Shown: one piece after another, positions 1 to 64,000 of the stretch
How the letters are laid out: each line of letters opens with the position of its first letter
Position numbering within the stretch: the first letter of the stretch is position 1
From: Malacoraja senta
Lineage: Eukaryota
Direction: 5' to 3'
DNA length: 64,000 nt
Assembly: GCA_038087875.1 (NCBI GenBank)
Contig: CM075988.1
Coordinates: forward strand, 11,844,001 to 11,908,000
Program-made: the position numbers and the translations under genes
Notes under the pieces: generated by a model
What the model was told of the DNA's origin: nothing
What the model saw: only the letters and a program-made list of their open reading frames with translations
Databases searched by the model: none

Positions 1-399
1 GTTAGAAGTGTTTAGGAGAAAATAGTTACACAAACATTAAAGCTACTGAGCATACTGGTGTACATTGGATGACATAATGGATTCCCAGAAAGACTAATGA
101 GAAGACAATGAGATACTGAAGCTATTTCCATTAGACACAATTAGCTTTAGTAAAAGATTAAAAGATAGGAAGACTTTTAATAGGGCAAGATGGTGTCCTG
201 TGTTAAAGATTTCTTTCTCAAGGTAAAGCACTTCTAATCTTCCTCAAGAGAATGAAGAGAAAGATTAGGAGAAATTAGCATTTATCCAGAGAGCATAAAA
301 TATTCTGGCACACAGTATGGTGGGCGAGGGTGATTTTATATATTTGAAGGAGAAAATGAAAGTGTGGAGTAGGAAATACAACAGCATGATTAAGATGAA

Positions 400-1490
400 A
401 GCAGTAAAAGGAGTGTGGACTTTAGCAGGGCCTTTGGAAAAAAGTGCTGCATGGTGGGCTAATCTGATGGTTAGATCCCATGGGATCCAAAGTGAAATGG
501 CCAATTGGATATAAAATTGCCTGTAAAGGCAGGAAAAGAAGGGAAACAAAGGGTGGTGGTGGAGGATTGTTTTTCAGATATGAGGCCAGCAATGACTGAT
601 GAGCCACAAGGATCTAGGCTGTATCCATATTGCTCATTATTTGTACTAACAACTTGTTTTTGTATGTGTATGTAGGTGGCATAATTAGTTGGTTTGCAGA
701 TGGTCGTGTAGTGAACAGTGAAAACATTATCAATGATTACAATAGAATCTTGATCAATTGGGCTAATGTGTTGAGGAATGGCAGATGGAGTTTAATTCAG
801 ATAAATGTGAGGTGCTTCAGTTTGGTTGAACAAACCAGGGGCCTGGAGAATGTTGCAACACAGAGAAGCCAAAGGTTGAAGGTACAAACTTCCCTGAAGG
901 TGGAGACACAGATGGATGGGGTGGCAAAGAAGGCATTTGACACATTTAGCTTTATCGGTAAGGGCATTGGGTACAGGAGATGGGATGTTATGTTACAGCT
1001 GGTCAAGACTTTGTGAGGCCACATTTGGAGTACGATGTACAGTTCTCGTCTCCCTTTTATGGGATGTACATCATTAAATGGGAAAGGTATAACAAAGACT
1101 AAGGAGGATGTTAGTAGGTCTGGAGGGTTTGAGCTATAGGAGAGGCTGGATGGACTGTGTTCATTTTCCCTGGAGCATAGGTGGCTGAAGAGTGACTTTG
1201 GGGAAATATATATAAAATCATGATGAAAGTGAACAGCTACAGTCTTTTCACCAGGGTGGGGGGGGGGGGGGGTGTCTAAAGCTAGAGGGTATAGAATTAA
1301 GATGAGAGGGGAAAGATTTAAAAGGGAATTGAGGGCAACAGATTTCCCACAGATGTTAGTGCCTAGCTAGAATGACCTGCCAGAAGAAGTGGTTGAGGCA
1401 GGTACAATTATTTCATTTATAAGACGCTTTGACAGATGCAAGGATAGGAATGGGTTGAAGGGCTCTGGACCAGGTGCAGGCAAGTAAGAC
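400..1490 (+). mobile_element. Degenerate CR1-type LINE ORF2 3' fragment
   Basis: Decayed RT/C-terminal peptides (FADG, KKAFDTFSFIGKGIGYRRWDVMLQLVKTL*RPHLEY) paralleling the intact copy at 22641; many stops and frameshifts; tail resumes at ~1690-1740. Confidence 0.85.
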
Positions 1491-1502
1491 TATTTTACTT
1501 AA

Positions 1503-1675
1503 GTTGAAGATAGACACAAAATGCTGGAGTAACAGCGGGTTAGACTGAGGAAGGGTCTCGACCCAAAACATCGTCTATTCCTTTTCTCTGGAGATGCTGT
1601 CTGATCTGCTGAGTTACTCCAGCTTTTTGTGCCTATCTTTGGTGTAAACCAGAATCTGAAGTTCCTTCCTACACA
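1503..1675. mobile_element. Penelope-tail hairpin mini-element inserted in the CR1 3' end
   Basis: Inverted arms agatagacacaaaatgctggagtaac / gttactccagctttttgtgcctatct around ctgaggaagggtctcgaccc. Confidence 0.75.
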
Positions 1676-2112
1676 TCTTATTTAAGCTACCTGGTCAGCG
1701 TGGATGTGTTTGTGCCGAAGGGCCTGTTTCAGTGTTTGGTAGATCTATGGCAGTGGGATTAGTTGCAAATTGTTAGATTGTGACATGTAAAATGGACCAC
1801 AGAACATGACAAACATCCCATGCTTCCGTAATCTGACCCAAACACAAGTTGCTCCGACACCTTCAGCAAACTTGAGAAGTTCTATCTCTCATTTTTGGAG
1901 AAAAAGCTACTTGAAAAAACTGAGGAAGTGTTTCAACAAGACAATCCTACAAAAGTTGTACAAATGTAATAATTATATAAAATTCCTCGAAGGTATTAGG
2001 TGGTGAACAACAAGACGACCATTACATTTAATATGAGAAATGCAGGCACCACCAACTGGGACAGCAGTGCTTCTTTGACGACTCACAAGATAGATTTTAA
2101 GCATTGCCATGA

Positions 2113-2433
2113 GGGGCGGCACAGTGGTGCAACGGTTGACTTGTTGCCTTGCATTGCCAGAAACCTGGGCTCGATCCTGACCCTGGGTGCTGTCTGTTCG
2201 GAATTTGTACGTTCTACCTGTGACCACGTGTTTTTTTTTTGGGTGCTCCAGTTTCGTCCGACACTTCAAAGACGTACAGTTTTGTAGGTGAATTGACTTT
2301 GGTGAAATTGTCAATTGTCCGTGGTGCGTATAATAGTGCTAGTGTGCGGGGATCGCTGGTCAGCGTGGGCTCGGTTGGCTGAATTGTCTGTTTCTTTGCT
2401 GTATCTCTAAAGTCTAAAGTACGAAAGCCTAAA
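2113..2433 (+). mobile_element. HE1/V-SINE-like tRNA-derived SINE
   Basis: A-box-like ggcacagtggtgca, B-box-like gctcgatcc, central domain shared with the other copies, CR1-like 3' end, (CTAAAG)-type tail. Confidence 0.85.
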
Positions 2434-3574
2434 GCCATCACTGAATATTTAAAAATAAAACTCGTGAGATAGTAACACTGACACGTTATAAAGTTAGCAC
2501 ATTATAATTCTGAAAAGAAAACTAGGGAGTTTAAAATATTCCATTTGTTTTATTTTCAGTGTTTCCCCAGTATTTATTTTCCAACTTTATTTTTACTCAA
2601 ATAGACATCAGACCTTTGCCTTTTGAATGACTGTGAGTCATGATTCCAGTTTCATACTGTTGCATTATATAGAAATCACATACTTATTTTCCCGACACGA
2701 TAATCTCGTCTCCAGAATGCCTTTCTCCTTTTTTTTTGTCATTTCAGTTGTTACTGTTACACCTCATTTGAAAAGGTAAGACAAGTGATGAGTGACAGTC
2801 AAGTGATTGTTCGAAATCAAATTGATGTCAGAGGTCAGATGATGGATGGCGATCTTAGAAATAAGAGCAGGATAAAGATTTCCAGGGATTTTCAATGAGA
2901 TTTATTGTTTCAAAGCAAGTAAATGCAAATGTCATACTGCATGCCTTTTTCCTTGACCTTAAATCATGGTACTATTTTATGCATTCTGTTAGTTCTCAAA
3001 AAGATTGGGTGAAAAATTACATTGCCTGATACAGAGTGCTTGTGGATTTGCCACTACCTCTGAGCTGTTCGGGAAAATCTAATCACAAATACAGTGAATG
3101 CGTCTTCGTACCTCGATGTACTAATATTTTCTTTCTCTGCATGAAGCATGTCAAACAATACATTTAGTTATAGTGCAGCTATAAGTCTGTGGCAATTTAG
3201 TTCACCATGGTAACATGGGTCAGGACACATTTCTGGCCAAATAGCCTAAAGTGCCATGACTGAAATTAATCTCTTGCTAAATTCTAACTAAAATTATTTA
3301 AATCACTGCAGTCATTTTATAAAAATACCAACTTCCATAAAATCATAAGGTAAAAATTCACATCTTTAGCTGCCATATTACTCTCAAAAAAACGTCTTAT
3401 AAAGAATCCAGGCTTTTCAATGTTGAATTGAAAATGGAGGAACCAGCAGAATAAAAGATGTTCAATTTTTAGATGCATCACAAAAAATGCACGAGTTTTG
3501 GAAACGTTCGATTCAGTGAATCCCTGAAACTACATTTGGAAAGAAAGGCAAATTTGTGTTACAAAAAAACAATG

Positions 3575-3885
3575 TTTGAGAATTCAGGATGCCATAAAGC
3601 ATTTCTCAGCCAAATAAATCCATATTAAGTTTTAACATGATTATTGTTTTAACATGAGAAGCAGAGCATCCAATTGTTGTGAATATTTCACACTAGCACT
3701 ATTCCAGTGCTGTTAATGGAGGGATACCAGGAACATATTCTCTCACTTGCCTTGAAGTCGACCCAAGAATACTCTATGTCCACTTTGCTTGGGAGCTTGG
3801 TATTTTCTCTGCTATCAGGGAACACTTTATACAGCACAACATTCCCTCTGCACTGTGCAATACAATCAGTTTACATTTTGTAAGG
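3575..3885 (-). mobile_element. Ancient Deu-domain SINE relic (SacSINE1-like)
   Basis: Diverged match to the reverse complement of the element at 48960-49415 (caggatgccataaagcatttctcagccaa ... cagcacaacattccctctgcactg). Confidence 0.5.
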
Positions 3886-3901
3886 GTATTGTTGAGATAA
3901 T

Positions 3902-4147
3902 GTGTAGGAAGGAACTGCAGATGCTGCGTTAAACCAAAGAGAGAACAAAATGCTGGAGTAACTCAGCGGGACAGGCAGCATCTCTGGAGAGAAGAAATGG
4001 GTGACGTTTTGGGTCGAGACCCTTTTTCAGACTGAAGAATATTCTTCAGAATGAAGTAGGGTCTCGACCCAGAATGTCACCCATTCATTCTCTCCAGAGA
4101 TGTTGCCCGACCCGCTGAGTTACTCCAGCATTTTGCGTCTATCTTTG
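3902..4147. mobile_element. Head-to-head Penelope-tail hairpin element
   Basis: ~100-bp inverted arms; centre ttttcagactgaagaatattcttcaga. Confidence 0.85.
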
Positions 4148-4519
4148 TTAGGATCAAGTTGCTTTGAATAAGCGTATCAGGGCATTTTATTATTCATTCA
4201 TAGGGCGCGCATATTGTTGGCAATGTCAACATTTGTGCTTATTGTTCCCCTCGATTGTGACCCTGATTTAGTTTCTTGAATTGTGGGTGTCCATGTGGTG
4301 AGGGAGATTCCACAATGCCCCACTCCCAACAGACATTGAAGGATACGGATAGGATGGTGCATTACCTGCAAAGGGAACTTGCAGAGAACTGTGTTCCCAT
4401 GTTCTTTATCCTTCAAGAGGTTGAGGTCGCAAATTCTGAAGCTGTTGTCAAGGAATTGTTGGTGAAAATCTACATTGGGTCTTGCATTCACAATGAGCCA
4501 TTGTTATTAAGCTTCATGA

Positions 4520-4693
4520 TGAAGGCTCAGTGAAAACCTACCTTAACACCAGTGCCAGTCATTTATGCTGGGATTTTGAATATTTTTTGTAAAATGTATA
4601 CTCATTTTCATTATACACTATTGTTATTTGTAATTCAAGATGCTTCATTTTAATTGTTAAAGAATTGCTTTAGAAAATCTGAATTCCATTCAT
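4520..4693 (+). repeat. Local direct duplication, copy 1 (partner 6127-6300)
   Basis: ~174 bp AT-rich sequence colinear with 6127-6300, scattered substitutions. Confidence 0.9.
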
Positions 4694-5198
4694 GCTCCGG
4701 GTTCTTCCCACATCCCGTAAACATACACGTTTGTAGGTACATGTTCATAAATGAGAGGAGCAGAATTAGGCCATTCAGCCCATCAAGTATACTCTGCCAT
4801 TCAATCATGACTGATCTATCTCTCCCTCCTAACCGCATTCTCCTGCCTCTTCCCCATAACCCCTGACACCCGTACTAATCAAGAATCTATCTATCTAATC
4901 AAGAGTCTGAAGAAGGGTTTCGGCCCGAAACGTTACCTATTTCCTTCGCTCCATAGATGCTGCTGCACCCGCTGAGTTTCTCCAGCATTTTTGTGTACCT
5001 AAGAATCTATATATCCTTGCCTTAAAAACCTGCCTTAGATGAATTAGACTTTGTAAATTACCCCTAGCATGGAGGAAATGGATGCAAAAGTGGGATACTA
5101 TAGACGTGGTGAGAAAGGGTGATAGATGGTCAGCATGGACTTTGTAGGCTGAAGGACTTATATCCATACTGGATCTTTTAATCAATCAATCAATCAAT
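4694..5198 (+). mobile_element. 5'-truncated V-SINE interrupted by a CR1 3' tail (-, ~4738-5028), itself interrupted by a Penelope tail (+, 4905-5000)
   Basis: SINE body at 4694-4737 and 5036-5198 with (TCAA)n tail; CR1 tail motif ggccattcagccc; Penelope unit flanked by aagaatctat on both sides. Confidence 0.8.
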
Positions 5199-5766
5199 GT
5201 CTCTTATTCTGATGAGATCTATATGATGTAAGATGGAATGCACAATAATTTTAAGCATTTTTAACTGCAAGAAATTTATTTGCCACTTCATGTCAAAGCG
5301 GAACTCATAACACTGTCAAATGTTTATATGGTGACAATCAATAGATGAACTGATACTTGGACTTGTTACCAAAGTTGGTGTATTGATTTATGTGGGTCTA
5401 AATGCAGCCAGTTGGAAATTATAAATGGATCTCATTACAACAGTAATTTTCTCAAGAGAATAGATCAAGTTTTCCATTAGCTTTTTTAAAAATCAAGTTG
5501 TCACCAAAAAGGGAAAATGAGTGCCAGGTGAAAAATATAGAAAATAAAAATGAAGCTCATGATTTATGCAGAAAGAAAACCAGAAGCCCATCAAAGGCAA
5601 TAGACTTCAGCTGACAGGTTTCTAGAGTGCCAGTGCTATCATTGGGAGGAAAGGTGAACTGGAGAGGTTGTTGTATTGGGTATTGTAAGATAAATTAGTG
5701 AAATGGAATTGTTCAGGCTTTTCCAATTAGAATTGAATACGTGGGGAAAAAAGTCTCCATTTTCCA

Positions 5767-6068
5767 GGGCGGCATTGTGGCGAAGCAGCAGTGTGGCTGC
5801 CTTATAGCACTTGCAGCGCTAGAGACCCTGGGTTCGATCCCGACTACGGGTGCTGTCTGTACAGAGTTTTACGTTCTCCCCATGAACGTGTGGGGTTTTC
5901 TCCGAGATCTTCGGTTTCCTACAGATTTATAGGTTAATTGGCGGGTTTGTATTAAGTGTAAATTGCCCCTAGTATGTGTTGGCTTGTGTTAATGTGTGGG
6001 GATCGCTAGTCCGTGTGGACTGAATGGGCCGAATGGCCTATATCCGCGCTCTATCTCTGAACTAAATC
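5767..6068 (+). mobile_element. HE1/V-SINE-like SINE
   Basis: B box ggttcgatcc, shared body, gggccgaatggcct 3' end. Confidence 0.85.
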
Positions 6069-6126
6069 TCGTGGAGCCGTGCATAACCCAACCTATTAGC
6101 AACACTGCCCAACTCATTCAGTCGTC

Positions 6127-6300
6127 TGAAAGCTCAGTGAAAACCTACCTTAGCACAAGTGCCATTCATTTATGCTGGGATTTTGAATATTATTTGTAAA
6201 ATGTATACTAATTTTCATGATACACCATTGTTATTTGTAATGCAAGGTGTTTCAATTTAATTGTTAAAGAATTGTTGCAGAAAAACTGAATTCCATTAAT
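6127..6300 (+). repeat. Local direct duplication, copy 2 (partner 4520-4693)
   Basis: Colinear with 4520-4693. Confidence 0.9.
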
Positions 6301-6919
6301 ACCCTTGGCCACAGAAAACTGCTCTTAAATGCCAAGTCTCCCATTGAGGTAAGCTATAGAATTTAGCATTTAGCTGCATAGTAAACGTTATATCAAGAGC
6401 ACTTTACATGGACTGTAAAATATGAACCCGTTTGTTTTTATTTCTGTGTAGCAGTTATGGTACAACTGAGATCTTTGCTCAGCTTTTTTACAAGGGGAGT
6501 TAGCAGCTAACTCCATGCTTCATTCTGGTCATTTTAGACAGAATCAGTAAATATAGCAGATATTCTCTCCGAAACAGACGGGTGAACCTGATTGGTTTTG
6601 GAATCCAGTAAATTTATGGTCATCATTACCAAGAATAGTTATTTTATTTAATTAAATCCAGATTATTAACAGAAGTTAAATACCATAAAATTGAAAACAA
6701 TACAAGTGAATGATTGCATTGTTTGGAAGGTGAGTCTGGATTACTACTTTGATAGCTTTACAACAATTAATGCAATTTTAACTAAATAGTTAATTTGCTA
6801 CTCAACAAATATACAAAATATCTGAGGATTTGTCATTGAATGAATCGGGGCATTTGTTTTCTGTAATTTTCACACATTTGTAATAATCATTCAAATTTAA
6901 GTATCCTGACATTTATCTT

Positions 6920-7290
6920 GTAAATGTACAGAAAATTGATCAATTAATTAAGGTGAATGCACAAAGTCTTGTTCCCAAGTTGGGAATCAAGAATCAGAGG
7001 AGTTGGTTTTAAATTGAGAGTTGAAAGATTCAGTAGATATCTGAGGGGCAGTGTTTTGCACAGAGGGTGGAGCATATATGGAATGAGCTGCCAGAGGAAT
7101 GTGACTGAAGAAAGGTCTTGACCTGAAACGTCACCCATTCCTTCTCTCCAGAGATGCTGCCTGTCCTTGCTGAATTACTTCAGCTTCTAGTGCCTATCTT
7201 CGGTTTAAACCAGCATCTGCAGTTCCTTCCGACACAAAGGAATGTGACTTGTAGATGGGAAACTTGTTCAGTATTGACAAAGGGTCTGTT
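6920..7290 (+). mobile_element. CR1 3' fragment interrupted by a Penelope-tail monomer (7107-7237)
   Basis: CR1 motif tggaatgagctgccagagg; insert flanked by 12-bp direct repeat aggaatgtgact (7095-7106, 7238-7249). Confidence 0.8.
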
Positions 7291-7447
7291 TCCTTCCCAG
7301 ATATTGACCAATTAAAATTATTTTCAAAGAAATTCTTCTTAGAGTAGTGTTATGAAATTATCACTTTGCCTGGAATAACTTGAACGCTAGTTTACCTTTG
7401 GATTCCCCAAAACTGTACATCATACTCTACTCGTTATGTAACTGATA

Positions 7448-7565
7448 GTCAAGAGTGTTTTATTGTCAAATGTCCCAGATAGAACAATGAAATTCTTATT
7501 TGCTGCAGCGCAACAGAATATGTAAACATAGTCTGATATGATAAACGAGAGAGAAAAGATAAGCT
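7448..7565 (-). mobile_element. Rex1/Babar-like LINE 3' tail
   Basis: Reverse-strand gaatttcattgtt...gacaataaa...cttgact terminus; same tail on + at 18010-18080. Confidence 0.6.
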
Positions 7566-7567
7566 CA

Positions 7568-7574
<7 letters not shown>

Positions 7575-7642
<68 letters not shown>
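7575..7642. repeat. (TA)n microsatellite
   Basis: Direct observation. Confidence 0.99.
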
Positions 7643-7652
<10 letters not shown>

Positions 7653-7774
7653 CACAATATATTTACACACATACTCAAAAAACAAACAAAATAGTGCAAA
7701 TATATTAATAATAGTCTATTGTAGTTCAGAAGTTTGCAGCCACAGAAATTCTGCACTGATTTGTGCTGCAAACG

Positions 7775-7775
<1 letters not shown>

Positions 7776-7811
<36 letters not shown>

Positions 7812-7830
7812 TGTGTGTGTGTGTGTGTGT
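7776..7830. repeat. (TG)n microsatellite
   Basis: Direct observation, one cgcg interruption. Confidence 0.99.
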
Positions 7831-8698
7831 CTTGGATGTAAATGTCAGTGGGTTGGTTAGTAAGTTTGCAGATGACACCAAGATTGCTGGAGACTGTTAG
7901 GAAGGTTGTCAAATTATACAGCAGGGTATAGAAATAGATGGAGAAATGGCAGATGGTGTCATCCGAGAATGCATGAAGGTTGCACTTTGGGAGGATCAGC
8001 ATCATTGATGTAGGTGATGGGTCTTGGGTTCCAAATCCAGAACTCCCTGAAAGTAGCAACAGAAGCAGATAGATGGTCAAGATACCATATGGTGTGCTTG
8101 CTTTCATTAGTTGGGGCATTGTGAATAATAGTTAAGAGGTCATGATGCAACTTTACAGGACTTTGGTTAGGCTGCATTTAGAATATTGTGTGCAGTTCTG
8201 ACCATTCCAGGGTAGGAAGGGTGTGGAGGTTTGAAAATAGTGCAGAGGAGATTTACCGGAATTATGCCTCATTTAGCTGCTGGAGAAGTTGGACAAACTT
8301 GAATTCTATTTTTCTGGAACGTCAGATGTAGCATGGACCTGAGAGAAGCATATAAAATTATGCAAGGCATAGTCAGAAAGTAGACAGAGGTAGACAGTCA
8401 GAACCTTTTTTTCCCAAATGGAGATATCAAATACTAGAGGGCGTAGCCTTAAGGTGTGAGGGGAAAGGTTTAAAGGAGATGTGCAGAGAAAGCTCTTTAT
8501 ACAGAGGTTGGTGATACTACCGGGGGTGATGGTGATGGCAGAGATGATAGTGGCTTTTAAGTGACTTTTGGATAGACAGAAAATGGAGGATGTGGATAAT
8601 GTGCAGACACATAGTAGTTGGTCTTGGCATCATGTTTGACACGGACACCGAGGGCTGAATGGCCTGTTCCACTGCTCTGCTTTTCAATGTTCAATGTT
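7831..8698 (+). mobile_element. Degenerate CR1 ORF2 3' fragment with tail
   Basis: aagtttgcagatgacaccaagatt (KFADDTKI), LEYCVQF motif, gggctgaatggcctgtt, (TTCAATG) tail. Confidence 0.9.
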
Positions 8699-8743
8699 AA
8701 ATCATTGTTCAAAATGCCTCCTCGACGTACGTGGAAATGGCAG

Positions 8744-8850
8744 ATAATAATAATAATAATAATACATTTTATTTATATAGCGCTTTTCAGGACTCAAAGT
8801 CGCTTTACATTGAGAGTCAAGAATAAACAAAACAAAATAAACAAAACAAA
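8744..8850 (-). mobile_element. L2-like 3' tail with (TAT)n end, inside a probable Deu-SINE relic (~8720-8960)
   Basis: Reverse strand tgtaaagcgactttgagt...aaaagcgctatataaataaa(tat)n. Confidence 0.6.
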
Positions 8851-9832
8851 ATTTTGCTCTGTAAGGCGTCACAATGAATAAAGAGATAAATGACCAGTCA
8901 AACTACTTTCTTGATGTTCCTTGGAGAAATAATAGGGCAAGGAAAATTTTGCTCCATTAAATTGTGTTTTCAGACGTTTGAGATCAAAGAGGTATGATGA
9001 ACAAAGTAGATTCAGGGCTTCAATGCTTTATTACAGTCTCCTAAGCATGGCACCGTTTGAATAATGGTTTGTGTAAGGGTACTTTATGGCTTGAACCAAA
9101 GTTTGTGAACAAATTTGTGTAATTCATAGGCACTGCAGATTTGTTGTGGAGACTGAGATAGTGGAACTAACATTCTATTACAGAGTGAAGATTTATGGAC
9201 TCAAGAATAAACTGCAACTGTTTAAGTCAACCATATAATCTTGCAGGAAGAACGTTGTTAATTTTCGGTACTTAAAATATGCAAAAGGTACAATGCGTGA
9301 AACATTATGTGGAGTCAACAAGAAGCGCTGTGATTAGTGAAGCAACAAACTTTGTAACAATGATTTTCACTATTTCTTTCCCAGTGGGAATCTTTGACCT
9401 ACTGCTCTTTCCGTAATATCTGTAGCAGGGTTAGGATTAGACAAATGGTTGTCATACTGAACCTCTCTTGAGATTACTCCACATGAAAATGCATATAATC
9501 AATGTTTGGCGCCATTCAGCTGACCACGTACACACAATTTGATGTGGACCATGTTGCTTCTTGCCATAAGGTTAAAAGAAAACATCGACTTTTAAAGGAA
9601 GCATATCAGCTGAATATATGCCAACTTAAAGTGTGCAGTAAACTAACTTGTTTACTTGCAATTGATCAGGCCTTTATCAATTTAGGCTCTTTCGTTCGAT
9701 CCATGTTATCACAAAATGAGTTAGAAGGGGGCCGCAGGAACTAGGGTTGAGTTGGGATGAGATATTCTGTGGTCAAAGTTGCATGCATGGTGTCAATGAA
9801 TGAATGGGTTCCATTTATAACCCAGTGGAGAA

Positions 9833-10020
9833 CCAAAGATAGACATGAAAAGCTGGAGTAACTCAGCGGGACAGGCAGCATCTCTGGAAAGAAGGAATGG
9901 GTGACGTTTTGGGTCAAAACCCTTCTTCAGACTGGTTAGGGATGTGAGGCGAGAGATAAAGAACAATGAATTAAAGATATGCAAAAAAAGTAAAGATGAT
10001 AAAGGAAACAGAACCAAATT
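9833..10020 (-). mobile_element. Penelope-like element 3' tail
   Basis: gggtgacgttttgggtcaaaacccttcttcagact plus upstream UTR shared with 46570-46950. Confidence 0.8.
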
Positions 10021-10127
10021 ATTGCTTGCCTTTTGAAGGGCTTCAATGACATACTGACAATGAGCTTTGAATGTTGCTTTGGAGTGGCTGTTAAACCAGT
10101 GGGTTAGATGGTGTACTGATGGCCCTT

Positions 10128-10300
10128 CACAATAGACAATAGACAATAGGTGCAGGAGTAGGCCATTCAGCCCTTCGAGCCAGCACTGCCATTCAGTGTG
10201 ATCATGGCTGATCATCCCCAATCAGTACCCCGTTCATGCCTTCTCCCCATATCCTCTGACTCCGCTATTTTTAAGAGCCCTCTCTCTTGAAAGCATCCAG
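10128..10300 (-). mobile_element. Young CR1 3' tail
   Basis: caatagacaatagacaataggtgcaggagtaggccattc; reverse complement of the tail type at 45370-45585. Confidence 0.9.
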
Positions 10301-10414
10301 ATTCATTTAAATACATCTCAAAGTTCTTGCCTTACCAGTCATGTTTGCTTATTAATTAAAATTTAATTCGAGCACACCATATGCTACAGCAAAATATTTC
10401 CTGGTTGCCATTGG

Positions 10415-11250
10415 TCACAGAATCATCGAGTCATACAGCACTTCTGCCCAACTCATCCATGCCGGCCAAGATGCAGCGTTTAATCTAGTCCCATTTGTCC
10501 GTGTTTGGCCCATATCTCTCTTAACCTCTCCTACCCATGTACCTGCTAAAGAGTTTTGTAAATATTATTATGGTACCTGCCTCCACTGTCTCCTCAGGCC
10601 GCTCGTTCCATGTACCCACCACCTTCTGAGTGAATACGTTGTCCCTCATGTTCCAAACAAATCTTTCCCCTCTCACCTTAAACCTATGTCCTCTGGTTCA
10701 TGATTTCCCCTACCCTGGGTAAAAGACTCCATGCATTTACCCAATCTATTCCCCTGATGATTTTATACACCTCTATAAGATCATCCCTCAGCCTCCTGCG
10801 CTCCAAGAAATTGAGACCTAGCCTGCCCAGCCTCCCACTGTAGCTCAGCCCCTCAAGTCCTGGCAACATTGGGCGGCACAGTGGTGCAGCGGTAGAGCTA
10901 CTGCCTTACAGTGCCAGAGACCCGGCTTCAATCCTAACTACGGGTGCTTGTCTGTACGGAGTTTTACCTTCTCCCTTACATACAGGTTTGTAGGTTAATT
11001 GGCTTGTTACAAATGTAAATTGTCCCTAGTGTGTGTAGGATAGTGTCAATGTGCGGGGAGCGCTGGTCGCTGCGGACTCGGTGGGCCGAAGGGGCTGTTT
11101 CCGCTCTGTATCACTGAACTAAACAAAAAAAAATCCTTGCTGTTCTTCCGTGCGCTCTTCCCAGCCTAATGACATCCTTCCTGCAGCAGGTTGAACGGAA
11201 CTGAACACAGTACTCTATGTGCGGCTTCACTGATGTCTTGTACAACGTCT
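10415..11250 (-). mobile_element. CR1 3' fragment interrupted by a SINE
   Basis: ORF 10684-10869 MLPGLEGLSY...LERRRLRDDLIEVYKI is the CR1 ORF2 C-terminus; continues at 11133-11250. Confidence 0.9.
10871..11125 (+). mobile_element. HE1/V-SINE-like SINE (internal deletion)
   Basis: gggcggcacagtggtgcagcggtagag head, shared 3' end. Confidence 0.9.
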
Positions 11251-11754
11251 TTTATGTCAACAGTTCTGTGACCACTGTGCTCAGGTGAAGCAAAAAAAAG
11301 GATCTATTCAGCAGCTTGCTGAGTAAATGCACTTTTATCTTGGCATCCTACTCATCCTATGCTTGAGGGGGCTCAGTGTTTTACCACTGCATTATTCCCA
11401 GCCCCAGTAAATCTGTCTGCTGTGTTAGTAAATTTGATTTTCAGTGAAATCTCATTTGCCTGCAGTCCTGATGGACTGTGGTAGGTTTGCTGCTGCTGTG
11501 TGTAAATTCTGCCTGTCTCAGCGGCTGAATTCATCAAGCAGAACAGACAGATTTAATCAGACAGTCACTGAACAGTCAGACTGACAAACCCTTTACTACC
11601 TGGAGCAGGTCTAATAATTGAGTAAGGCTCCTGCAGGTGCTTATTGTAACAGTGGTAATAAATTATAAAATATCCATTGTTTATTAAGGCAGCAACATGT
11701 GGAAGGTCACTTGAACAAGATAGCGTTCTGACTAATGAAGTACTTCCAAACCTA

Positions 11755-11990
11755 AAGCATAGAAAAGTACAGGGTAGACCCAGGCCTTTTGGCCCACAAT
11801 GTCTCTGCCAAACATAAAGCCAAGGTCAACTAATGTCATCTGCCTGTACATAATCCAAATCCCTAATTCCCCGCATATCCATGTGCCTCTGTAAAAGCAT
11901 TTTAAATGCCACTGTTGTATCTGCCTCCACCACTGCCATTCCTGGCAGCATATCCCAGGCACCCACCTCTTTCTACGTGGGGAAACACAA
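11755..11990 (-). mobile_element. CR1 3' fragment
   Basis: caggccttttggcccaca tail motif, tgcctccaccac. Confidence 0.8.
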
Positions 11991-13760
11991 CTTCCTATTG
12001 GGTCTCCGGCATTGTTGAGAAAGATTCTGGCTAATAAAGTAACCTTGCCTCGCTGTGGATACAAGGAACTGCAGATGCTAGATTACAAATTTAAAAAGGC
12101 ACAAAGTGCTGGAGTAATTCAGCGAGCCAGGCAGCATCTCTCTACAGAATAGGGACGGTGATAGATTTCTCTCTTCCCCCTCCCCTTCCACCTGCATTCC
12201 TTCCTCTACCTTCACAATTCGCAAAATGATGATCAGTGCATTGTATGCATCTTTATGATTGGGTAAAAACACAAGAGATTGTGGCATCAGCAGATGCTTT
12301 TTGGACGTAATGATAATTCTGTCATTTTCCTGTAACTAGCTCCATGCTTCATTTGCTTAACTGTGCCCATAATGCCGAATCAGCATCTGTTTTTAAAATA
12401 AGTCAGGTTGATGTTTTAGACGTAAAATTCTAGGAACACTAACTTGTCCCCCCTTAATATTGTTTAGCTTAACCGTTATATATTTTTCATCCATTTTGTT
12501 ATTAATTCCAACATCTGTCATTTGTAGATTTAAAATTAAATTTGTTAATGTGCAAATGAACATCTTTTAAAATGAGAATTCATAGAATAGTTGAACAGTC
12601 AGCTAATGGGAATAGCTTCCATCTATTTATTTAATCTAATCCGAACCTTTTGCAGAATATCCAAGTTATGGTCCGATTGAAAAAGTGTTGAATGAATAAG
12701 CAACATGCAGGTGCATTTAATGCAAAACAAGCTCGGATTTCTCAGGCCAGTTCAGTTGTAGGCACCTTCAAAAACCATACAAAACACATCCTTGTGCCTT
12801 ATTACGGTAAATTCCAAACTCTGTTATTCCACGGATGTGTCAAAAATGTGTAGAAGAGTCAAGAACTAAGGTGTCTCTGCTTGAAAAAAGGCGGTCACCC
12901 AGTTAAGACCGAAATGAGATGAACAGTTTTCTCTCAAATTTTCCAGCAGGGCATGGAACACTCTTCCTCAGGAGGTGGTAGGGAAAAAAAATTGAGAGGC
13001 AGATAAGTTGTTGATCAGCAAAGAGGCCTAGGTGTGAATGTAGAGATGACCTTACAGGATGACAGACCAGAGTGTGTCTTGAATGTAATTAACTGTTGAA
13101 CTTCTAGATCGGAGAACGCAATGATTCACATCACATGCTCATTTCACATTGAAGTAGTTGAACCACTTTATTCTGAATTAGTGGTTACCAGTTTTGACTC
13201 CACAGCCAGAGTATGATTCCTTCAATATCTACAAAGAATGTTTGTATTTATTTTATATGTATTTAATGCAATGTGTGTAGTTTTTAAACAGAATTAAATA
13301 ATTAAAAATACAGAAATTAATAAGATATTTAAGCAAATATAATTGAAAACATTTTATTCCAATTAAGACATTTTAATCAAAATAAAATTAATAAACTGAA
13401 ATAGTGAGGTTGGGTAATGTATTAAAATATTAAGATAGATTTGAATACAAAATTAAAAATGTCTTCCTAAAATTGGTTAGAAACAGACCTGAAGTACTGT
13501 GTATAGATTTGGTCTACTGATCCTTGTCTTGAAAATAGTGCAGTTCTGCACTGTCTCAATTGGACTGAATATCCAATTGAGTAATCTAATTGAAAACTAC
13601 TTTAAGATTAAAACAAAACCAAGGACAGTATCTTCTGATCACTTATTTCTAATCAAATATCACGGAGCCACACAAGACAAATCCAATAATCTTTGTTAAA
13701 ATGTTTTGCAGTCAGGTGGGATTTGTCAAGGTTCTAAGCATTTCCCAGTCCTACCAAAGA

Positions 13761-13854
13761 CTGAAGAAGGGTCTCGACCCGAAATATCACCTATTCCTTT
13801 TCTTCAGAGATGTTGTCTGACCCGCTGAGTTACTCCAGCTTTTTGTGTCTATCC
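13761..13854 (+). mobile_element. Penelope-tail monomer starting at the CTGAAGA core
   Basis: ctgaagaagggtctcgacccgaaa; flanking direct repeat accaaagac. Confidence 0.85.
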
Positions 13855-14261
13855 ACCAAAGACAACCTTTGTCTTGTCCATGTTTTAATTAAGGATTTTA
13901 ACAAATTCTTTCATGGTTAAGCCCCCAGATTTGCTTTCATTTCTCATAAAATGGCATGCTGCTAATGCTTAGATAGTTCTGTTGCTTGCATCTAATTTAA
14001 TCTAACAATCAATGGTGCAAAATGCCAATCTCCCAAAAACATTCCAAGAGAAACTACATATTGAATGAGAAATATTCACAATCAATGCATGTATAGGTCA
14101 ATGATGAAAGAACAAATGTGGTGGTCAGCGAAAAGTAGAAGACTAAAGACTAAAAGCAGGAAGTGCTATTAGCAAATTGGCCGAGGTATAGATAGAGCGA
14201 GAGAGTATTTTGGAATTTCATTTACATTTTCTATGAAAGAATGTTACAGGGCACATTTTGC

Positions 14262-14490
14262 ACTTTGTGGAATTCCCTGCCACAGAAGGCAGTGGAGGCC
14301 AAGTCACTGGATGAATTTAAGAGAGAGTTAGATAGAACTCTAGGGGCTAGTGGAATCAAGAGACATGAGGAGAAGGCAGGCACGGGTTATTGATTGGGGA
14401 CGATCAGCCACGATCACAATGAATGGCGGTGCTGGCTCGAAGGGTCGAATGGCCTCCTGCACCTATTTTCTATGTTTCTATGTTTCTATT
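14262..14490 (+). mobile_element. Young CR1 3' end
   Basis: tgtggaattccctgccacagaagg ... (TTCTATGT) tail. Confidence 0.9.
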
Positions 14491-14964
14491 ATGTGCTAAA
14501 CATGCTGCCCCCAGAGAAAACATCATATCCTTCAGTCCTCTTGAGAAAGTCATGGGAGATCAGTTTGTGGAAATGAGAAGTGGAGTGTAAGTGCCATGCT
14601 GTCCTTTGGCAAACGAGGTTTCACATTAAAAAAGACTGATGAGGGTGTAATCCTAAAATTCTGCCCTTGCAAGAGTTAAAGGAATATTGACATGGTCTGA
14701 ACTTAGACATTCCAAACAAAATCCTAAAATGGACATTTCACAACAACCGGCTCTTGAGCTTGGCAAAACCCTTCATCCAGGGAAAGCAAAATAAACAAGT
14801 CAGTTGAAAAGTGTCAGAACTCGAAGGCCAGCATAATTGAAAGTTTGTTGCCAGCAGTGATCATCCTATTTGAAAAGAAATTTAAAGGTAGGTATCAGAA
14901 AACCAGTGTTGATTTTAAAGTCAGAATCAACATGTACAATTTACCACTTTTTTCCGCTAAATTA

Positions 14965-15255
14965 ACACATTTCACTGCTGTGACCACCATTCTCTGCAAA
15001 TTCAGGTGGTCAGTTGCAATACCAGGCTGAGTTGCAGTCCATCAGAATAATTTATGTCGTGCACCTGTAGAAGTTCGGGAAAATCCTTTTGGACATGACA
15101 AATCATCTTGGATGCCGAAGAGAGTAAATATCCTCATGCACTTCCTTGATCACTGAGTCCACGTGAAGGGACCAAATTAAGTTGCTGGTGATATAGATAA
15201 CGAGAAACTTGAAGCTGTCGACCTTCTCTACAACAGCTCTATGGATGAAGACAGA
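14965..15255 (-). mobile_element. Degenerate Rex1/Babar-type LINE RT C-terminal fragment
   Basis: Minus-strand manual translation VEKVDSFKFLVIYITSNLIWSLHVDSVIKE...NFYRCT...AWYCN with stops. Confidence 0.75.
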
Positions 15256-15645
15256 ATTGTATCACTTCCTTACGTCAACAAAAAAACTGATGTTAAGGGT
15301 TAGATTGTTGCTCTGACATCACAACACAGGGTTCCCAATCCTGTTGTTGGTCCAAAAGACAACAGTGGTATCATGGGCAAACGTAAACATCGAGTCTGCG
15401 CTGTACTTCGCCCCACAGTCAAGGGTTGGAGATGACCCATGTTTGAGTGAAATAAAGAACATAATGGTCCTTGCTCTAAGCTCTTCAAATTTTGTCTGGA
15501 GTTATTTGATTCTTGATCAGAAGAATGCTGGAGAGATGGGGTGTCCAAAATCCCATTGTTTCAGCCACAACTGTCCCCACCCTCCCATGGTTTGTCAGTT
15601 TGCGCTCAAAGTTTTGCCAGTAGTTTAGTTTTCTTTCATTGAGAA

Positions 15646-15911
15646 TTACCGAATCCGCGCCGACCAGCAATCCACGCAATTAGCACTATCCTACACACAC
15701 TAGGGACATCTAACAATTTTACCTAGCCAATTAGCCTACAAACCTGTATGTCTTTGGAGTGTGGGAGGAAACCAGAGCTCCCAGAGAAAACCCACACAGT
15801 TCATATGGAGAACATATAAAACTCCTCACAGATAGCACCCGTAGTCAGGATCAAACCTGGGTCTCTGATGCTATGAGGCAGCAACTCTATCGCTGTGCCA
15901 CTGAGCCGCCC
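15646..15911 (-). mobile_element. HE1/V-SINE-like SINE
   Basis: Reverse complement of the SINE consensus seen elsewhere in the window. Confidence 0.85.
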
Positions 15912-16429
15912 TATAGCATCAGGTTTACTAAGGATCAGTGGTTCTGTGATTTCCTTAAAATTGTAATGGTTAACAGAAGATTTTCAGTGCTTGAAGAGAT
16001 AGATAACAAGGAGAATTGTTTGAAGGGTATTTTAAAGGACGCTTCACATAAAAAGACGCCATTCTTCAGCGCCACCTTGATAATTTCACTGTATTTTGAC
16101 AAATGAGGGAGACATTCCATGCAAAGTTACTAATATTTTGGTTGGCAGAAGGCTATGCAGTCAATGTCATATTGCAAATGCCTTTAACTAATCTAGATTT
16201 TGACACGACCATTATGGTTCCTGGGAAGAAAGCCAACTATGGAAAATTCTTCTGCAGTATATATTTTAGTGTGCTAAATTACTTTTTATCGCAGGAAAAT
16301 GCATGAAGAAATCACACAGGTTTTGACAAGAATTAAACACCTGCCAGGGAAGATTGAGACATTTGTGATGACTGGCATCGAATAAACATGTGTTGCCACA
16401 AAAAAGAGAACTTGCGGCATTGTGGTGAT

Positions 16430-16735
16430 TTCGATAGTCATACAACTTGGAAACAGGCCATTCGGCACAACTTGCCCATATTGACCAAGATGCCTGATCT
16501 TGTCCCACCTCCAGTAATTGCATTTGGCCCACATCCCTCCAAACCTTTCCTGTCCATGTACCTGTCCAAATGTATTTTAAATGTTATATTACCTGCCTGC
16601 ACTACCTCCTCTGACCGCTCATTCCAGATACTCCCACGATTGCCACTCAGTTCCTCTTAAAATGTTCCCCTCTCACCTTGAATTTATTTCCCCTGTTTCT
16701 TGATTCCCATACTTTGGGTAAAGGTCTCTGTGCCA
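16430..16735 (-). mobile_element. CR1 3' fragment
   Basis: gaaacaggccattcggcac tail, cccctctcacctt. Confidence 0.85.
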
Positions 16736-18199
16736 TCTAACCAAATGTAACACCCTGAACCAAAAATAATACCAAAGGTAATGTAGCTGCTGGAAATATC
16801 AAATTAAATCAGAAAATCTTAAATACTCAGCTGTACTGGTATCGAGAATTCATGTTTCAACTCTGACCTGAAATGTTAATTTTGTTTCTCTTTTTATACT
16901 TGCTGCCAGACCTCCTGATTTTCTATTCTTATATTTTAAAGTTGTTATATGGCTGCACATTACGAAAATGGTTCAGAGGATGAATGATTTCAACCATAAG
17001 ATGCTTGGGATTCTTCCCCTTGAGGCAAAGGAAGAGGAAGTTCGTACAAGATAGATGGAAGGTAGCTGTTCCCATTGACAGGTAGTCAAAGGTGAAGTGA
17101 GGTGAGGGGGCCACAGATTAAAATTTGGGATTTAAAAAAAAACAAGATTAATTTGAGGAATAAGTTTGCTCAAGAGATTGTCATGTTACTTAATGCCTGG
17201 AGATGTGATGAATACACAATCAATCAATACTTTCACATGGTAGTTGTTTGGGCATTTGAGAGATCTTGGGGAATTGGACTGACGTGATTGATCCACCAGA
17301 TGATGGTATGAATGCAAAGGCCATCTCCTGCACCATGGCAATTCTATGATTCCATGATAAAATCAAATATTCTCTTTAATTGAAAATAGAAAATTATTTT
17401 GCTGGTATGCATCAAAATATTGCATGAAATGTCTGCATTGATTACAAATTCTTCTACCACTAATATTATTGCAAAAGAAGTACATTGAATTTCTGGTACA
17501 TTTGCTAGAGTAATGTCATTGAAGCTATGTATTGGGTCTACGTTCACTGAAAGTCAAAATGTAATCAAATTTGTTCCCTCATTTCAGCAATGTTTCTTCA
17601 TGTCTTTAAGATTCTATCTTGTTGTCGGCAAGGTCGAAAGCCACGGCTATTATTCTGGGTATATTGGGGAAACATGTCAGTGTTCTTCTGAAAACTCTGT
17701 TGTTAATAATACAATAATTCTTGCCAGATTTCTCCATTGGAACATTTATGCACTGTCACATTCATGTCAGCTTGGATGGAAAAGACAGGGTGGCATTTTA
17801 CTGATGGAAGCTTTTGTAATTTATCTACTCAAGACATGAACTAAAGCAAACAACTTCCTGATGCCAGAATGTAGTTGCTCAAAGTTTTGAGCCATCATTT
17901 TCAATAGTGTTGCTGCATCTGACATGTGGCATGTCTCACCACATCCTCCTTCATCCTCTTGATGATCATTCCCTGTTTCCTCAACGATTTAAGTGTGGTC
18001 CTCTGCTATCAGTTGTGCTGCTGCAAGTAAGAATTTCATTGTTCTATCTGGGACATATGACAATGAACCACTCTTGACTCTGGTCTTCTTCTACCCAGGC
18101 TCCTAATAAGGTAATGAACTGTATATCTGAAAGGTTTCCACCCTAGCATTCGCTTCAGTCAGTATTGGGCAAGACTGTTAATGTATCACATCCACTTAT

Positions 18200-18900
18200 T
18201 TTAGGATCATAGGGTGCAAGCTGTTCAGGCCTGGAGACCAATCAGCCCTAAATCCCACAAGTTTGCCTGATGCTAATTCTCATGTGATATGATAGTATTT
18301 AACCCACCCAGCACCCTTCAGTATTAGGGATGTTTGTCATATCTTCTACCATAAAAAAAAAAGATTCAAGATATCTGTTTAACTTTTCAGTCGTTAATCA
18401 CACCACTATTTCCCCAAAATTATATTCCTGGGAGCTATTGTTTGCTTGGATATTTCTCATTTTAAATACTTAAAGGAACTCTAATTGTCTGTTTAAATTG
18501 CTAGCTCGATCATTCTCATAGTTTATTCACTCTCTTTATTATGTTTTGTCCTCTTTTGCTAGATTCTGAACTTATCCCAGTCTTTGAGTCTTCTGCCAAC
18601 TTTTAGTCTAATTTCCCTCTTCCAACTCACTCGGATATTTCCTCGCTACTGGAAACATTTCTACTAAACATTGTAAAGTACCTCTTAATGATGCACCATT
18701 GCTTGTCTTTCCTGCTAGTCTTTCAGACCAGTCCACTTTAGTCAACTCTATCCTCATCGATCCTCATCTCTTAGCAATTCAATTTGTTGAACATTTGTAC
18801 TCTTGATTTGAGGATTTTAAAAAAATGTTGTTTTCCCCTCTCAAAAAATACAAAATGTTATCATACTATGATTACTGCTTCCAAGGAGATCTTTCATATA
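18200..18900 (-). mobile_element. Very old CR1-like ORF2 internal relic
   Basis: Patchy motifs (tcaggcctggaga, gtcatatcttctacc, tccactttagtcaactct). Confidence 0.4.
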
Positions 18901-19392
18901 TATATATTGAACCTGTTTGTCTAACCATTACCAAATCCATTGTAGCATATTTCTTGCAACTTGTCTTAATATTGGAATAAATATCAGTTTGATTTGTAAA
19001 AGAAAGTGCCTGCTTTTGTACAGAGCAATCTTCCTACAGTCTTTTCACGAGGCTCTTCGTAAAATTTGTAGGTTGTTCATTTTACCACGACATCTTGTTA
19101 ATTTAGCAACACGTGACATGACCTTTCCCTAACATCATGCAAGTTAGAATTTCATATGCACCATTACAAATCTCCAGTATGGTATTTATTCAAGGCGTAA
19201 TGCGGATTGCTTTATAATTGACTGAGCACAACATAAGGCAATAATTTGTGTAACTCCATAATGTGTAATGTTTGATAGTAAAAATGCAATCATGTTTTGT
19301 TTTAAACGTGTAGTGAGATAGTAAATGGTATTAAAGCTGCATTATGGACTAAATCATTGTGGCAGTTCAAAAACATAGGGCAGGGAACATAA

Positions 19393-20057
19393 AAGGCCTG
19401 TCTCACGAGTCTGGGGTCATTGGCGGTGAAACAGGAAGAATCTACCACTCCTGGGCCGCCATAGACCGCGCACTTGGTCAAACGCACAATTCCGGGGCCG
19501 TGCGGCGTTGTTCCCAACACTGCATGGTGCTAAAATAAAACCAACACTGTTCAAAAATATGTCCCTACCGCACAGCCTCCGCCAGTGAGGCACGAGTGCG
19601 GCACGGCCACCATCACAGCCGCCGCCAGTGCGGCTCAAGCGCCGTGCGTCGAACTTGCACCGCCACAGCCTCCGCCAGTGAGGCACGTGTGCGGCACGGC
19701 CGCCGCCACAGCCACCGCTACAGCGCCGCGATCAGCACAGCCGCCGCCACAGCCGCTGCTAGTGAGTCACGTGTGCGGCACGGCCACCGCCACAGCCACC
19801 GCTACAGCGCCGCGATCAGGACGGCCGCCGCCACAGCCCCGCAGATCCAAAATGACGTCATCGCAGTCGGCCCGCCCTTTTTTTAACTTACCGCAAGCTC
19901 GTGGGACCAGCCGTATTTAAATCACTCGGCCCCCGCGCAGCATCCGTGCGGCGCTCCCGCGGCATAGGCTCGGCGCTCTCGCCGTTGCCGTGCGGTCCCC
20001 TCTACAGACGAAGCCGCGCTTCACCGCCGATGACTGCAACACCGTGAGACAGAGCCT
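19393..20057. mobile_element. Non-autonomous PIF/Harbinger-like DNA transposon (MITE), CpG-rich with internal tandem repeats
   Basis: Imperfect TIRs aaggcctgtctcacg...gtcattggcggtgaa / ttcaccgccgatgac...cgtgagacagagcct; TAA on both flanks (19390-19392, 20058-20060). Confidence 0.8.
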
Positions 20058-20309
20058 TAACTATCACCTGTTCCAAATAATGTACACAGTGTTTTGGGGC
20101 ACCATCATGGGCAAAGTCATTTATGCCAGTGTAAGTATCCAAGACATTCAAATCACCCTAGTTTTCTCTTTTGTGTAATTATGTAGTTTCACAAAGAATA
20201 AAGAATATTTTTTATTGCTGACAAATGGAAATCCATTGGTGCAATTTCATAATGACATTGAAAAGTGTGACTGGGGATAATAAAAAAACAAATGGACTAG
20301 TCAGGTTTA

Positions 20310-20710
20310 TTTTAGAGGGCATTAGCTACAAGGAGAAGTTGGACTGACTTGAATTGTTTTCTCTGGCACGCCGGAGGGTGAGGGAGATGGTTGAACTATA
20401 TAAATTATGATGCATAGTTAGGGTACACTCTTTTTCCCAGAGTGGAAATGTCATGGGCGAGAGGGGCAAAGTTTAAAAGAGATTTGCAGGTTAAGACTTT
20501 TACTCATACAGCAGAGGGTGCCTGGAGCGTGCTGTCAGGATGGAGGTGGAGGCAGATATAATAGTGATGTTTGAGGCACATGGCGATGCAGGGAATGGAG
20601 GGATATGGATCATGTGCCGGCAAATGCGATTAGTTTATCTTGGCATCATGTTTTCTGCACAGACGTTGTAGGCTAAAGGGCATGTTCCTGAACTGTACTT
20701 TTCTATATTA
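20310..20710 (+). mobile_element. CR1 3' fragment
   Basis: gagggcattagctacaaggaga ... ggctaaagggcatgttcc. Confidence 0.85.
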
Positions 20711-21477
20711 CATGCTATTCATACCATGACGACGCTGTTAAAATTACCAACAGTGCAAGTCTGATATTTCCAGTAAACCTTTACACTTGATTATTTTTAT
20801 CTCCAAATTACTGGCAGTATTTTTTTATTTAGAATCTGTGTGTAATGGTGTTTTTAGCTTGTGCTGGATACAAAATGGGAAATATGTAGTGATGGCATTT
20901 CTTCTGGTGTCACTGGTAAGTACAGGAATGATTGCTGTCTAGTCACATTAAACTACTTGCATTAGAATTAATGGATAAACAATTACGAGTTGTAAACATG
21001 CCTGCCAGTCACACAAATTGGGAGGCAATTAGGTTCTGAACCTTATCTACATGCATAGCAACCATATCCCTGGGGGGACCATGGCTAATATCATTTGTGA
21101 CATTCTGTAACATTTTGCCAGCAGGTTTCAAAAGCTGTTCCATTACATTTTTCTGTAAATGGCTCTGCGACCCCTTGAGTCTTGTGCGCCCCAAATTCTT
21201 GAGCTCAACCAACTTGCTTTCAAAAATATTACAAATGCTGGAAAAGCCACATAACGTTGGGCCGATGTTTCCTTCTGCACCTGGCTGCAGAATGTTGCAA
21301 ATGTGCAGCAATTGGGATTAATCATCTCAATACCATCAGGTGAATTTCAATCAGCAACAGTTAGGAAAGTGCAGCTGAGGCATTTAGAGTAAAAAATGGT
21401 TTTGTATGTCACATGGAATCATCCTGACAGATGGTCAAACAGTGAGTAAATTCTGCCAAGATAATAGGACAGTGATA

Positions 21478-22038
21478 GGAATAGGTATACTTTATTGTCA
21501 CATGTGACTAAGCACACTGAGATTCTTTGCTTGCATACACAATGTATACAAATAGCAGCCACCTATGGCACTGACAAAGTTACAAAGCACGGCGGCTCCC
21601 CCTTTTGTCCCCCTCCCTCCCACCACAGCAGTTCCCCCACACCGGGTCCCCATTGTCCATTGTCCCCCCCCCATTGTCCATTGTTCTTCCCCTCACGGCG
21701 GTCCCCCCACGCTGCGTCCTCCATTGTTCTTCCCCGTCCCCCTCACTGTGGTTCTCCACGCTCTCATCGACCGCGGGTCCCATCGTCGCGAGTCTTCACC
21801 GCGGAGGCCTCACCCCTGCCGACGCCTCACTTCACGCCTCCGTGGAGCCGATCTGGGCTCCAGCCGTGGGCTCTGTTGCCCACTTCGCCCCACCCAGGCT
21901 TTTACCCATGAGGCCCCGACCCGGGCTTCTGCGCGGCGATCCGGGAGGCATCGACACCGTGGCACCTCGTTAAAGGCCTCCCGCTGCGTTCCCTGTCCAC
22001 AGCCGCGGCCCGTCAGGAAGCCTTCTGGCCACGCGATG
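21478..22038 (-). mobile_element. CpG-rich non-autonomous retroposon with Rex1-like 3' tail
   Basis: Sharp GC island; minus-strand end aaagaatctcagtgtg...catgtgacaataaagtatacctattcc. Confidence 0.55.
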
Positions 22039-22204
22039 ATGATTTGCTTCAGCTTCTTCCTCTCTGATATATCACCAGATTTTGAAACAATTTATCTTGC
22101 TGCAGTCCTTGTACTTTTTTTTAAACAATTTCTATTTAACTAAAACACTATAACTCTTTATTTTTTTTTGAAATAATTTAATTATACCCAACTCAATATT
22201 TGGT

Positions 22205-22332
22205 ACTCTGGTATTTTTCTCTTTGTACTTGTGCATGGCTTAATTGTATGATTTGATTTGATTGAATGACATAGAAACAGCCTTTCACTGTACCTGTGAC
22301 AATAATAAACGATAGAATACAATACAATACAA
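22205..22332 (+). mobile_element. Rex1-like 3' tail with (ATACA)n end
   Basis: tttcactgtacctgtgacaataataaa...atacaatacaataca. Confidence 0.55.
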
Positions 22333-22381
22333 GATTGCCAGACTACATGGAAAGATGAGTTGGAGACCAATGAGTTGGAGA

Positions 22382-23839
22382 CCTGAGGATTGGAGGGTAG
22401 CAAACGTAACCCCACTTTTTAAGAAGGGAGGGAGAGAGAAAACGGGGAATTACAGACCAGTTAGTCTAACATCGGTAGTGGGGAAACTGCTAGAGTCAGT
22501 AAGATGGGATAGCAGCACATTTGGAAAGTGGTGAAATCATTGGACAAAGTCAGCATGGATTTACGAAGGTAAATCATGTCTGACGAATCTTATAGAATTT
22601 TTCGAGGATGTAACTAGTAGAGTGGATAGGGGAGAACCAGTTGTATCTGGATTTTCAGAAGGCTTTCGACAAGGTCCCACATAAGAGATTAGTATACAAA
22701 CTTAAAGCACACGGTATTGGGGGTTCAGTATTGATGTGGATAGAGAACTGGCTGGCAGACAGGACGCAAAGAGTAGGAGTAAACGGGTCCCTTTCACAAT
22801 GGCAGGCAGTGACTAGTGGGGTACCGCAAGGCTCGGTGCTGGGACCCCAGCTATTTACAATTTATATTAATGACCTGGATGAGGGAATTGAAGGCAACAT
22901 CTCCAAGTTTGCGGATGACACTAAGCTGGGGGGCAGTGTTAGCTGTGAGGAGGATGCTAGGAGACTGCAAGGTGACTTGGATAGGCTGGGTGAGTGGGCA
23001 AATGTTTGGCAGATGCAGTATAATGTGGATAAATGTGAGGTTATCGACTTTGGTGGCGAAAACAGGAAAGCAGACTATTATCTAAATGGTGGCCGATTAG
23101 GAAAAGGGGAGATGCAGCGAGACCTGGGTGTCATGGTACGCCAGTCATTGAAAGTAGGCATGCAGGTGCAGCAGGCAGTGAAGAAAGCGAATGGTATGTT
23201 AGCTTTCATAGCAAAAGGATTTGAGTATAGGAGCAGGGAGGTTCTACTGCAGTTGTACAGGGTCTTGGTGAGACCACACCTGGAGTATTGCGTACAGTTT
23301 TGGTCTCCAAATCTGAGGAAGGACATTATTGCCATAGAGGGAGTGCAGAGAAGGTTCACCAGACTGATTCCTGGGATGTCAGGACTTTCATATGAAGAAA
23401 GATTGGATAGACTCGGCTTATACTCGCTAGAATTTAGGAGATTGAGAGGGGATCTTATAGAAACTTACAAAATTCTTATGGGGTTGGACAGGCTAGATGC
23501 AGGAAGATTGTTCCCGATGTTGGGGAAGTCCAGGACAAGGGGTCACAGTTTAAGGATCAGGGGGAAATCCTTTAAGACCGAGATGAGAAAAACATTTTTC
23601 ACACAGAGAGTGGTGATTCTCTGGAACTCTCTGCCACAGAGGGTAGTTGAGGCCAGTTCATTGCCTATATTTAAGAGGGAGTTAGATGTGGCCCTTGTGG
23701 CTAAAGGGATCAGGGGGTATGGAGAGAAGGCAGGTACGGGATACTGAGTTGGATGATCAGCCATGATCATATTGAATGGCGGTGCAGGCTCGAAGGTCCG
23801 AATGGCCTACTCCTGCACCTATTTTCTATGTTTCTATGT
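22382..23839 (+). mobile_element. Young 5'-truncated CR1 LINE (HER1-like)
   Basis: Starts in ORF2 at PEDWRVANVTPLFKKG...GNYRPVSLTS, runs through RT to 3' UTR hairpin and (TTCTATGT) tail. Confidence 0.95.
22641..23747 (+). pseudogene. CR1 ORF2 reverse transcriptase, C-terminal 368 aa open but N-terminally truncated and frameshifted
   Basis: YLDFQKAFDKVPH, GVPQGSVLGP, FADD, RDLGV, RPHLEYC motifs; indels at ~22500-22640; no endonuclease domain. Confidence 0.95.
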
Positions 23840-24212
23840 ATTTGGAAACCAGAACAGTAGAGTACTGATTTTTTTCTGCAAACTTGTGCGTTTATTCTTT
23901 AGCACCATAATCAGAACCCAGCTTCACCCTGGAATGAAGATAAGCAACACTCCCTGGGAACATCCACCTACGGTTTGGAATTACATGGGAAGGCAGTGTT
24001 AACTCTAGTGCGGTGTTACATCTGCTTTGCAAGATGTTTCATAATCTCACCTCATCTCCAAAAGACGAATAGAATCGGGAAATTAACCCCTCCAATTTTG
24101 CTAATTGTTTCCATTTATTGATGATGGAGTGGGAGATCATGTCTCTGGCAACTAGCACACCATTCACTGCCTGGCAGCATCTTTCACTTTCAACCACTGG
24201 CAGCCTAGATAA

Positions 24213-24431
24213 TGTGAAAGGAGGGTCTCGACCCAAAATATTGCCTATTCCTTTTCTCCACAGATGCTGTCCGAACCGCTGAGTTACTCCAGCTTTTTGC
24301 GTCTATCTTTGGAGGAGATGCTGGTTTACACCGAAGCTGGACACAAAATGCTGGCGTGACTCAGCGGGTCGGGTAGCATCTCTGGAGAAAAAGAATAGGT
24401 GATGTTTTGGGCCGAGACCTTCATCAGACTG
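24213..24431. mobile_element. Tail-to-tail pair of Penelope-tail units
   Basis: + unit 24213-24310 followed by - unit 24316-24431. Confidence 0.8.
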
Positions 24432-24855
24432 AATGAGTCTGTATTTCCACTGTATCTCTAAAACTAAAACTAAAAAAAGTGACATGGGAGTGGCAGCCCT
24501 TGTTGCAAAGGCAGCATTCAATTGACTGTGATATCAAGGAGTCCTAAAGCCAGTTTCAGAGTTCTGATGTCTTCAAACTCAAACGTTAACTTTCTGTTTC
24601 TCCAGATTGCAGCCTGATCTGCTGCTTCTAGCATTTTCTTTTTTTGTAACTTCATATTTCCAGTATCTGCGTTTTGTTTTTTTTCATAGTTAGTTACACG
24701 AATAAATTGGAAGTGATGAATATCATTTAATTGTTAAACCAAAACCCAAGTTAAACTGTGGAACACGTTATTTAGTTAATTCCCAAAACAAATTGCAACT
24801 GCCAGAACAAAATAAAGTTCAGTGTAGACAGAAGGAACTGCAGATGATGGAATCT

Positions 24856-25103
24856 TACATAAAACACAAAGAGCTGGAGTAACTCAGCAGGTCAGGCAGT
24901 ATCTCTGGAAGAAGTGGATAGGTGAATCCACATTTTCCTGTTGTTTCTGGTTGGGTCCCTTCATCTGAAGAAGAGTCTTGACCCGAAATATTGTCTATCC
25001 AGGTCTTCCAGAGATGTTGCCCGACCTGCTGAGTTACTCCAGCTCTGTGTTCGATGTAAACTTTGGTGACTGTGACAGCTGGAAGTAAAGAGATTGGAAA
25101 TTG
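24856..25103 (+). repeat. 248-bp near-identical duplication, donor copy (Penelope hairpin plus unique flank)
   Basis: Matches 26571-26818 with one substitution seen by eye. Confidence 0.95.
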
Positions 25104-26520
25104 TTCTGATGACGTGATGATAACACATACGCAGAAGCAATTCTCAGTGCCACGAATCTTCACCATCCATGAAAATGAAAGGCAATTTGATTGGTAAACA
25201 CATTAATCACATTTCCTTTTGTATTTGGAAGTTTGATTAAAATCTTTGGCATGACAATCTCTTGAGCAATGGCAGGATGTTTTTGCGCTACAAGTGCAAA
25301 CCCCTACTTTAACTGTGGGACTTTTGTAAAAAGGATCACCTTGCTGATAACGCCTCAAAAGGACAAAGACAATTGAAAACCAGGAGAAAAGGCATTCCTG
25401 TCACAGGCAAAGGCTTTGGATGATAAGCCGTTCGTGAGAGCTGCCTGGGAGTGGTTGCTACTGTCACCAGTCGCAGAGAGGGAAAGCAAACTGCCATCTA
25501 TCATTGTCATTGTTCATCATCATTAAAAATATGCAGGACAGAAATGAATGGAAATTGAATTACAGCTGTTTGCAGAGTGCTAACATTACCAGTCTTCAGA
25601 TAGGGGAATCACTGCTCCTTCTTGATAGAATAAGTTTACTGGATATTTATGGGAATTACAATTACAAGGCACCAAAGTAATTTAAGTGCACATTTATTGA
25701 GATGTCTTGCATGCCACAGAGTCTGGTGGGAACACCAATCCTTTCATTTCTCAATACTCGCAGTTAAATTTCTCATATATTTTCTCTTACTATCTTGACA
25801 CATCAATAAATACCAATATCTTCAAATTTAATAGAAATTTATCGTGTTTGTTCTCAATTAGGTTCAACTTGTATTCAAACACTGAGTTGCAGATGCACAT
25901 ATGCCACTTTATTCAAAGACGTAGGCGATAATTCGACCCTATCTCTGTTTTCAACACGTTGCTGTGTCGTTAGTCATAAGTAACGAAGCATATACATTTT
26001 GTTACATCATTTGTGGTTTGTGCATGTTATGCCAGATATCTGTTTCCTTTTTGCAGAGGTACTGTGTGCCAAATGTTTAGTAAAATACCCAGAATAATAT
26101 TATTTGAGCATGACTTGTTCTGTATTTTACTTTTTAAAATAACCTTTGCTAGTTATCGGTTTAGTTTATAGTCACGTGTACTGAGGTACGGTGAAACGCT
26201 TTTGTTGCATGCTAAACCGTCAGCATAAAAACAAAACATGATTGAGTATTTTGCTGAGTAATTATGGATATTTGCAACAAGCATCCTGTTACTTGCGACC
26301 CTTTTATCTATTCCAGCGCAACGCTGGAACAGATGGTACTGCTATCCTACAGCTCAACTACCTGGGTTCATTCCCAATCTTGGATACTGTCTGTGGAAGG
26401 CTTGAGTGCTCAATTAGTGACTGTGTATTTCCCCTGGCGCTCTGGCTCCTTTGTACATCCCAAATAAATTGTTTATTGTCTACTGTACGTGAGACCTGAT
26501 GTTGGGGGACAGCAAGATGG

Positions 26521-27062
26521 GTTTAGTTTAGAGATGCAGCGCAGAAACAGGCCCTGTGGCACACCGAGTCTACATAAAACACAAAGAGCTGGAGTAACTC
26601 AGCAGGTCAGGCAGTATCTCTGGAAGAAGTGGATAGGTGAATCCACATTTTCCTGTTGTTTCTGGTTGGGTCCCTTCATCTGAAGAAGAGTCTTGACCCG
26701 AAATATTGTCTATCCAGGTCTTCCAGAGATGCTGCCCGACCTGCTGAGTTACTCCAGCTCTGTGTTCGATGTAAACTTTGGTGACTGTGACAGCTGGAAG
26801 TAAAGAGATTGGAAATTGGAAGAGACAGCAATCATCTGTACATTAGTTCCATCCAACACACTAGGGACAATTTACAGAAGCTAAAGAACTTACAAACCGG
26901 CATGACTTTGGAATGTGTAAGGAAACCAGAGCACTCAGAGAAAACCAATGCGGTCACAAAGAGAACGTTCAAATTCTGTACAGACAGCACCTGTAGTCAG
27001 GATGGAACCCAGGTTTCTGGCCCTGTAAGGCAGCAATTCTACCGCTGCACCACTGTGTCGCT
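26521..27062 (-). mobile_element. V-SINE interrupted by the 248-bp copy at 26571-26818
   Basis: SINE tail at 26521-26570, body and head at 26819-27062. Confidence 0.85.
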
Positions 27063-27271
27063 ACTCCGGATGGAAATGATGTGTATGTGAGTGAGAATAC
27101 CTTGTATGGAACTAAGTGGAGGATGGCATTGGTGGGATTGTTATGTGACCCAGCACATAGTTGATGGACCAAATGGCCTCGTTCTATGTTGTAAGAGAAT
27201 ACAAGAATAGAATCCACCAAAATACAATACTGTTTTTATTTAGATTTTCAAAGCTAGTTCATTGAATTCTA

Positions 27272-27592
27272 CGGCATGCTGGCACAGCGGTAGAGTTGCT
27301 GCCTTACAGCGCTTTCAGCGCAGGAGACCCTGGTTCGATCCCAACTATGGGTGCTGTCTGTACGGAGTTTGTACGTTCTCACCGTGACTGTGTGGGTTTT
27401 CTCTGAGATCTTCGGTTTCATCCAACACTGCAAAGACGTACAGGTTTGTTGGTGAATTTGCTTGGTATAAGTGTAAATTGTCCCTAGTGTATGTAGGATA
27501 GTGTTACTAAGTGGGGGGTCGCTAGTCGGCATGGGCTCAATGGGCAGAAGGGCCTGTTTCCGTGCTGTATCTCTGAATTAAACTAAACTAAA
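27272..27592 (+). mobile_element. HE1/V-SINE-like SINE
   Basis: ggttcgatcc B box; (AAACT)n tail. Confidence 0.9.
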
Positions 27593-27696
27593 AAAAATCA
27601 CAGGAACTCATGCCTTTACAGTTGATGTCTCAAAACCTAATGGGTGCTTCCTTTCAATAGTCGAGGAGCATGAGAAGCTGACGATGTTAAAAGTTG

Positions 27697-27935
27697 AGGA
27701 CACAGGTTTAAGGTGAGGAGGGAAAGATTTAATAGGAACCTGAGGGGAAACCTATTTAACACAAAGGGTGGTAGGTGTTTGGAACAAGCTGCCAGAGAAG
27801 GTCGTTGAGGAAGGTATTATCACAGCATTTAGGATTAATTAGACAGGAACATGAATAGATTTGGAGGGGTATGGGCCAAACGCAGGCAGGTGGAATTAGT
27901 GTAGATGGGGTATGTTTCCATGCTTTATGACTCTA
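27697..27935 (+). mobile_element. CR1 3' fragment
   Basis: aaggtgaggagggaaagattt...tggaacaagctgccaga. Confidence 0.85.
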
Positions 27936-28354
27936 ACTGCAGCTCCGATCCACTCTCCTGGAACTAATCCTCTGACTGACCACTGATGCATTTATCTCCA
28001 CACTCAACTACAAACCAAATTATAAGTAAATTAGCTCTAAAGATTGGAATTCTATCCTCCCAATTTTTCCCTTCCAGATCTTGCCTAAAAATCTGTTCTT
28101 GTGACCAAGATTAACCCCCTAATGTCTCTGGGATTGCTTATTTCTCTGATCATCGCCTTGGGATGTTTCATGATGTTTGAAAGGAAGCAATATGATTGTC
28201 ATGATGTGCATTTTTGAACCTCCTGTCTTGAAATAACAAAAAGCAGACTTCATGGGGAGGAAGTTTGTCCTTGGATGTAGGGGCTCAATGAATATGTAAA
28301 TTTAAAATGGACAGGTCAGAAAAAGCATGTGAAATGGGAAACAAAAGAGTAACA

Positions 28355-28905
28355 CCAAAAGCTGGAGTAACTCAGCGGGGACAGGCAGCATCTCTGGAGA
28401 AAAGGAATGGGAACGTCATCCATCCCTTCTCTCCAGAGATGCTACCTGTCCCGCTGAGTTATTCCAGCTTTTTGTGTCTATCTTTGGTTTAAATAAGCAT
28501 CTGCAGCTCCTTCGTACACAACAAAAGAGAAACAGTCTGAAGAAGGGTCTCGATTCGAAACGTCACCCATTCCGTATATCCATTCCTTCTATCCAGAGAT
28601 GTTGCCTGTCCCGCTGAGTTACTCCAGCATTTTGTATCTATCTTTGGTTTAAACAAGCATCTACAATTATACCGTCGCATTGCTGAACTCGGAGTCCCGC
28701 CGATAGATTCCTCCGGTCCCTCCGTCCCCATTGTTAATTATTCTGTATTTTTGATTATTCTGTATCCTCTTTTTTTTTTTTTAATTTCTATATTGCACTA
28801 CTACTACGGACTGACGCAAAACTGCATTTCGTTGTACCCATACTCAGTATTTGTGCAATGACATTAAAGTTGAATTGAATTGAAATCTACAGTTTCTTCC
28901 TACAA
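28355..28905. mobile_element. Penelope-tail cluster (hairpin plus second + unit) with a Rex1-like tail inserted at 28669-28884
   Basis: Core ctgaagaagggtctcgattcgaaacgtc at 28537-28564; insert ends (TTGAA)n and is flanked by atctacaatt / atctacagtt. Confidence 0.8.
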
Positions 28906-30414
28906 CAAAATCAACTTATCAGGTCTGAAACTCTTTGTTGGAATAAAAGTGGTCTTGGGTCTTGCTCAAAATATCATTGGATCATGGAAGAGCAATTAAA
29001 AAGTGCAGTCACGTAACTGTGGCATTGTGTGCTTTTACTGCTCAAAACTAAATTTCTACACTACAGATTTGTATGCAGACAATGTTTCCATGATGGTCTA
29101 TCTAATTTTGATTGGCTGACAACTGGAAAATGAGCATGAGAATGAAAAATAATCATTTATTTTATTTTCAAGGCCACCCAAGATATGAAGTAAAGATGCA
29201 TTGAAATCTTTTCCCCATTAATTCCTCATAACTGAAGCATAAAAATATTATTTGGGCTTGGCTTCGCATTGAGTGAAATTTCAATGATTCCAGATTTAAG
29301 TCCACTTTTTAGGAATGTCCTCTTTCAATTCAATGAAAATGGTTATTTTAATGAAAACTGATGGGTATCCCAGTTAGACAATTATATCCTTTTCTGTTAT
29401 CAATGTATGCATTTTTTAGCTGACACCATCAATTAGGGTCAATGGTGTAATCAAATGGAAGTGTGTTAGCTTTGGTGAATGTTCAATTTGCATCAAACAC
29501 TTCTATGTCAGCTTTAAGCACAAGATAAAAATCAGGATAAAGCACTATTCATTAGCAAACTACAATCCTCAACATCAGAATGAAAGGAAGTACATTCTAC
29601 TACTGCAGACATAATTCTATTCCACATCCCATTCATCTCTTCCTGTTGTAAACTGTTAAGTTAGTTGCAATAAGAAGTGAAATCATTGTATTTTGTCCTT
29701 GGCCCCATTGGAATTCAGATTGATGGGACCCAAGCAACATTCAATTCAGAGATACTAGGAACTACAAATGCTGTTTTACAAATATAATGCTGAAGTAACT
29801 CAGCGGGTCAGGCAGCATCTCAGGAGGACGTGGATAAGTGACGTTTTGGGTCATGAGCCAAACTATATCCAATGTAGGATTCTTAGTGGAATAAAACATT
29901 CATCCCTTCTGAGGTTTGACCCATTCTCAAAGTTTAAAGGGTGGCAACTTTAAACCATTGTCTTCCAAACAAGCTTAGTGTGAACATGTCCAGAACTCAC
30001 TTCAATGAGTAGCTTGAATATAATTCCTGGAATAAATTAGATTTCTTAAATTATGTATGTAAATGGAGACTGAACAAGTGTATGCTGGGAATGGTTCATT
30101 ACTAATAGCTTCCTATTAATCTGCTTTAAATCAACAAATTGGCAAGTTAAGTTTATGCAGGTTATCAGATGACGTTAGAGGAAATACATTATTTAAAGGA
30201 TGACTCTCTTTATAAAAAAGAGCCTGAAGTTTGTCTTGTGATTATCTAGTTAACATAAGAATCTTAATATGATATAGAATAGAGAAAACAAATTCCAATG
30301 AATGAGTAGAATGTACTTGATTGCCAATACAGCTTGCGGGCAGGTGCATAAACTCCATCAGTATACCTGTAGACAAGTTTTCAAAAAAGGTCCAAACTAA
30401 TGATTTGGGGAAGC

Positions 30415-30855
30415 TATACACAAAATGCTGAAGTAACTCAGCATGTCAGGCAGCATCTCTAGAGAAAAGGAGTAGGTGACATTTTGAGTCTTCATCAGCT
30501 AAGGTGGAAACTAGCGATATGAAGAGGTACAAAGAACAAATGAATGAAAGACATGCAAAGGGTCAAATCAAAGCCAGCAACGATGATCAAGGTCCATTGT
30601 TGACTGTGGAGAAGGTGATAACCGTGAAACCAAGCAGGACAACAGTGAAACTATGAGGACGACTAGGATGGGGGAGAGAGAGAGAGATAATGCAAGGGTT
30701 ACTTGAAGTTAGAGAAATCAATACTCTTACCATTGGGTTGTAAGCTGCCCAAGCAAAATATGAGGTAATGTTCCCCCAATTTGCATTTGACCTCACTCAG
30801 ACAGTGGCGGAGGCTCAGGACAGAAAAGTCAGATTGGGAAGAGGAGTTAAAGTGA
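30415..30855 (-). mobile_element. Penelope-like element 3' fragment (end of GIY-YIG domain plus tail)
   Basis: Homologous to 38460-38939 (gctgcccaagcaaaatatgagg, ccaatttgcattt). Confidence 0.8.
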
Positions 30856-31887
30856 TATTGTACTAATTAGTTCTTGCCTCAACCAAACCTCCCATATAGG
30901 TATCAGTACAATCTATACATGCCACACCCTATTGAAGACTTACTCTGTGGGTTTAATACATTTGCACAATCAATCCATCACTTTCCCAATTCGACGTCAT
31001 TTTGACAAATTGGGGGTGGGCATATCAATGCAGATTCCTGGTCTTGACACCCAGGTGCAGAATCTAAATTTGCCAAAGTGCTCCTTTGACATCTTTACAA
31101 ATAGCTGATCTTATTGCAGTCGAAATGTGCAGGTCTTTATGCTGAGCAAGATGCATTCTATATTTCCCCAATGACTATTAGCATGTATATTTGTACAGTA
31201 CACAGATGGGAGTGTCTGCATTCCAATGAATGCTGGCTTTGTGTTAAACTGCAGATGGATTACACCTACTCTTCAAAACCAATTAGGTTGAAAGAATGAG
31301 TATGAAGCAGTGTTGAAGCACATGTTGTATACAATTAAAACGAGGTTAGGTAATTAAATAAAAAAGCAATACTCGAGAAGCTTTTACGTGAGTTTCATTT
31401 TCTTTTGTCCCATCAAACAATGGTTACAATGAACATGGAGTGTCTTGTTCTACAACATCACAACGTTGAGCTGCATAATTCATTCAATGGGTATTTACTC
31501 TTTAAGTAGATCTTTGTTTTACATTCAAGCAGGCTTGATTGTTCACTTTAGTCATTTTCAAGCAATGTGAAATCAATCATTTTGCTATTGTAATAGAAAT
31601 AACTTCTATTTTATTCAGTGCTTTATTTTGAGAGAAAAGGATGATTACTGTACTTTGTGTTAAGATTTGGAGAACACCAAATGTGTGTTCCTAATTCAGG
31701 AAAAGAAGCTGTGAAAAATTCTGTATCAAACACACATTGTCACACAATACAAACTATGGCCATTTATTCACAAATCGTTCAGAAATTACACAAAAAATAA
31801 CATGGCAGAAGGGACTGAAATGTCAATAAAGGTTGCATTTTTAAGATGTGCCACCAAAGAGCAGTGCTCATACAGTTTGTGATTCAT

Positions 31888-32197
31888 GGGTGGCACGGAG
31901 GCGCAGCAGTAGAGCTACTGCCTTACAGCGCCAGAGACGTGGGTTCGATCTTGACTACGGGTGCTGTCTGTATGGAGTTTGTACATTCTCTCCGTGACCT
32001 GCGTGCATTTTCTCAGAGATCTTCGGTTTCCTCCCACACCCCAAAGACGAACAGGTTTGTAGGTTAATTGGCTTGATATGAGTGTAACATTGTCCCTAGT
32101 GTGTGTGTAGGACAGTGTTAATGTGCAGGGATCGCTGGTCGGCGTGGACTCCTTGGGACGAAGGGCCTGTTCCCGCGTTGTATTTCTAAAACTAAAA
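31888..32197 (+). mobile_element. HE1/V-SINE-like SINE
   Basis: Head, B box gggttcgatc, shared body and tail. Confidence 0.9.
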
Positions 32198-32254
32198 AAT
32201 AACACCAAGAAAATCGTCAATTACACCTGAAACACAGAGAAGCAAAATGCACAC

Positions 32255-32810
32255 AGTGCTATTCATCGTCTTTGGTATAGTGGATAGTGAAGATTGTCCA
32301 AGGAGGATCTATATGAACTGAAAAAGTTGGTAAAGGGTATGGCAGGTGGAATGGTGTTACCTTTTTGGAAGTTAAATCAGGGCAAGGTGTACACAGTGAC
32401 TGTCAGGGTCCTGTGTAGTGTTGTGGAACAATGAGACCTTGGGGTAGAAGTACATTGTCTAGATGTGTTGCCACTTTCAGGGAACTGAGTGGTGGAGGAG
32501 GCATATGGTGGTATGCTTGCTTTCATTGACCCAGGCATTGAGTATGGGAGCTGGGATGAAATGTTATAGTTGTACAGATCATTAGTTTGTCCTCGTATTG
32601 AATATTGTGTGCAGTTCTGGTCATGTAGTCTGAGTGTAATACACCAAGGAAGCAACTTGGCCATGCTGACCTAGATACCCATCTAAGCTACTTGCATTTG
32701 CTTATGTGAGGTTCAAATCTATCTTCATTCCAATCCATGTACCAGATTACATCTCTTTTAAATATTATAATTGTTGCTGCCTCATCCACCTTTGCTGCTG
32801 GTTGGTTATA
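32255..32810. mobile_element. Two CR1 fragments, + (32255-32625) then - (32625-32810)
   Basis: gaatattgtgtgcagttctggtc (EYCVQFWS); reverse tail fragment. Confidence 0.7.
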
Positions 32811-33204
32811 TAATCATAATTTTGACTCCAATCTGCAAAAAACCTTGAATTTTTCAAAAATTAATATAAAATAAAAAAATAAAGGTAGTCTAATTTATAT
32901 TGTGGCATTGCAGGTCGCTAGGACAGTTGGCATTACAAATGTCCAACTTATGGACACGCCTGCATATGAACGAGCTCCCATAATATTATTAAATTCGTTA
33001 ATCACCTCCTCTAAATTTGAAGAGAGAGGTAACTGAAGTACTTATAATGAAAAGAGAGGGCATTGTAGGTATGCAGAAATTATTCCTTCTCGGAGAATAC
33101 AAAGGAATTGGAGCAAAACCCTTAAATTGCAATCAGAATATTGAGAAGAAGAAGTGAGATCAAAATTCTGGACTTGTTGCAAAGAACAAAAATAACTTGT
33201 TACA

Positions 33205-33350
33205 AACCCTTCCCTATTTCTATGTCTCTCTCGCCCCTGACTCTCAGTCTGAAGAAGGGTCTCGACCCGAAATGTCACCCATTCCTTCTCCTCAGAGATG
33301 CTGGCTGTCCCACTGAGTTATTCCACCATTTTGTGTCTATTTTTGGTGTA
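33205..33350 (+). mobile_element. Penelope 3' tail
   Basis: ctgaagaagggtctcgacccgaaatgtc at 33249. Confidence 0.85.
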
Positions 33351-33491
33351 ATCTTAATTTTATCTTAATTATTTAATTACAACATTAATCTATAAACAGT
33401 GTTGGGCTTGAGCTACCTTGAAAAAATGTGATGAAAGACTTGATGATTGTAAATATGACTCTTGATATCAATGTGCCCTTTGTGGTTATTT

Positions 33492-33850
33492 GATAGAAGT
33501 ATATACAATTATGCGAGGCATAGATAGGGTAGAGCGTCAGAAACTTTCTCCTAGGATGGAAAAATCAATACCAGGGGGCATAGCTTTCAGCTGAGAAAGG
33601 CAACGTTTAAGAGAGATGTGCAGGGCATGGTTTTTTTTTACACAGAGAGTAGAGAGTGCCTGGAACACACTATGGGGGATGGTGGATGAGGCAAATATGA
33701 TAGAAGCATTTATGAGACTCTTGGATTGGCATATGGATATACAGGAAATGGGGTGGATATGGATGACATGCAGGAAGATGGGAATTGGTCTTGGCATCAT
33801 GTTCGGCATGGACATTGTGGGCCAAAGGGCATGTTCTATGTTAAATTCTG
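33492..33850 (+). mobile_element. CR1 3' fragment
   Basis: FFTQRVESAWNTL peptide; gggccaaagggcatgtt. Confidence 0.85.
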
Positions 33851-35877
33851 TGAGTAAATGGTAGGATTAAAAATAACTAAATGTTAACGCGCAATCAATT
33901 GATGTGGTTCAAATTGGTTCATTTGTAATTGGTTCGTGCTATTTTTTCAGGTATAAATGAATGATTGTAATATTGCCAGCGATAACCATAGGATTAAATG
34001 TACAGTAAAAATTACTAGATTACAAATAATCCATGCAATAATTTTTGCATATATGTACAACATGGTCATTGTTCTCAACATTTATATTTTCAAAAACAAT
34101 TTGATTATGACCCTGATTATATCAACATTTTTTGGAAAGGGTTTGTTTGATAAATTGTTGAGAAATTTGAAATCACATCTTTAATTTTCAATGTAAATCT
34201 TATGAATGGTTCCCTTTTACCATCCATCCAGCTGTTTGACAGGTTCATCCAACACTATTTAAATTAGTCTTTCTGTTCCATGAATGTCTTTCATTCTGAT
34301 ACTGTTCGCTTCCAAATATATTGCATATAAATTTATCCACTGTGTGTATTGACTATTCCAGCAACACAGAACAAGGAATTGATTGATACAGCAGAATAAA
34401 ATAGGTTGAAGCAATCTGCAAGAAGAGTATTTCTGTTTTTTATGGCAGGCATTTGGAAATGATTGAAATATAGAAAAACTGCCACTTTTCATTTATTTGG
34501 AAAGTGGTGTCATAAATGCTCTGCTATTCAGTGACTGATCTGCTTGCAATGTAGCCCTTTATTCATGGTTATAGATGATGGAAGCTGTATTTTTATTTCA
34601 AAATTCTAAACAGTGAATTACTGCAAAATATCCACACCTGAAAACACAATTTTCTAGTGAGACCAAAATAAGTAACGCGGTTGGCAAAAACAAATTAGTC
34701 AATACTTGCTTTTGTATGCATTTCAAGAAAAGTACGTTCTAATGTTCTGAATTCATTGATGATGGGAGAATATTTAACACGCAATTAGTGTCGCCTTTAA
34801 ATTGATGGTCAGACAATCCCTCAACTCAAATTCTACTAAAATCTGAACATAGAAGTAGAAAATGAACTAATAGCCTGTGCAGTTTTTCTCTAATTTAATT
34901 TCAAACTATTATAAGCAGGTTCAGAGTCAGAATGGCCATAAAGCAGGAATTAGCATCAATTTACATTCAATCAAATTACATTGCTGTTCACTCTGTTTGT
35001 CTCATGCTTGAGAGGTCAAACCATTATATCACACACTGAAACATAACTGTTCATCCGTACATTTCATTTAATGGGTCATGGCTGTTGTTTGTCAGCTTTT
35101 GGGCCGTAATTAGGAGAATTCTTTGGAAGGAAATTAAGACCACATGTAATAATGGTTTCAATGGCAATTGATCTTATCACAGTCTTGGTAAAAGCGATTT
35201 AAATTGTGAAGTCCAAATTTGACCTCTACAAATTGGCATATGTTCCAAGTGCATTATGTTACCATGCATGAAAAGCTCTGTGTCAAATGAGTTGCATCAT
35301 GCTACACAATTTGTATTTTAATTAGTGGCTACCATAGTTTGCCCAGAAGATAGCCGGAGCCACTGGATAAAAACAAGCCATCCACACTGATCGGTCTCTC
35401 CTATGTGTATAATCCATACTCTATTTCTCATCCATGTCAACCTTACCTTTAATTTATTTCTCTCTCACACTTTTATATCTTTTCCTTGAATACATAAATA
35501 CAATTTGTCTCAATCTGTCTTCATAGTAACAGCGTCAACATTCTACAATTAGAGGTTTCTCCAGAGTCACTTTGGATCAATTAGTGTCTACCTTACAGCC
35601 TCTGGTTTTGACCTTTCCCTCAAGGACAAGGAGCTTATCTCTGTCCATATATTTTCCAAACCCCTTCTTAATTTCAACGGCTTCTAATGGATCGCCACAC
35701 TCTTCTCTCTACCAGAGCAAAGAGCTCAAGATTATTGATGGGCTTTTGTTTTACACAAACAGCCACAAGCAAAAAACAAATATGAAGGAATCATACATTC
35801 TCTCACATGATAATCAATTTAAAAGTTCAGTTTTGTTTCACTGTGGTGGGTCACAAATTTGTGATTGCCATTTCTTG

Positions 35878-36260
35878 AGAGTCAAGATGTTTAATTATCA
35901 TATAACTGAGCAAAGAAATTCTTACTTGCAGCAGCATGATAGGCTTGTGAACAAAATACACGAGATAAGAAACACAAATTCAATAAATTAATAAGCCCAA
36001 TACTAGTGCAAAAAAAAGTAATTGGTACACCCAAAGATGGTCCATAGTTGAGGTAAATGTTTTGTCGTGTTCGAGAGCCTGATGGTTGTTGGTTAGAAGC
36101 AATTCTTGGACCCGGTGATCACGGTTTACAGGCTCCAATACCATCTTCACAATGGAGTGAAATGAGAGCATGACCAGGGTGGTTTGGGTTTTTGATGATT
36201 CTGGCTGCTTTCTAGGGGCAACGCCTCCGATGGATCTCTTTGATGTGGGTGCAGACACAG
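35878..36260 (-). mobile_element. Rex1/Babar-like LINE 3' fragment
   Basis: gaaattcttacttgcagcagca tail; gagcctgatggttgttgg; gatgattctggctgc. Confidence 0.65.
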
Positions 36261-36479
36261 AGAGAAAAGGAGGAAACGCTCTATGATAGTCCTAATGCAC
36301 ATTGAAAGCAGTAATAGGTCCACCTCTTTAGGATGGAAAATAGTAAACACAAGCATTAACACCAGCCAGGTTGGCAGACTTTGGTTTGTGTGAGGGGACA
36401 TTCCCCAACACTGAGTGTGGTTGGATATTTAACTCGTCGTAAAAAATCACAAATGGCCAAAAAGACATAGAAACTTAAA

Positions 36480-37078
36480 TAAAAACAGGAAATGCTTGCA
36501 AAGCTCAGCAGGTCGGGTGGTATCGATGGAAAATGACAAATGGTTGGCACTGCAGAAGACCTCTGACCTAAGATGATATATTTTGTTTCCCTTTCCACAG
36601 CTGCTGCCTGACCTGCTGGTATTTCCAACAATTTCTGTTTTAATTTCAGATTTTCCGCGTATGTAGTTTTTTACAAAAATACAAGCTAAGCCTTTATGAC
36701 CTCTGTACATCATAATGGACAGTAACTGGCACCAATTATGGAAACGTGTTTGGTTTAAATGAAACGAGCGCAAAAGCCGGAAATAGTAAAATGCTGGAAA
36801 TTCTCAGCAGGTTGTGCCACATCTGTGGGCAGAGAAATAGTTAACTTTGTCTCAACTCTGTTGTTCATTCCAGAGATGTTGACCTACTGAGTATTTCCGG
36901 CATTTTCTGTTATAATTTCAGTGTCTCAAATAAATATGGAAACCAAGAACAGCAGTTCCTGGTTTATACCAAAGGTAGACACAAAGTGCTGGAATAACTC
37001 AGCACGCAAGAGCAGGCAGCATTCTCCAGAGATGCTGGCTGACCCACTGAGTTAGTTCAGTACTTTGTGTCTACCTTT
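36480..37078. mobile_element. Three consecutive Penelope-tail-type hairpins (36480-36660, 36785-36920, 36940-37078)
   Basis: Inverted arms aatgctggaaattctcagcagg / cctactgagtatttccggcatt and similar; central core eroded or absent. Confidence 0.65.
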
Positions 37079-38250
37079 AAAATAAATGTAATTTTTTTGG
37101 AGAAGACCAAAACAATTGTTAACTCAACCGAACACAGATATGAATGAAACAGATATTAATTTTAAACTTAAGACCATAATACTGCCATATGATCTGCGTG
37201 ATTTAATGGGGTTCAAATGACTCCCAACATCCTAAAAGTGGCACATTTGCATGCACAAATGTGTACTTCATCTCCTGAATAATAACGTCTTGATGGTTGT
37301 GTTGTGGAGGCACAGCTCTGGAGAATTGGTGGCTGAGAAATTCAAATGTCATTACTGCAGAATAATTGTGTTAATATGATTCACAGAAAGTATAATTAGA
37401 GCAATATTTTGCAACCATAATGAAAAATTACAGGGGAATTATGTGCTTGCTATAATATATACAGACTACACGGATGAACAGATAGTGATGATGTCTGTAA
37501 TTAAACAACTAAGGGCACGGTTTGTTGATAGCTTGTCCTTTCATTGCTGCATGAGAGCCAGAGTCCAGCCTGGATTTATGGAATGAAGCGTTTCCCTGTG
37601 GCATCTCCGAACAATCTTTAGCCAAACACGTTTGGACAGTTTTAGTCCAGACTAAATATGCACGCAAGAGACAGCAGATGCCCAAATCTTGGAAAACAAA
37701 ACTACCTGGTGGAGAAACTAAACAGGCGAAGTAACTTCTATGGAGCTAAATGAACAGATGACATTTCGGATCCAGAGAAGGGTCCTGACTTGCAACCTTG
37801 TCCGTCTATTTCCCTCCACAGTAGATATTGGCGAGTGTCCATCAGAAAAGTATTCTGAATTCAACATTCAATGGTTCAAGATCTTTCATGATGGAGTGAG
37901 GAAAATATGGGAGTGTCTTTTTCTAGCCATGCATTTTAATTTAGATTAAGAAGGCCAAAGGTGTGTTGAAGCTGTGACTGCAGGGTTTATTTTAATTTGT
38001 TCTAGTTTTGCACCAGTATTTACTGGGAAAGGGTCTCAATGAAGGTAGTGGCATAAATTATGTTTTAATTCCATTGTGCATAAACCTTAGATTTGGAAAT
38101 GGCCAAATACGACCTTCACTGACGTTTGCCCATCAATTGGTGGGGACCACTATGGAGCACGAGCAGATCGATAGGAGCGTTTTTAATGCTCATTGGATGT
38201 GGATTTTCCAGGCAACTGCAGCATTTATAATCCATTCTTTGATCTGAGTA

Positions 38251-38939
38251 AGACGGAACTGCAGATGATGGTTTAAACCGAAGATAGACACAAAAAGCTG
38301 AAGGAACTCAGCGGGACAGGCAGCATCTCTGGAGAGAAGGAATGGGTGACATTTCAGGTTGAGACCCTTCTTCAGACAGGTTGGGGATAAGGGATAGGGA
38401 TATACATCAACGAGACCAAGCGCAGACTGGGCGATCGTTTCGCGGAACACCTTCGCTCAGCCCACTTGAACCAACCTAATCTCCCGGTTGCTGGACACTT
38501 TATTTCTCCTTCCCATTCCTATTCAGACCTTTCTGTCCTGAGTCTCCTCCATTGTCAGAGTGAAGCTAAACGCAAATTGGAGGAACAGCATCTCATTTTT
38601 TGCATGGGCAGCTTACAGCCCAGTGGTATGAATATTGATTTCTCTCACTTCAGGTAGCCCCGGCATTCCCTCTCTCTCTCTCTCTCTCTATTCCTCCTCC
38701 ACCCAAGTTGCAGTAGCTTCACATTTTCACCTTACAAACAGCTTACAATGGCCTGTTTCCTTTATCATCATTACTCTTTTGCATATCTTTCATTCATCGT
38801 TCTTCATCTCTCCACATCACCGTCTATATCTCTCGTTTCCCTTCTCACTAACCCTAACGTCTCGACCTGAAACATCACCCATTCCTTCTCTCCAGAGATG
38901 CTGCCTGTCCCGCTGCATTACTGCGGCTTTTTGTGTCTA
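38251..38939 (+). mobile_element. Penelope-like element: inverted tail, GIY-YIG C-half, tail
   Basis: YINETKRRLGDRFAEHLRS...PVAGHF...RKLEEQHLIFCMGSLQPSGMN; 15-bp flanking repeat tctttgatctgagta (38236-38250, 38940-38954). Confidence 0.9.
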
Positions 38940-39423
38940 TCTTTGATCTGAGTACCTTGCTAGGTTAGTTAAGAGTTGCCCACATTATTGTGTCTGGATT
39001 AAAACATGAGCCAAATAATGTGAGAATGTGTTACTGGTTTCCAGAAGTACATCATTGAGCCTAATGTGTTATTACAACATTTTTATAACTTTGATTTGCT
39101 GGTTTCAGAGTTACTATGATTGAAACTGGCGTGTTAATACAAAATTTATTAAATCTACAAAATTTAAATTCTCTCGTCAATTTGCGGTAACGCAGATTCA
39201 TGTGCCTGGATCAGTAATCAAAATACCTGCAAGCAATTGTCCAGAACTGAAACACTACCAAAGGCATAGTCAGAGATTAGAGTCAAGGGTGGGGGTGGGA
39301 GGGAGCAGTACTCAAAGGGAAAATTGGGGGTCATGGGTGCATTGGGGAAAAAAAATTGAGCAGGAGCATGCCAGATATCTAGAGTTCATCGTCACCGTGC
39401 ATAGTGTCAGAAAAAGCTTTGTG

Positions 39424-39678
39424 TTTAGTTTAGAGATACAGCGCAGAAACGGGACCTTAGGCTGACTGAGTCTGTGCTGACCAGCGATCCCCATGCACTT
39501 ATACTATCCTACGGGTCAATTTACGGGTCAATTTACACGGGTCAATTTACAATTATACCAAGCCAATTAACCTACAAACTTGTATGCCTTTGGAGTGTGG
39601 GAGGAAACTGGAGAAAACCCAGGCAGCTTCTGGGGGAGAAGGTACAGAATCCGTATAGACAAAACCCGTAGTCAGGAT
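39424..39678 (-). mobile_element. V-SINE (5'-truncated) with internal (tacgggtcaatt) triplication
   Basis: Reverse SINE tail and body; tandem at ~39510-39550. Confidence 0.85.
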
Positions 39679-40796
39679 GTATCCATGTATTGTCCGAATG
39701 TCTTTTAAATGTTATAGTACCTACCTCAACGACCTCCTGTGTCAGCTTGGTTTATATATCCAACACCCTCTATGTGTAAAATTGCCCCTCAATGTTTCCC
39801 CTGCTAGTCCCACCTGCCCCAATGAAGTTCTACATTGATTCATATGAACACAACTGGACAAACTGTAAATGTGCGGACATGCCTTTTGTTTCCTGATGGA
39901 AACTAATCAGACCCTCTTAATTTTAATTGAGGCATAATCTGGACATGCACATAATCCAGCATCTCCTGTCATTCCGGGGCCTTTGAATATTGATAAGGCA
40001 GCTGTTTCATGGTGAGATGAGTGTTTCCTGTTAGTGAATTTGAGCTTGCTGTTTTCTTTGTTACAACAACCTGTCAGTCTGCAATGCTCAATCAACCAAC
40101 TCATGAGAAAATGACATATCTTTTTTTGTGTGCAGTGAACAAGACTTTGCTGTAAAAAAGCGTTTCACACGGTATCAATGTTCTGTGCTTTCTTGCTTGT
40201 TGGAGCAATCAACAACGTTTCAACTTCCCCTGCGTTTCCACAAACGGAGCACACATGCAAACAGATCCAATCTGAGAAGGCGCCTAAATAACATAATTGA
40301 ACTGAGCAACAAATGAATGGCGTAATATGCAATGAACATGATTAATCTGTTCAAACTGATACATTGTGTAATATCTCTTTACTTATCACAACAAGTTATA
40401 GTGGAAAAAACATATACTGTAAAATGGTGCGATGTTTTTTTGCCCTTTATCTTCTGGAAACAATTAAACCTGTAGCCCACATTTTCAACATCAACCCTTG
40501 AGGACATACTTTTATTTATTTTGCCATTTGATAATTTTAAGTTGCCATTTTATGCCAAATTAATATAATTGCAAAATATTACGGCAAAATTAAATGAACC
40601 CTTAACATTTACATTCCTTACATTAACCCATATTATGCAGGCACTTAAACAAAGTGACATGCTCAGTATTTCAGTTTAACCTTTATATTGCTTATATTTT
40701 ATCACTTTAATGCATGATGTATTTTTTCAAAGGAAATTTTAAATTAAGATTTATTTGGAAAAGGAATGACTATCCGATGGATCATGTCATACAGAC

Positions 40797-41122
40797 TAGT
40801 TTAGTTTTTTAGTTTAGTTTAGAGATACAGCGCGGAAACAGGCCCTTTCGGCTCACCGGGTCCGCGCCGACCAACGATCCCCGCACATTAACGCTATCCT
40901 ACACCCACTAGGGACAATTTTTACATTTACCAAGCCAATTAACCTACAAACCTGTACGTCTTTGGAGTGTGGGAGGAAACCGGAGATCTCGGAGAAAACC
41001 AAAACAGGTTACAGGGAGAACGTACAAATTTCGTACAGACAGCACCCATAGTCAGGATTGAACCCGGGTCTCCGGCGCTGTGTTCACTGTAAGGCAGCAA
41101 CTCTACCGCTGCGCCACCATGC
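40797..41122 (-). mobile_element. Young full-length HE1/V-SINE-like SINE
   Basis: CpGs retained, complete head, body and tail. Confidence 0.92.
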
Positions 41123-41699
41123 AGTGGTAAAATAGTCTAAAATAGTTTTAATAAATTGAGGGAATCAATGCATCGTTTTCTGTGCGAATTCTTTCCCATC
41201 GCACAATGCAGTTCCATTGTCTTGCACATGAGCTGGTGCCAGCATTAGAATTAGATTTTAAAGAAGCATCAGCTTTGTGTGACTTAAATGCACTTCATTA
41301 AGCCAAAGTAATTTGATGCAGGACAATAAATGTGTAATTATTTTCTGGATCCATTCCAAATTCATTGTTTCTAAATATTAATTTATTCCCTGTGGTGTTG
41401 CTTGGAGAATATGCTGCAGTGTACCGAGTGGAATATCACACAGTGGGACTGCAATTTAATGGGACAGATCATGCTGGGTGCTGCCTGGACAGGCCATTCA
41501 CCTACATATTCTAGTCCGGATACAGAGGTCCAAGCACGTTGACCCACTGCACCTTCTGAAAGAAGCACAATATCAAAAAGCTTTGCCCCATTTTTAGATG
41601 ATTCTGACAGTGGAAGGCACATAAAAAACACTCAAGATACAAGTGGTTAAGAAAAGTAAACAACATTTAAACATGAATTTTAAAAAAATAAAAAAATTG

Positions 41700-41957
41700 T
41701 AACTTACAAATTTTATTGGGAGAGGTGCAAGGTGTTGTGAGATGGAGGGTGGTGGGTGCCTGGAACATGTTGCCAGAGTGGTGGTGGAGGCAGATGCGAT
41801 AGTGGTGTTCAAGTGGCTTTTGGATAGGCACATGGATATGCAGGGACTGAAGGAATATGGATCATGTCCAGGCAGGTGAGAACAATTTATCATGGCATCA
41901 TGTTCTGCACAAACATTTTGGCCCGAAGGGCCTGTCCCTGTGCTGTGCTGTTCCATG
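41700..41957 (+). mobile_element. CR1 3' fragment
   Basis: tggaacatgttgccaga...ggcccgaagggcctgt. Confidence 0.85.
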
Positions 41958-42469
41958 TGTAGAAAGGAACAGCAGATACTGGTCTTCTGGTACTGTTCTA
42001 CATTCTAGGTTTTGTGAACTTATTTACTGATCATACTTTTAGACAGCCTGTCTCTTTGCAAAGCTGCGCTTGTAATTTCAAACCGATTACTGCTTTCAAT
42101 GTGCATTGGAACAGATGTTCTAAAGACTGGTTCTTGTTTTGAGTTAGTGGCTACTACTTCCATGTAATTTTGTAACCTATGAATGAATAATCTCTAACAC
42201 AATGAAATAAAATATTTGAATCATTCACCTGCATTTAACTTTCCCATAGGAATAGAATCCTAATTAAAATTAATGTTTTTTTTCCTCTGGTTCTCCATAA
42301 GCCTGACCACACATCAATTCTCTCTCACTCAGTCATGGGAGCCCATCTACCAGACACAACATAATGCCCAATGCTTGAGTGAGAGGCCACTCACTGACAA
42401 TATGTTTTTGTTGATAAACTTTCGATATTATTAATAGGCAGAACCTTCACTTAGTTTTATTTCTCAAAA

Positions 42470-42684
42470 TGACACAAAGTGCGGGCCTAACCCAGGCAGC
42501 ATCTTTGGAAAACACGGTTAGGTCATATTTTGGGCAGAAACCGTTCAGACCAGTCGGAGGAAGGGTCCTGAACTGAAAATCACCTGTCCATGTTCTCCAG
42601 AGATGCTGCCTGACCTGCTGAGTTACTCCAGCACTTTGTGTTCTTTGTGTATTAACCAGCATCTGCAGTTCCTTGTATCTACAC
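42470..42684. mobile_element. Penelope-tail hairpin element
   Basis: Inverted arms meeting at ttcagaccagtcggaggaagggtcc. Confidence 0.8.
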
Positions 42685-42800
42685 TTCTGTATACTTTTAT
42701 TTCTGTTTGTTTTCTTTATTTCCTTCTTTAGCTGTTCCATGCATTCACCTTTCTTTACTCCCACTTATAACCAACATATAGTATAGTATCCACCAATACA

Positions 42801-43097
42801 GGCCACGGTGGCGCAGCGGTAAAGTTGCTGCCTTACCGTGCTTACAACGCCAGAGACCCTGGTTCGATCCCAACTAGGGGTGCTGTCTGTTTGTACCTTC
42901 TCCCCATTACCGCATGGGTTTTCTCCAAGATCTTCGGTTTCATCCCACACTCTAAAGATGTACAGGTTTGTAGGTTAATTGGCTTGATATAAATGTAAAT
43001 TGTCCCTTGTGTGTGTAGGATAGTGTTAGTGCGGGGATTGCTGGTCGGTGCGGACAAAGTGGGCCGAAGGGCCTGTTTCCGCGCTATATCTCTGAAC
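42801..43097 (+). mobile_element. HE1/V-SINE-like SINE
   Basis: ggccacggtggcgcagcggta head, ggttcgatcc. Confidence 0.9.
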
Positions 43098-45369
43098 AAG
43101 TTGTTTTGGGTTTTCTTTGTATTTGATTTACCCATCTGAAGATATTCACCCTTTTGTTCGTCTCTAGCCTCTTGCTGTAACCCATAAAAGATCCTTTTTG
43201 GATCTGCACTATATATTTCACTTTTTTGTTCATGAGTGAACGATGTTGCCTGGGGGGGGGGGGGTTGGTGGGAGGGACAGGAGCAGCAGCCAGATACAAT
43301 ATATTGTGACGGCACTGAGCGATGCTGCTACGACAAAGTGGCTGGGAGTTCAATGCTACTGGAGTTCAGAGCATGAGTACAAAGATTAAAGTGAGTTGTT
43401 GAGATTCAAGTGTGGGCTGAAAGCGAGAGCTGGATTTTCAAATACTTGTCTGGTGCACCATAAGGTTGAAGGATTTTTAGGTGCCGAGGCATGATGAAAG
43501 TTTGAGAGCGAGGGAATGCTCCCACAGTTTTTGGTCCTCTAACCAAATATTTTGTTCTGTATTTTTGCACCTCTTATGCATTGTGGTTTATTTTGTCAGG
43601 AATCATCAAAAATCTCCAAGTTTCATGATGCCTTCCCAGCCGAGACATTCTTTATGTTCTCTCACTGTCTCGGTCTGCCTCACCCTCTCCATCACTCCCC
43701 ATCTGCTTTTCGTTAATGTCTCTCCAGCCACCGCTCCACCTCTCCTAACTCTTCATAATCGTCTGTTTGTCTTCTCGTGGCAGTTCTTCCTCTGCTGTTT
43801 CTTGATTCCTCGCTTGTTACGCCTCTCCATTGAAGCCCACTCATTGCATATACACTGCTTTTATCAAATTGATCATTTTCCTCTCACTCTTTGCCTCGTA
43901 ACATTTATTCAAATCTGTGCACCCTCTTTCTAGTATATAAATGTATAAGTTCAGGGGAGAAACAAGAAGTCTTAACTCAATACGTAACATTTTTCTTTAC
44001 TGTTAAACACTGTTTTCACCAGTTGTCATCATAACATTGATGTGGGCATTACGTTTATTGTGTTTGAAATACGCTGAGTTGTGGTAACATTGGCCAGGCA
44101 AAGTCTGTGGACTGCTCTGGAATTTCATTGGGGTTAATGGAGCAATGGAGTTGGAATGTATCCTTGACAAGGATTTAAGTTGTATTTGTATTTAAGTTGT
44201 AATACTCAGTGTATTTGATATATAAGGATATTTGTTTTACTTTCTACTATGGTGGTGGGTTTGTTGGTATTGTTTTGCATTGTACATATTATTCTTGTAA
44301 TAATTGATTAAATTTATTTTTGGTTAAAAAAAAAGGAGCAATGGTATGCCAGTAACACACTGGATGGGGGGTTAAATGCTGATTTCTGTGGCTCTGATCA
44401 ACAAGACACTGATAATTTACAACCCAAGCGTCGTGAAATGATTTGAGTCTTGGGTTGTAAAATCTTAAAAGGCATCTTTCCAAATGAAGCTGAACGTTTT
44501 ATGGGTAGGTTCGTGCACGCTTTGAATATTTTTAAATGTTTCATCTTGCATTGTCTGAGAAAACAAAATCATAGCCAGTTTTGAGGGATTTTATTGTTTT
44601 GTGCCCTTTTGCACTTTGCATTTGCCAGATTGGTTGCTGCATATATCCTTATTATGGCAGTTTATTTAACTATTTTTGGTTGGTGTAATATGATTTGCAG
44701 TGTCTAATCAATAAAAGATCTGTATTACTTTCACATATCCGGAGCACATACCATCTCAAGGGGTAGATTCAATGTTTCCTCAAGGGACAAAATAGAACAA
44801 GGGAGCACTATTAGAAATAAAAGGTCATGCATTTAAGACAGTCATGGCAAAATATTTTCTTTAAGGCTCACAAGAATTTGGAACTCTCTCCCTCAAATTG
44901 TGATGGAAGTAGTGTTTTAAATAATCTTAACGTTGAAGAAGAAAGATCCAAGACAATGTTGGGAGTGAAAGGTGACTGGGAAGTGGAAGTGAATGTAGAG
45001 TGGAGGTTTCATTGAATTGTAGAGCAGACTCAATTGTTCAAGTGGTTGATTCCTGATCCTAAATCATGTTTTTATGATCGCAGTATCCATTGGATAACAA
45101 AATGTTGTGGCTACAGGAAACTGGGCCCCCCTCCCCCCTGAAAATGCATGCACTCAACAGGTCAAACAGCACCTGTGAAGACAGGATTGTTAACATGATT
45201 CAGGCTGGTGATCTTGTCAGGAGCAGTTATTAATGAGTGAGCAATTTGAATAATTTTACTTATTTGACCGTATTCAGAACAATGTTTCAATTACAATGCC
45301 ACTGTTATAACCTAGAATTGCTTTTGGATGAACTAAATTTGTTGATGTCGATGTACATTTAACTATTGC

Positions 45370-45585
45370 TGAATTCTCCTCCTCAGAGGGCGGTGGAGGC
45401 CGGTTCTCTGGTTACTTTCAAGAGAGAGCTAGATTGGGCTCTTAAAGATAGGGGAGTCAGGGGATATGGGGAGAAGGCAGGAATGGGGTACTGATTGGGG
45501 ATGATCAGCCATGATCAAATTGAATGGTGGTGCTGGCTCGAAGGGCCGAATGGCCTACTCCTGCACCTATTGTCTATTGTCTATA
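45370..45585 (+). mobile_element. Young CR1 3' end
   Basis: ggctcgaagggccgaatggcctactcctgcacc(tattgtc)n. Confidence 0.9.
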
Positions 45586-46571
45586 AATATAATTAAAGCT
45601 GAATAGAAAATGTCCTCAGCATTTAGAGAAAGGCTATGGTCAATTGTCTGTAGTTTTGTTTTATAACTGTAGGTGTTAGAAACTAGCGATACAATGAACA
45701 GCAATTGGCTTTATTCCGGTACGACAATGAGCACCAACCTGGGAAAATAAAAGACAAAGATGAAAGATAACCTCTGAAGAGAGAGTCTTGGGAGTACCAT
45801 TAGCCTTGAGTGGAGGAATTCTAAAATATCAGTGGTGAATAATGCAATAGCAAATAGCTCTTTTGAAAAGGCGAGGTGAAGGCACTGTTGGATAAACTAT
45901 CTAATTCTGAAAAATCATATTTAATTATATTCAAATTTATGAAGGGAGTATTACCCATGTAATGAAAAGGATCCCAGGACTTTGCAACAGAAGTGTTCTT
46001 TCAATCAAACTATTGCAAGGCACAAACAGCAAGGAAGTTAATACTAGCTCCTCCACAACCTCGAAATAATAATATAAATCCAGTTTCAGATTGCATCATG
46101 CTAAATAGTACACAGTAATTGTATTGAGCTACAAGTGACTATTGATGGAGCGTGTAGAAGTAAATGAAATGGCTATCTGGAAAGGAAGACAGTGAAAAGA
46201 ATAAGAAAGTAGTTAGCTTCAATTGAAATGCTTCTAGGAACACAGGACAATAGGTCAAATGACCTATACTGTAAATTCTATGAATCAAAGTTCTTGGATA
46301 GGAAACTACATGGGCGGATATTGTTGAGGTCAGGAAATGAGTGCAATAAAATGCACAAGATGGAATTTCTAGAATGTGCTATAAATTTTAAATGGGGCTT
46401 TCCACCCACTAGCAGCCTAATTCATGCATTGGAGGTCTATTGTGTGGAAGGTTTGCTACACAGGGAAAGAGTTCAGATTGAATGTTTATTGCTGACAACT
46501 TGTAGCAACATTTAGAGAGGTAAACTCTCACAAGGGAGACCATTCCTCGATGCGGCACTCAGTCACACCCA

Positions 46572-46950
46572 GGATAGACACAAAAAGCTGGAGTAACTCA
46601 ACGGGACAGGCAGCATCTCTGGAAAGAAGGAATGGGTGACGTTTCGGGCCGAGACCCTTCTTCAAACTAGCCTGGGGAAAGAGAAACGAGAGATATAGAC
46701 AATGATGCAGAGCTATAAAGAACAGTGAATGAATGATATGCAAAAAAGTAACGTTGATAAAGGAAACTGGGCATTGTTAGCGGTTTGTTGGGTGAAAACG
46801 AGAAGCTAGTGCGACGAGGGCGGGGAAAGAGATGGAGAGAGATGGACTGCGGGGACAACTTGAAAGAGAAATCAAGATTCATACCACAGGGCTGTAAGCT
46901 GCCCAAGCACAATATGAGATGCTGTTCCTCCAATCTGCCTTTAGCCTCCA
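46572..46950 (-). mobile_element. Penelope-like 3' fragment
   Basis: EAKGRLEEQHLILCLGSLQPCGMN peptide plus tail. Confidence 0.85.
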
Positions 46951-47039
46951 TCATACCCAAAGCAGTCTCAGTTCTTATTCCCATTATTTTGCACATCTCT
47001 GCTCTGCTGGGGGAAAAAACCCCATCTCCCTAACATTAG

Positions 47040-47270
47040 TACACAAAGTGCTGGATTAACTCAGCGGGTCAGGCAGCATTTCTGGAGAATACACCTTACA
47101 CTTCCTGATGTCTGAGTCTCCCTCTCCTCTGTCTCTCAGTCTGAAGAAGGGTCTCGACCCAAAAAATCACCCATTCCTTCTCTCCAGAGATGCTGCCTGA
47201 CCCGTTGAGTTACCCCAGCAATTTGTGTCTATCTTCAGTGTAAACCAGCATCTGCAGTTCCTTCCTAAAC
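47040..47270. mobile_element. Penelope-tail hairpin element
   Basis: Inverted arms; ctgaagaagggtctcgaccc at 47141. Confidence 0.85.
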
Positions 47271-48036
47271 TGAGCATCATATGTTTTCCAGCTTCAGTTA
47301 TTCTGTTGCTTTCATCTTCCAACCTTAAGCTCTTTTAGTGCAGCATGTGACTTAATTCACATCTGTAATTTTAATTTGCTTTGTATCAAAGTGAATATCC
47401 TGTCTGATTCTTGCTCCTGTAAGAAAATGTGCCTAAACTGCACCTGATATTAATTTCCAAACTTTACGTAATATAATCACAATTGAGTTTTTGATTTCAT
47501 GAACTTTGGAGTTTTGGAAGGTTGTAAATCATGGAATTAGTCCTCAGCATGTACCTGTGCGTATAACATGTTAAATAGTTTCACCTGTAGTACAAAAATT
47601 TCCATGGCTTCCAGCTTTGAAATTGCTGTATTTTAAATGTCACAATGCTCAAATGCTGACTTTATATATTTCCCTTGAATTATTTAAGAAATGGAAGTTT
47701 ATCCAACACCAATCTTTCCAGTTTATGAGTAAAATTGATCAACCGAGCCAACCAACGTAATGTAATCCTTAAAATATATATTATTTGTAGACTTGATGTC
47801 AGAAACAAATTCCAAGCTGACAAAGGAAGGGGGGGCTGCTGTTAGTTCAGGAAATCTGGGAATAGACAATTTTATTTTTCTTTCCTGCTGTGTCCCTGCC
47901 AAAAGCAGCCAGTTCAGGAGGTTGAGAGGGGGAAAGCTGTTTCACGGATGGTACAAGGAGATGAAGGTGATTTGGTGTGGGTGAGGTGGGTCATGAAAGA
48001 TGTTGCGGTAGTGACAGAGCAACACGATGAGCAGGA

Positions 48037-48221
48037 AATAGACACAAAAGGCTGGAGTAACTCAGCGGGTCAGATAGCATCTCTGGAGAAAAGGAATAGG
48101 TGACCACACATGACACAAATGTCACCCATTCCTTCTCTACAGACATGCTGCCTGTCCCGCTGAGTTACTCCAGCCTTTTGTGTCTATCTTCGATTTTAAC
48201 CAGCATCTGGTTTCTCCCTAC
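48037..48221. mobile_element. Penelope-tail hairpin with the core deleted
   Basis: Arms meet at ggtgac...gtcacc; flanks gatgagc(a/t)gg. Confidence 0.8.
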
Positions 48222-48435
48222 GCAGGATGAGCTGGGAGTTATGGTCTTTGACCAACATGTCTCCACATCCACAACAGTGTCATTCTCAGTGTAGACTGGT
48301 ATCAAGCGACATTGTGTCATAGCACCGATATCTTTCTCTATCTTACTTGCGACATCGCACCCCCACTATCTGGGCAATGCACTTTAGAAGGAAAAGTGTT
48401 AAAAAACTTAATGTTTAAATCAATCATTGTAACAT

Positions 48436-48752
48436 CAGTTCAGTTTATTGTCACATGTACATAAGGTACGGTGAAAAGCTTTTGTTGCATGCTATCCAGT
48501 CAGCAGAAAGACAATACATGATTACAATCAAGCCATTTACAGTGTCGAGATATGTAGAAGAATAGAAAAATAGGTGCAGGAGTACGCCATTCGGCCCTTT
48601 GAGCCAGCACTGTCATTCAATATGATCATGGCTGATCATCTAAAATCAGTACCCCGTTTCCGTTTTTTCCCCATACGATAACATTTGGTGCAAGGTAAAG
48701 CCAGTAAAGTCCGATCAAAGATCGTCCAAGGGTCACCAATGAAGTAGATAGT
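48436..48752 (-). mobile_element. Rex1-like tail interrupted by a CR1 tail (~48552-48675)
   Basis: Homologous to 58285-58590 and 26160-26245; insert ataggtgcaggagtacgccattcggccc. Confidence 0.7.
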
Positions 48753-48959
48753 ATTGGAGGAGGATCTTTAATATAACCTTTCCTTATTTTTATTTAAACA
48801 GCCAAGCAACAGTGCTGTAAAATAAAGGCACATTATCTGCTCATTATCACAGCGATGTTAATAAAAACTTGTACAGAGATGTTAATGGGAACTTGTTGTC
48901 GTTAAATGTCTTCCTTTTAACATTTTTGCCATTATTTCATCAATTTTCCACTTCCCAAT

Positions 48960-49415
48960 TTACTTGGGAGGAAGAGTGAGCCATGGATTCGTTACCGGCA
49001 AGTTGTCATCTGTATTCTCGAGTCTGACTCCAGAGACGAAAGCACAAAACTAGGCTAATGTTCTGTTAAGTACTGAGGAAACACAGCCTGTCACACATAC
49101 TGACTCTTGGGTGAGACATCAGGCAAAGACTTCTTAGGTGATTGTAAAAGATCCCACGATGTTACTCTGAGAAAGAGCAAGATAGCTATTCTGGGCACCA
49201 GAGCCAGGATTTTTTTCCTCAATCACTGCAACTGTAACATAAAGGCACATTATCTGCTCATTATCACAGAGATGTTAATGGGAACTTGTAGCTAAATTTG
49301 TTGCCAGATTTCCTGCATTAAAACAGCGACTGCACTTAATATGTACTTGATCATCAATGATAAGATGCTTTGGGTTACATTGAACATGAAAGCTTTGCAT
49401 AAATGTTGGTTTATC
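48960..49415 (+). mobile_element. Ancient Deu-domain SINE (SacSINE1/AmnSINE1 superfamily-like)
   Basis: Ordered recalled motifs actccagagac, agcacaaaactaggct, agtactgagg, gtaaaagatccca, ttatctgctcattatcac, tttcctgcatta, gctttggg. Confidence 0.65.
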
Positions 49416-49660
49416 TATGCGATATTTGATGGCTGAATAGCTTGATGTATTAAAATTTTAATATTTTAATAAGAGGAGTGAGGGACTTGTGAATGGGAAT
49501 TGAATATACTGAAGAGGGGAAAGGAACCGGGTAACTGGGCAAGTGAGAGATGATGGAAGAAATGGGTGCACAGGGGAATGGGGGAGGAATGGTGTTCATG
49601 TGAATAGAACAAAATGGCACAGAATTCTCAGAGAGGAAGAGTAATCTGTTTGCACTATAG

Positions 49661-50087
49661 GTACACAAAAATGCTGGAGAAACTCAGCGGGTGCAGCAGC
49701 ATCTATAGAGCGAAGGAAATAGGCAACATTTCGGGCCGAAACCCTTCTTCAGACTGATAGGGGGTGGGGAGAAGAAAGGAAAAAAGGAAAAAAGGCGGAG
49801 GAGGAGCCCGAGGGCTGGGGGATGGGAGGAGACAACCAGAGCGCTGATGAAGGGGAGGGGACAGCAAGGGCTAGCAGAGTTGGGAGAACTCAATGTTCAT
49901 GCCCCCAGGATGTAGAGTGCCCAAGCAGAATATGAGGTGCATTTCCTCCAATACACAAAAATGCTGAAGAAACTCAGCGGGTGCAGCAGCATCTATGGAG
50001 CGAAGGAAATAGGCAACGTTTCGGGCCGAAACCCTTCTTCAGACTGATAGGGGTGGGGAGAAGAAAGGAAAAAAGGCAGAGGAGGAA
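49661..50087 (-). mobile_element. Tandem dimer of young Penelope 3' ends
   Basis: Copies at 49661-49951 and 49952-50087, both closely matching 59455-59749; 9-bp flanking repeat gcactatag (49652-49660, 50088-50096). Confidence 0.92.
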
Positions 50088-50799
50088 GCACTATAGTTTG
50101 GTGGCTTTGAGATTTGATAGAAACACAAGTAAATGGATTTCATCATAACCTAATTCTTTTCATACTTATTAGTTTCCACTCTCAGTAAACCATGGTACTT
50201 TCGAAACATTATTCGGCTCTGTTCATAGACCTTTTTCCCTTTCTTAAGAAAACATGAGGACATAAAATATCTGAGCAGGCGTAGGCGACATGATAGCTTA
50301 AAGCTTTTCCAGCATTTATTAAGATCACGTCCCGTCCGATCTTTTCCCCAGTTACCCATTTCCCCCTATTCCCTATAACTTGCCATGCACTAGCCTAACA
50401 TATTTAATAATTCACGACAGCTGTCTTTGGTTGAGAATTCCAAGGCTACACAAGTCATTGAGAGAAAAATAATCTTTCTGTTTAAAGAGTGACCCTTAAT
50501 TGAAACTATACCTCCTCATTTCCCCGAAGAGTGGAAACATGCATTCAGCATCTTTCCTGTTAAGCTCTGCCAGAATCCTTTGTATTTGAGTAAGAGCACC
50601 ACTTATTTGTTTAAACTCCAAGGGGTAAAGAGGTCCAACCTGCACATTTCATCTCATGTTATAGCCTCTTTAAATCCACAAGGAACTCCAATAAATTAGT
50701 CAAGTGTTCTATTTGACAGCTGAAGTGCTGGGAAGCTAATCATTGTGGAGAAATAAACATGATTTTATTGTAAGATTCTAAAAACAGCGCATGAACAAC

Positions 50800-51075
50800 C
50801 CAAGATAGACACAAAATGCTGGAGTAACTCAGCGGGTCAGGCAGCATCTCTGGAGAACATGATGGGTGACATTTCGGGTCAAGAAGAAGTCTGAAGAAGG
50901 GTCCCGATTGGAAACGTCACCTATTCATTTTCTCCAGAGATGCTGCCTGACCTGTTGAGTTACTCGTTGTTTAAGAAGGAACTGCAGATGTTGGAATTTT
51001 GTCTACCTGCTGAATTGCTCCATCATTTTGAGTCTATCTTTGATATAAACCAGGGTCTGCAGTTCCTTATTGTTA
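50800..51075. mobile_element. Penelope-tail hairpin with nested fragment
   Basis: Inverted arms; ctgaagaagggtcccgattggaaacgtc. Confidence 0.8.
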
Positions 51076-51795
51076 CATGGACAACCCGTGTTCATTTTGC
51101 TTCACTTTCAAAATGAAAGGTCTTCTCTCCTCACTCTGTATTCCCCTGCCTGTCCAGTCAAGATTGGCATCTTGCCATATTGAAAATGTAAGGCTGCACA
51201 CTAATGCACAGTGCCGTGGTATCAAACCATTAATGTATTATGCCACTGCCTGTTATTTAATTGTCATAAATTGGATAATCCTGTTGATTAAAAAAACACG
51301 GTAACCAAGGCCTTATTATGAATAAGCCAATATTCATTTTGCTGGTACTTTGACAATTATTGATCTATCTGGTATAGGAAGCTCATTTGATAGTTTTATC
51401 CTATATTGGAAGCCAGACATAGTTATACATTTATATCATCCGTTATTATCTGGGAGACTACAGTTATATTGGTCTGGAATTTGTGCTCAGTCGCAGGCAC
51501 TGATTGCAGAGTCAAATGCATTTTGTGCTGAAGTATCAAAATTCATTACAAGGCACAATTATAGACACAACTTTGTTCCCCTGCAGGACAGTTTAGGACC
51601 TAATGATTCACTCTGCAATCAAACCCAGGTCTCCTCATTTTGTAGATGGCAAGTTAATGCCTGCTGTTTTCTTCCAAGCATTAATAATTGTTTGTGTTAA
51701 TTTCTGTGCATGAATGAATCAAATCTTAATAAAGAGTTATGAGATGATGGGATAGGAGAGCTGCTAATTTACTTTATCCAGTAACCAAAAGTGTT

Positions 51796-51994
51796 GGGCA
51801 CAACAAGCTGGAGTAACTCGGCGGGTCAGACAGCGTCTCTGGAGAAAAGGAATAGGTGATGTTTGGGGTCGAGACCCGTCATCAGACACGACAACTGTTC
51901 CTTTTCTCCAGGATGCTGTCTGTGACCCGCTGAGTTACTCCAGCTTTTTGTGTCCATCTTCAGTTTAAACCAGCATTTGCTGTTCCTTCCTAAT
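51796..51994. mobile_element. Penelope-tail hairpin element
   Basis: Inverted arms; 10-bp flanking repeat caaaagtgtt (51786-51795, 51995-52004). Confidence 0.85.
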
Positions 51995-53525
51995 CAAAAG
52001 TGTTAAACAGGTGTAGAAAATTAAATTGTGTCATACATTATAACTGTGAAGAAAATACATTAAAATTAAAGGGAAAATGCAAGCAGTTATAATTTATAAG
52101 ATGAGAGGATCAAAAGTAAACTAATAGAAAAATGAATTAATCCTTGGTGAAGATAAAAAGGGGCTTACAATGACAGATATCACAGCCCAGTTAAGGTGAT
52201 AAGAGTTATATTTTTTCCGAAATATGAAAATGGGATTTTTTTTAATTTCAGTAAGTAAAAAATGTAATATCTGATAAACCAGTTAATAAAGATGTTCCAG
52301 AATTGAAAAGGGCGATCAGGGAACTGAACAAATTAGTTTTGCTGTTAATTTATGTTGGTACCTGCACCTGGAGTTTGTAAAGAGATGAAAAGAAGTATAA
52401 AATGGATAGTCCTGTACAACAGGATATTGTACAAGCTGGACAGCGATATAAAAGAGGATTAGCCCGGGCATAAACATGAACCTATTTTAGGATCAGAAGC
52501 TCATATTAGCCCAGATTTTGCTATCAAGAGGAGAACGAACATATTCAATATTGGCATCGAGGAAAGTGGCCAACTTTGCACCAAGTACCAAGAGAACCAA
52601 GCTTGGAGGTGTGCATTTTTCCTCTCCATTATTCGAGTTACTGACAGGCATCAACTGTTTGGGATCTCTGGTATTCAGAAAACAATGATGTCATCAAGCA
52701 GGAGAGGGAGTAACCAATCAACCTCATTGCAGCAAATCAGACGAAAATAAAACAGGACTTTTAACTAAAAAATGTTTTACAGCGGGCAAAATGAAAACTA
52801 AACACATGAACTTTAGGTAGAAATGGTAAAAGATTTATTATTCATGTAGAAACAAGGAACTGCAGATGCTGCTTTACAAAAAAAAAGACACTAATAGAGT
52901 GCTAGTATAACTCAGCGGGTCAAGCAGCATCTCGAGAGAACATGGGTGACATTTTGGGTCAGGACCCTTCACATTATTTATATTGTACAATACAATCATT
53001 TGTAACAGGTAATCCCTCTGAACAATGTATGAGACTGAAATCTCAAGGAATGGTTACCCAGATATGTAAAATGCCAATAATGAGGAATTTAAACCTTGCT
53101 TCTATGCACAACAGAATATTACATTCTCGGTTTTACAAACGATGCCAAAATTCTGCTGCCCTACAGCCAAATGTTAAATGAGGAATTGTCAGCTATCATT
53201 TGTAGCACGTCAGCGGGTAGTGAGATCCTGTGAGTGTGCATTCAAAGGCGGAAGCCTGAGTCATACGGGAAGTCGGATGTCACCACAGCTGACTGACTCG
53301 CTGCATCACCCAGCAGTAGACCACAGGCTTCCTGAGGAGAGGGCTGGATGCACCCTGCATCTGGCACCTCAACTTTACACCAGGGAGGACTGGCAGACGA
53401 ATGACTCTCTCTTAATATTTGTTTGTTATGTTGCATTGTTTTAATATCAGTATCTTAATGAACTTTTAACAGAACATTTCTTACTTTTCAAACTTAGTAA
53501 CACGTGGGTTGTTGAAAGCCTTGGA

Positions 53526-53806
53526 GTTTAGTTTAGTTTAGAGATACATCACGGAAACAGGCCAGATCGCCATACATTAACATTATCCTACACACACTAG
53601 GGACAATTTACAATTATATCAAGCCGATCAACCTACAAACCTGTATGTCTTTTGAGTGTGGGAGGAAACCAGAGATCCCGGAGAAAACTTATGCAGGTCA
53701 CAGAGAGAACACACAAACTCTACACAGACAGCATCTGTAGTCAGGATTGAACCCGGGTCTCTGGTGCTGTAAGCAGCAACTTTACCGCTGCACCACTGTG
53801 CTGCCC
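53526..53806 (-). mobile_element. HE1/V-SINE-like SINE
   Basis: Reverse complement of the SINE consensus. Confidence 0.9.
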
Positions 53807-53897
53807 AACGAGTTATAGAGTCATGGAGAATCATACTGTTGTTAGCCCAGAAATGAGCCCTTTGGCTCACTATATCCATGATAACCTTGGTGCCGAA

Positions 53898-54250
53898 GGT
53901 AGAAACAAACTGCCGGAGCAACTCAGCAGGTCAGGCAACATCTCTGTAGAAAGGGAACAGGTGACATTTTGGGGCGGAACGCCTTTTCAGACTGAAGGTA
54001 GAGGGGGAGGAGGGATCTGGAGGTGGGAATAGGCCAGGGCTATAGATGACCAAGAAAATGTGGAGCCCATAATGGCCCCTTTGTTGGCAGGGGAAGAGGT
54101 GATAATGAGGGGATATAGGGATGCGAACAGTGGAACTAGTAGGATGACCAGGGGAGGGGGGGAGAGAGGGAATGCAGGATATGCTTGAAATTAGAGAAAT
54201 CAACATCAATACTGCCCAAACAAAATATGAGGTGCTATCCCTCCAATTAT
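53898..54250 (-). mobile_element. Penelope-like 3' fragment
   Basis: Homologous to 30415-30855. Confidence 0.8.
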
Positions 54251-54451
54251 GTTTATCTTTGTTTGGTCTGTATCCATCTGTGCCTTACTTATTCAAGTGA
54301 CAGTCAAAATGTCTCTGAAATGTAATGATCCCATCACCACCTCTAGCAGCACCTCTAGAACATAGAACAGTATTGCATAGGACCATGACCTTAGGCCCAT
54401 GAAGTCTGTGCTGAACATGATGCCAAATTAAATCGATCCTTTCCGCCTGCA

Positions 54452-55371
54452 TTTTAATGATTTGGACGAGGGGATTGAAGGCTTTGTGGCAAAGTTTGTG
54501 GATGTTACGAAAATAGGTGGAGGGGCAGGTAGTGTCGAGAAAGCAAAAGGACTTGGACAGGTTGGGAGAGTGGGTAGATAACTGGCAGATGGAATATCGT
54601 GTAGCAAAGTATGGAGCCATGCATTTTGGTAGTAGGAATAAAGGTGTAGACTACTGTAATTTCTAAATGGGGTGAGAATCCAGAAATTGGAGGTGCAACG
54701 GGACTTGGGAGTGCTGGTACAGGATTCCCATAAAGTTAATCTGCAAGTCGAATCAGTCGTAAAGAAAGCAAACTCAATGCTAGCATTCATTTCAAGAAAA
54801 GCATGGATGTAATGTTGAGGCTTTATAAGGTGCTGGTAAGGCCACATTTGGAATAATGTAAGCAATTTTGGGCACCAGATCTAGGGAAAGATGTGCTGGC
54901 TCTGGAGAGGGTTCAGAGGGCGTTTACAAGATTGATGGCAGGAATTAGTAGGTTAACCTATAATGAGTGTTTGTCAGCACTGGGCCTGTACTCACTGGAG
55001 TTTAGAAGAATGAGGGGGGACCTTTGAAACTTACAGAATAGTGAAAGGCTTGGACAGAGTGGATGTGGAGAGGATGTTTCCACTTGTGGGAGAGCCCAGG
55101 ACTAGAGGTCATGGCCTCAGATTAAAAGGATGTTCTTTTAGGAAGGAAATGCGGAGAAATGTATTTCATCAGAGGGTGGTGAATCTGTGGAATTGTTTTC
55201 CACAGAAGGCCGTGGAGGCCATCAGTGGATATTTTTAAGGCAGAGATAGATAGATTAGTATGGGTGTCAGAGGTTATGGGGTTAGGAGAGATAGATCAGC
55301 CATGATTGAATGGCAGAATAGACTTGATGGGCCGAATGGCCTAATTCTACTCCTATCCCTTCTGATCTTAT
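54452..55371 (+). mobile_element. CR1 ORF2 3' fragment inserted into an older minus-strand CR1 tail (54355-54451, 55372 onward)
   Basis: NDLDEGIEGFVAKFVD, KGLDRVDVERMFPLVGE...QRVVNLWN peptides; 3' UTR. Confidence 0.9.
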
Positions 55372-56441
55372 GATGCATTCCTTCAATTCATCTGTCCATC
55401 CGAAAGCCGCGTGGACTGCACTATCATATGAGCTTCCACCACCACACTTCGAGGTGCATTCCAGGTGCATACCACTTTCTGTGTTAAAAAAAAAAAAACT
55501 TTCCCCTCTGATCTGCTTTACACCACCTCCCTCTTATCTTAAACAGATACCCTCTTGATAACACCACCTTTGGAGGGTTGAGGGTGCGGGGTGTTAATTC
55601 CTGACCATCTACCTTACCAATGTCTCTCATAACTTTATAAATTACCCCCTCAACCAACCTAACTCCACGGAAAACAAGATGGTCTATCCAATCTCTCCCC
55701 ATCTGAAGAGGTCTGAAGAAAACTTCTTCAGTCTGAAAAAGTGTCTCGACCTGAAACGTCACCTATTCCTTTTCTCCAGAAATGCTGCTGGAGTTGCTCC
55801 ACCTTTTTGTGTCTGTCCTCCCCATAATAAGATCTACAATCTTGAGATGATGTCCAAGGCAGTCAGGCTGTTCTGTCATGGGACCTCGAGATATGCTGTC
55901 TGAAGCCTTGCTCTATTCGAAGCCTGCTGTGCTTTGCCTGACTGCAGTCAGGAATGGAGAATCAGGTCGACTGATTCTGTGTGTCCAGAGAAAGGAACAG
56001 CAGGTGGGCAGGGAACATAGGTTGTGAGTCTGGGCACTGGGCAGAATGCAAGGTCATCCAGCTCATTTAGTACAAATACAGAATTCTCAACTTTGTGCCT
56101 GCTCACTATTTTCCCACAGTTCAACAGAAGAACCTTGCAATCTACTGCCTCTCAGTGGGGAACAAGATACTGGTAATAACTTCTTGTTGTTATGCCTAAC
56201 CTAGGGAGTCCAGAAGGTGTTTTCTGATATTCTCTGCAGTCATCATGAGAACTGGTCGTCCCAATGTTATTTCTCACCAAAAAAAGAAATACGGGCCATT
56301 GTTTCATTGTTTGCATATACTTTAAACTATGGTTATCCATCAGGAATTTTGCCCCAAACAGTATTGTTATAATTAATTGATGAACAAAGAGCAAAAATCA
56401 AACTTGCATTAGAGAAACACATCATCATCAAAACCATGAAG

Positions 56442-56565
56442 GTCTGAAGAAGGGTCCCAACCTGAAACGTCACCTGCCCATTTTCTCCAGGGGTGCTGCA
56501 TCATTTACTCCATCATTATGTGTCTATCTTTGATATAAATCACCGTCTGCAGTGCGCTTTTATTA
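56442..56565 (+). mobile_element. Penelope-tail monomer beginning 2 nt before the core
   Basis: gtctgaagaagggtcccaacctgaaacgtcacct; flanking repeat catgaag (56435-56441, 56566-56572). Confidence 0.8.
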
Positions 56566-57295
56566 CATGAAGAGCTGGACATCCATTTTGCATCATTTGT
56601 TATGCAATGGAACTTCATTAGAAACCCAATTATCTGACACGCACATGCATTGTTGCTGCTGCATGTTTGCCGTCATGCCGATGGTGTATCTGGCATTGAG
56701 GATGACGTGGCTTGCTCACCATGTCACGACCTGGAAATTTGGATCAACGCTGACTTTGAATGTGATCCCAGGTTTTGTCCAGTTTGTAACGTTGCCAAAA
56801 TGAAACACAAATGCATTCAAGAAACGGTGATGAATGTCATCATTGGAGCGTTTTGGACAAATGATAGAACATTGATTATAAAAGGGCACATTGGGTAAGA
56901 GGGAGGATGTTGCAAATATATAATTCCAGTGGGTATGAGTGGATGCGTATATTGGGAGGGAACACGATGGATGACATGGGATACAATTTGGCATAATTTA
57001 CATGATTTTCTACCACTCACGTGGATTAAAAACAATACAGGTTACAACAGGCTTGAAGCAGAGTCCTGAATGAACAAAATATCAAGTCAAAGAGTCATAT
57101 AGCTTGGAAACAGACCGTTCGTCGAATTCTTCCACGCCGACCAAAATGACCCATTTCAGCCAGTCGCATTTGCCCGAATTTGGCCCGTATCCCTCCAAAC
57201 CTTTCGTATCCATGCACCCGTCCAAGTGTTCTTTAAATGTTAGTTGGAGATTAGTTCGAAATATGGTTAGAGGTTTACTGAGTCAGTCCTTTTAC

Positions 57296-57426
57296 ATTGA
57301 AAACTGGAGTCCTTGCAAAGCAGAGGATGGACGTAAATTGCAGATGATGTCGCTGAATATTGAAAACTGGAGTCTTTGCAAAGCAGAGGATGGAGGTAAA
57401 TTGCAAGTGATGTCGCTGAATATTGA
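57296..57426 (+). repeat. 63-bp tandem duplication (2.1 copies)
   Basis: attgaaaactggagtc...gtcgctgaat repeated with period 63. Confidence 0.95.
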
Positions 57427-58284
57427 GGAACATAGCTTTTGTCACGACTCTGCTTATCTGTCAGGATTCGAGCCTTGCTCCTTGTCATCCGTACAATGAA
57501 TGTGTAAGCAACACCTGACAATAAAAGTGTAATTGTGACTCTTTAATTTGGCCATAAATCCTGGTGACGGCTGAAGGATTTGATATACTGTGATTGGGCA
57601 GATTGTACTGATGAACCAAATCGTGCTACAGTACACGATTGCACCATTCTCCTTACCATGACACTGGATGACTTTGTGTTGGTGCTGGTTGACAGAATGA
57701 GCATTGTTTTATAGACGATTAGCAGATGTATTTCCAGCATCTTGATATGTCATACCAACAGTGCTCTGCTCCATTGCCACTCTTTTAAAATCTCTTGCAT
57801 TCAGTTAACATTGACTGGAGAAAATAATCAATTTAATTCGGCAAATGCAAGTTATATTTTTAATTATCCTATCAAGTTAAATTAATTCTGTATCAATATC
57901 AGCTTGCATTTCTCAAGAGCCTTTAATGTGGGAAACATTTTGAGTATCTTCCAAAAAAGTTTATTACAACAAACTCAACCCTGATTGCATTTCAAAAGAG
58001 TTCCATTAGCCCCAAAGTCTTTGCAATGTCCCAAGACTATAGCTGACATTAAATTAATTCATACATTTTTAATACCAATAATGATATAGTTATTGTGGAA
58101 TAAAGCCCCTGTATAATGATAGTACTTTAGAGTACCTGTATCCGACTTACCCACCTGTATGAATGCAGAGGAGAAGTCTTCAGTTAGTGTCCCTTGTAGA
58201 AACGAAGAACTGCTGGAGTAAGTGCTGGAGTAAGTGCTGGAGTAAGCCAAAGGGTCAGGAAGCATCTCTGCAGAATGTGGATGA

Positions 58285-58590
58285 TTTAGTTTAGATTATT
58301 ATCACGTGCACTGAGGTACGGTGAAAAGCTTTTTTTGTTCCGGGCAGCGGACAAACTTTCCAGCGGACAAACAGATACAGGATAAAGGGAATAAATGTTA
58401 GTGCAAGATGAAGTCCAGTAAAGTCCGATTAAAGATCGTCCGAGGGTGTCCAATGAGGTTGGTGATAGTTCAGTAGTTGGTGATAGGGTGGTTCAGTTGC
58501 CTGATAACAGCTGGGAAGAACTGTTCTTGAATTTGGAGGTAAGAATTTTCACACTTGTACGTCTTGCCTGATGGGAGAGGGGAGAAGAGA
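58285..58590 (-). mobile_element. Rex1/Babar-like LINE 3' fragment
   Basis: tcacgtgcactgaggtacggtgaaaagc tail; ttgcctgataacagctgggaagaa; cctgatgggagagg. Confidence 0.7.
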
Positions 58591-58598
58591 ATAGGTGT

Positions 58599-59750
58599 CC
58601 ATTTCCGACACTTCCCTACCATTCCTTGACCTCACTATCTCCATCGCAGGTGATAGACTTCTTACCGACATCCATTACAAACCAACCGACTCCCATGGCT
58701 ATCTGGACTACACTTCTTCCAACCCTGCTTCCTGTAAGGACTCCATCCCCCACTCCCAATTCCTCCGTCTACGCCGCATCTGCTCCCAGGATGAGGCATT
58801 CCACACCAGGGCATCCGAAATGTCCTCATTCTTCAGGGAACGAGGGTTCCCCTCCTCCACCATAGATGAGGCTCGCACCAGGGTCTCTGCCATACCCCGC
58901 AATACTGCTCTCTCTCCCCATCCCCCCACTCACAACAAGGGCAGAGTCCCCCTAGTCCTCACCTTTCACCCCACCAGCCGTCACATACAACAAGTGATCC
59001 TCCGTCAGTTTTGCCACCTCCAACGTGACCCCACCACTCGCCACATCTTCCCATCTCCCCCCATGTCTGCCTTCTGCATAGACCGCTCCCTCCGTAACTC
59101 CCTTGTCAATTCTTCCCTTCCCTCCCGTACCACCCTCCCCCGGGTACTTTCCCTTGCAACCGCAAGAGATGCAACACTTGTCCCTTCACCTCCCCCCTCG
59201 ACTCCATTCAAGGACCTAAGCAGTTGTTCCAGGTGCGACAGAGGTTCACCTGCATTTCCTCCAACCTCATCTATTGCATCCGCTGCTCTAGATGTCAGCT
59301 GATCTACATCGGTGAGACCAAGCCGAATACCTCCGGTCGGTCTTCAATAACCAACCTGACCTCCCGGTGGCTCAGCACTTCAACTCCCCCTCCCATTCCA
59401 TATCTGACCTCTCTGTCCTGGGTCTCCTCCATGGCCACAGCGAGCAACACCGGAAATTGGAGCAAATGCACCTCGTATTCCGCTTGGGCAGTCTACATCC
59501 TGGGGGCATGAACATTGAATTCTCCCAATTCTGCTAGCCCTTGCTGTCCCCTCCCCTTCATCAGCCCTCTAGTTGTCTCCTCCCATCCCCCAGCCCTCGG
59601 GCTCCTCCTCCGCCTTTTTTCCTTTTTTCCTTTCTTCTCCCCACCCCCTATCAGTCTGAAGAAGGGTTTCGGCCCGAAACGTTGCCTATTTCCTTCGCTC
59701 CATAGATGCTGCTGCACCCGCTGAGTTTCTCCAGCATTTTTGTGTACCTT
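58599..59750 (+). mobile_element. 5'-truncated Penelope-like element (Neptune-type): RT C-terminus/thumb, Cys linker, GIY-YIG endonuclease, tail
   Basis: LPFLDL, YKPTDSHGYLDYTSS; after a frameshift CNRKRCNTC and NLIYCIRCSRCQLIYIGETK; 13-bp flanking repeat agagaataggtgt (58586-58598, 59751-59763). Confidence 0.93.
59656..59683 (+). ncRNA. Minimal hammerhead-ribozyme-like motif in the Penelope tail
   Basis: CUGAAGA-A-GGGU(UUCG)GCCC-GAAA-CG-UU; identical cores at 4907-4934 (+) and 50015-50042 (-); helix I is weak. Confidence 0.6.
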
Positions 59751-60928
59751 AGAGAATAGGTGTTGTTTTGGTCGGGACCCTTCTTCAGAAGAGCTGCCTG
59801 ACGTGGGATTACTCCAGCACTTTGTGTCAGTGTATGTACCTTCGTAGTTTTGACCAGTTCTGCTGGGCTATTTCAGAGAATCAATCACATTAATAGACTG
59901 GTAGGTCTTGAGGCACACGGATGCTAGAACAGGGAAGGAGTGAAGATTTCCTTTCTTTGAGGGCAATCATGTAAGTTTCCCAGCTGCTGTGGTAGGTTTC
60001 AAATTCATGTCGAAGGATTAAAACTGCATGCCTCTGAATACTAGTCCAGCAACTGAACCGCTGTGCTATGATTCCACATGACAAGGTCATTGCACTCCTA
60101 GTCTGGAGGTTGTCAAGACTTAACACCAGAAATTTGAAATATGAGAAATAGGTTAATTATTAATATATAAACAAAGGTATAAGCTCCCTCTGTTTTTTGT
60201 TGTGATCAGAGGTATAGTTGATGGGGATTGTATTGTCTTTCCTCTTTTGCCATCGAAATCCACCACTGATTACTTTCAGGTCAGCTGAAGCTTTCCCGGA
60301 AGTGGAGTAGTCTTTATCTGCATTTTTGCAACAGTGAACTGCAGGACCCGTCTTATATTTGCTCCCTTTCCTGCACTGCTGGTGTTTCATCTCTTTCAGC
60401 TATTCCATCTGACTGCAGGGTTTAATTAACACTAATAGATGCCAAATGTGTTTTCCTTTTGGTGTGAATTGAAACATTGAGTTACTGGGTGAAACTCTCC
60501 ATAGCTATTTTCTTTTAGAAGTTTACAACCTACAATGCTAAAAAAAAAGAGGATTTCTTTGTCATTCTATAAATTTGGACTAGTTTCAAGTCTTGATCCC
60601 AGAGATAAAAGCACTGCATTACTGACCCAGTTTGCCAGTCCGTCTCCATTAATTCGAGTAAGTGCTCTGGTATGTGAACCGATTGCAAAGGAAGCAGGCA
60701 AATTGTATGACAAAGATTGGGCAAATAGATCAAAATGAAAATGTCTGGAGATTGTGGGCAATGAGAAAATGACCCTGCCATATTGAGAGGATTGGGGAAA
60801 AACAGGTAAGCAAAAATAAACAATATGAAGCTGGACAGGCAAGGAACTGTAGATGCTGCAATCTTGAGCAAACTCAAAGTGCTGGAGTAACTCAGCTGGT
60901 CAGGCAGCATCTGTGAAGAGTATGGATA

Positions 60929-61684
60929 ATCAGAATCAGAATCACACTTTATTCACCAAGTATGTTTTGCAACATACGAGGAATTTCATTGGCCAGGTCA
61001 GTCATTCAATTAAAAGTAACAGATCACTTCAAAAACACATTTTAACATGAACATCCGCCACAGTGACTCCTACACATTCTGCACTGTGATGGAAGGCGAA
61101 ATAAAGTTCAAGTCCTTCCCTTAGTTCTTCCTCGGTCGTGGGCCTCGAGCCCCCGTTGATGGGTTGACCTTGACTCCCGTAGCCGGAGGTGTTCGGGCTC
61201 TCCGCGTCGAGGCGATCAAGCTCCCGCATCGGGGAGATGTCGGCTTCCCTGCGCCGGGCGATCGAAACTCACGTCAGAGTTGATCGAACCTTCCGCGACG
61301 TTGGAGCTCCCGACTCGGCCTCACCCGAGACTGCGAGCCCTTGGTGTTGATTCCATGGTGGTCATGGTGGGAGCGATCCCAGGCAAGGGATCAGCTCCGA
61401 TGTTAAGTCCGCGCCCCGCGGTGGGGCTCACGACAGTCCGTGGAGGCTTCCAGCTCCATCGATGGTAGGCCGCAGAGCCCGGAGAATGTGATCCGAAAAT
61501 TAATCACATCTCCAGGAAGGTAAGAGCTTGAAAAAAAGTCCCCCCCGATCCCCTCCCCCCTCCCCCCAAATAAAAAAACCCGAAGAACATTAAAACTAAA
61601 TTTTTTAACAAACTAAAAAATAACAAAAGGAGTGAAAAGACAAACAGACTGCCGGCAGGGCAGCCATCTCCACGGCACCCCTGG
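60929..61684 (-). mobile_element. CpG-rich non-autonomous retroposon with (CTGATT)n tail
   Basis: Flanking repeat tggata (60923-60928, 61685-61690); minus-strand aataaa then tail; splits a Penelope-tail unit. Confidence 0.7.
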
Positions 61685-61721
61685 TGGATAGGCAACGTTT
61701 CAGATTTTTCAGAATGTTCTA

Positions 61722-62028
61722 GTGTGGCACGGTGGCGCAGCAGCAGAGTTGCTGCCTCACAGCGTCAAACGCCCAGGTTCCTGACTATGGGTGCTGTCTG
61801 TATGGAGTTTGTACGTTCGGTCCTTTGTGGGTTTTCTCTGGGAGCTCCGGTTTCCTCCCACACTCAAAAGACATATAGATTTGTTGGTGAATTGGCTTGG
61901 TAAAATTGTAAAAATTGTCACTGGAGTGTGTAGGATAGTGATAATGTGCAGGGATCATTGGTCAGCGCGGACTCGGTGGGCCGAAGGGCCTGTTTCCGTG
62001 TTGTATCTCCAAGCTAAACTAAACTAAA
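61722..62028 (+). mobile_element. HE1/V-SINE-like SINE
   Basis: ggcacggtggcgcagc head; gggccgaagggcctgtttcc; (AAACT)n. Confidence 0.9.
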
Positions 62029-62864
62029 TCTGAGGAATGGTCCCACCCCAAAAACGTTACCTATCCATTGTATCCATGTTTTAGCCATGTTGTATCCATG
62101 CACTTAGTGTTTTGATAAAGAAAATACAAATTAGCATCTGGGAAGTGACAGGAAGCCTGATGATGGCTTGCGTAAATGGTCCTCACTCAGAATAGATAAA
62201 TGCAGGAAACCATCCAAATATTCAACCACTTTAGGTACTGATCAGGTGAGAGCACAGGAAGGTATGCAAAAGACTACTCTGTCATGAACCATCAGATACT
62301 GAATTTCACATCAGATCCAAAGGACCATCTGTTGTAAATTTACAGCAGCTGGTCAATTATAAGCACTGCATAAACTTTTACTTTATCTTGATCAGGTCCC
62401 AGTCCGACTGCTTGAGTTCTGTTGGAAGCAAAGCGGAAAGAGTACATTGGGTTGCAAAATTGTTTTTAGTGAATTAGCTGACAATTTTTGCTTGAAATAA
62501 AAAGGGCAGCTAATGCAAGTGCCAATTGAATAACCGAGACACAAGAGACTGCAGATTCTGGCATTTGGAGCAACAAACAAGCTGCTGCTTCAAGCAACGT
62601 CTGTGGACGGAAATGAATGGTCAATATTTTGGGTCGAATCTCTTCAGGATCATTCCATCTGCAGATGCTGTTCAACCTATTAAGTTCCTTTCAGGAGATT
62701 GTTTGTTTCTGTCAATTATATTCACCTGTCTGCAAAATGTTTGATTAAAGTGTTTGATTATGATGTCGGAAAGGTAATGAAAGACTTTGAGAATATAACA
62801 TGGAAGAAACCCCCAAAATATTTTTATAAACATTTAAAGCTCCAAATCTTTTCATAAGCATTGT

Positions 62865-63100
62865 TTTAAGGTGAGAGGGTCAAAGTTTAAAGGAAATATG
62901 AAGGAACAAATGTTTACACAGAGTGCTGGTGATGGTGGTTGAGGCAGATATGGTAGTAGCATTTAAGAGACTTTTGGATAGGCATATGGATGTGCCAGGA
63001 ATGGAGGGATATGAATTATGTGCAGGCAGATAAGAGTTGGTATTGCAATCATGTTCGGCACATAATTATGGGCTGAAAGATCTGTTCTTGTGCTGTTGTG
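62865..63100 (+). mobile_element. CR1 3' fragment
   Basis: aaggtgagagggtcaaagtttaaagg...gggctgaaagatctgtt. Confidence 0.85.
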
Positions 63101-63171
63101 AAAGGACCAAAGATTTGGATCAAATATGGGTAACTGGTGACAATTCAGAACAAAAAGGGAAATATTGTTGT

Positions 63172-63266
63172 TAGATACAAAGTGTTGGAGTAACTCAACG
63201 GGTCAGACAGCATCTCTGGACAAAAAGGTTAGGTGACGTTCTAGGTTGAGACCCTTCTTCAGACTG
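63172..63266 (-). mobile_element. Penelope-tail monomer
   Basis: ggtgacgttctaggttgagacccttcttcagact. Confidence 0.8.
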
Positions 63267-64000
63267 AGACATATATTTCTTCAGACATATATTATTGTTT
63301 GCAACGGGTACAACTGAAGATTACCCAGTAAACTTGCAAATGGAGAATTGTTAATATTGTAGTACAAAAGACGGGAGTTAAAAAAACACGATTACAATGC
63401 AGGTGGAAGGGAGGTTGGTATCACTGAAAGTTAATAGGTCATTTGGTCTTGATGGGTTTCATCCTTCTCTGCTGAATAAAGCTGAGTTGTGCGTTGTAGA
63501 ACCTGTGACCACAATTGCTTCTTGGATGTGATGGTGTTTCAAGTTAAGAAGTTATTAAGTCATTCGTAACTTTGAGAAGTTTGAGCTCACTCGAACATAA
63601 ACCCAATCAGTTTAGGAAAGGCAAATTGACAAGAACAAAATTAACTCTAACATGGAGAAGTGTAAGGTAGTAACAAACAATCAGCATTCTTTATGCTAAA
63701 AGGCCAATTGAGATGGACAAGATTGATTTGACGAGGTGGTTGCTATAAACTGAGACAACAGATATTGAGTTAATGGATTTTTAAAAAGTATTTGGTAAAG
63801 TACCAGCCAATTGACAGACTTGACAGACGAATTAGTGGTAATTCAGGGACAAAGCTCATATAAAAGGGCCTAATTTGCATAATAATGCCAATAATTTATG
63901 TGGAATTTTAGCATAGTGCAACATATAAGTTGTGATAGACACAAAGTGCTGGAGTAATTCAACGAGACAAGCAGTATCTCTGGAGAGAAGGAGTGGATGA

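Follow-up and report, generated by a model that had tools for sequence, protein, structure and literature searches.

Several described systems come close to the sequence considered here. Cervera and De la Pena 2014 (PMC4209133) define the minimal hammerheads (min-HHR) of metazoan Penelope-like elements, a class whose traits are an extra nucleotide, a G10.1-C11.1 pair and a palindrome, and whose published consensus (their Fig. S3) is CUGANGAH-G..C-GAAAN..NUH. Most of these motifs have a helix I of 3-6 bp, with 2-bp cases among them, their activity is described as low even in dimers, and thousands of dispersed copies are reported from coelacanth and Xenopus, and pairs on opposite strands were noted as well; neither the 40 species of Fig. 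S3 nor Table S1 of that work include a cartilaginous fish. A second system is PAc, a Poseidon element of Anolis carolinensis (Frangieh et al. 2024, PMC11167929), whose hammerhead, the one vertebrate Penelope ribozyme with a cleavage test in the papers covered, cleaved only with the element's own protein and for which two internal reverse-transcription start sites and priming on both strands were shown. Also close are the non-LTR retrozymes, which occur as tandem units in one chondrichthyan genome (bioRxiv 10.64898/2026.07.22.740005). In the open literature that we covered, this single genome in the 2026 preprint, possibly carrying the same family, was the only mention of the motif in sharks, skates and rays, and a search that excluded most subscription papers and Repbase gave no paper on the tail family described below.

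The hammerhead motif and its host element

We analysed a 64-kb window (the whole stretch of Malacoraja senta DNA under study), in which the plus strand at 59656-59683 reads CUGAAGA-A-GGGU-UUCG-GCCC-GAAA-CG-UU, exactly as the original prediction gave it. All 12/12 core positions (CUGANGA box, GAAA box and UH site) are kept, and the palindrome ACGU stands in place of helix III. As in min-HHR (PMC4209133) the motif is type I, with CUGANGA followed by an extra nucleotide, a G10.1-C11.1 pair, a palindromic 15.2-16.2 and no helix III, and it occupies a terminal-repeat position with mostly single, dispersed copies. Both of its helices are short for the published range, helix II having 4 bp and helix I 2 bp, and copy density in this window is high. 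The extra A between positions 9 and 10.1 had been listed as a caveat; it is present at 59663 and in 8/8 structure-descriptor matches in the window, and is instead a conserved and defining trait of the published class (PMC4209133). Across copies the G10.1-C11.1 pair is GC in 17/23, GU in 5/23 and AU in 1/23, and positions 15.2-16.2 are CG in 11/23 copies, with 10 of the remaining 12 being CpG-decay forms. Helix I, originally put at 2-4 bp, is short as stated and lies at the lower limit given, with 2 bp in 7 of the 8 descriptor matches. At 59656 the two pairs are U-G then G-C with the third position mismatched, and the copies in general show U-G or U-A, then G-C, then a mismatched third pair.

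The identification as a Penelope-type minimal hammerhead is borne out by the fit to the published consensus (PMC4209133) and by the position in the tail of a Penelope-like element. Judged from the sequence, the motif at 59656 is very probably (roughly 0.88) the minimal hammerhead of a Penelope-like retrotransposon terminal repeat, with the copies in the window as its fossils. That a repeat tail merely resembles the hammerhead consensus by chance is scarcely credible, since the tail has all 12 core positions together with the extra nucleotide, the G10.1-C11.1 pair and the palindrome, exactly where Penelope-like elements carry the motif. In favour of chance are the single related family to which all matches belong, so that their counts are not independent, and the lack of any matching Rfam hammerhead model: no Rfam family reached its gathering score anywhere in the 64-kb window, and the hammerhead models gave no match to 59560-59800 even at E<=10. 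The motif is real and of an already described class, to which it adds a member from cartilaginous fish DNA.

The host element (Table 1) is flanked by a 13-bp direct repeat (58586-58598 and 59751-59763) that occurs only twice in the window. Its ORF carries two frameshifts and a stop near 59532, with the motif ~120 nt 3' of this stop and the endonuclease end, and tblastn to a whale shark protein (P0001) aligned 58598-59242, 59140-59340 and 59322-59555 in three frames. Pfam GIY-YIG is weak on the window fragment (E 0.035, below cut-off) and above cut-off in P0001, which also has a partial RVT_1. The RT core is absent from the element, lost by truncation, leaving the thumb region and the endonuclease. 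Among protein relatives, 17 of the 20 longer ones (of 442 candidates) carry shark or ray annotations. The 11 best share 62-67% identity over 85-100% of the query, and identity peaks at 78% in a skate protein that covers 60% of the query, so that the DNA probably comes from a skate or another elasmobranch. Ray and skate gene models named as host proteins (P0003, P0005 and P0015: a kinase-domain protein, a chitinase-domain protein and a nicotinamide riboside kinase) contain pieces of the element protein, and these may be exonised fragments or annotation artefacts.

Upstream of GIY-YIG the ORF at 59098-59511 contains the linker CNRKRCNTC, which is of the CX2-5CxxC type. Because such a linker marks the Neptune or Nematis clades (PMC8557442), and because Neptune and Poseidon are the Penelope-like groups widespread in vertebrates (bioRxiv 10.64898/2026.07.22.740005), the element is likely to belong to Neptune as judged from this motif. 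Compared with Neptune-clade elements (Arkhipova 2006, via PMC8557442) only the last 1.15 kb is present here, and Nematis is possible. Like PAc, it is a vertebrate Penelope-like element whose ribozyme lies shortly before two alternative 3' end points, which bound an optional tail; unlike PAc, a Poseidon element with in vitro data (PMC11167929), it has the Neptune/Nematis linker. The 13-bp target of this young element belongs to an older, decayed head-to-head tail pair (59751-59828), so that the insertion of the young element hit an older copy of the same kind.

Table 1. Coordinates of the motif, its host element and representative members of the tail family in the window
Feature	Position	Strand	Basis or remark
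Whole tail family: 58 tail matches in 38 clusters	1510..63999	both	profile search
Two short tails inverted head to head, only one with the extension	3935..4147		
Short subfamily-A copy, core intact (C3 at 4907), begins 3 nt before core	4903..5000	+	
Subfamily-B copy with an intact core and G-U pairs that weaken stem II	28533..28641	+	
Truncated subfamily-B element: endonuclease end 38412-38654 and tail (+), inverted tail copy at 5' end	38245..38940		
Further head-to-head pairs of the 14	47041-47270, 48038-48224		
Partial tandem of two subfamily-A tails, cores 50042 and 49752, 290 nt apart	49659..50076	-	
5'-truncated Penelope-like element, 1,152 bp, young subfamily A	58599..59750	+	13-bp direct repeat; tblastn in three frames
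End of the disrupted ORF, with RT thumb region, CX4CxxC linker and a GIY-YIG-type endonuclease (CxxC, HxxxxxH)	58598..59534	+	
Pyrimidine-rich untranslated stretch, ends TCAGT directly before core	59535..59655	+	
Minimal type I hammerhead motif	59656..59685	+	sequence, core alignment, structure descriptor
Helix I, 2 bp: 5' strand and 3' strand	59654-59655, 59684-85	+	
CUGAAGA box	59656-62	+	C3 = 59656
Unpaired extra A, between positions 9 and 10.1	59663	+	
Stem II, 4 bp, UUCG loop, closed by G10.1-C11.1	59664-75	+	
GAAA box (G12-A15.1)	59676-79	+	
CG; U16.1; U17	59680-81; 59682; 59683	+	cut would fall after 59683
Remaining tail: pyrimidine run, small conserved hairpin, short 3' end without the ~35-nt extension	59686..59750	+	

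Copies and decay in the tail family

The profile search returned 58 tail matches, 26 on the plus and 32 on the minus strand, against 0 in each of 10 block shuffles; the profile was built from 13 window copies, and these seeds are among the 58. A loose pattern (CTGANGA-N10..30-GAAA) matched 18 times where 4.9 were expected, a number reached by 0/100 shuffles, and the full structure descriptor found 8 sites in the window compared with a mean of 0.017 and a maximum of 1 in 60 Markov nulls. All 8/8 descriptor matches belong to the Penelope tail family, and no unrelated hammerhead family was found in the window. The core is covered by 29/58 copies, with all 12 core positions kept in 13/29 and broken in 16/29. 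The proposed spacing of one ribozyme-like module per 2-3 kb holds for core-covering copies (29 in 64 kb). Only 8 copies pass the full descriptor, and both G10.1-C11.1 and ACGU are kept by only 4 of these 8 (4907, 28537, 50042 and 59656).

The nine sister units that had been named are all members of the family and most of them are damaged. On the plus strand, helix I is broken and helix III reads TA in 13761, the palindrome is gone from 33249, 47141 carries G12A and 56444 carries C11.1U, while 28537 keeps the core with two additional G-U pairs in stem II. On the minus strand we found G8A and G12A at 4030, G12A at 9930, C3U at 46665 and three changes (at C11.1, G12 and A13) at 63262. The three closest relatives of the 59656 motif, 4907(+), 49752(-) and 50042(-), were absent from the original prediction. 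The latter two form the only close same-strand pair with two 12/12 cores, 49752 having lost its palindrome. Further tails joined to endonuclease ends lie at 38412-38940, 30415-30863 and 46574-46948. The inverted tail copy at the 5' end of the 38245-38940 element has its core at 38375(-), and the endonuclease end of this element matches P0001 (tblastn E 1e-27), which links subfamily B with the same protein family.

Sorting by eye gave four subfamilies among 23 of 26 full-length copies; a mis-aligned arm and the duplicated pair near 26.6 kb were left out. Relative to the majority of their own subfamily, copies diverge by 1.2%, 7.5%, 9.7% and 14.8%, with group D mixed, and the tails of the four subfamilies are 71-81% alike. 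The CpG that holds G12 is intact in 10/26 copies and the other three CpGs in 16/26, 11/25 and 15/24; the core decays after insertion, with G12 lost at CpG rates. Contigs of four runs, taken as DNA and from three organisms, aligned to 59480-59780 in numbers of 58,996-108,189 per run, which are not a copy number and suggest a very large family. In metagenome contigs a protein scan gave 74 pattern matches and 0 confirmed relatives, and viral contigs gave 0 matches to the DNA pattern. Five metagenome loci matched the DNA pattern; 0/5 pass the hammerhead descriptor and they were treated as chance.

Ends and arrangement of the copies

Copies occur singly with truncated 5' ends, as one partial tandem and as inverted pairs joined head to head, and the tail has two alternative 3' ends ~35 nt apart. 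Among 14 scoreable head-to-head pairs the ~35-nt extension is found on exactly one arm in 12, on neither in 2 and on both in 0 (binomial p 0.004), with one of the 12 one-arm pairs (36788/36864) uncertain owing to a neighbouring copy. This one-arm extension fits two start sites used on opposite strands, and the both-strand priming of PAc (PMC11167929) fits the head-to-head pairs of the window family. Penelope-like elements are described as carrying inverted 5' copies and, at one end, a 30-40-bp tail (PMC8557442); 5' truncation, a partial tandem, an inverted 5' copy and a one-end tail are all four seen here. Like non-LTR retrozymes (bioRxiv 10.64898/2026.07.22.740005; PMC7229834) the copies are non-coding hammerhead pieces related to Penelope terminal repeats; unlike retrozymes, which are tandem with a ribozyme per unit, they are single or in inverted pairs, with one two-unit partial tandem (49659-50076). 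Two arrangements were observed besides. A near-identical inverted pair at 24863-25051 occurs again at 26578-26766, 1,715 bp on, and may reflect a local duplication or an assembly repeat, and 36486-37074 holds three head-to-head pairs within 600 bp, two of them from an older, more diverged tail family.

We then considered where the copies begin. In the 27 copies reaching C3, homology ends 0-8 nt upstream in 17 and runs further in 10; this sample omits duplicate and mis-aligned arms, and only 7 reference copies served to check the upstream homology. At 7105, 13761 and 56444 a target duplication directly adjoins the core. In the four-run contigs loose ends lie at 59650-59655 and depth rises over 59645-59677 without a step at the cut site; part of this rise stems from the subfamilies having diverged in the upstream tract. 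Nor is there an excess of 5' ends at the cut site in the window, where 4/58 alignments start <=3 nt from it, one of them at the window edge. This absence rules against templates cut at the ribozyme site, and the templates were therefore likely uncut RNA, as for the Anolis element in vitro (PMC11167929).

The stop at the upstream edge of the ribozyme may reflect a roadblock, an RNA 5' end at the initiator-like TCAGT or a link to an intron acceptor. The TCAGT before the core resembles the initiator consensus. The pyrimidine fraction is 0.93 at -33..-4 before the core, and a tract of pyrimidines that closes with YAG, one base ahead of the core, looks splice-acceptor-like (59535-59655; also 33249, 47141, 53990, 9930 and 46665); in subfamily-B copies a donor-like GT lies at the ORF stop (near 38655 and 30702). 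In Drosophila virilis Penelope an intron ends at 491 (PMC2377424) and C3 is at 496 (PMC4209133 Table S1), with the start site ~120 nt upstream of the intron acceptor (PMC2377424). A D. virilis-like intron acceptor at the core edge is not supported by the present data: no common upstream exon is joined to the core in any window copy, and no GT..AG skip ending at the core is present among the 15 joints listed (of 80) from the four-run contigs. At several junctions (4030/4051, 55733 and 63262) parts of the first core bases recur as short inverted or repeated pieces, as if the enzyme had jumped there. An apparent 'AGA' subfamily with a different helix I was rejected for 7105 and 13761, the bases there belonging to the target duplication.

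The same edge raises the question as to whether the short copies form a separate, SINE-like element that is non-autonomous, with an RNA that starts at the core edge and a unit of ~95-135 nt copied by the Neptune protein. The loss of homology just upstream of C3, the target duplications abutting the core, the loose ends in contigs of 4/4 DNA runs and the resemblance of TCAGT to an initiator would all agree with this. We consider it unlikely: each of the four subfamilies has the edge, and its position shifts by several bases, which equally fits a stop while copying a long RNA, the depth step is partly due to divergence of the upstream tract, and upstream homology was compared with only 7 reference copies. 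At the equivalent position the D. virilis element has an intron acceptor, its start lying well upstream (PMC2377424).

In our preferred explanation the copies scattered over the window are truncated products of insertion, which have likely decayed without selection since landing. By analogy with the Anolis element (PMC11167929), the element protein would nick target DNA on both strands and reverse transcription would start at two sites within the tail, ~60-100 nt 3' of the ribozyme. Mostly uncut RNA would be copied, and frequent stops just past the core would give tail copies of ~95-135 nt containing the whole motif.

Conservation, folding and possible activity

In order to address whether the core is conserved beyond the rest of the tail, as had been proposed, we compared the subfamily majorities. 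At non-CpG columns 0/10 core columns differ against 20/67 others (one-sided p 0.039); with CpG columns included the numbers are 1/11 and 26/76 (p 0.085), which is not significant, and the comparison is biased by the requirement that alignments cover the core. This invariance weakly favours selection acting on the master elements. Inside the subfamilies, mutations were seen at 9/230 non-CpG core sites compared with 67/1065 (p 0.21) and 117/1522 (p 0.039) at other sites, so that there may be weak selection on inserted copies as well, a signal which the core-coverage requirement biases in the same direction. Stem II was said to be preserved across subfamilies, and the U-A versus U-G difference at 10.4/11.4 is real; it is a one-sided change and not covariation, as is the U-A versus U-G difference at helix I position 2.1/1.1. 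Two-sided changes occur in 4/14 pairs (5 cells, in 20 hand-picked copies) and could be decay; the two-sided measures were reached by 9-21 of 500 shuffles, which is not a probability value. No compensatory change in the stems was found at the level of the four subfamilies, which are too close for such changes to be judged. Covariation in stem II is thus not upheld, the subfamily differences being one-sided and the 5 two-sided cells inseparable from decay.

In folding predictions the monomer was no more stable than shuffled sequences (z 0.13). For 60 nt counted from C3, the predicted probability of stem II is <=0.06 in 7/8 copies and 0.62 in 13761, using a predictor uncalibrated on active minimal hammerheads; the low values arise because G8-G10.3 pair with the pyrimidine run just 3' of the cut site. 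This competing hairpin (59661-59696) is predicted in subfamilies A and B and could represent an off state. As free RNA the motif would be inactive according to these predictions, because helix III is absent, helix I has 2 bp and the pyrimidine run pairs with the core. Cleavage is predicted only as a dimer in tandem element transcripts with the element protein as chaperone, and the core would be retained by selection on active master elements and not on the copies in the host. A more speculative reading, to which we give less credence than to the SINE-like element above, joins a start site at TCAGT, the hammerhead and the RT-start hairpin into a module of ~100-135 nt that would spread SINE-like via the Neptune protein, the hairpin holding the ribozyme off until the protein binds. 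If true, elasmobranch genomes would hold very many protein-switchable ribozyme cassettes.

The motif might also be vestigial, non-catalytic even in active elements and retained as part of a protein-binding or promoter region. Such a reading shares the identification made above and differs on activity alone; we regard it as a possibility worth keeping in view, if tentatively. A helix I of 2 bp, at the lower edge of published examples, might mean that even the masters carry a vestige, and the predicted sequestration of the core, the absence of subfamily-level covariation and the good conservation of the tail downstream of the core point the same way. So do two other systems, the Anolis ribozyme being unnecessary for insertion in vitro (PMC11167929) and Naiad elements thriving without a ribozyme (PMC8557442). 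Against it, the 10/10 non-CpG core columns are unchanged across four subfamilies with clearly diverged tails, the youngest subfamily retains the full core, and a 2-bp helix I is found in the published set, for example in Drosophila virilis and Culex (PMC4209133).

An effect on transcripts crossing the region, which the original prediction had raised, is unsupported. Copies would have to cut host transcripts as dimers between copies or with element protein bound, and what favours this is the high density of core-covering copies, the four canonical copies with one close same-strand pair, and the ~59,000-108,000 contigs per run, which suggest a very large family and are not a copy number. We judge a host effect very unlikely, as most copies are dead, with G12 decaying at CpG rates, inverted tail pairs are predicted to fold into long duplexes, and the one close intact same-strand pair (50042/49752) has a predicted inter-copy helix III probability of 0.000. 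RNA-seq showed no ends at the Anolis ribozyme site (PMC11167929). No host exon was identified among the 507/507 stop-to-stop frames of >=48 aa compared with Pfam, a search that short exons would escape; the sole match was a LINE-type RT at 22614-23744. This match is a 377-aa open frame on the plus strand with RVT_1 (E 6.7e-22), likely a LINE fragment.

The preferred reading, of a Penelope-type minimal hammerhead whose copies are fossils, extends the 2014 class to cartilaginous fish, which are missing from the species list of PMC4209133, and shows the density that such tails can reach; it gives no hint of a role in the host. According to PMC8557442 no function of Penelope hammerheads has been settled. 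An abundant family with a very young subfamily is suited to asking whether cut RNA ever serves as template, which the window suggests it does not, and why copying stops at the upstream edge of the ribozyme. The clustering of 5' ends at this edge is the one point that merits a genome-wide look.
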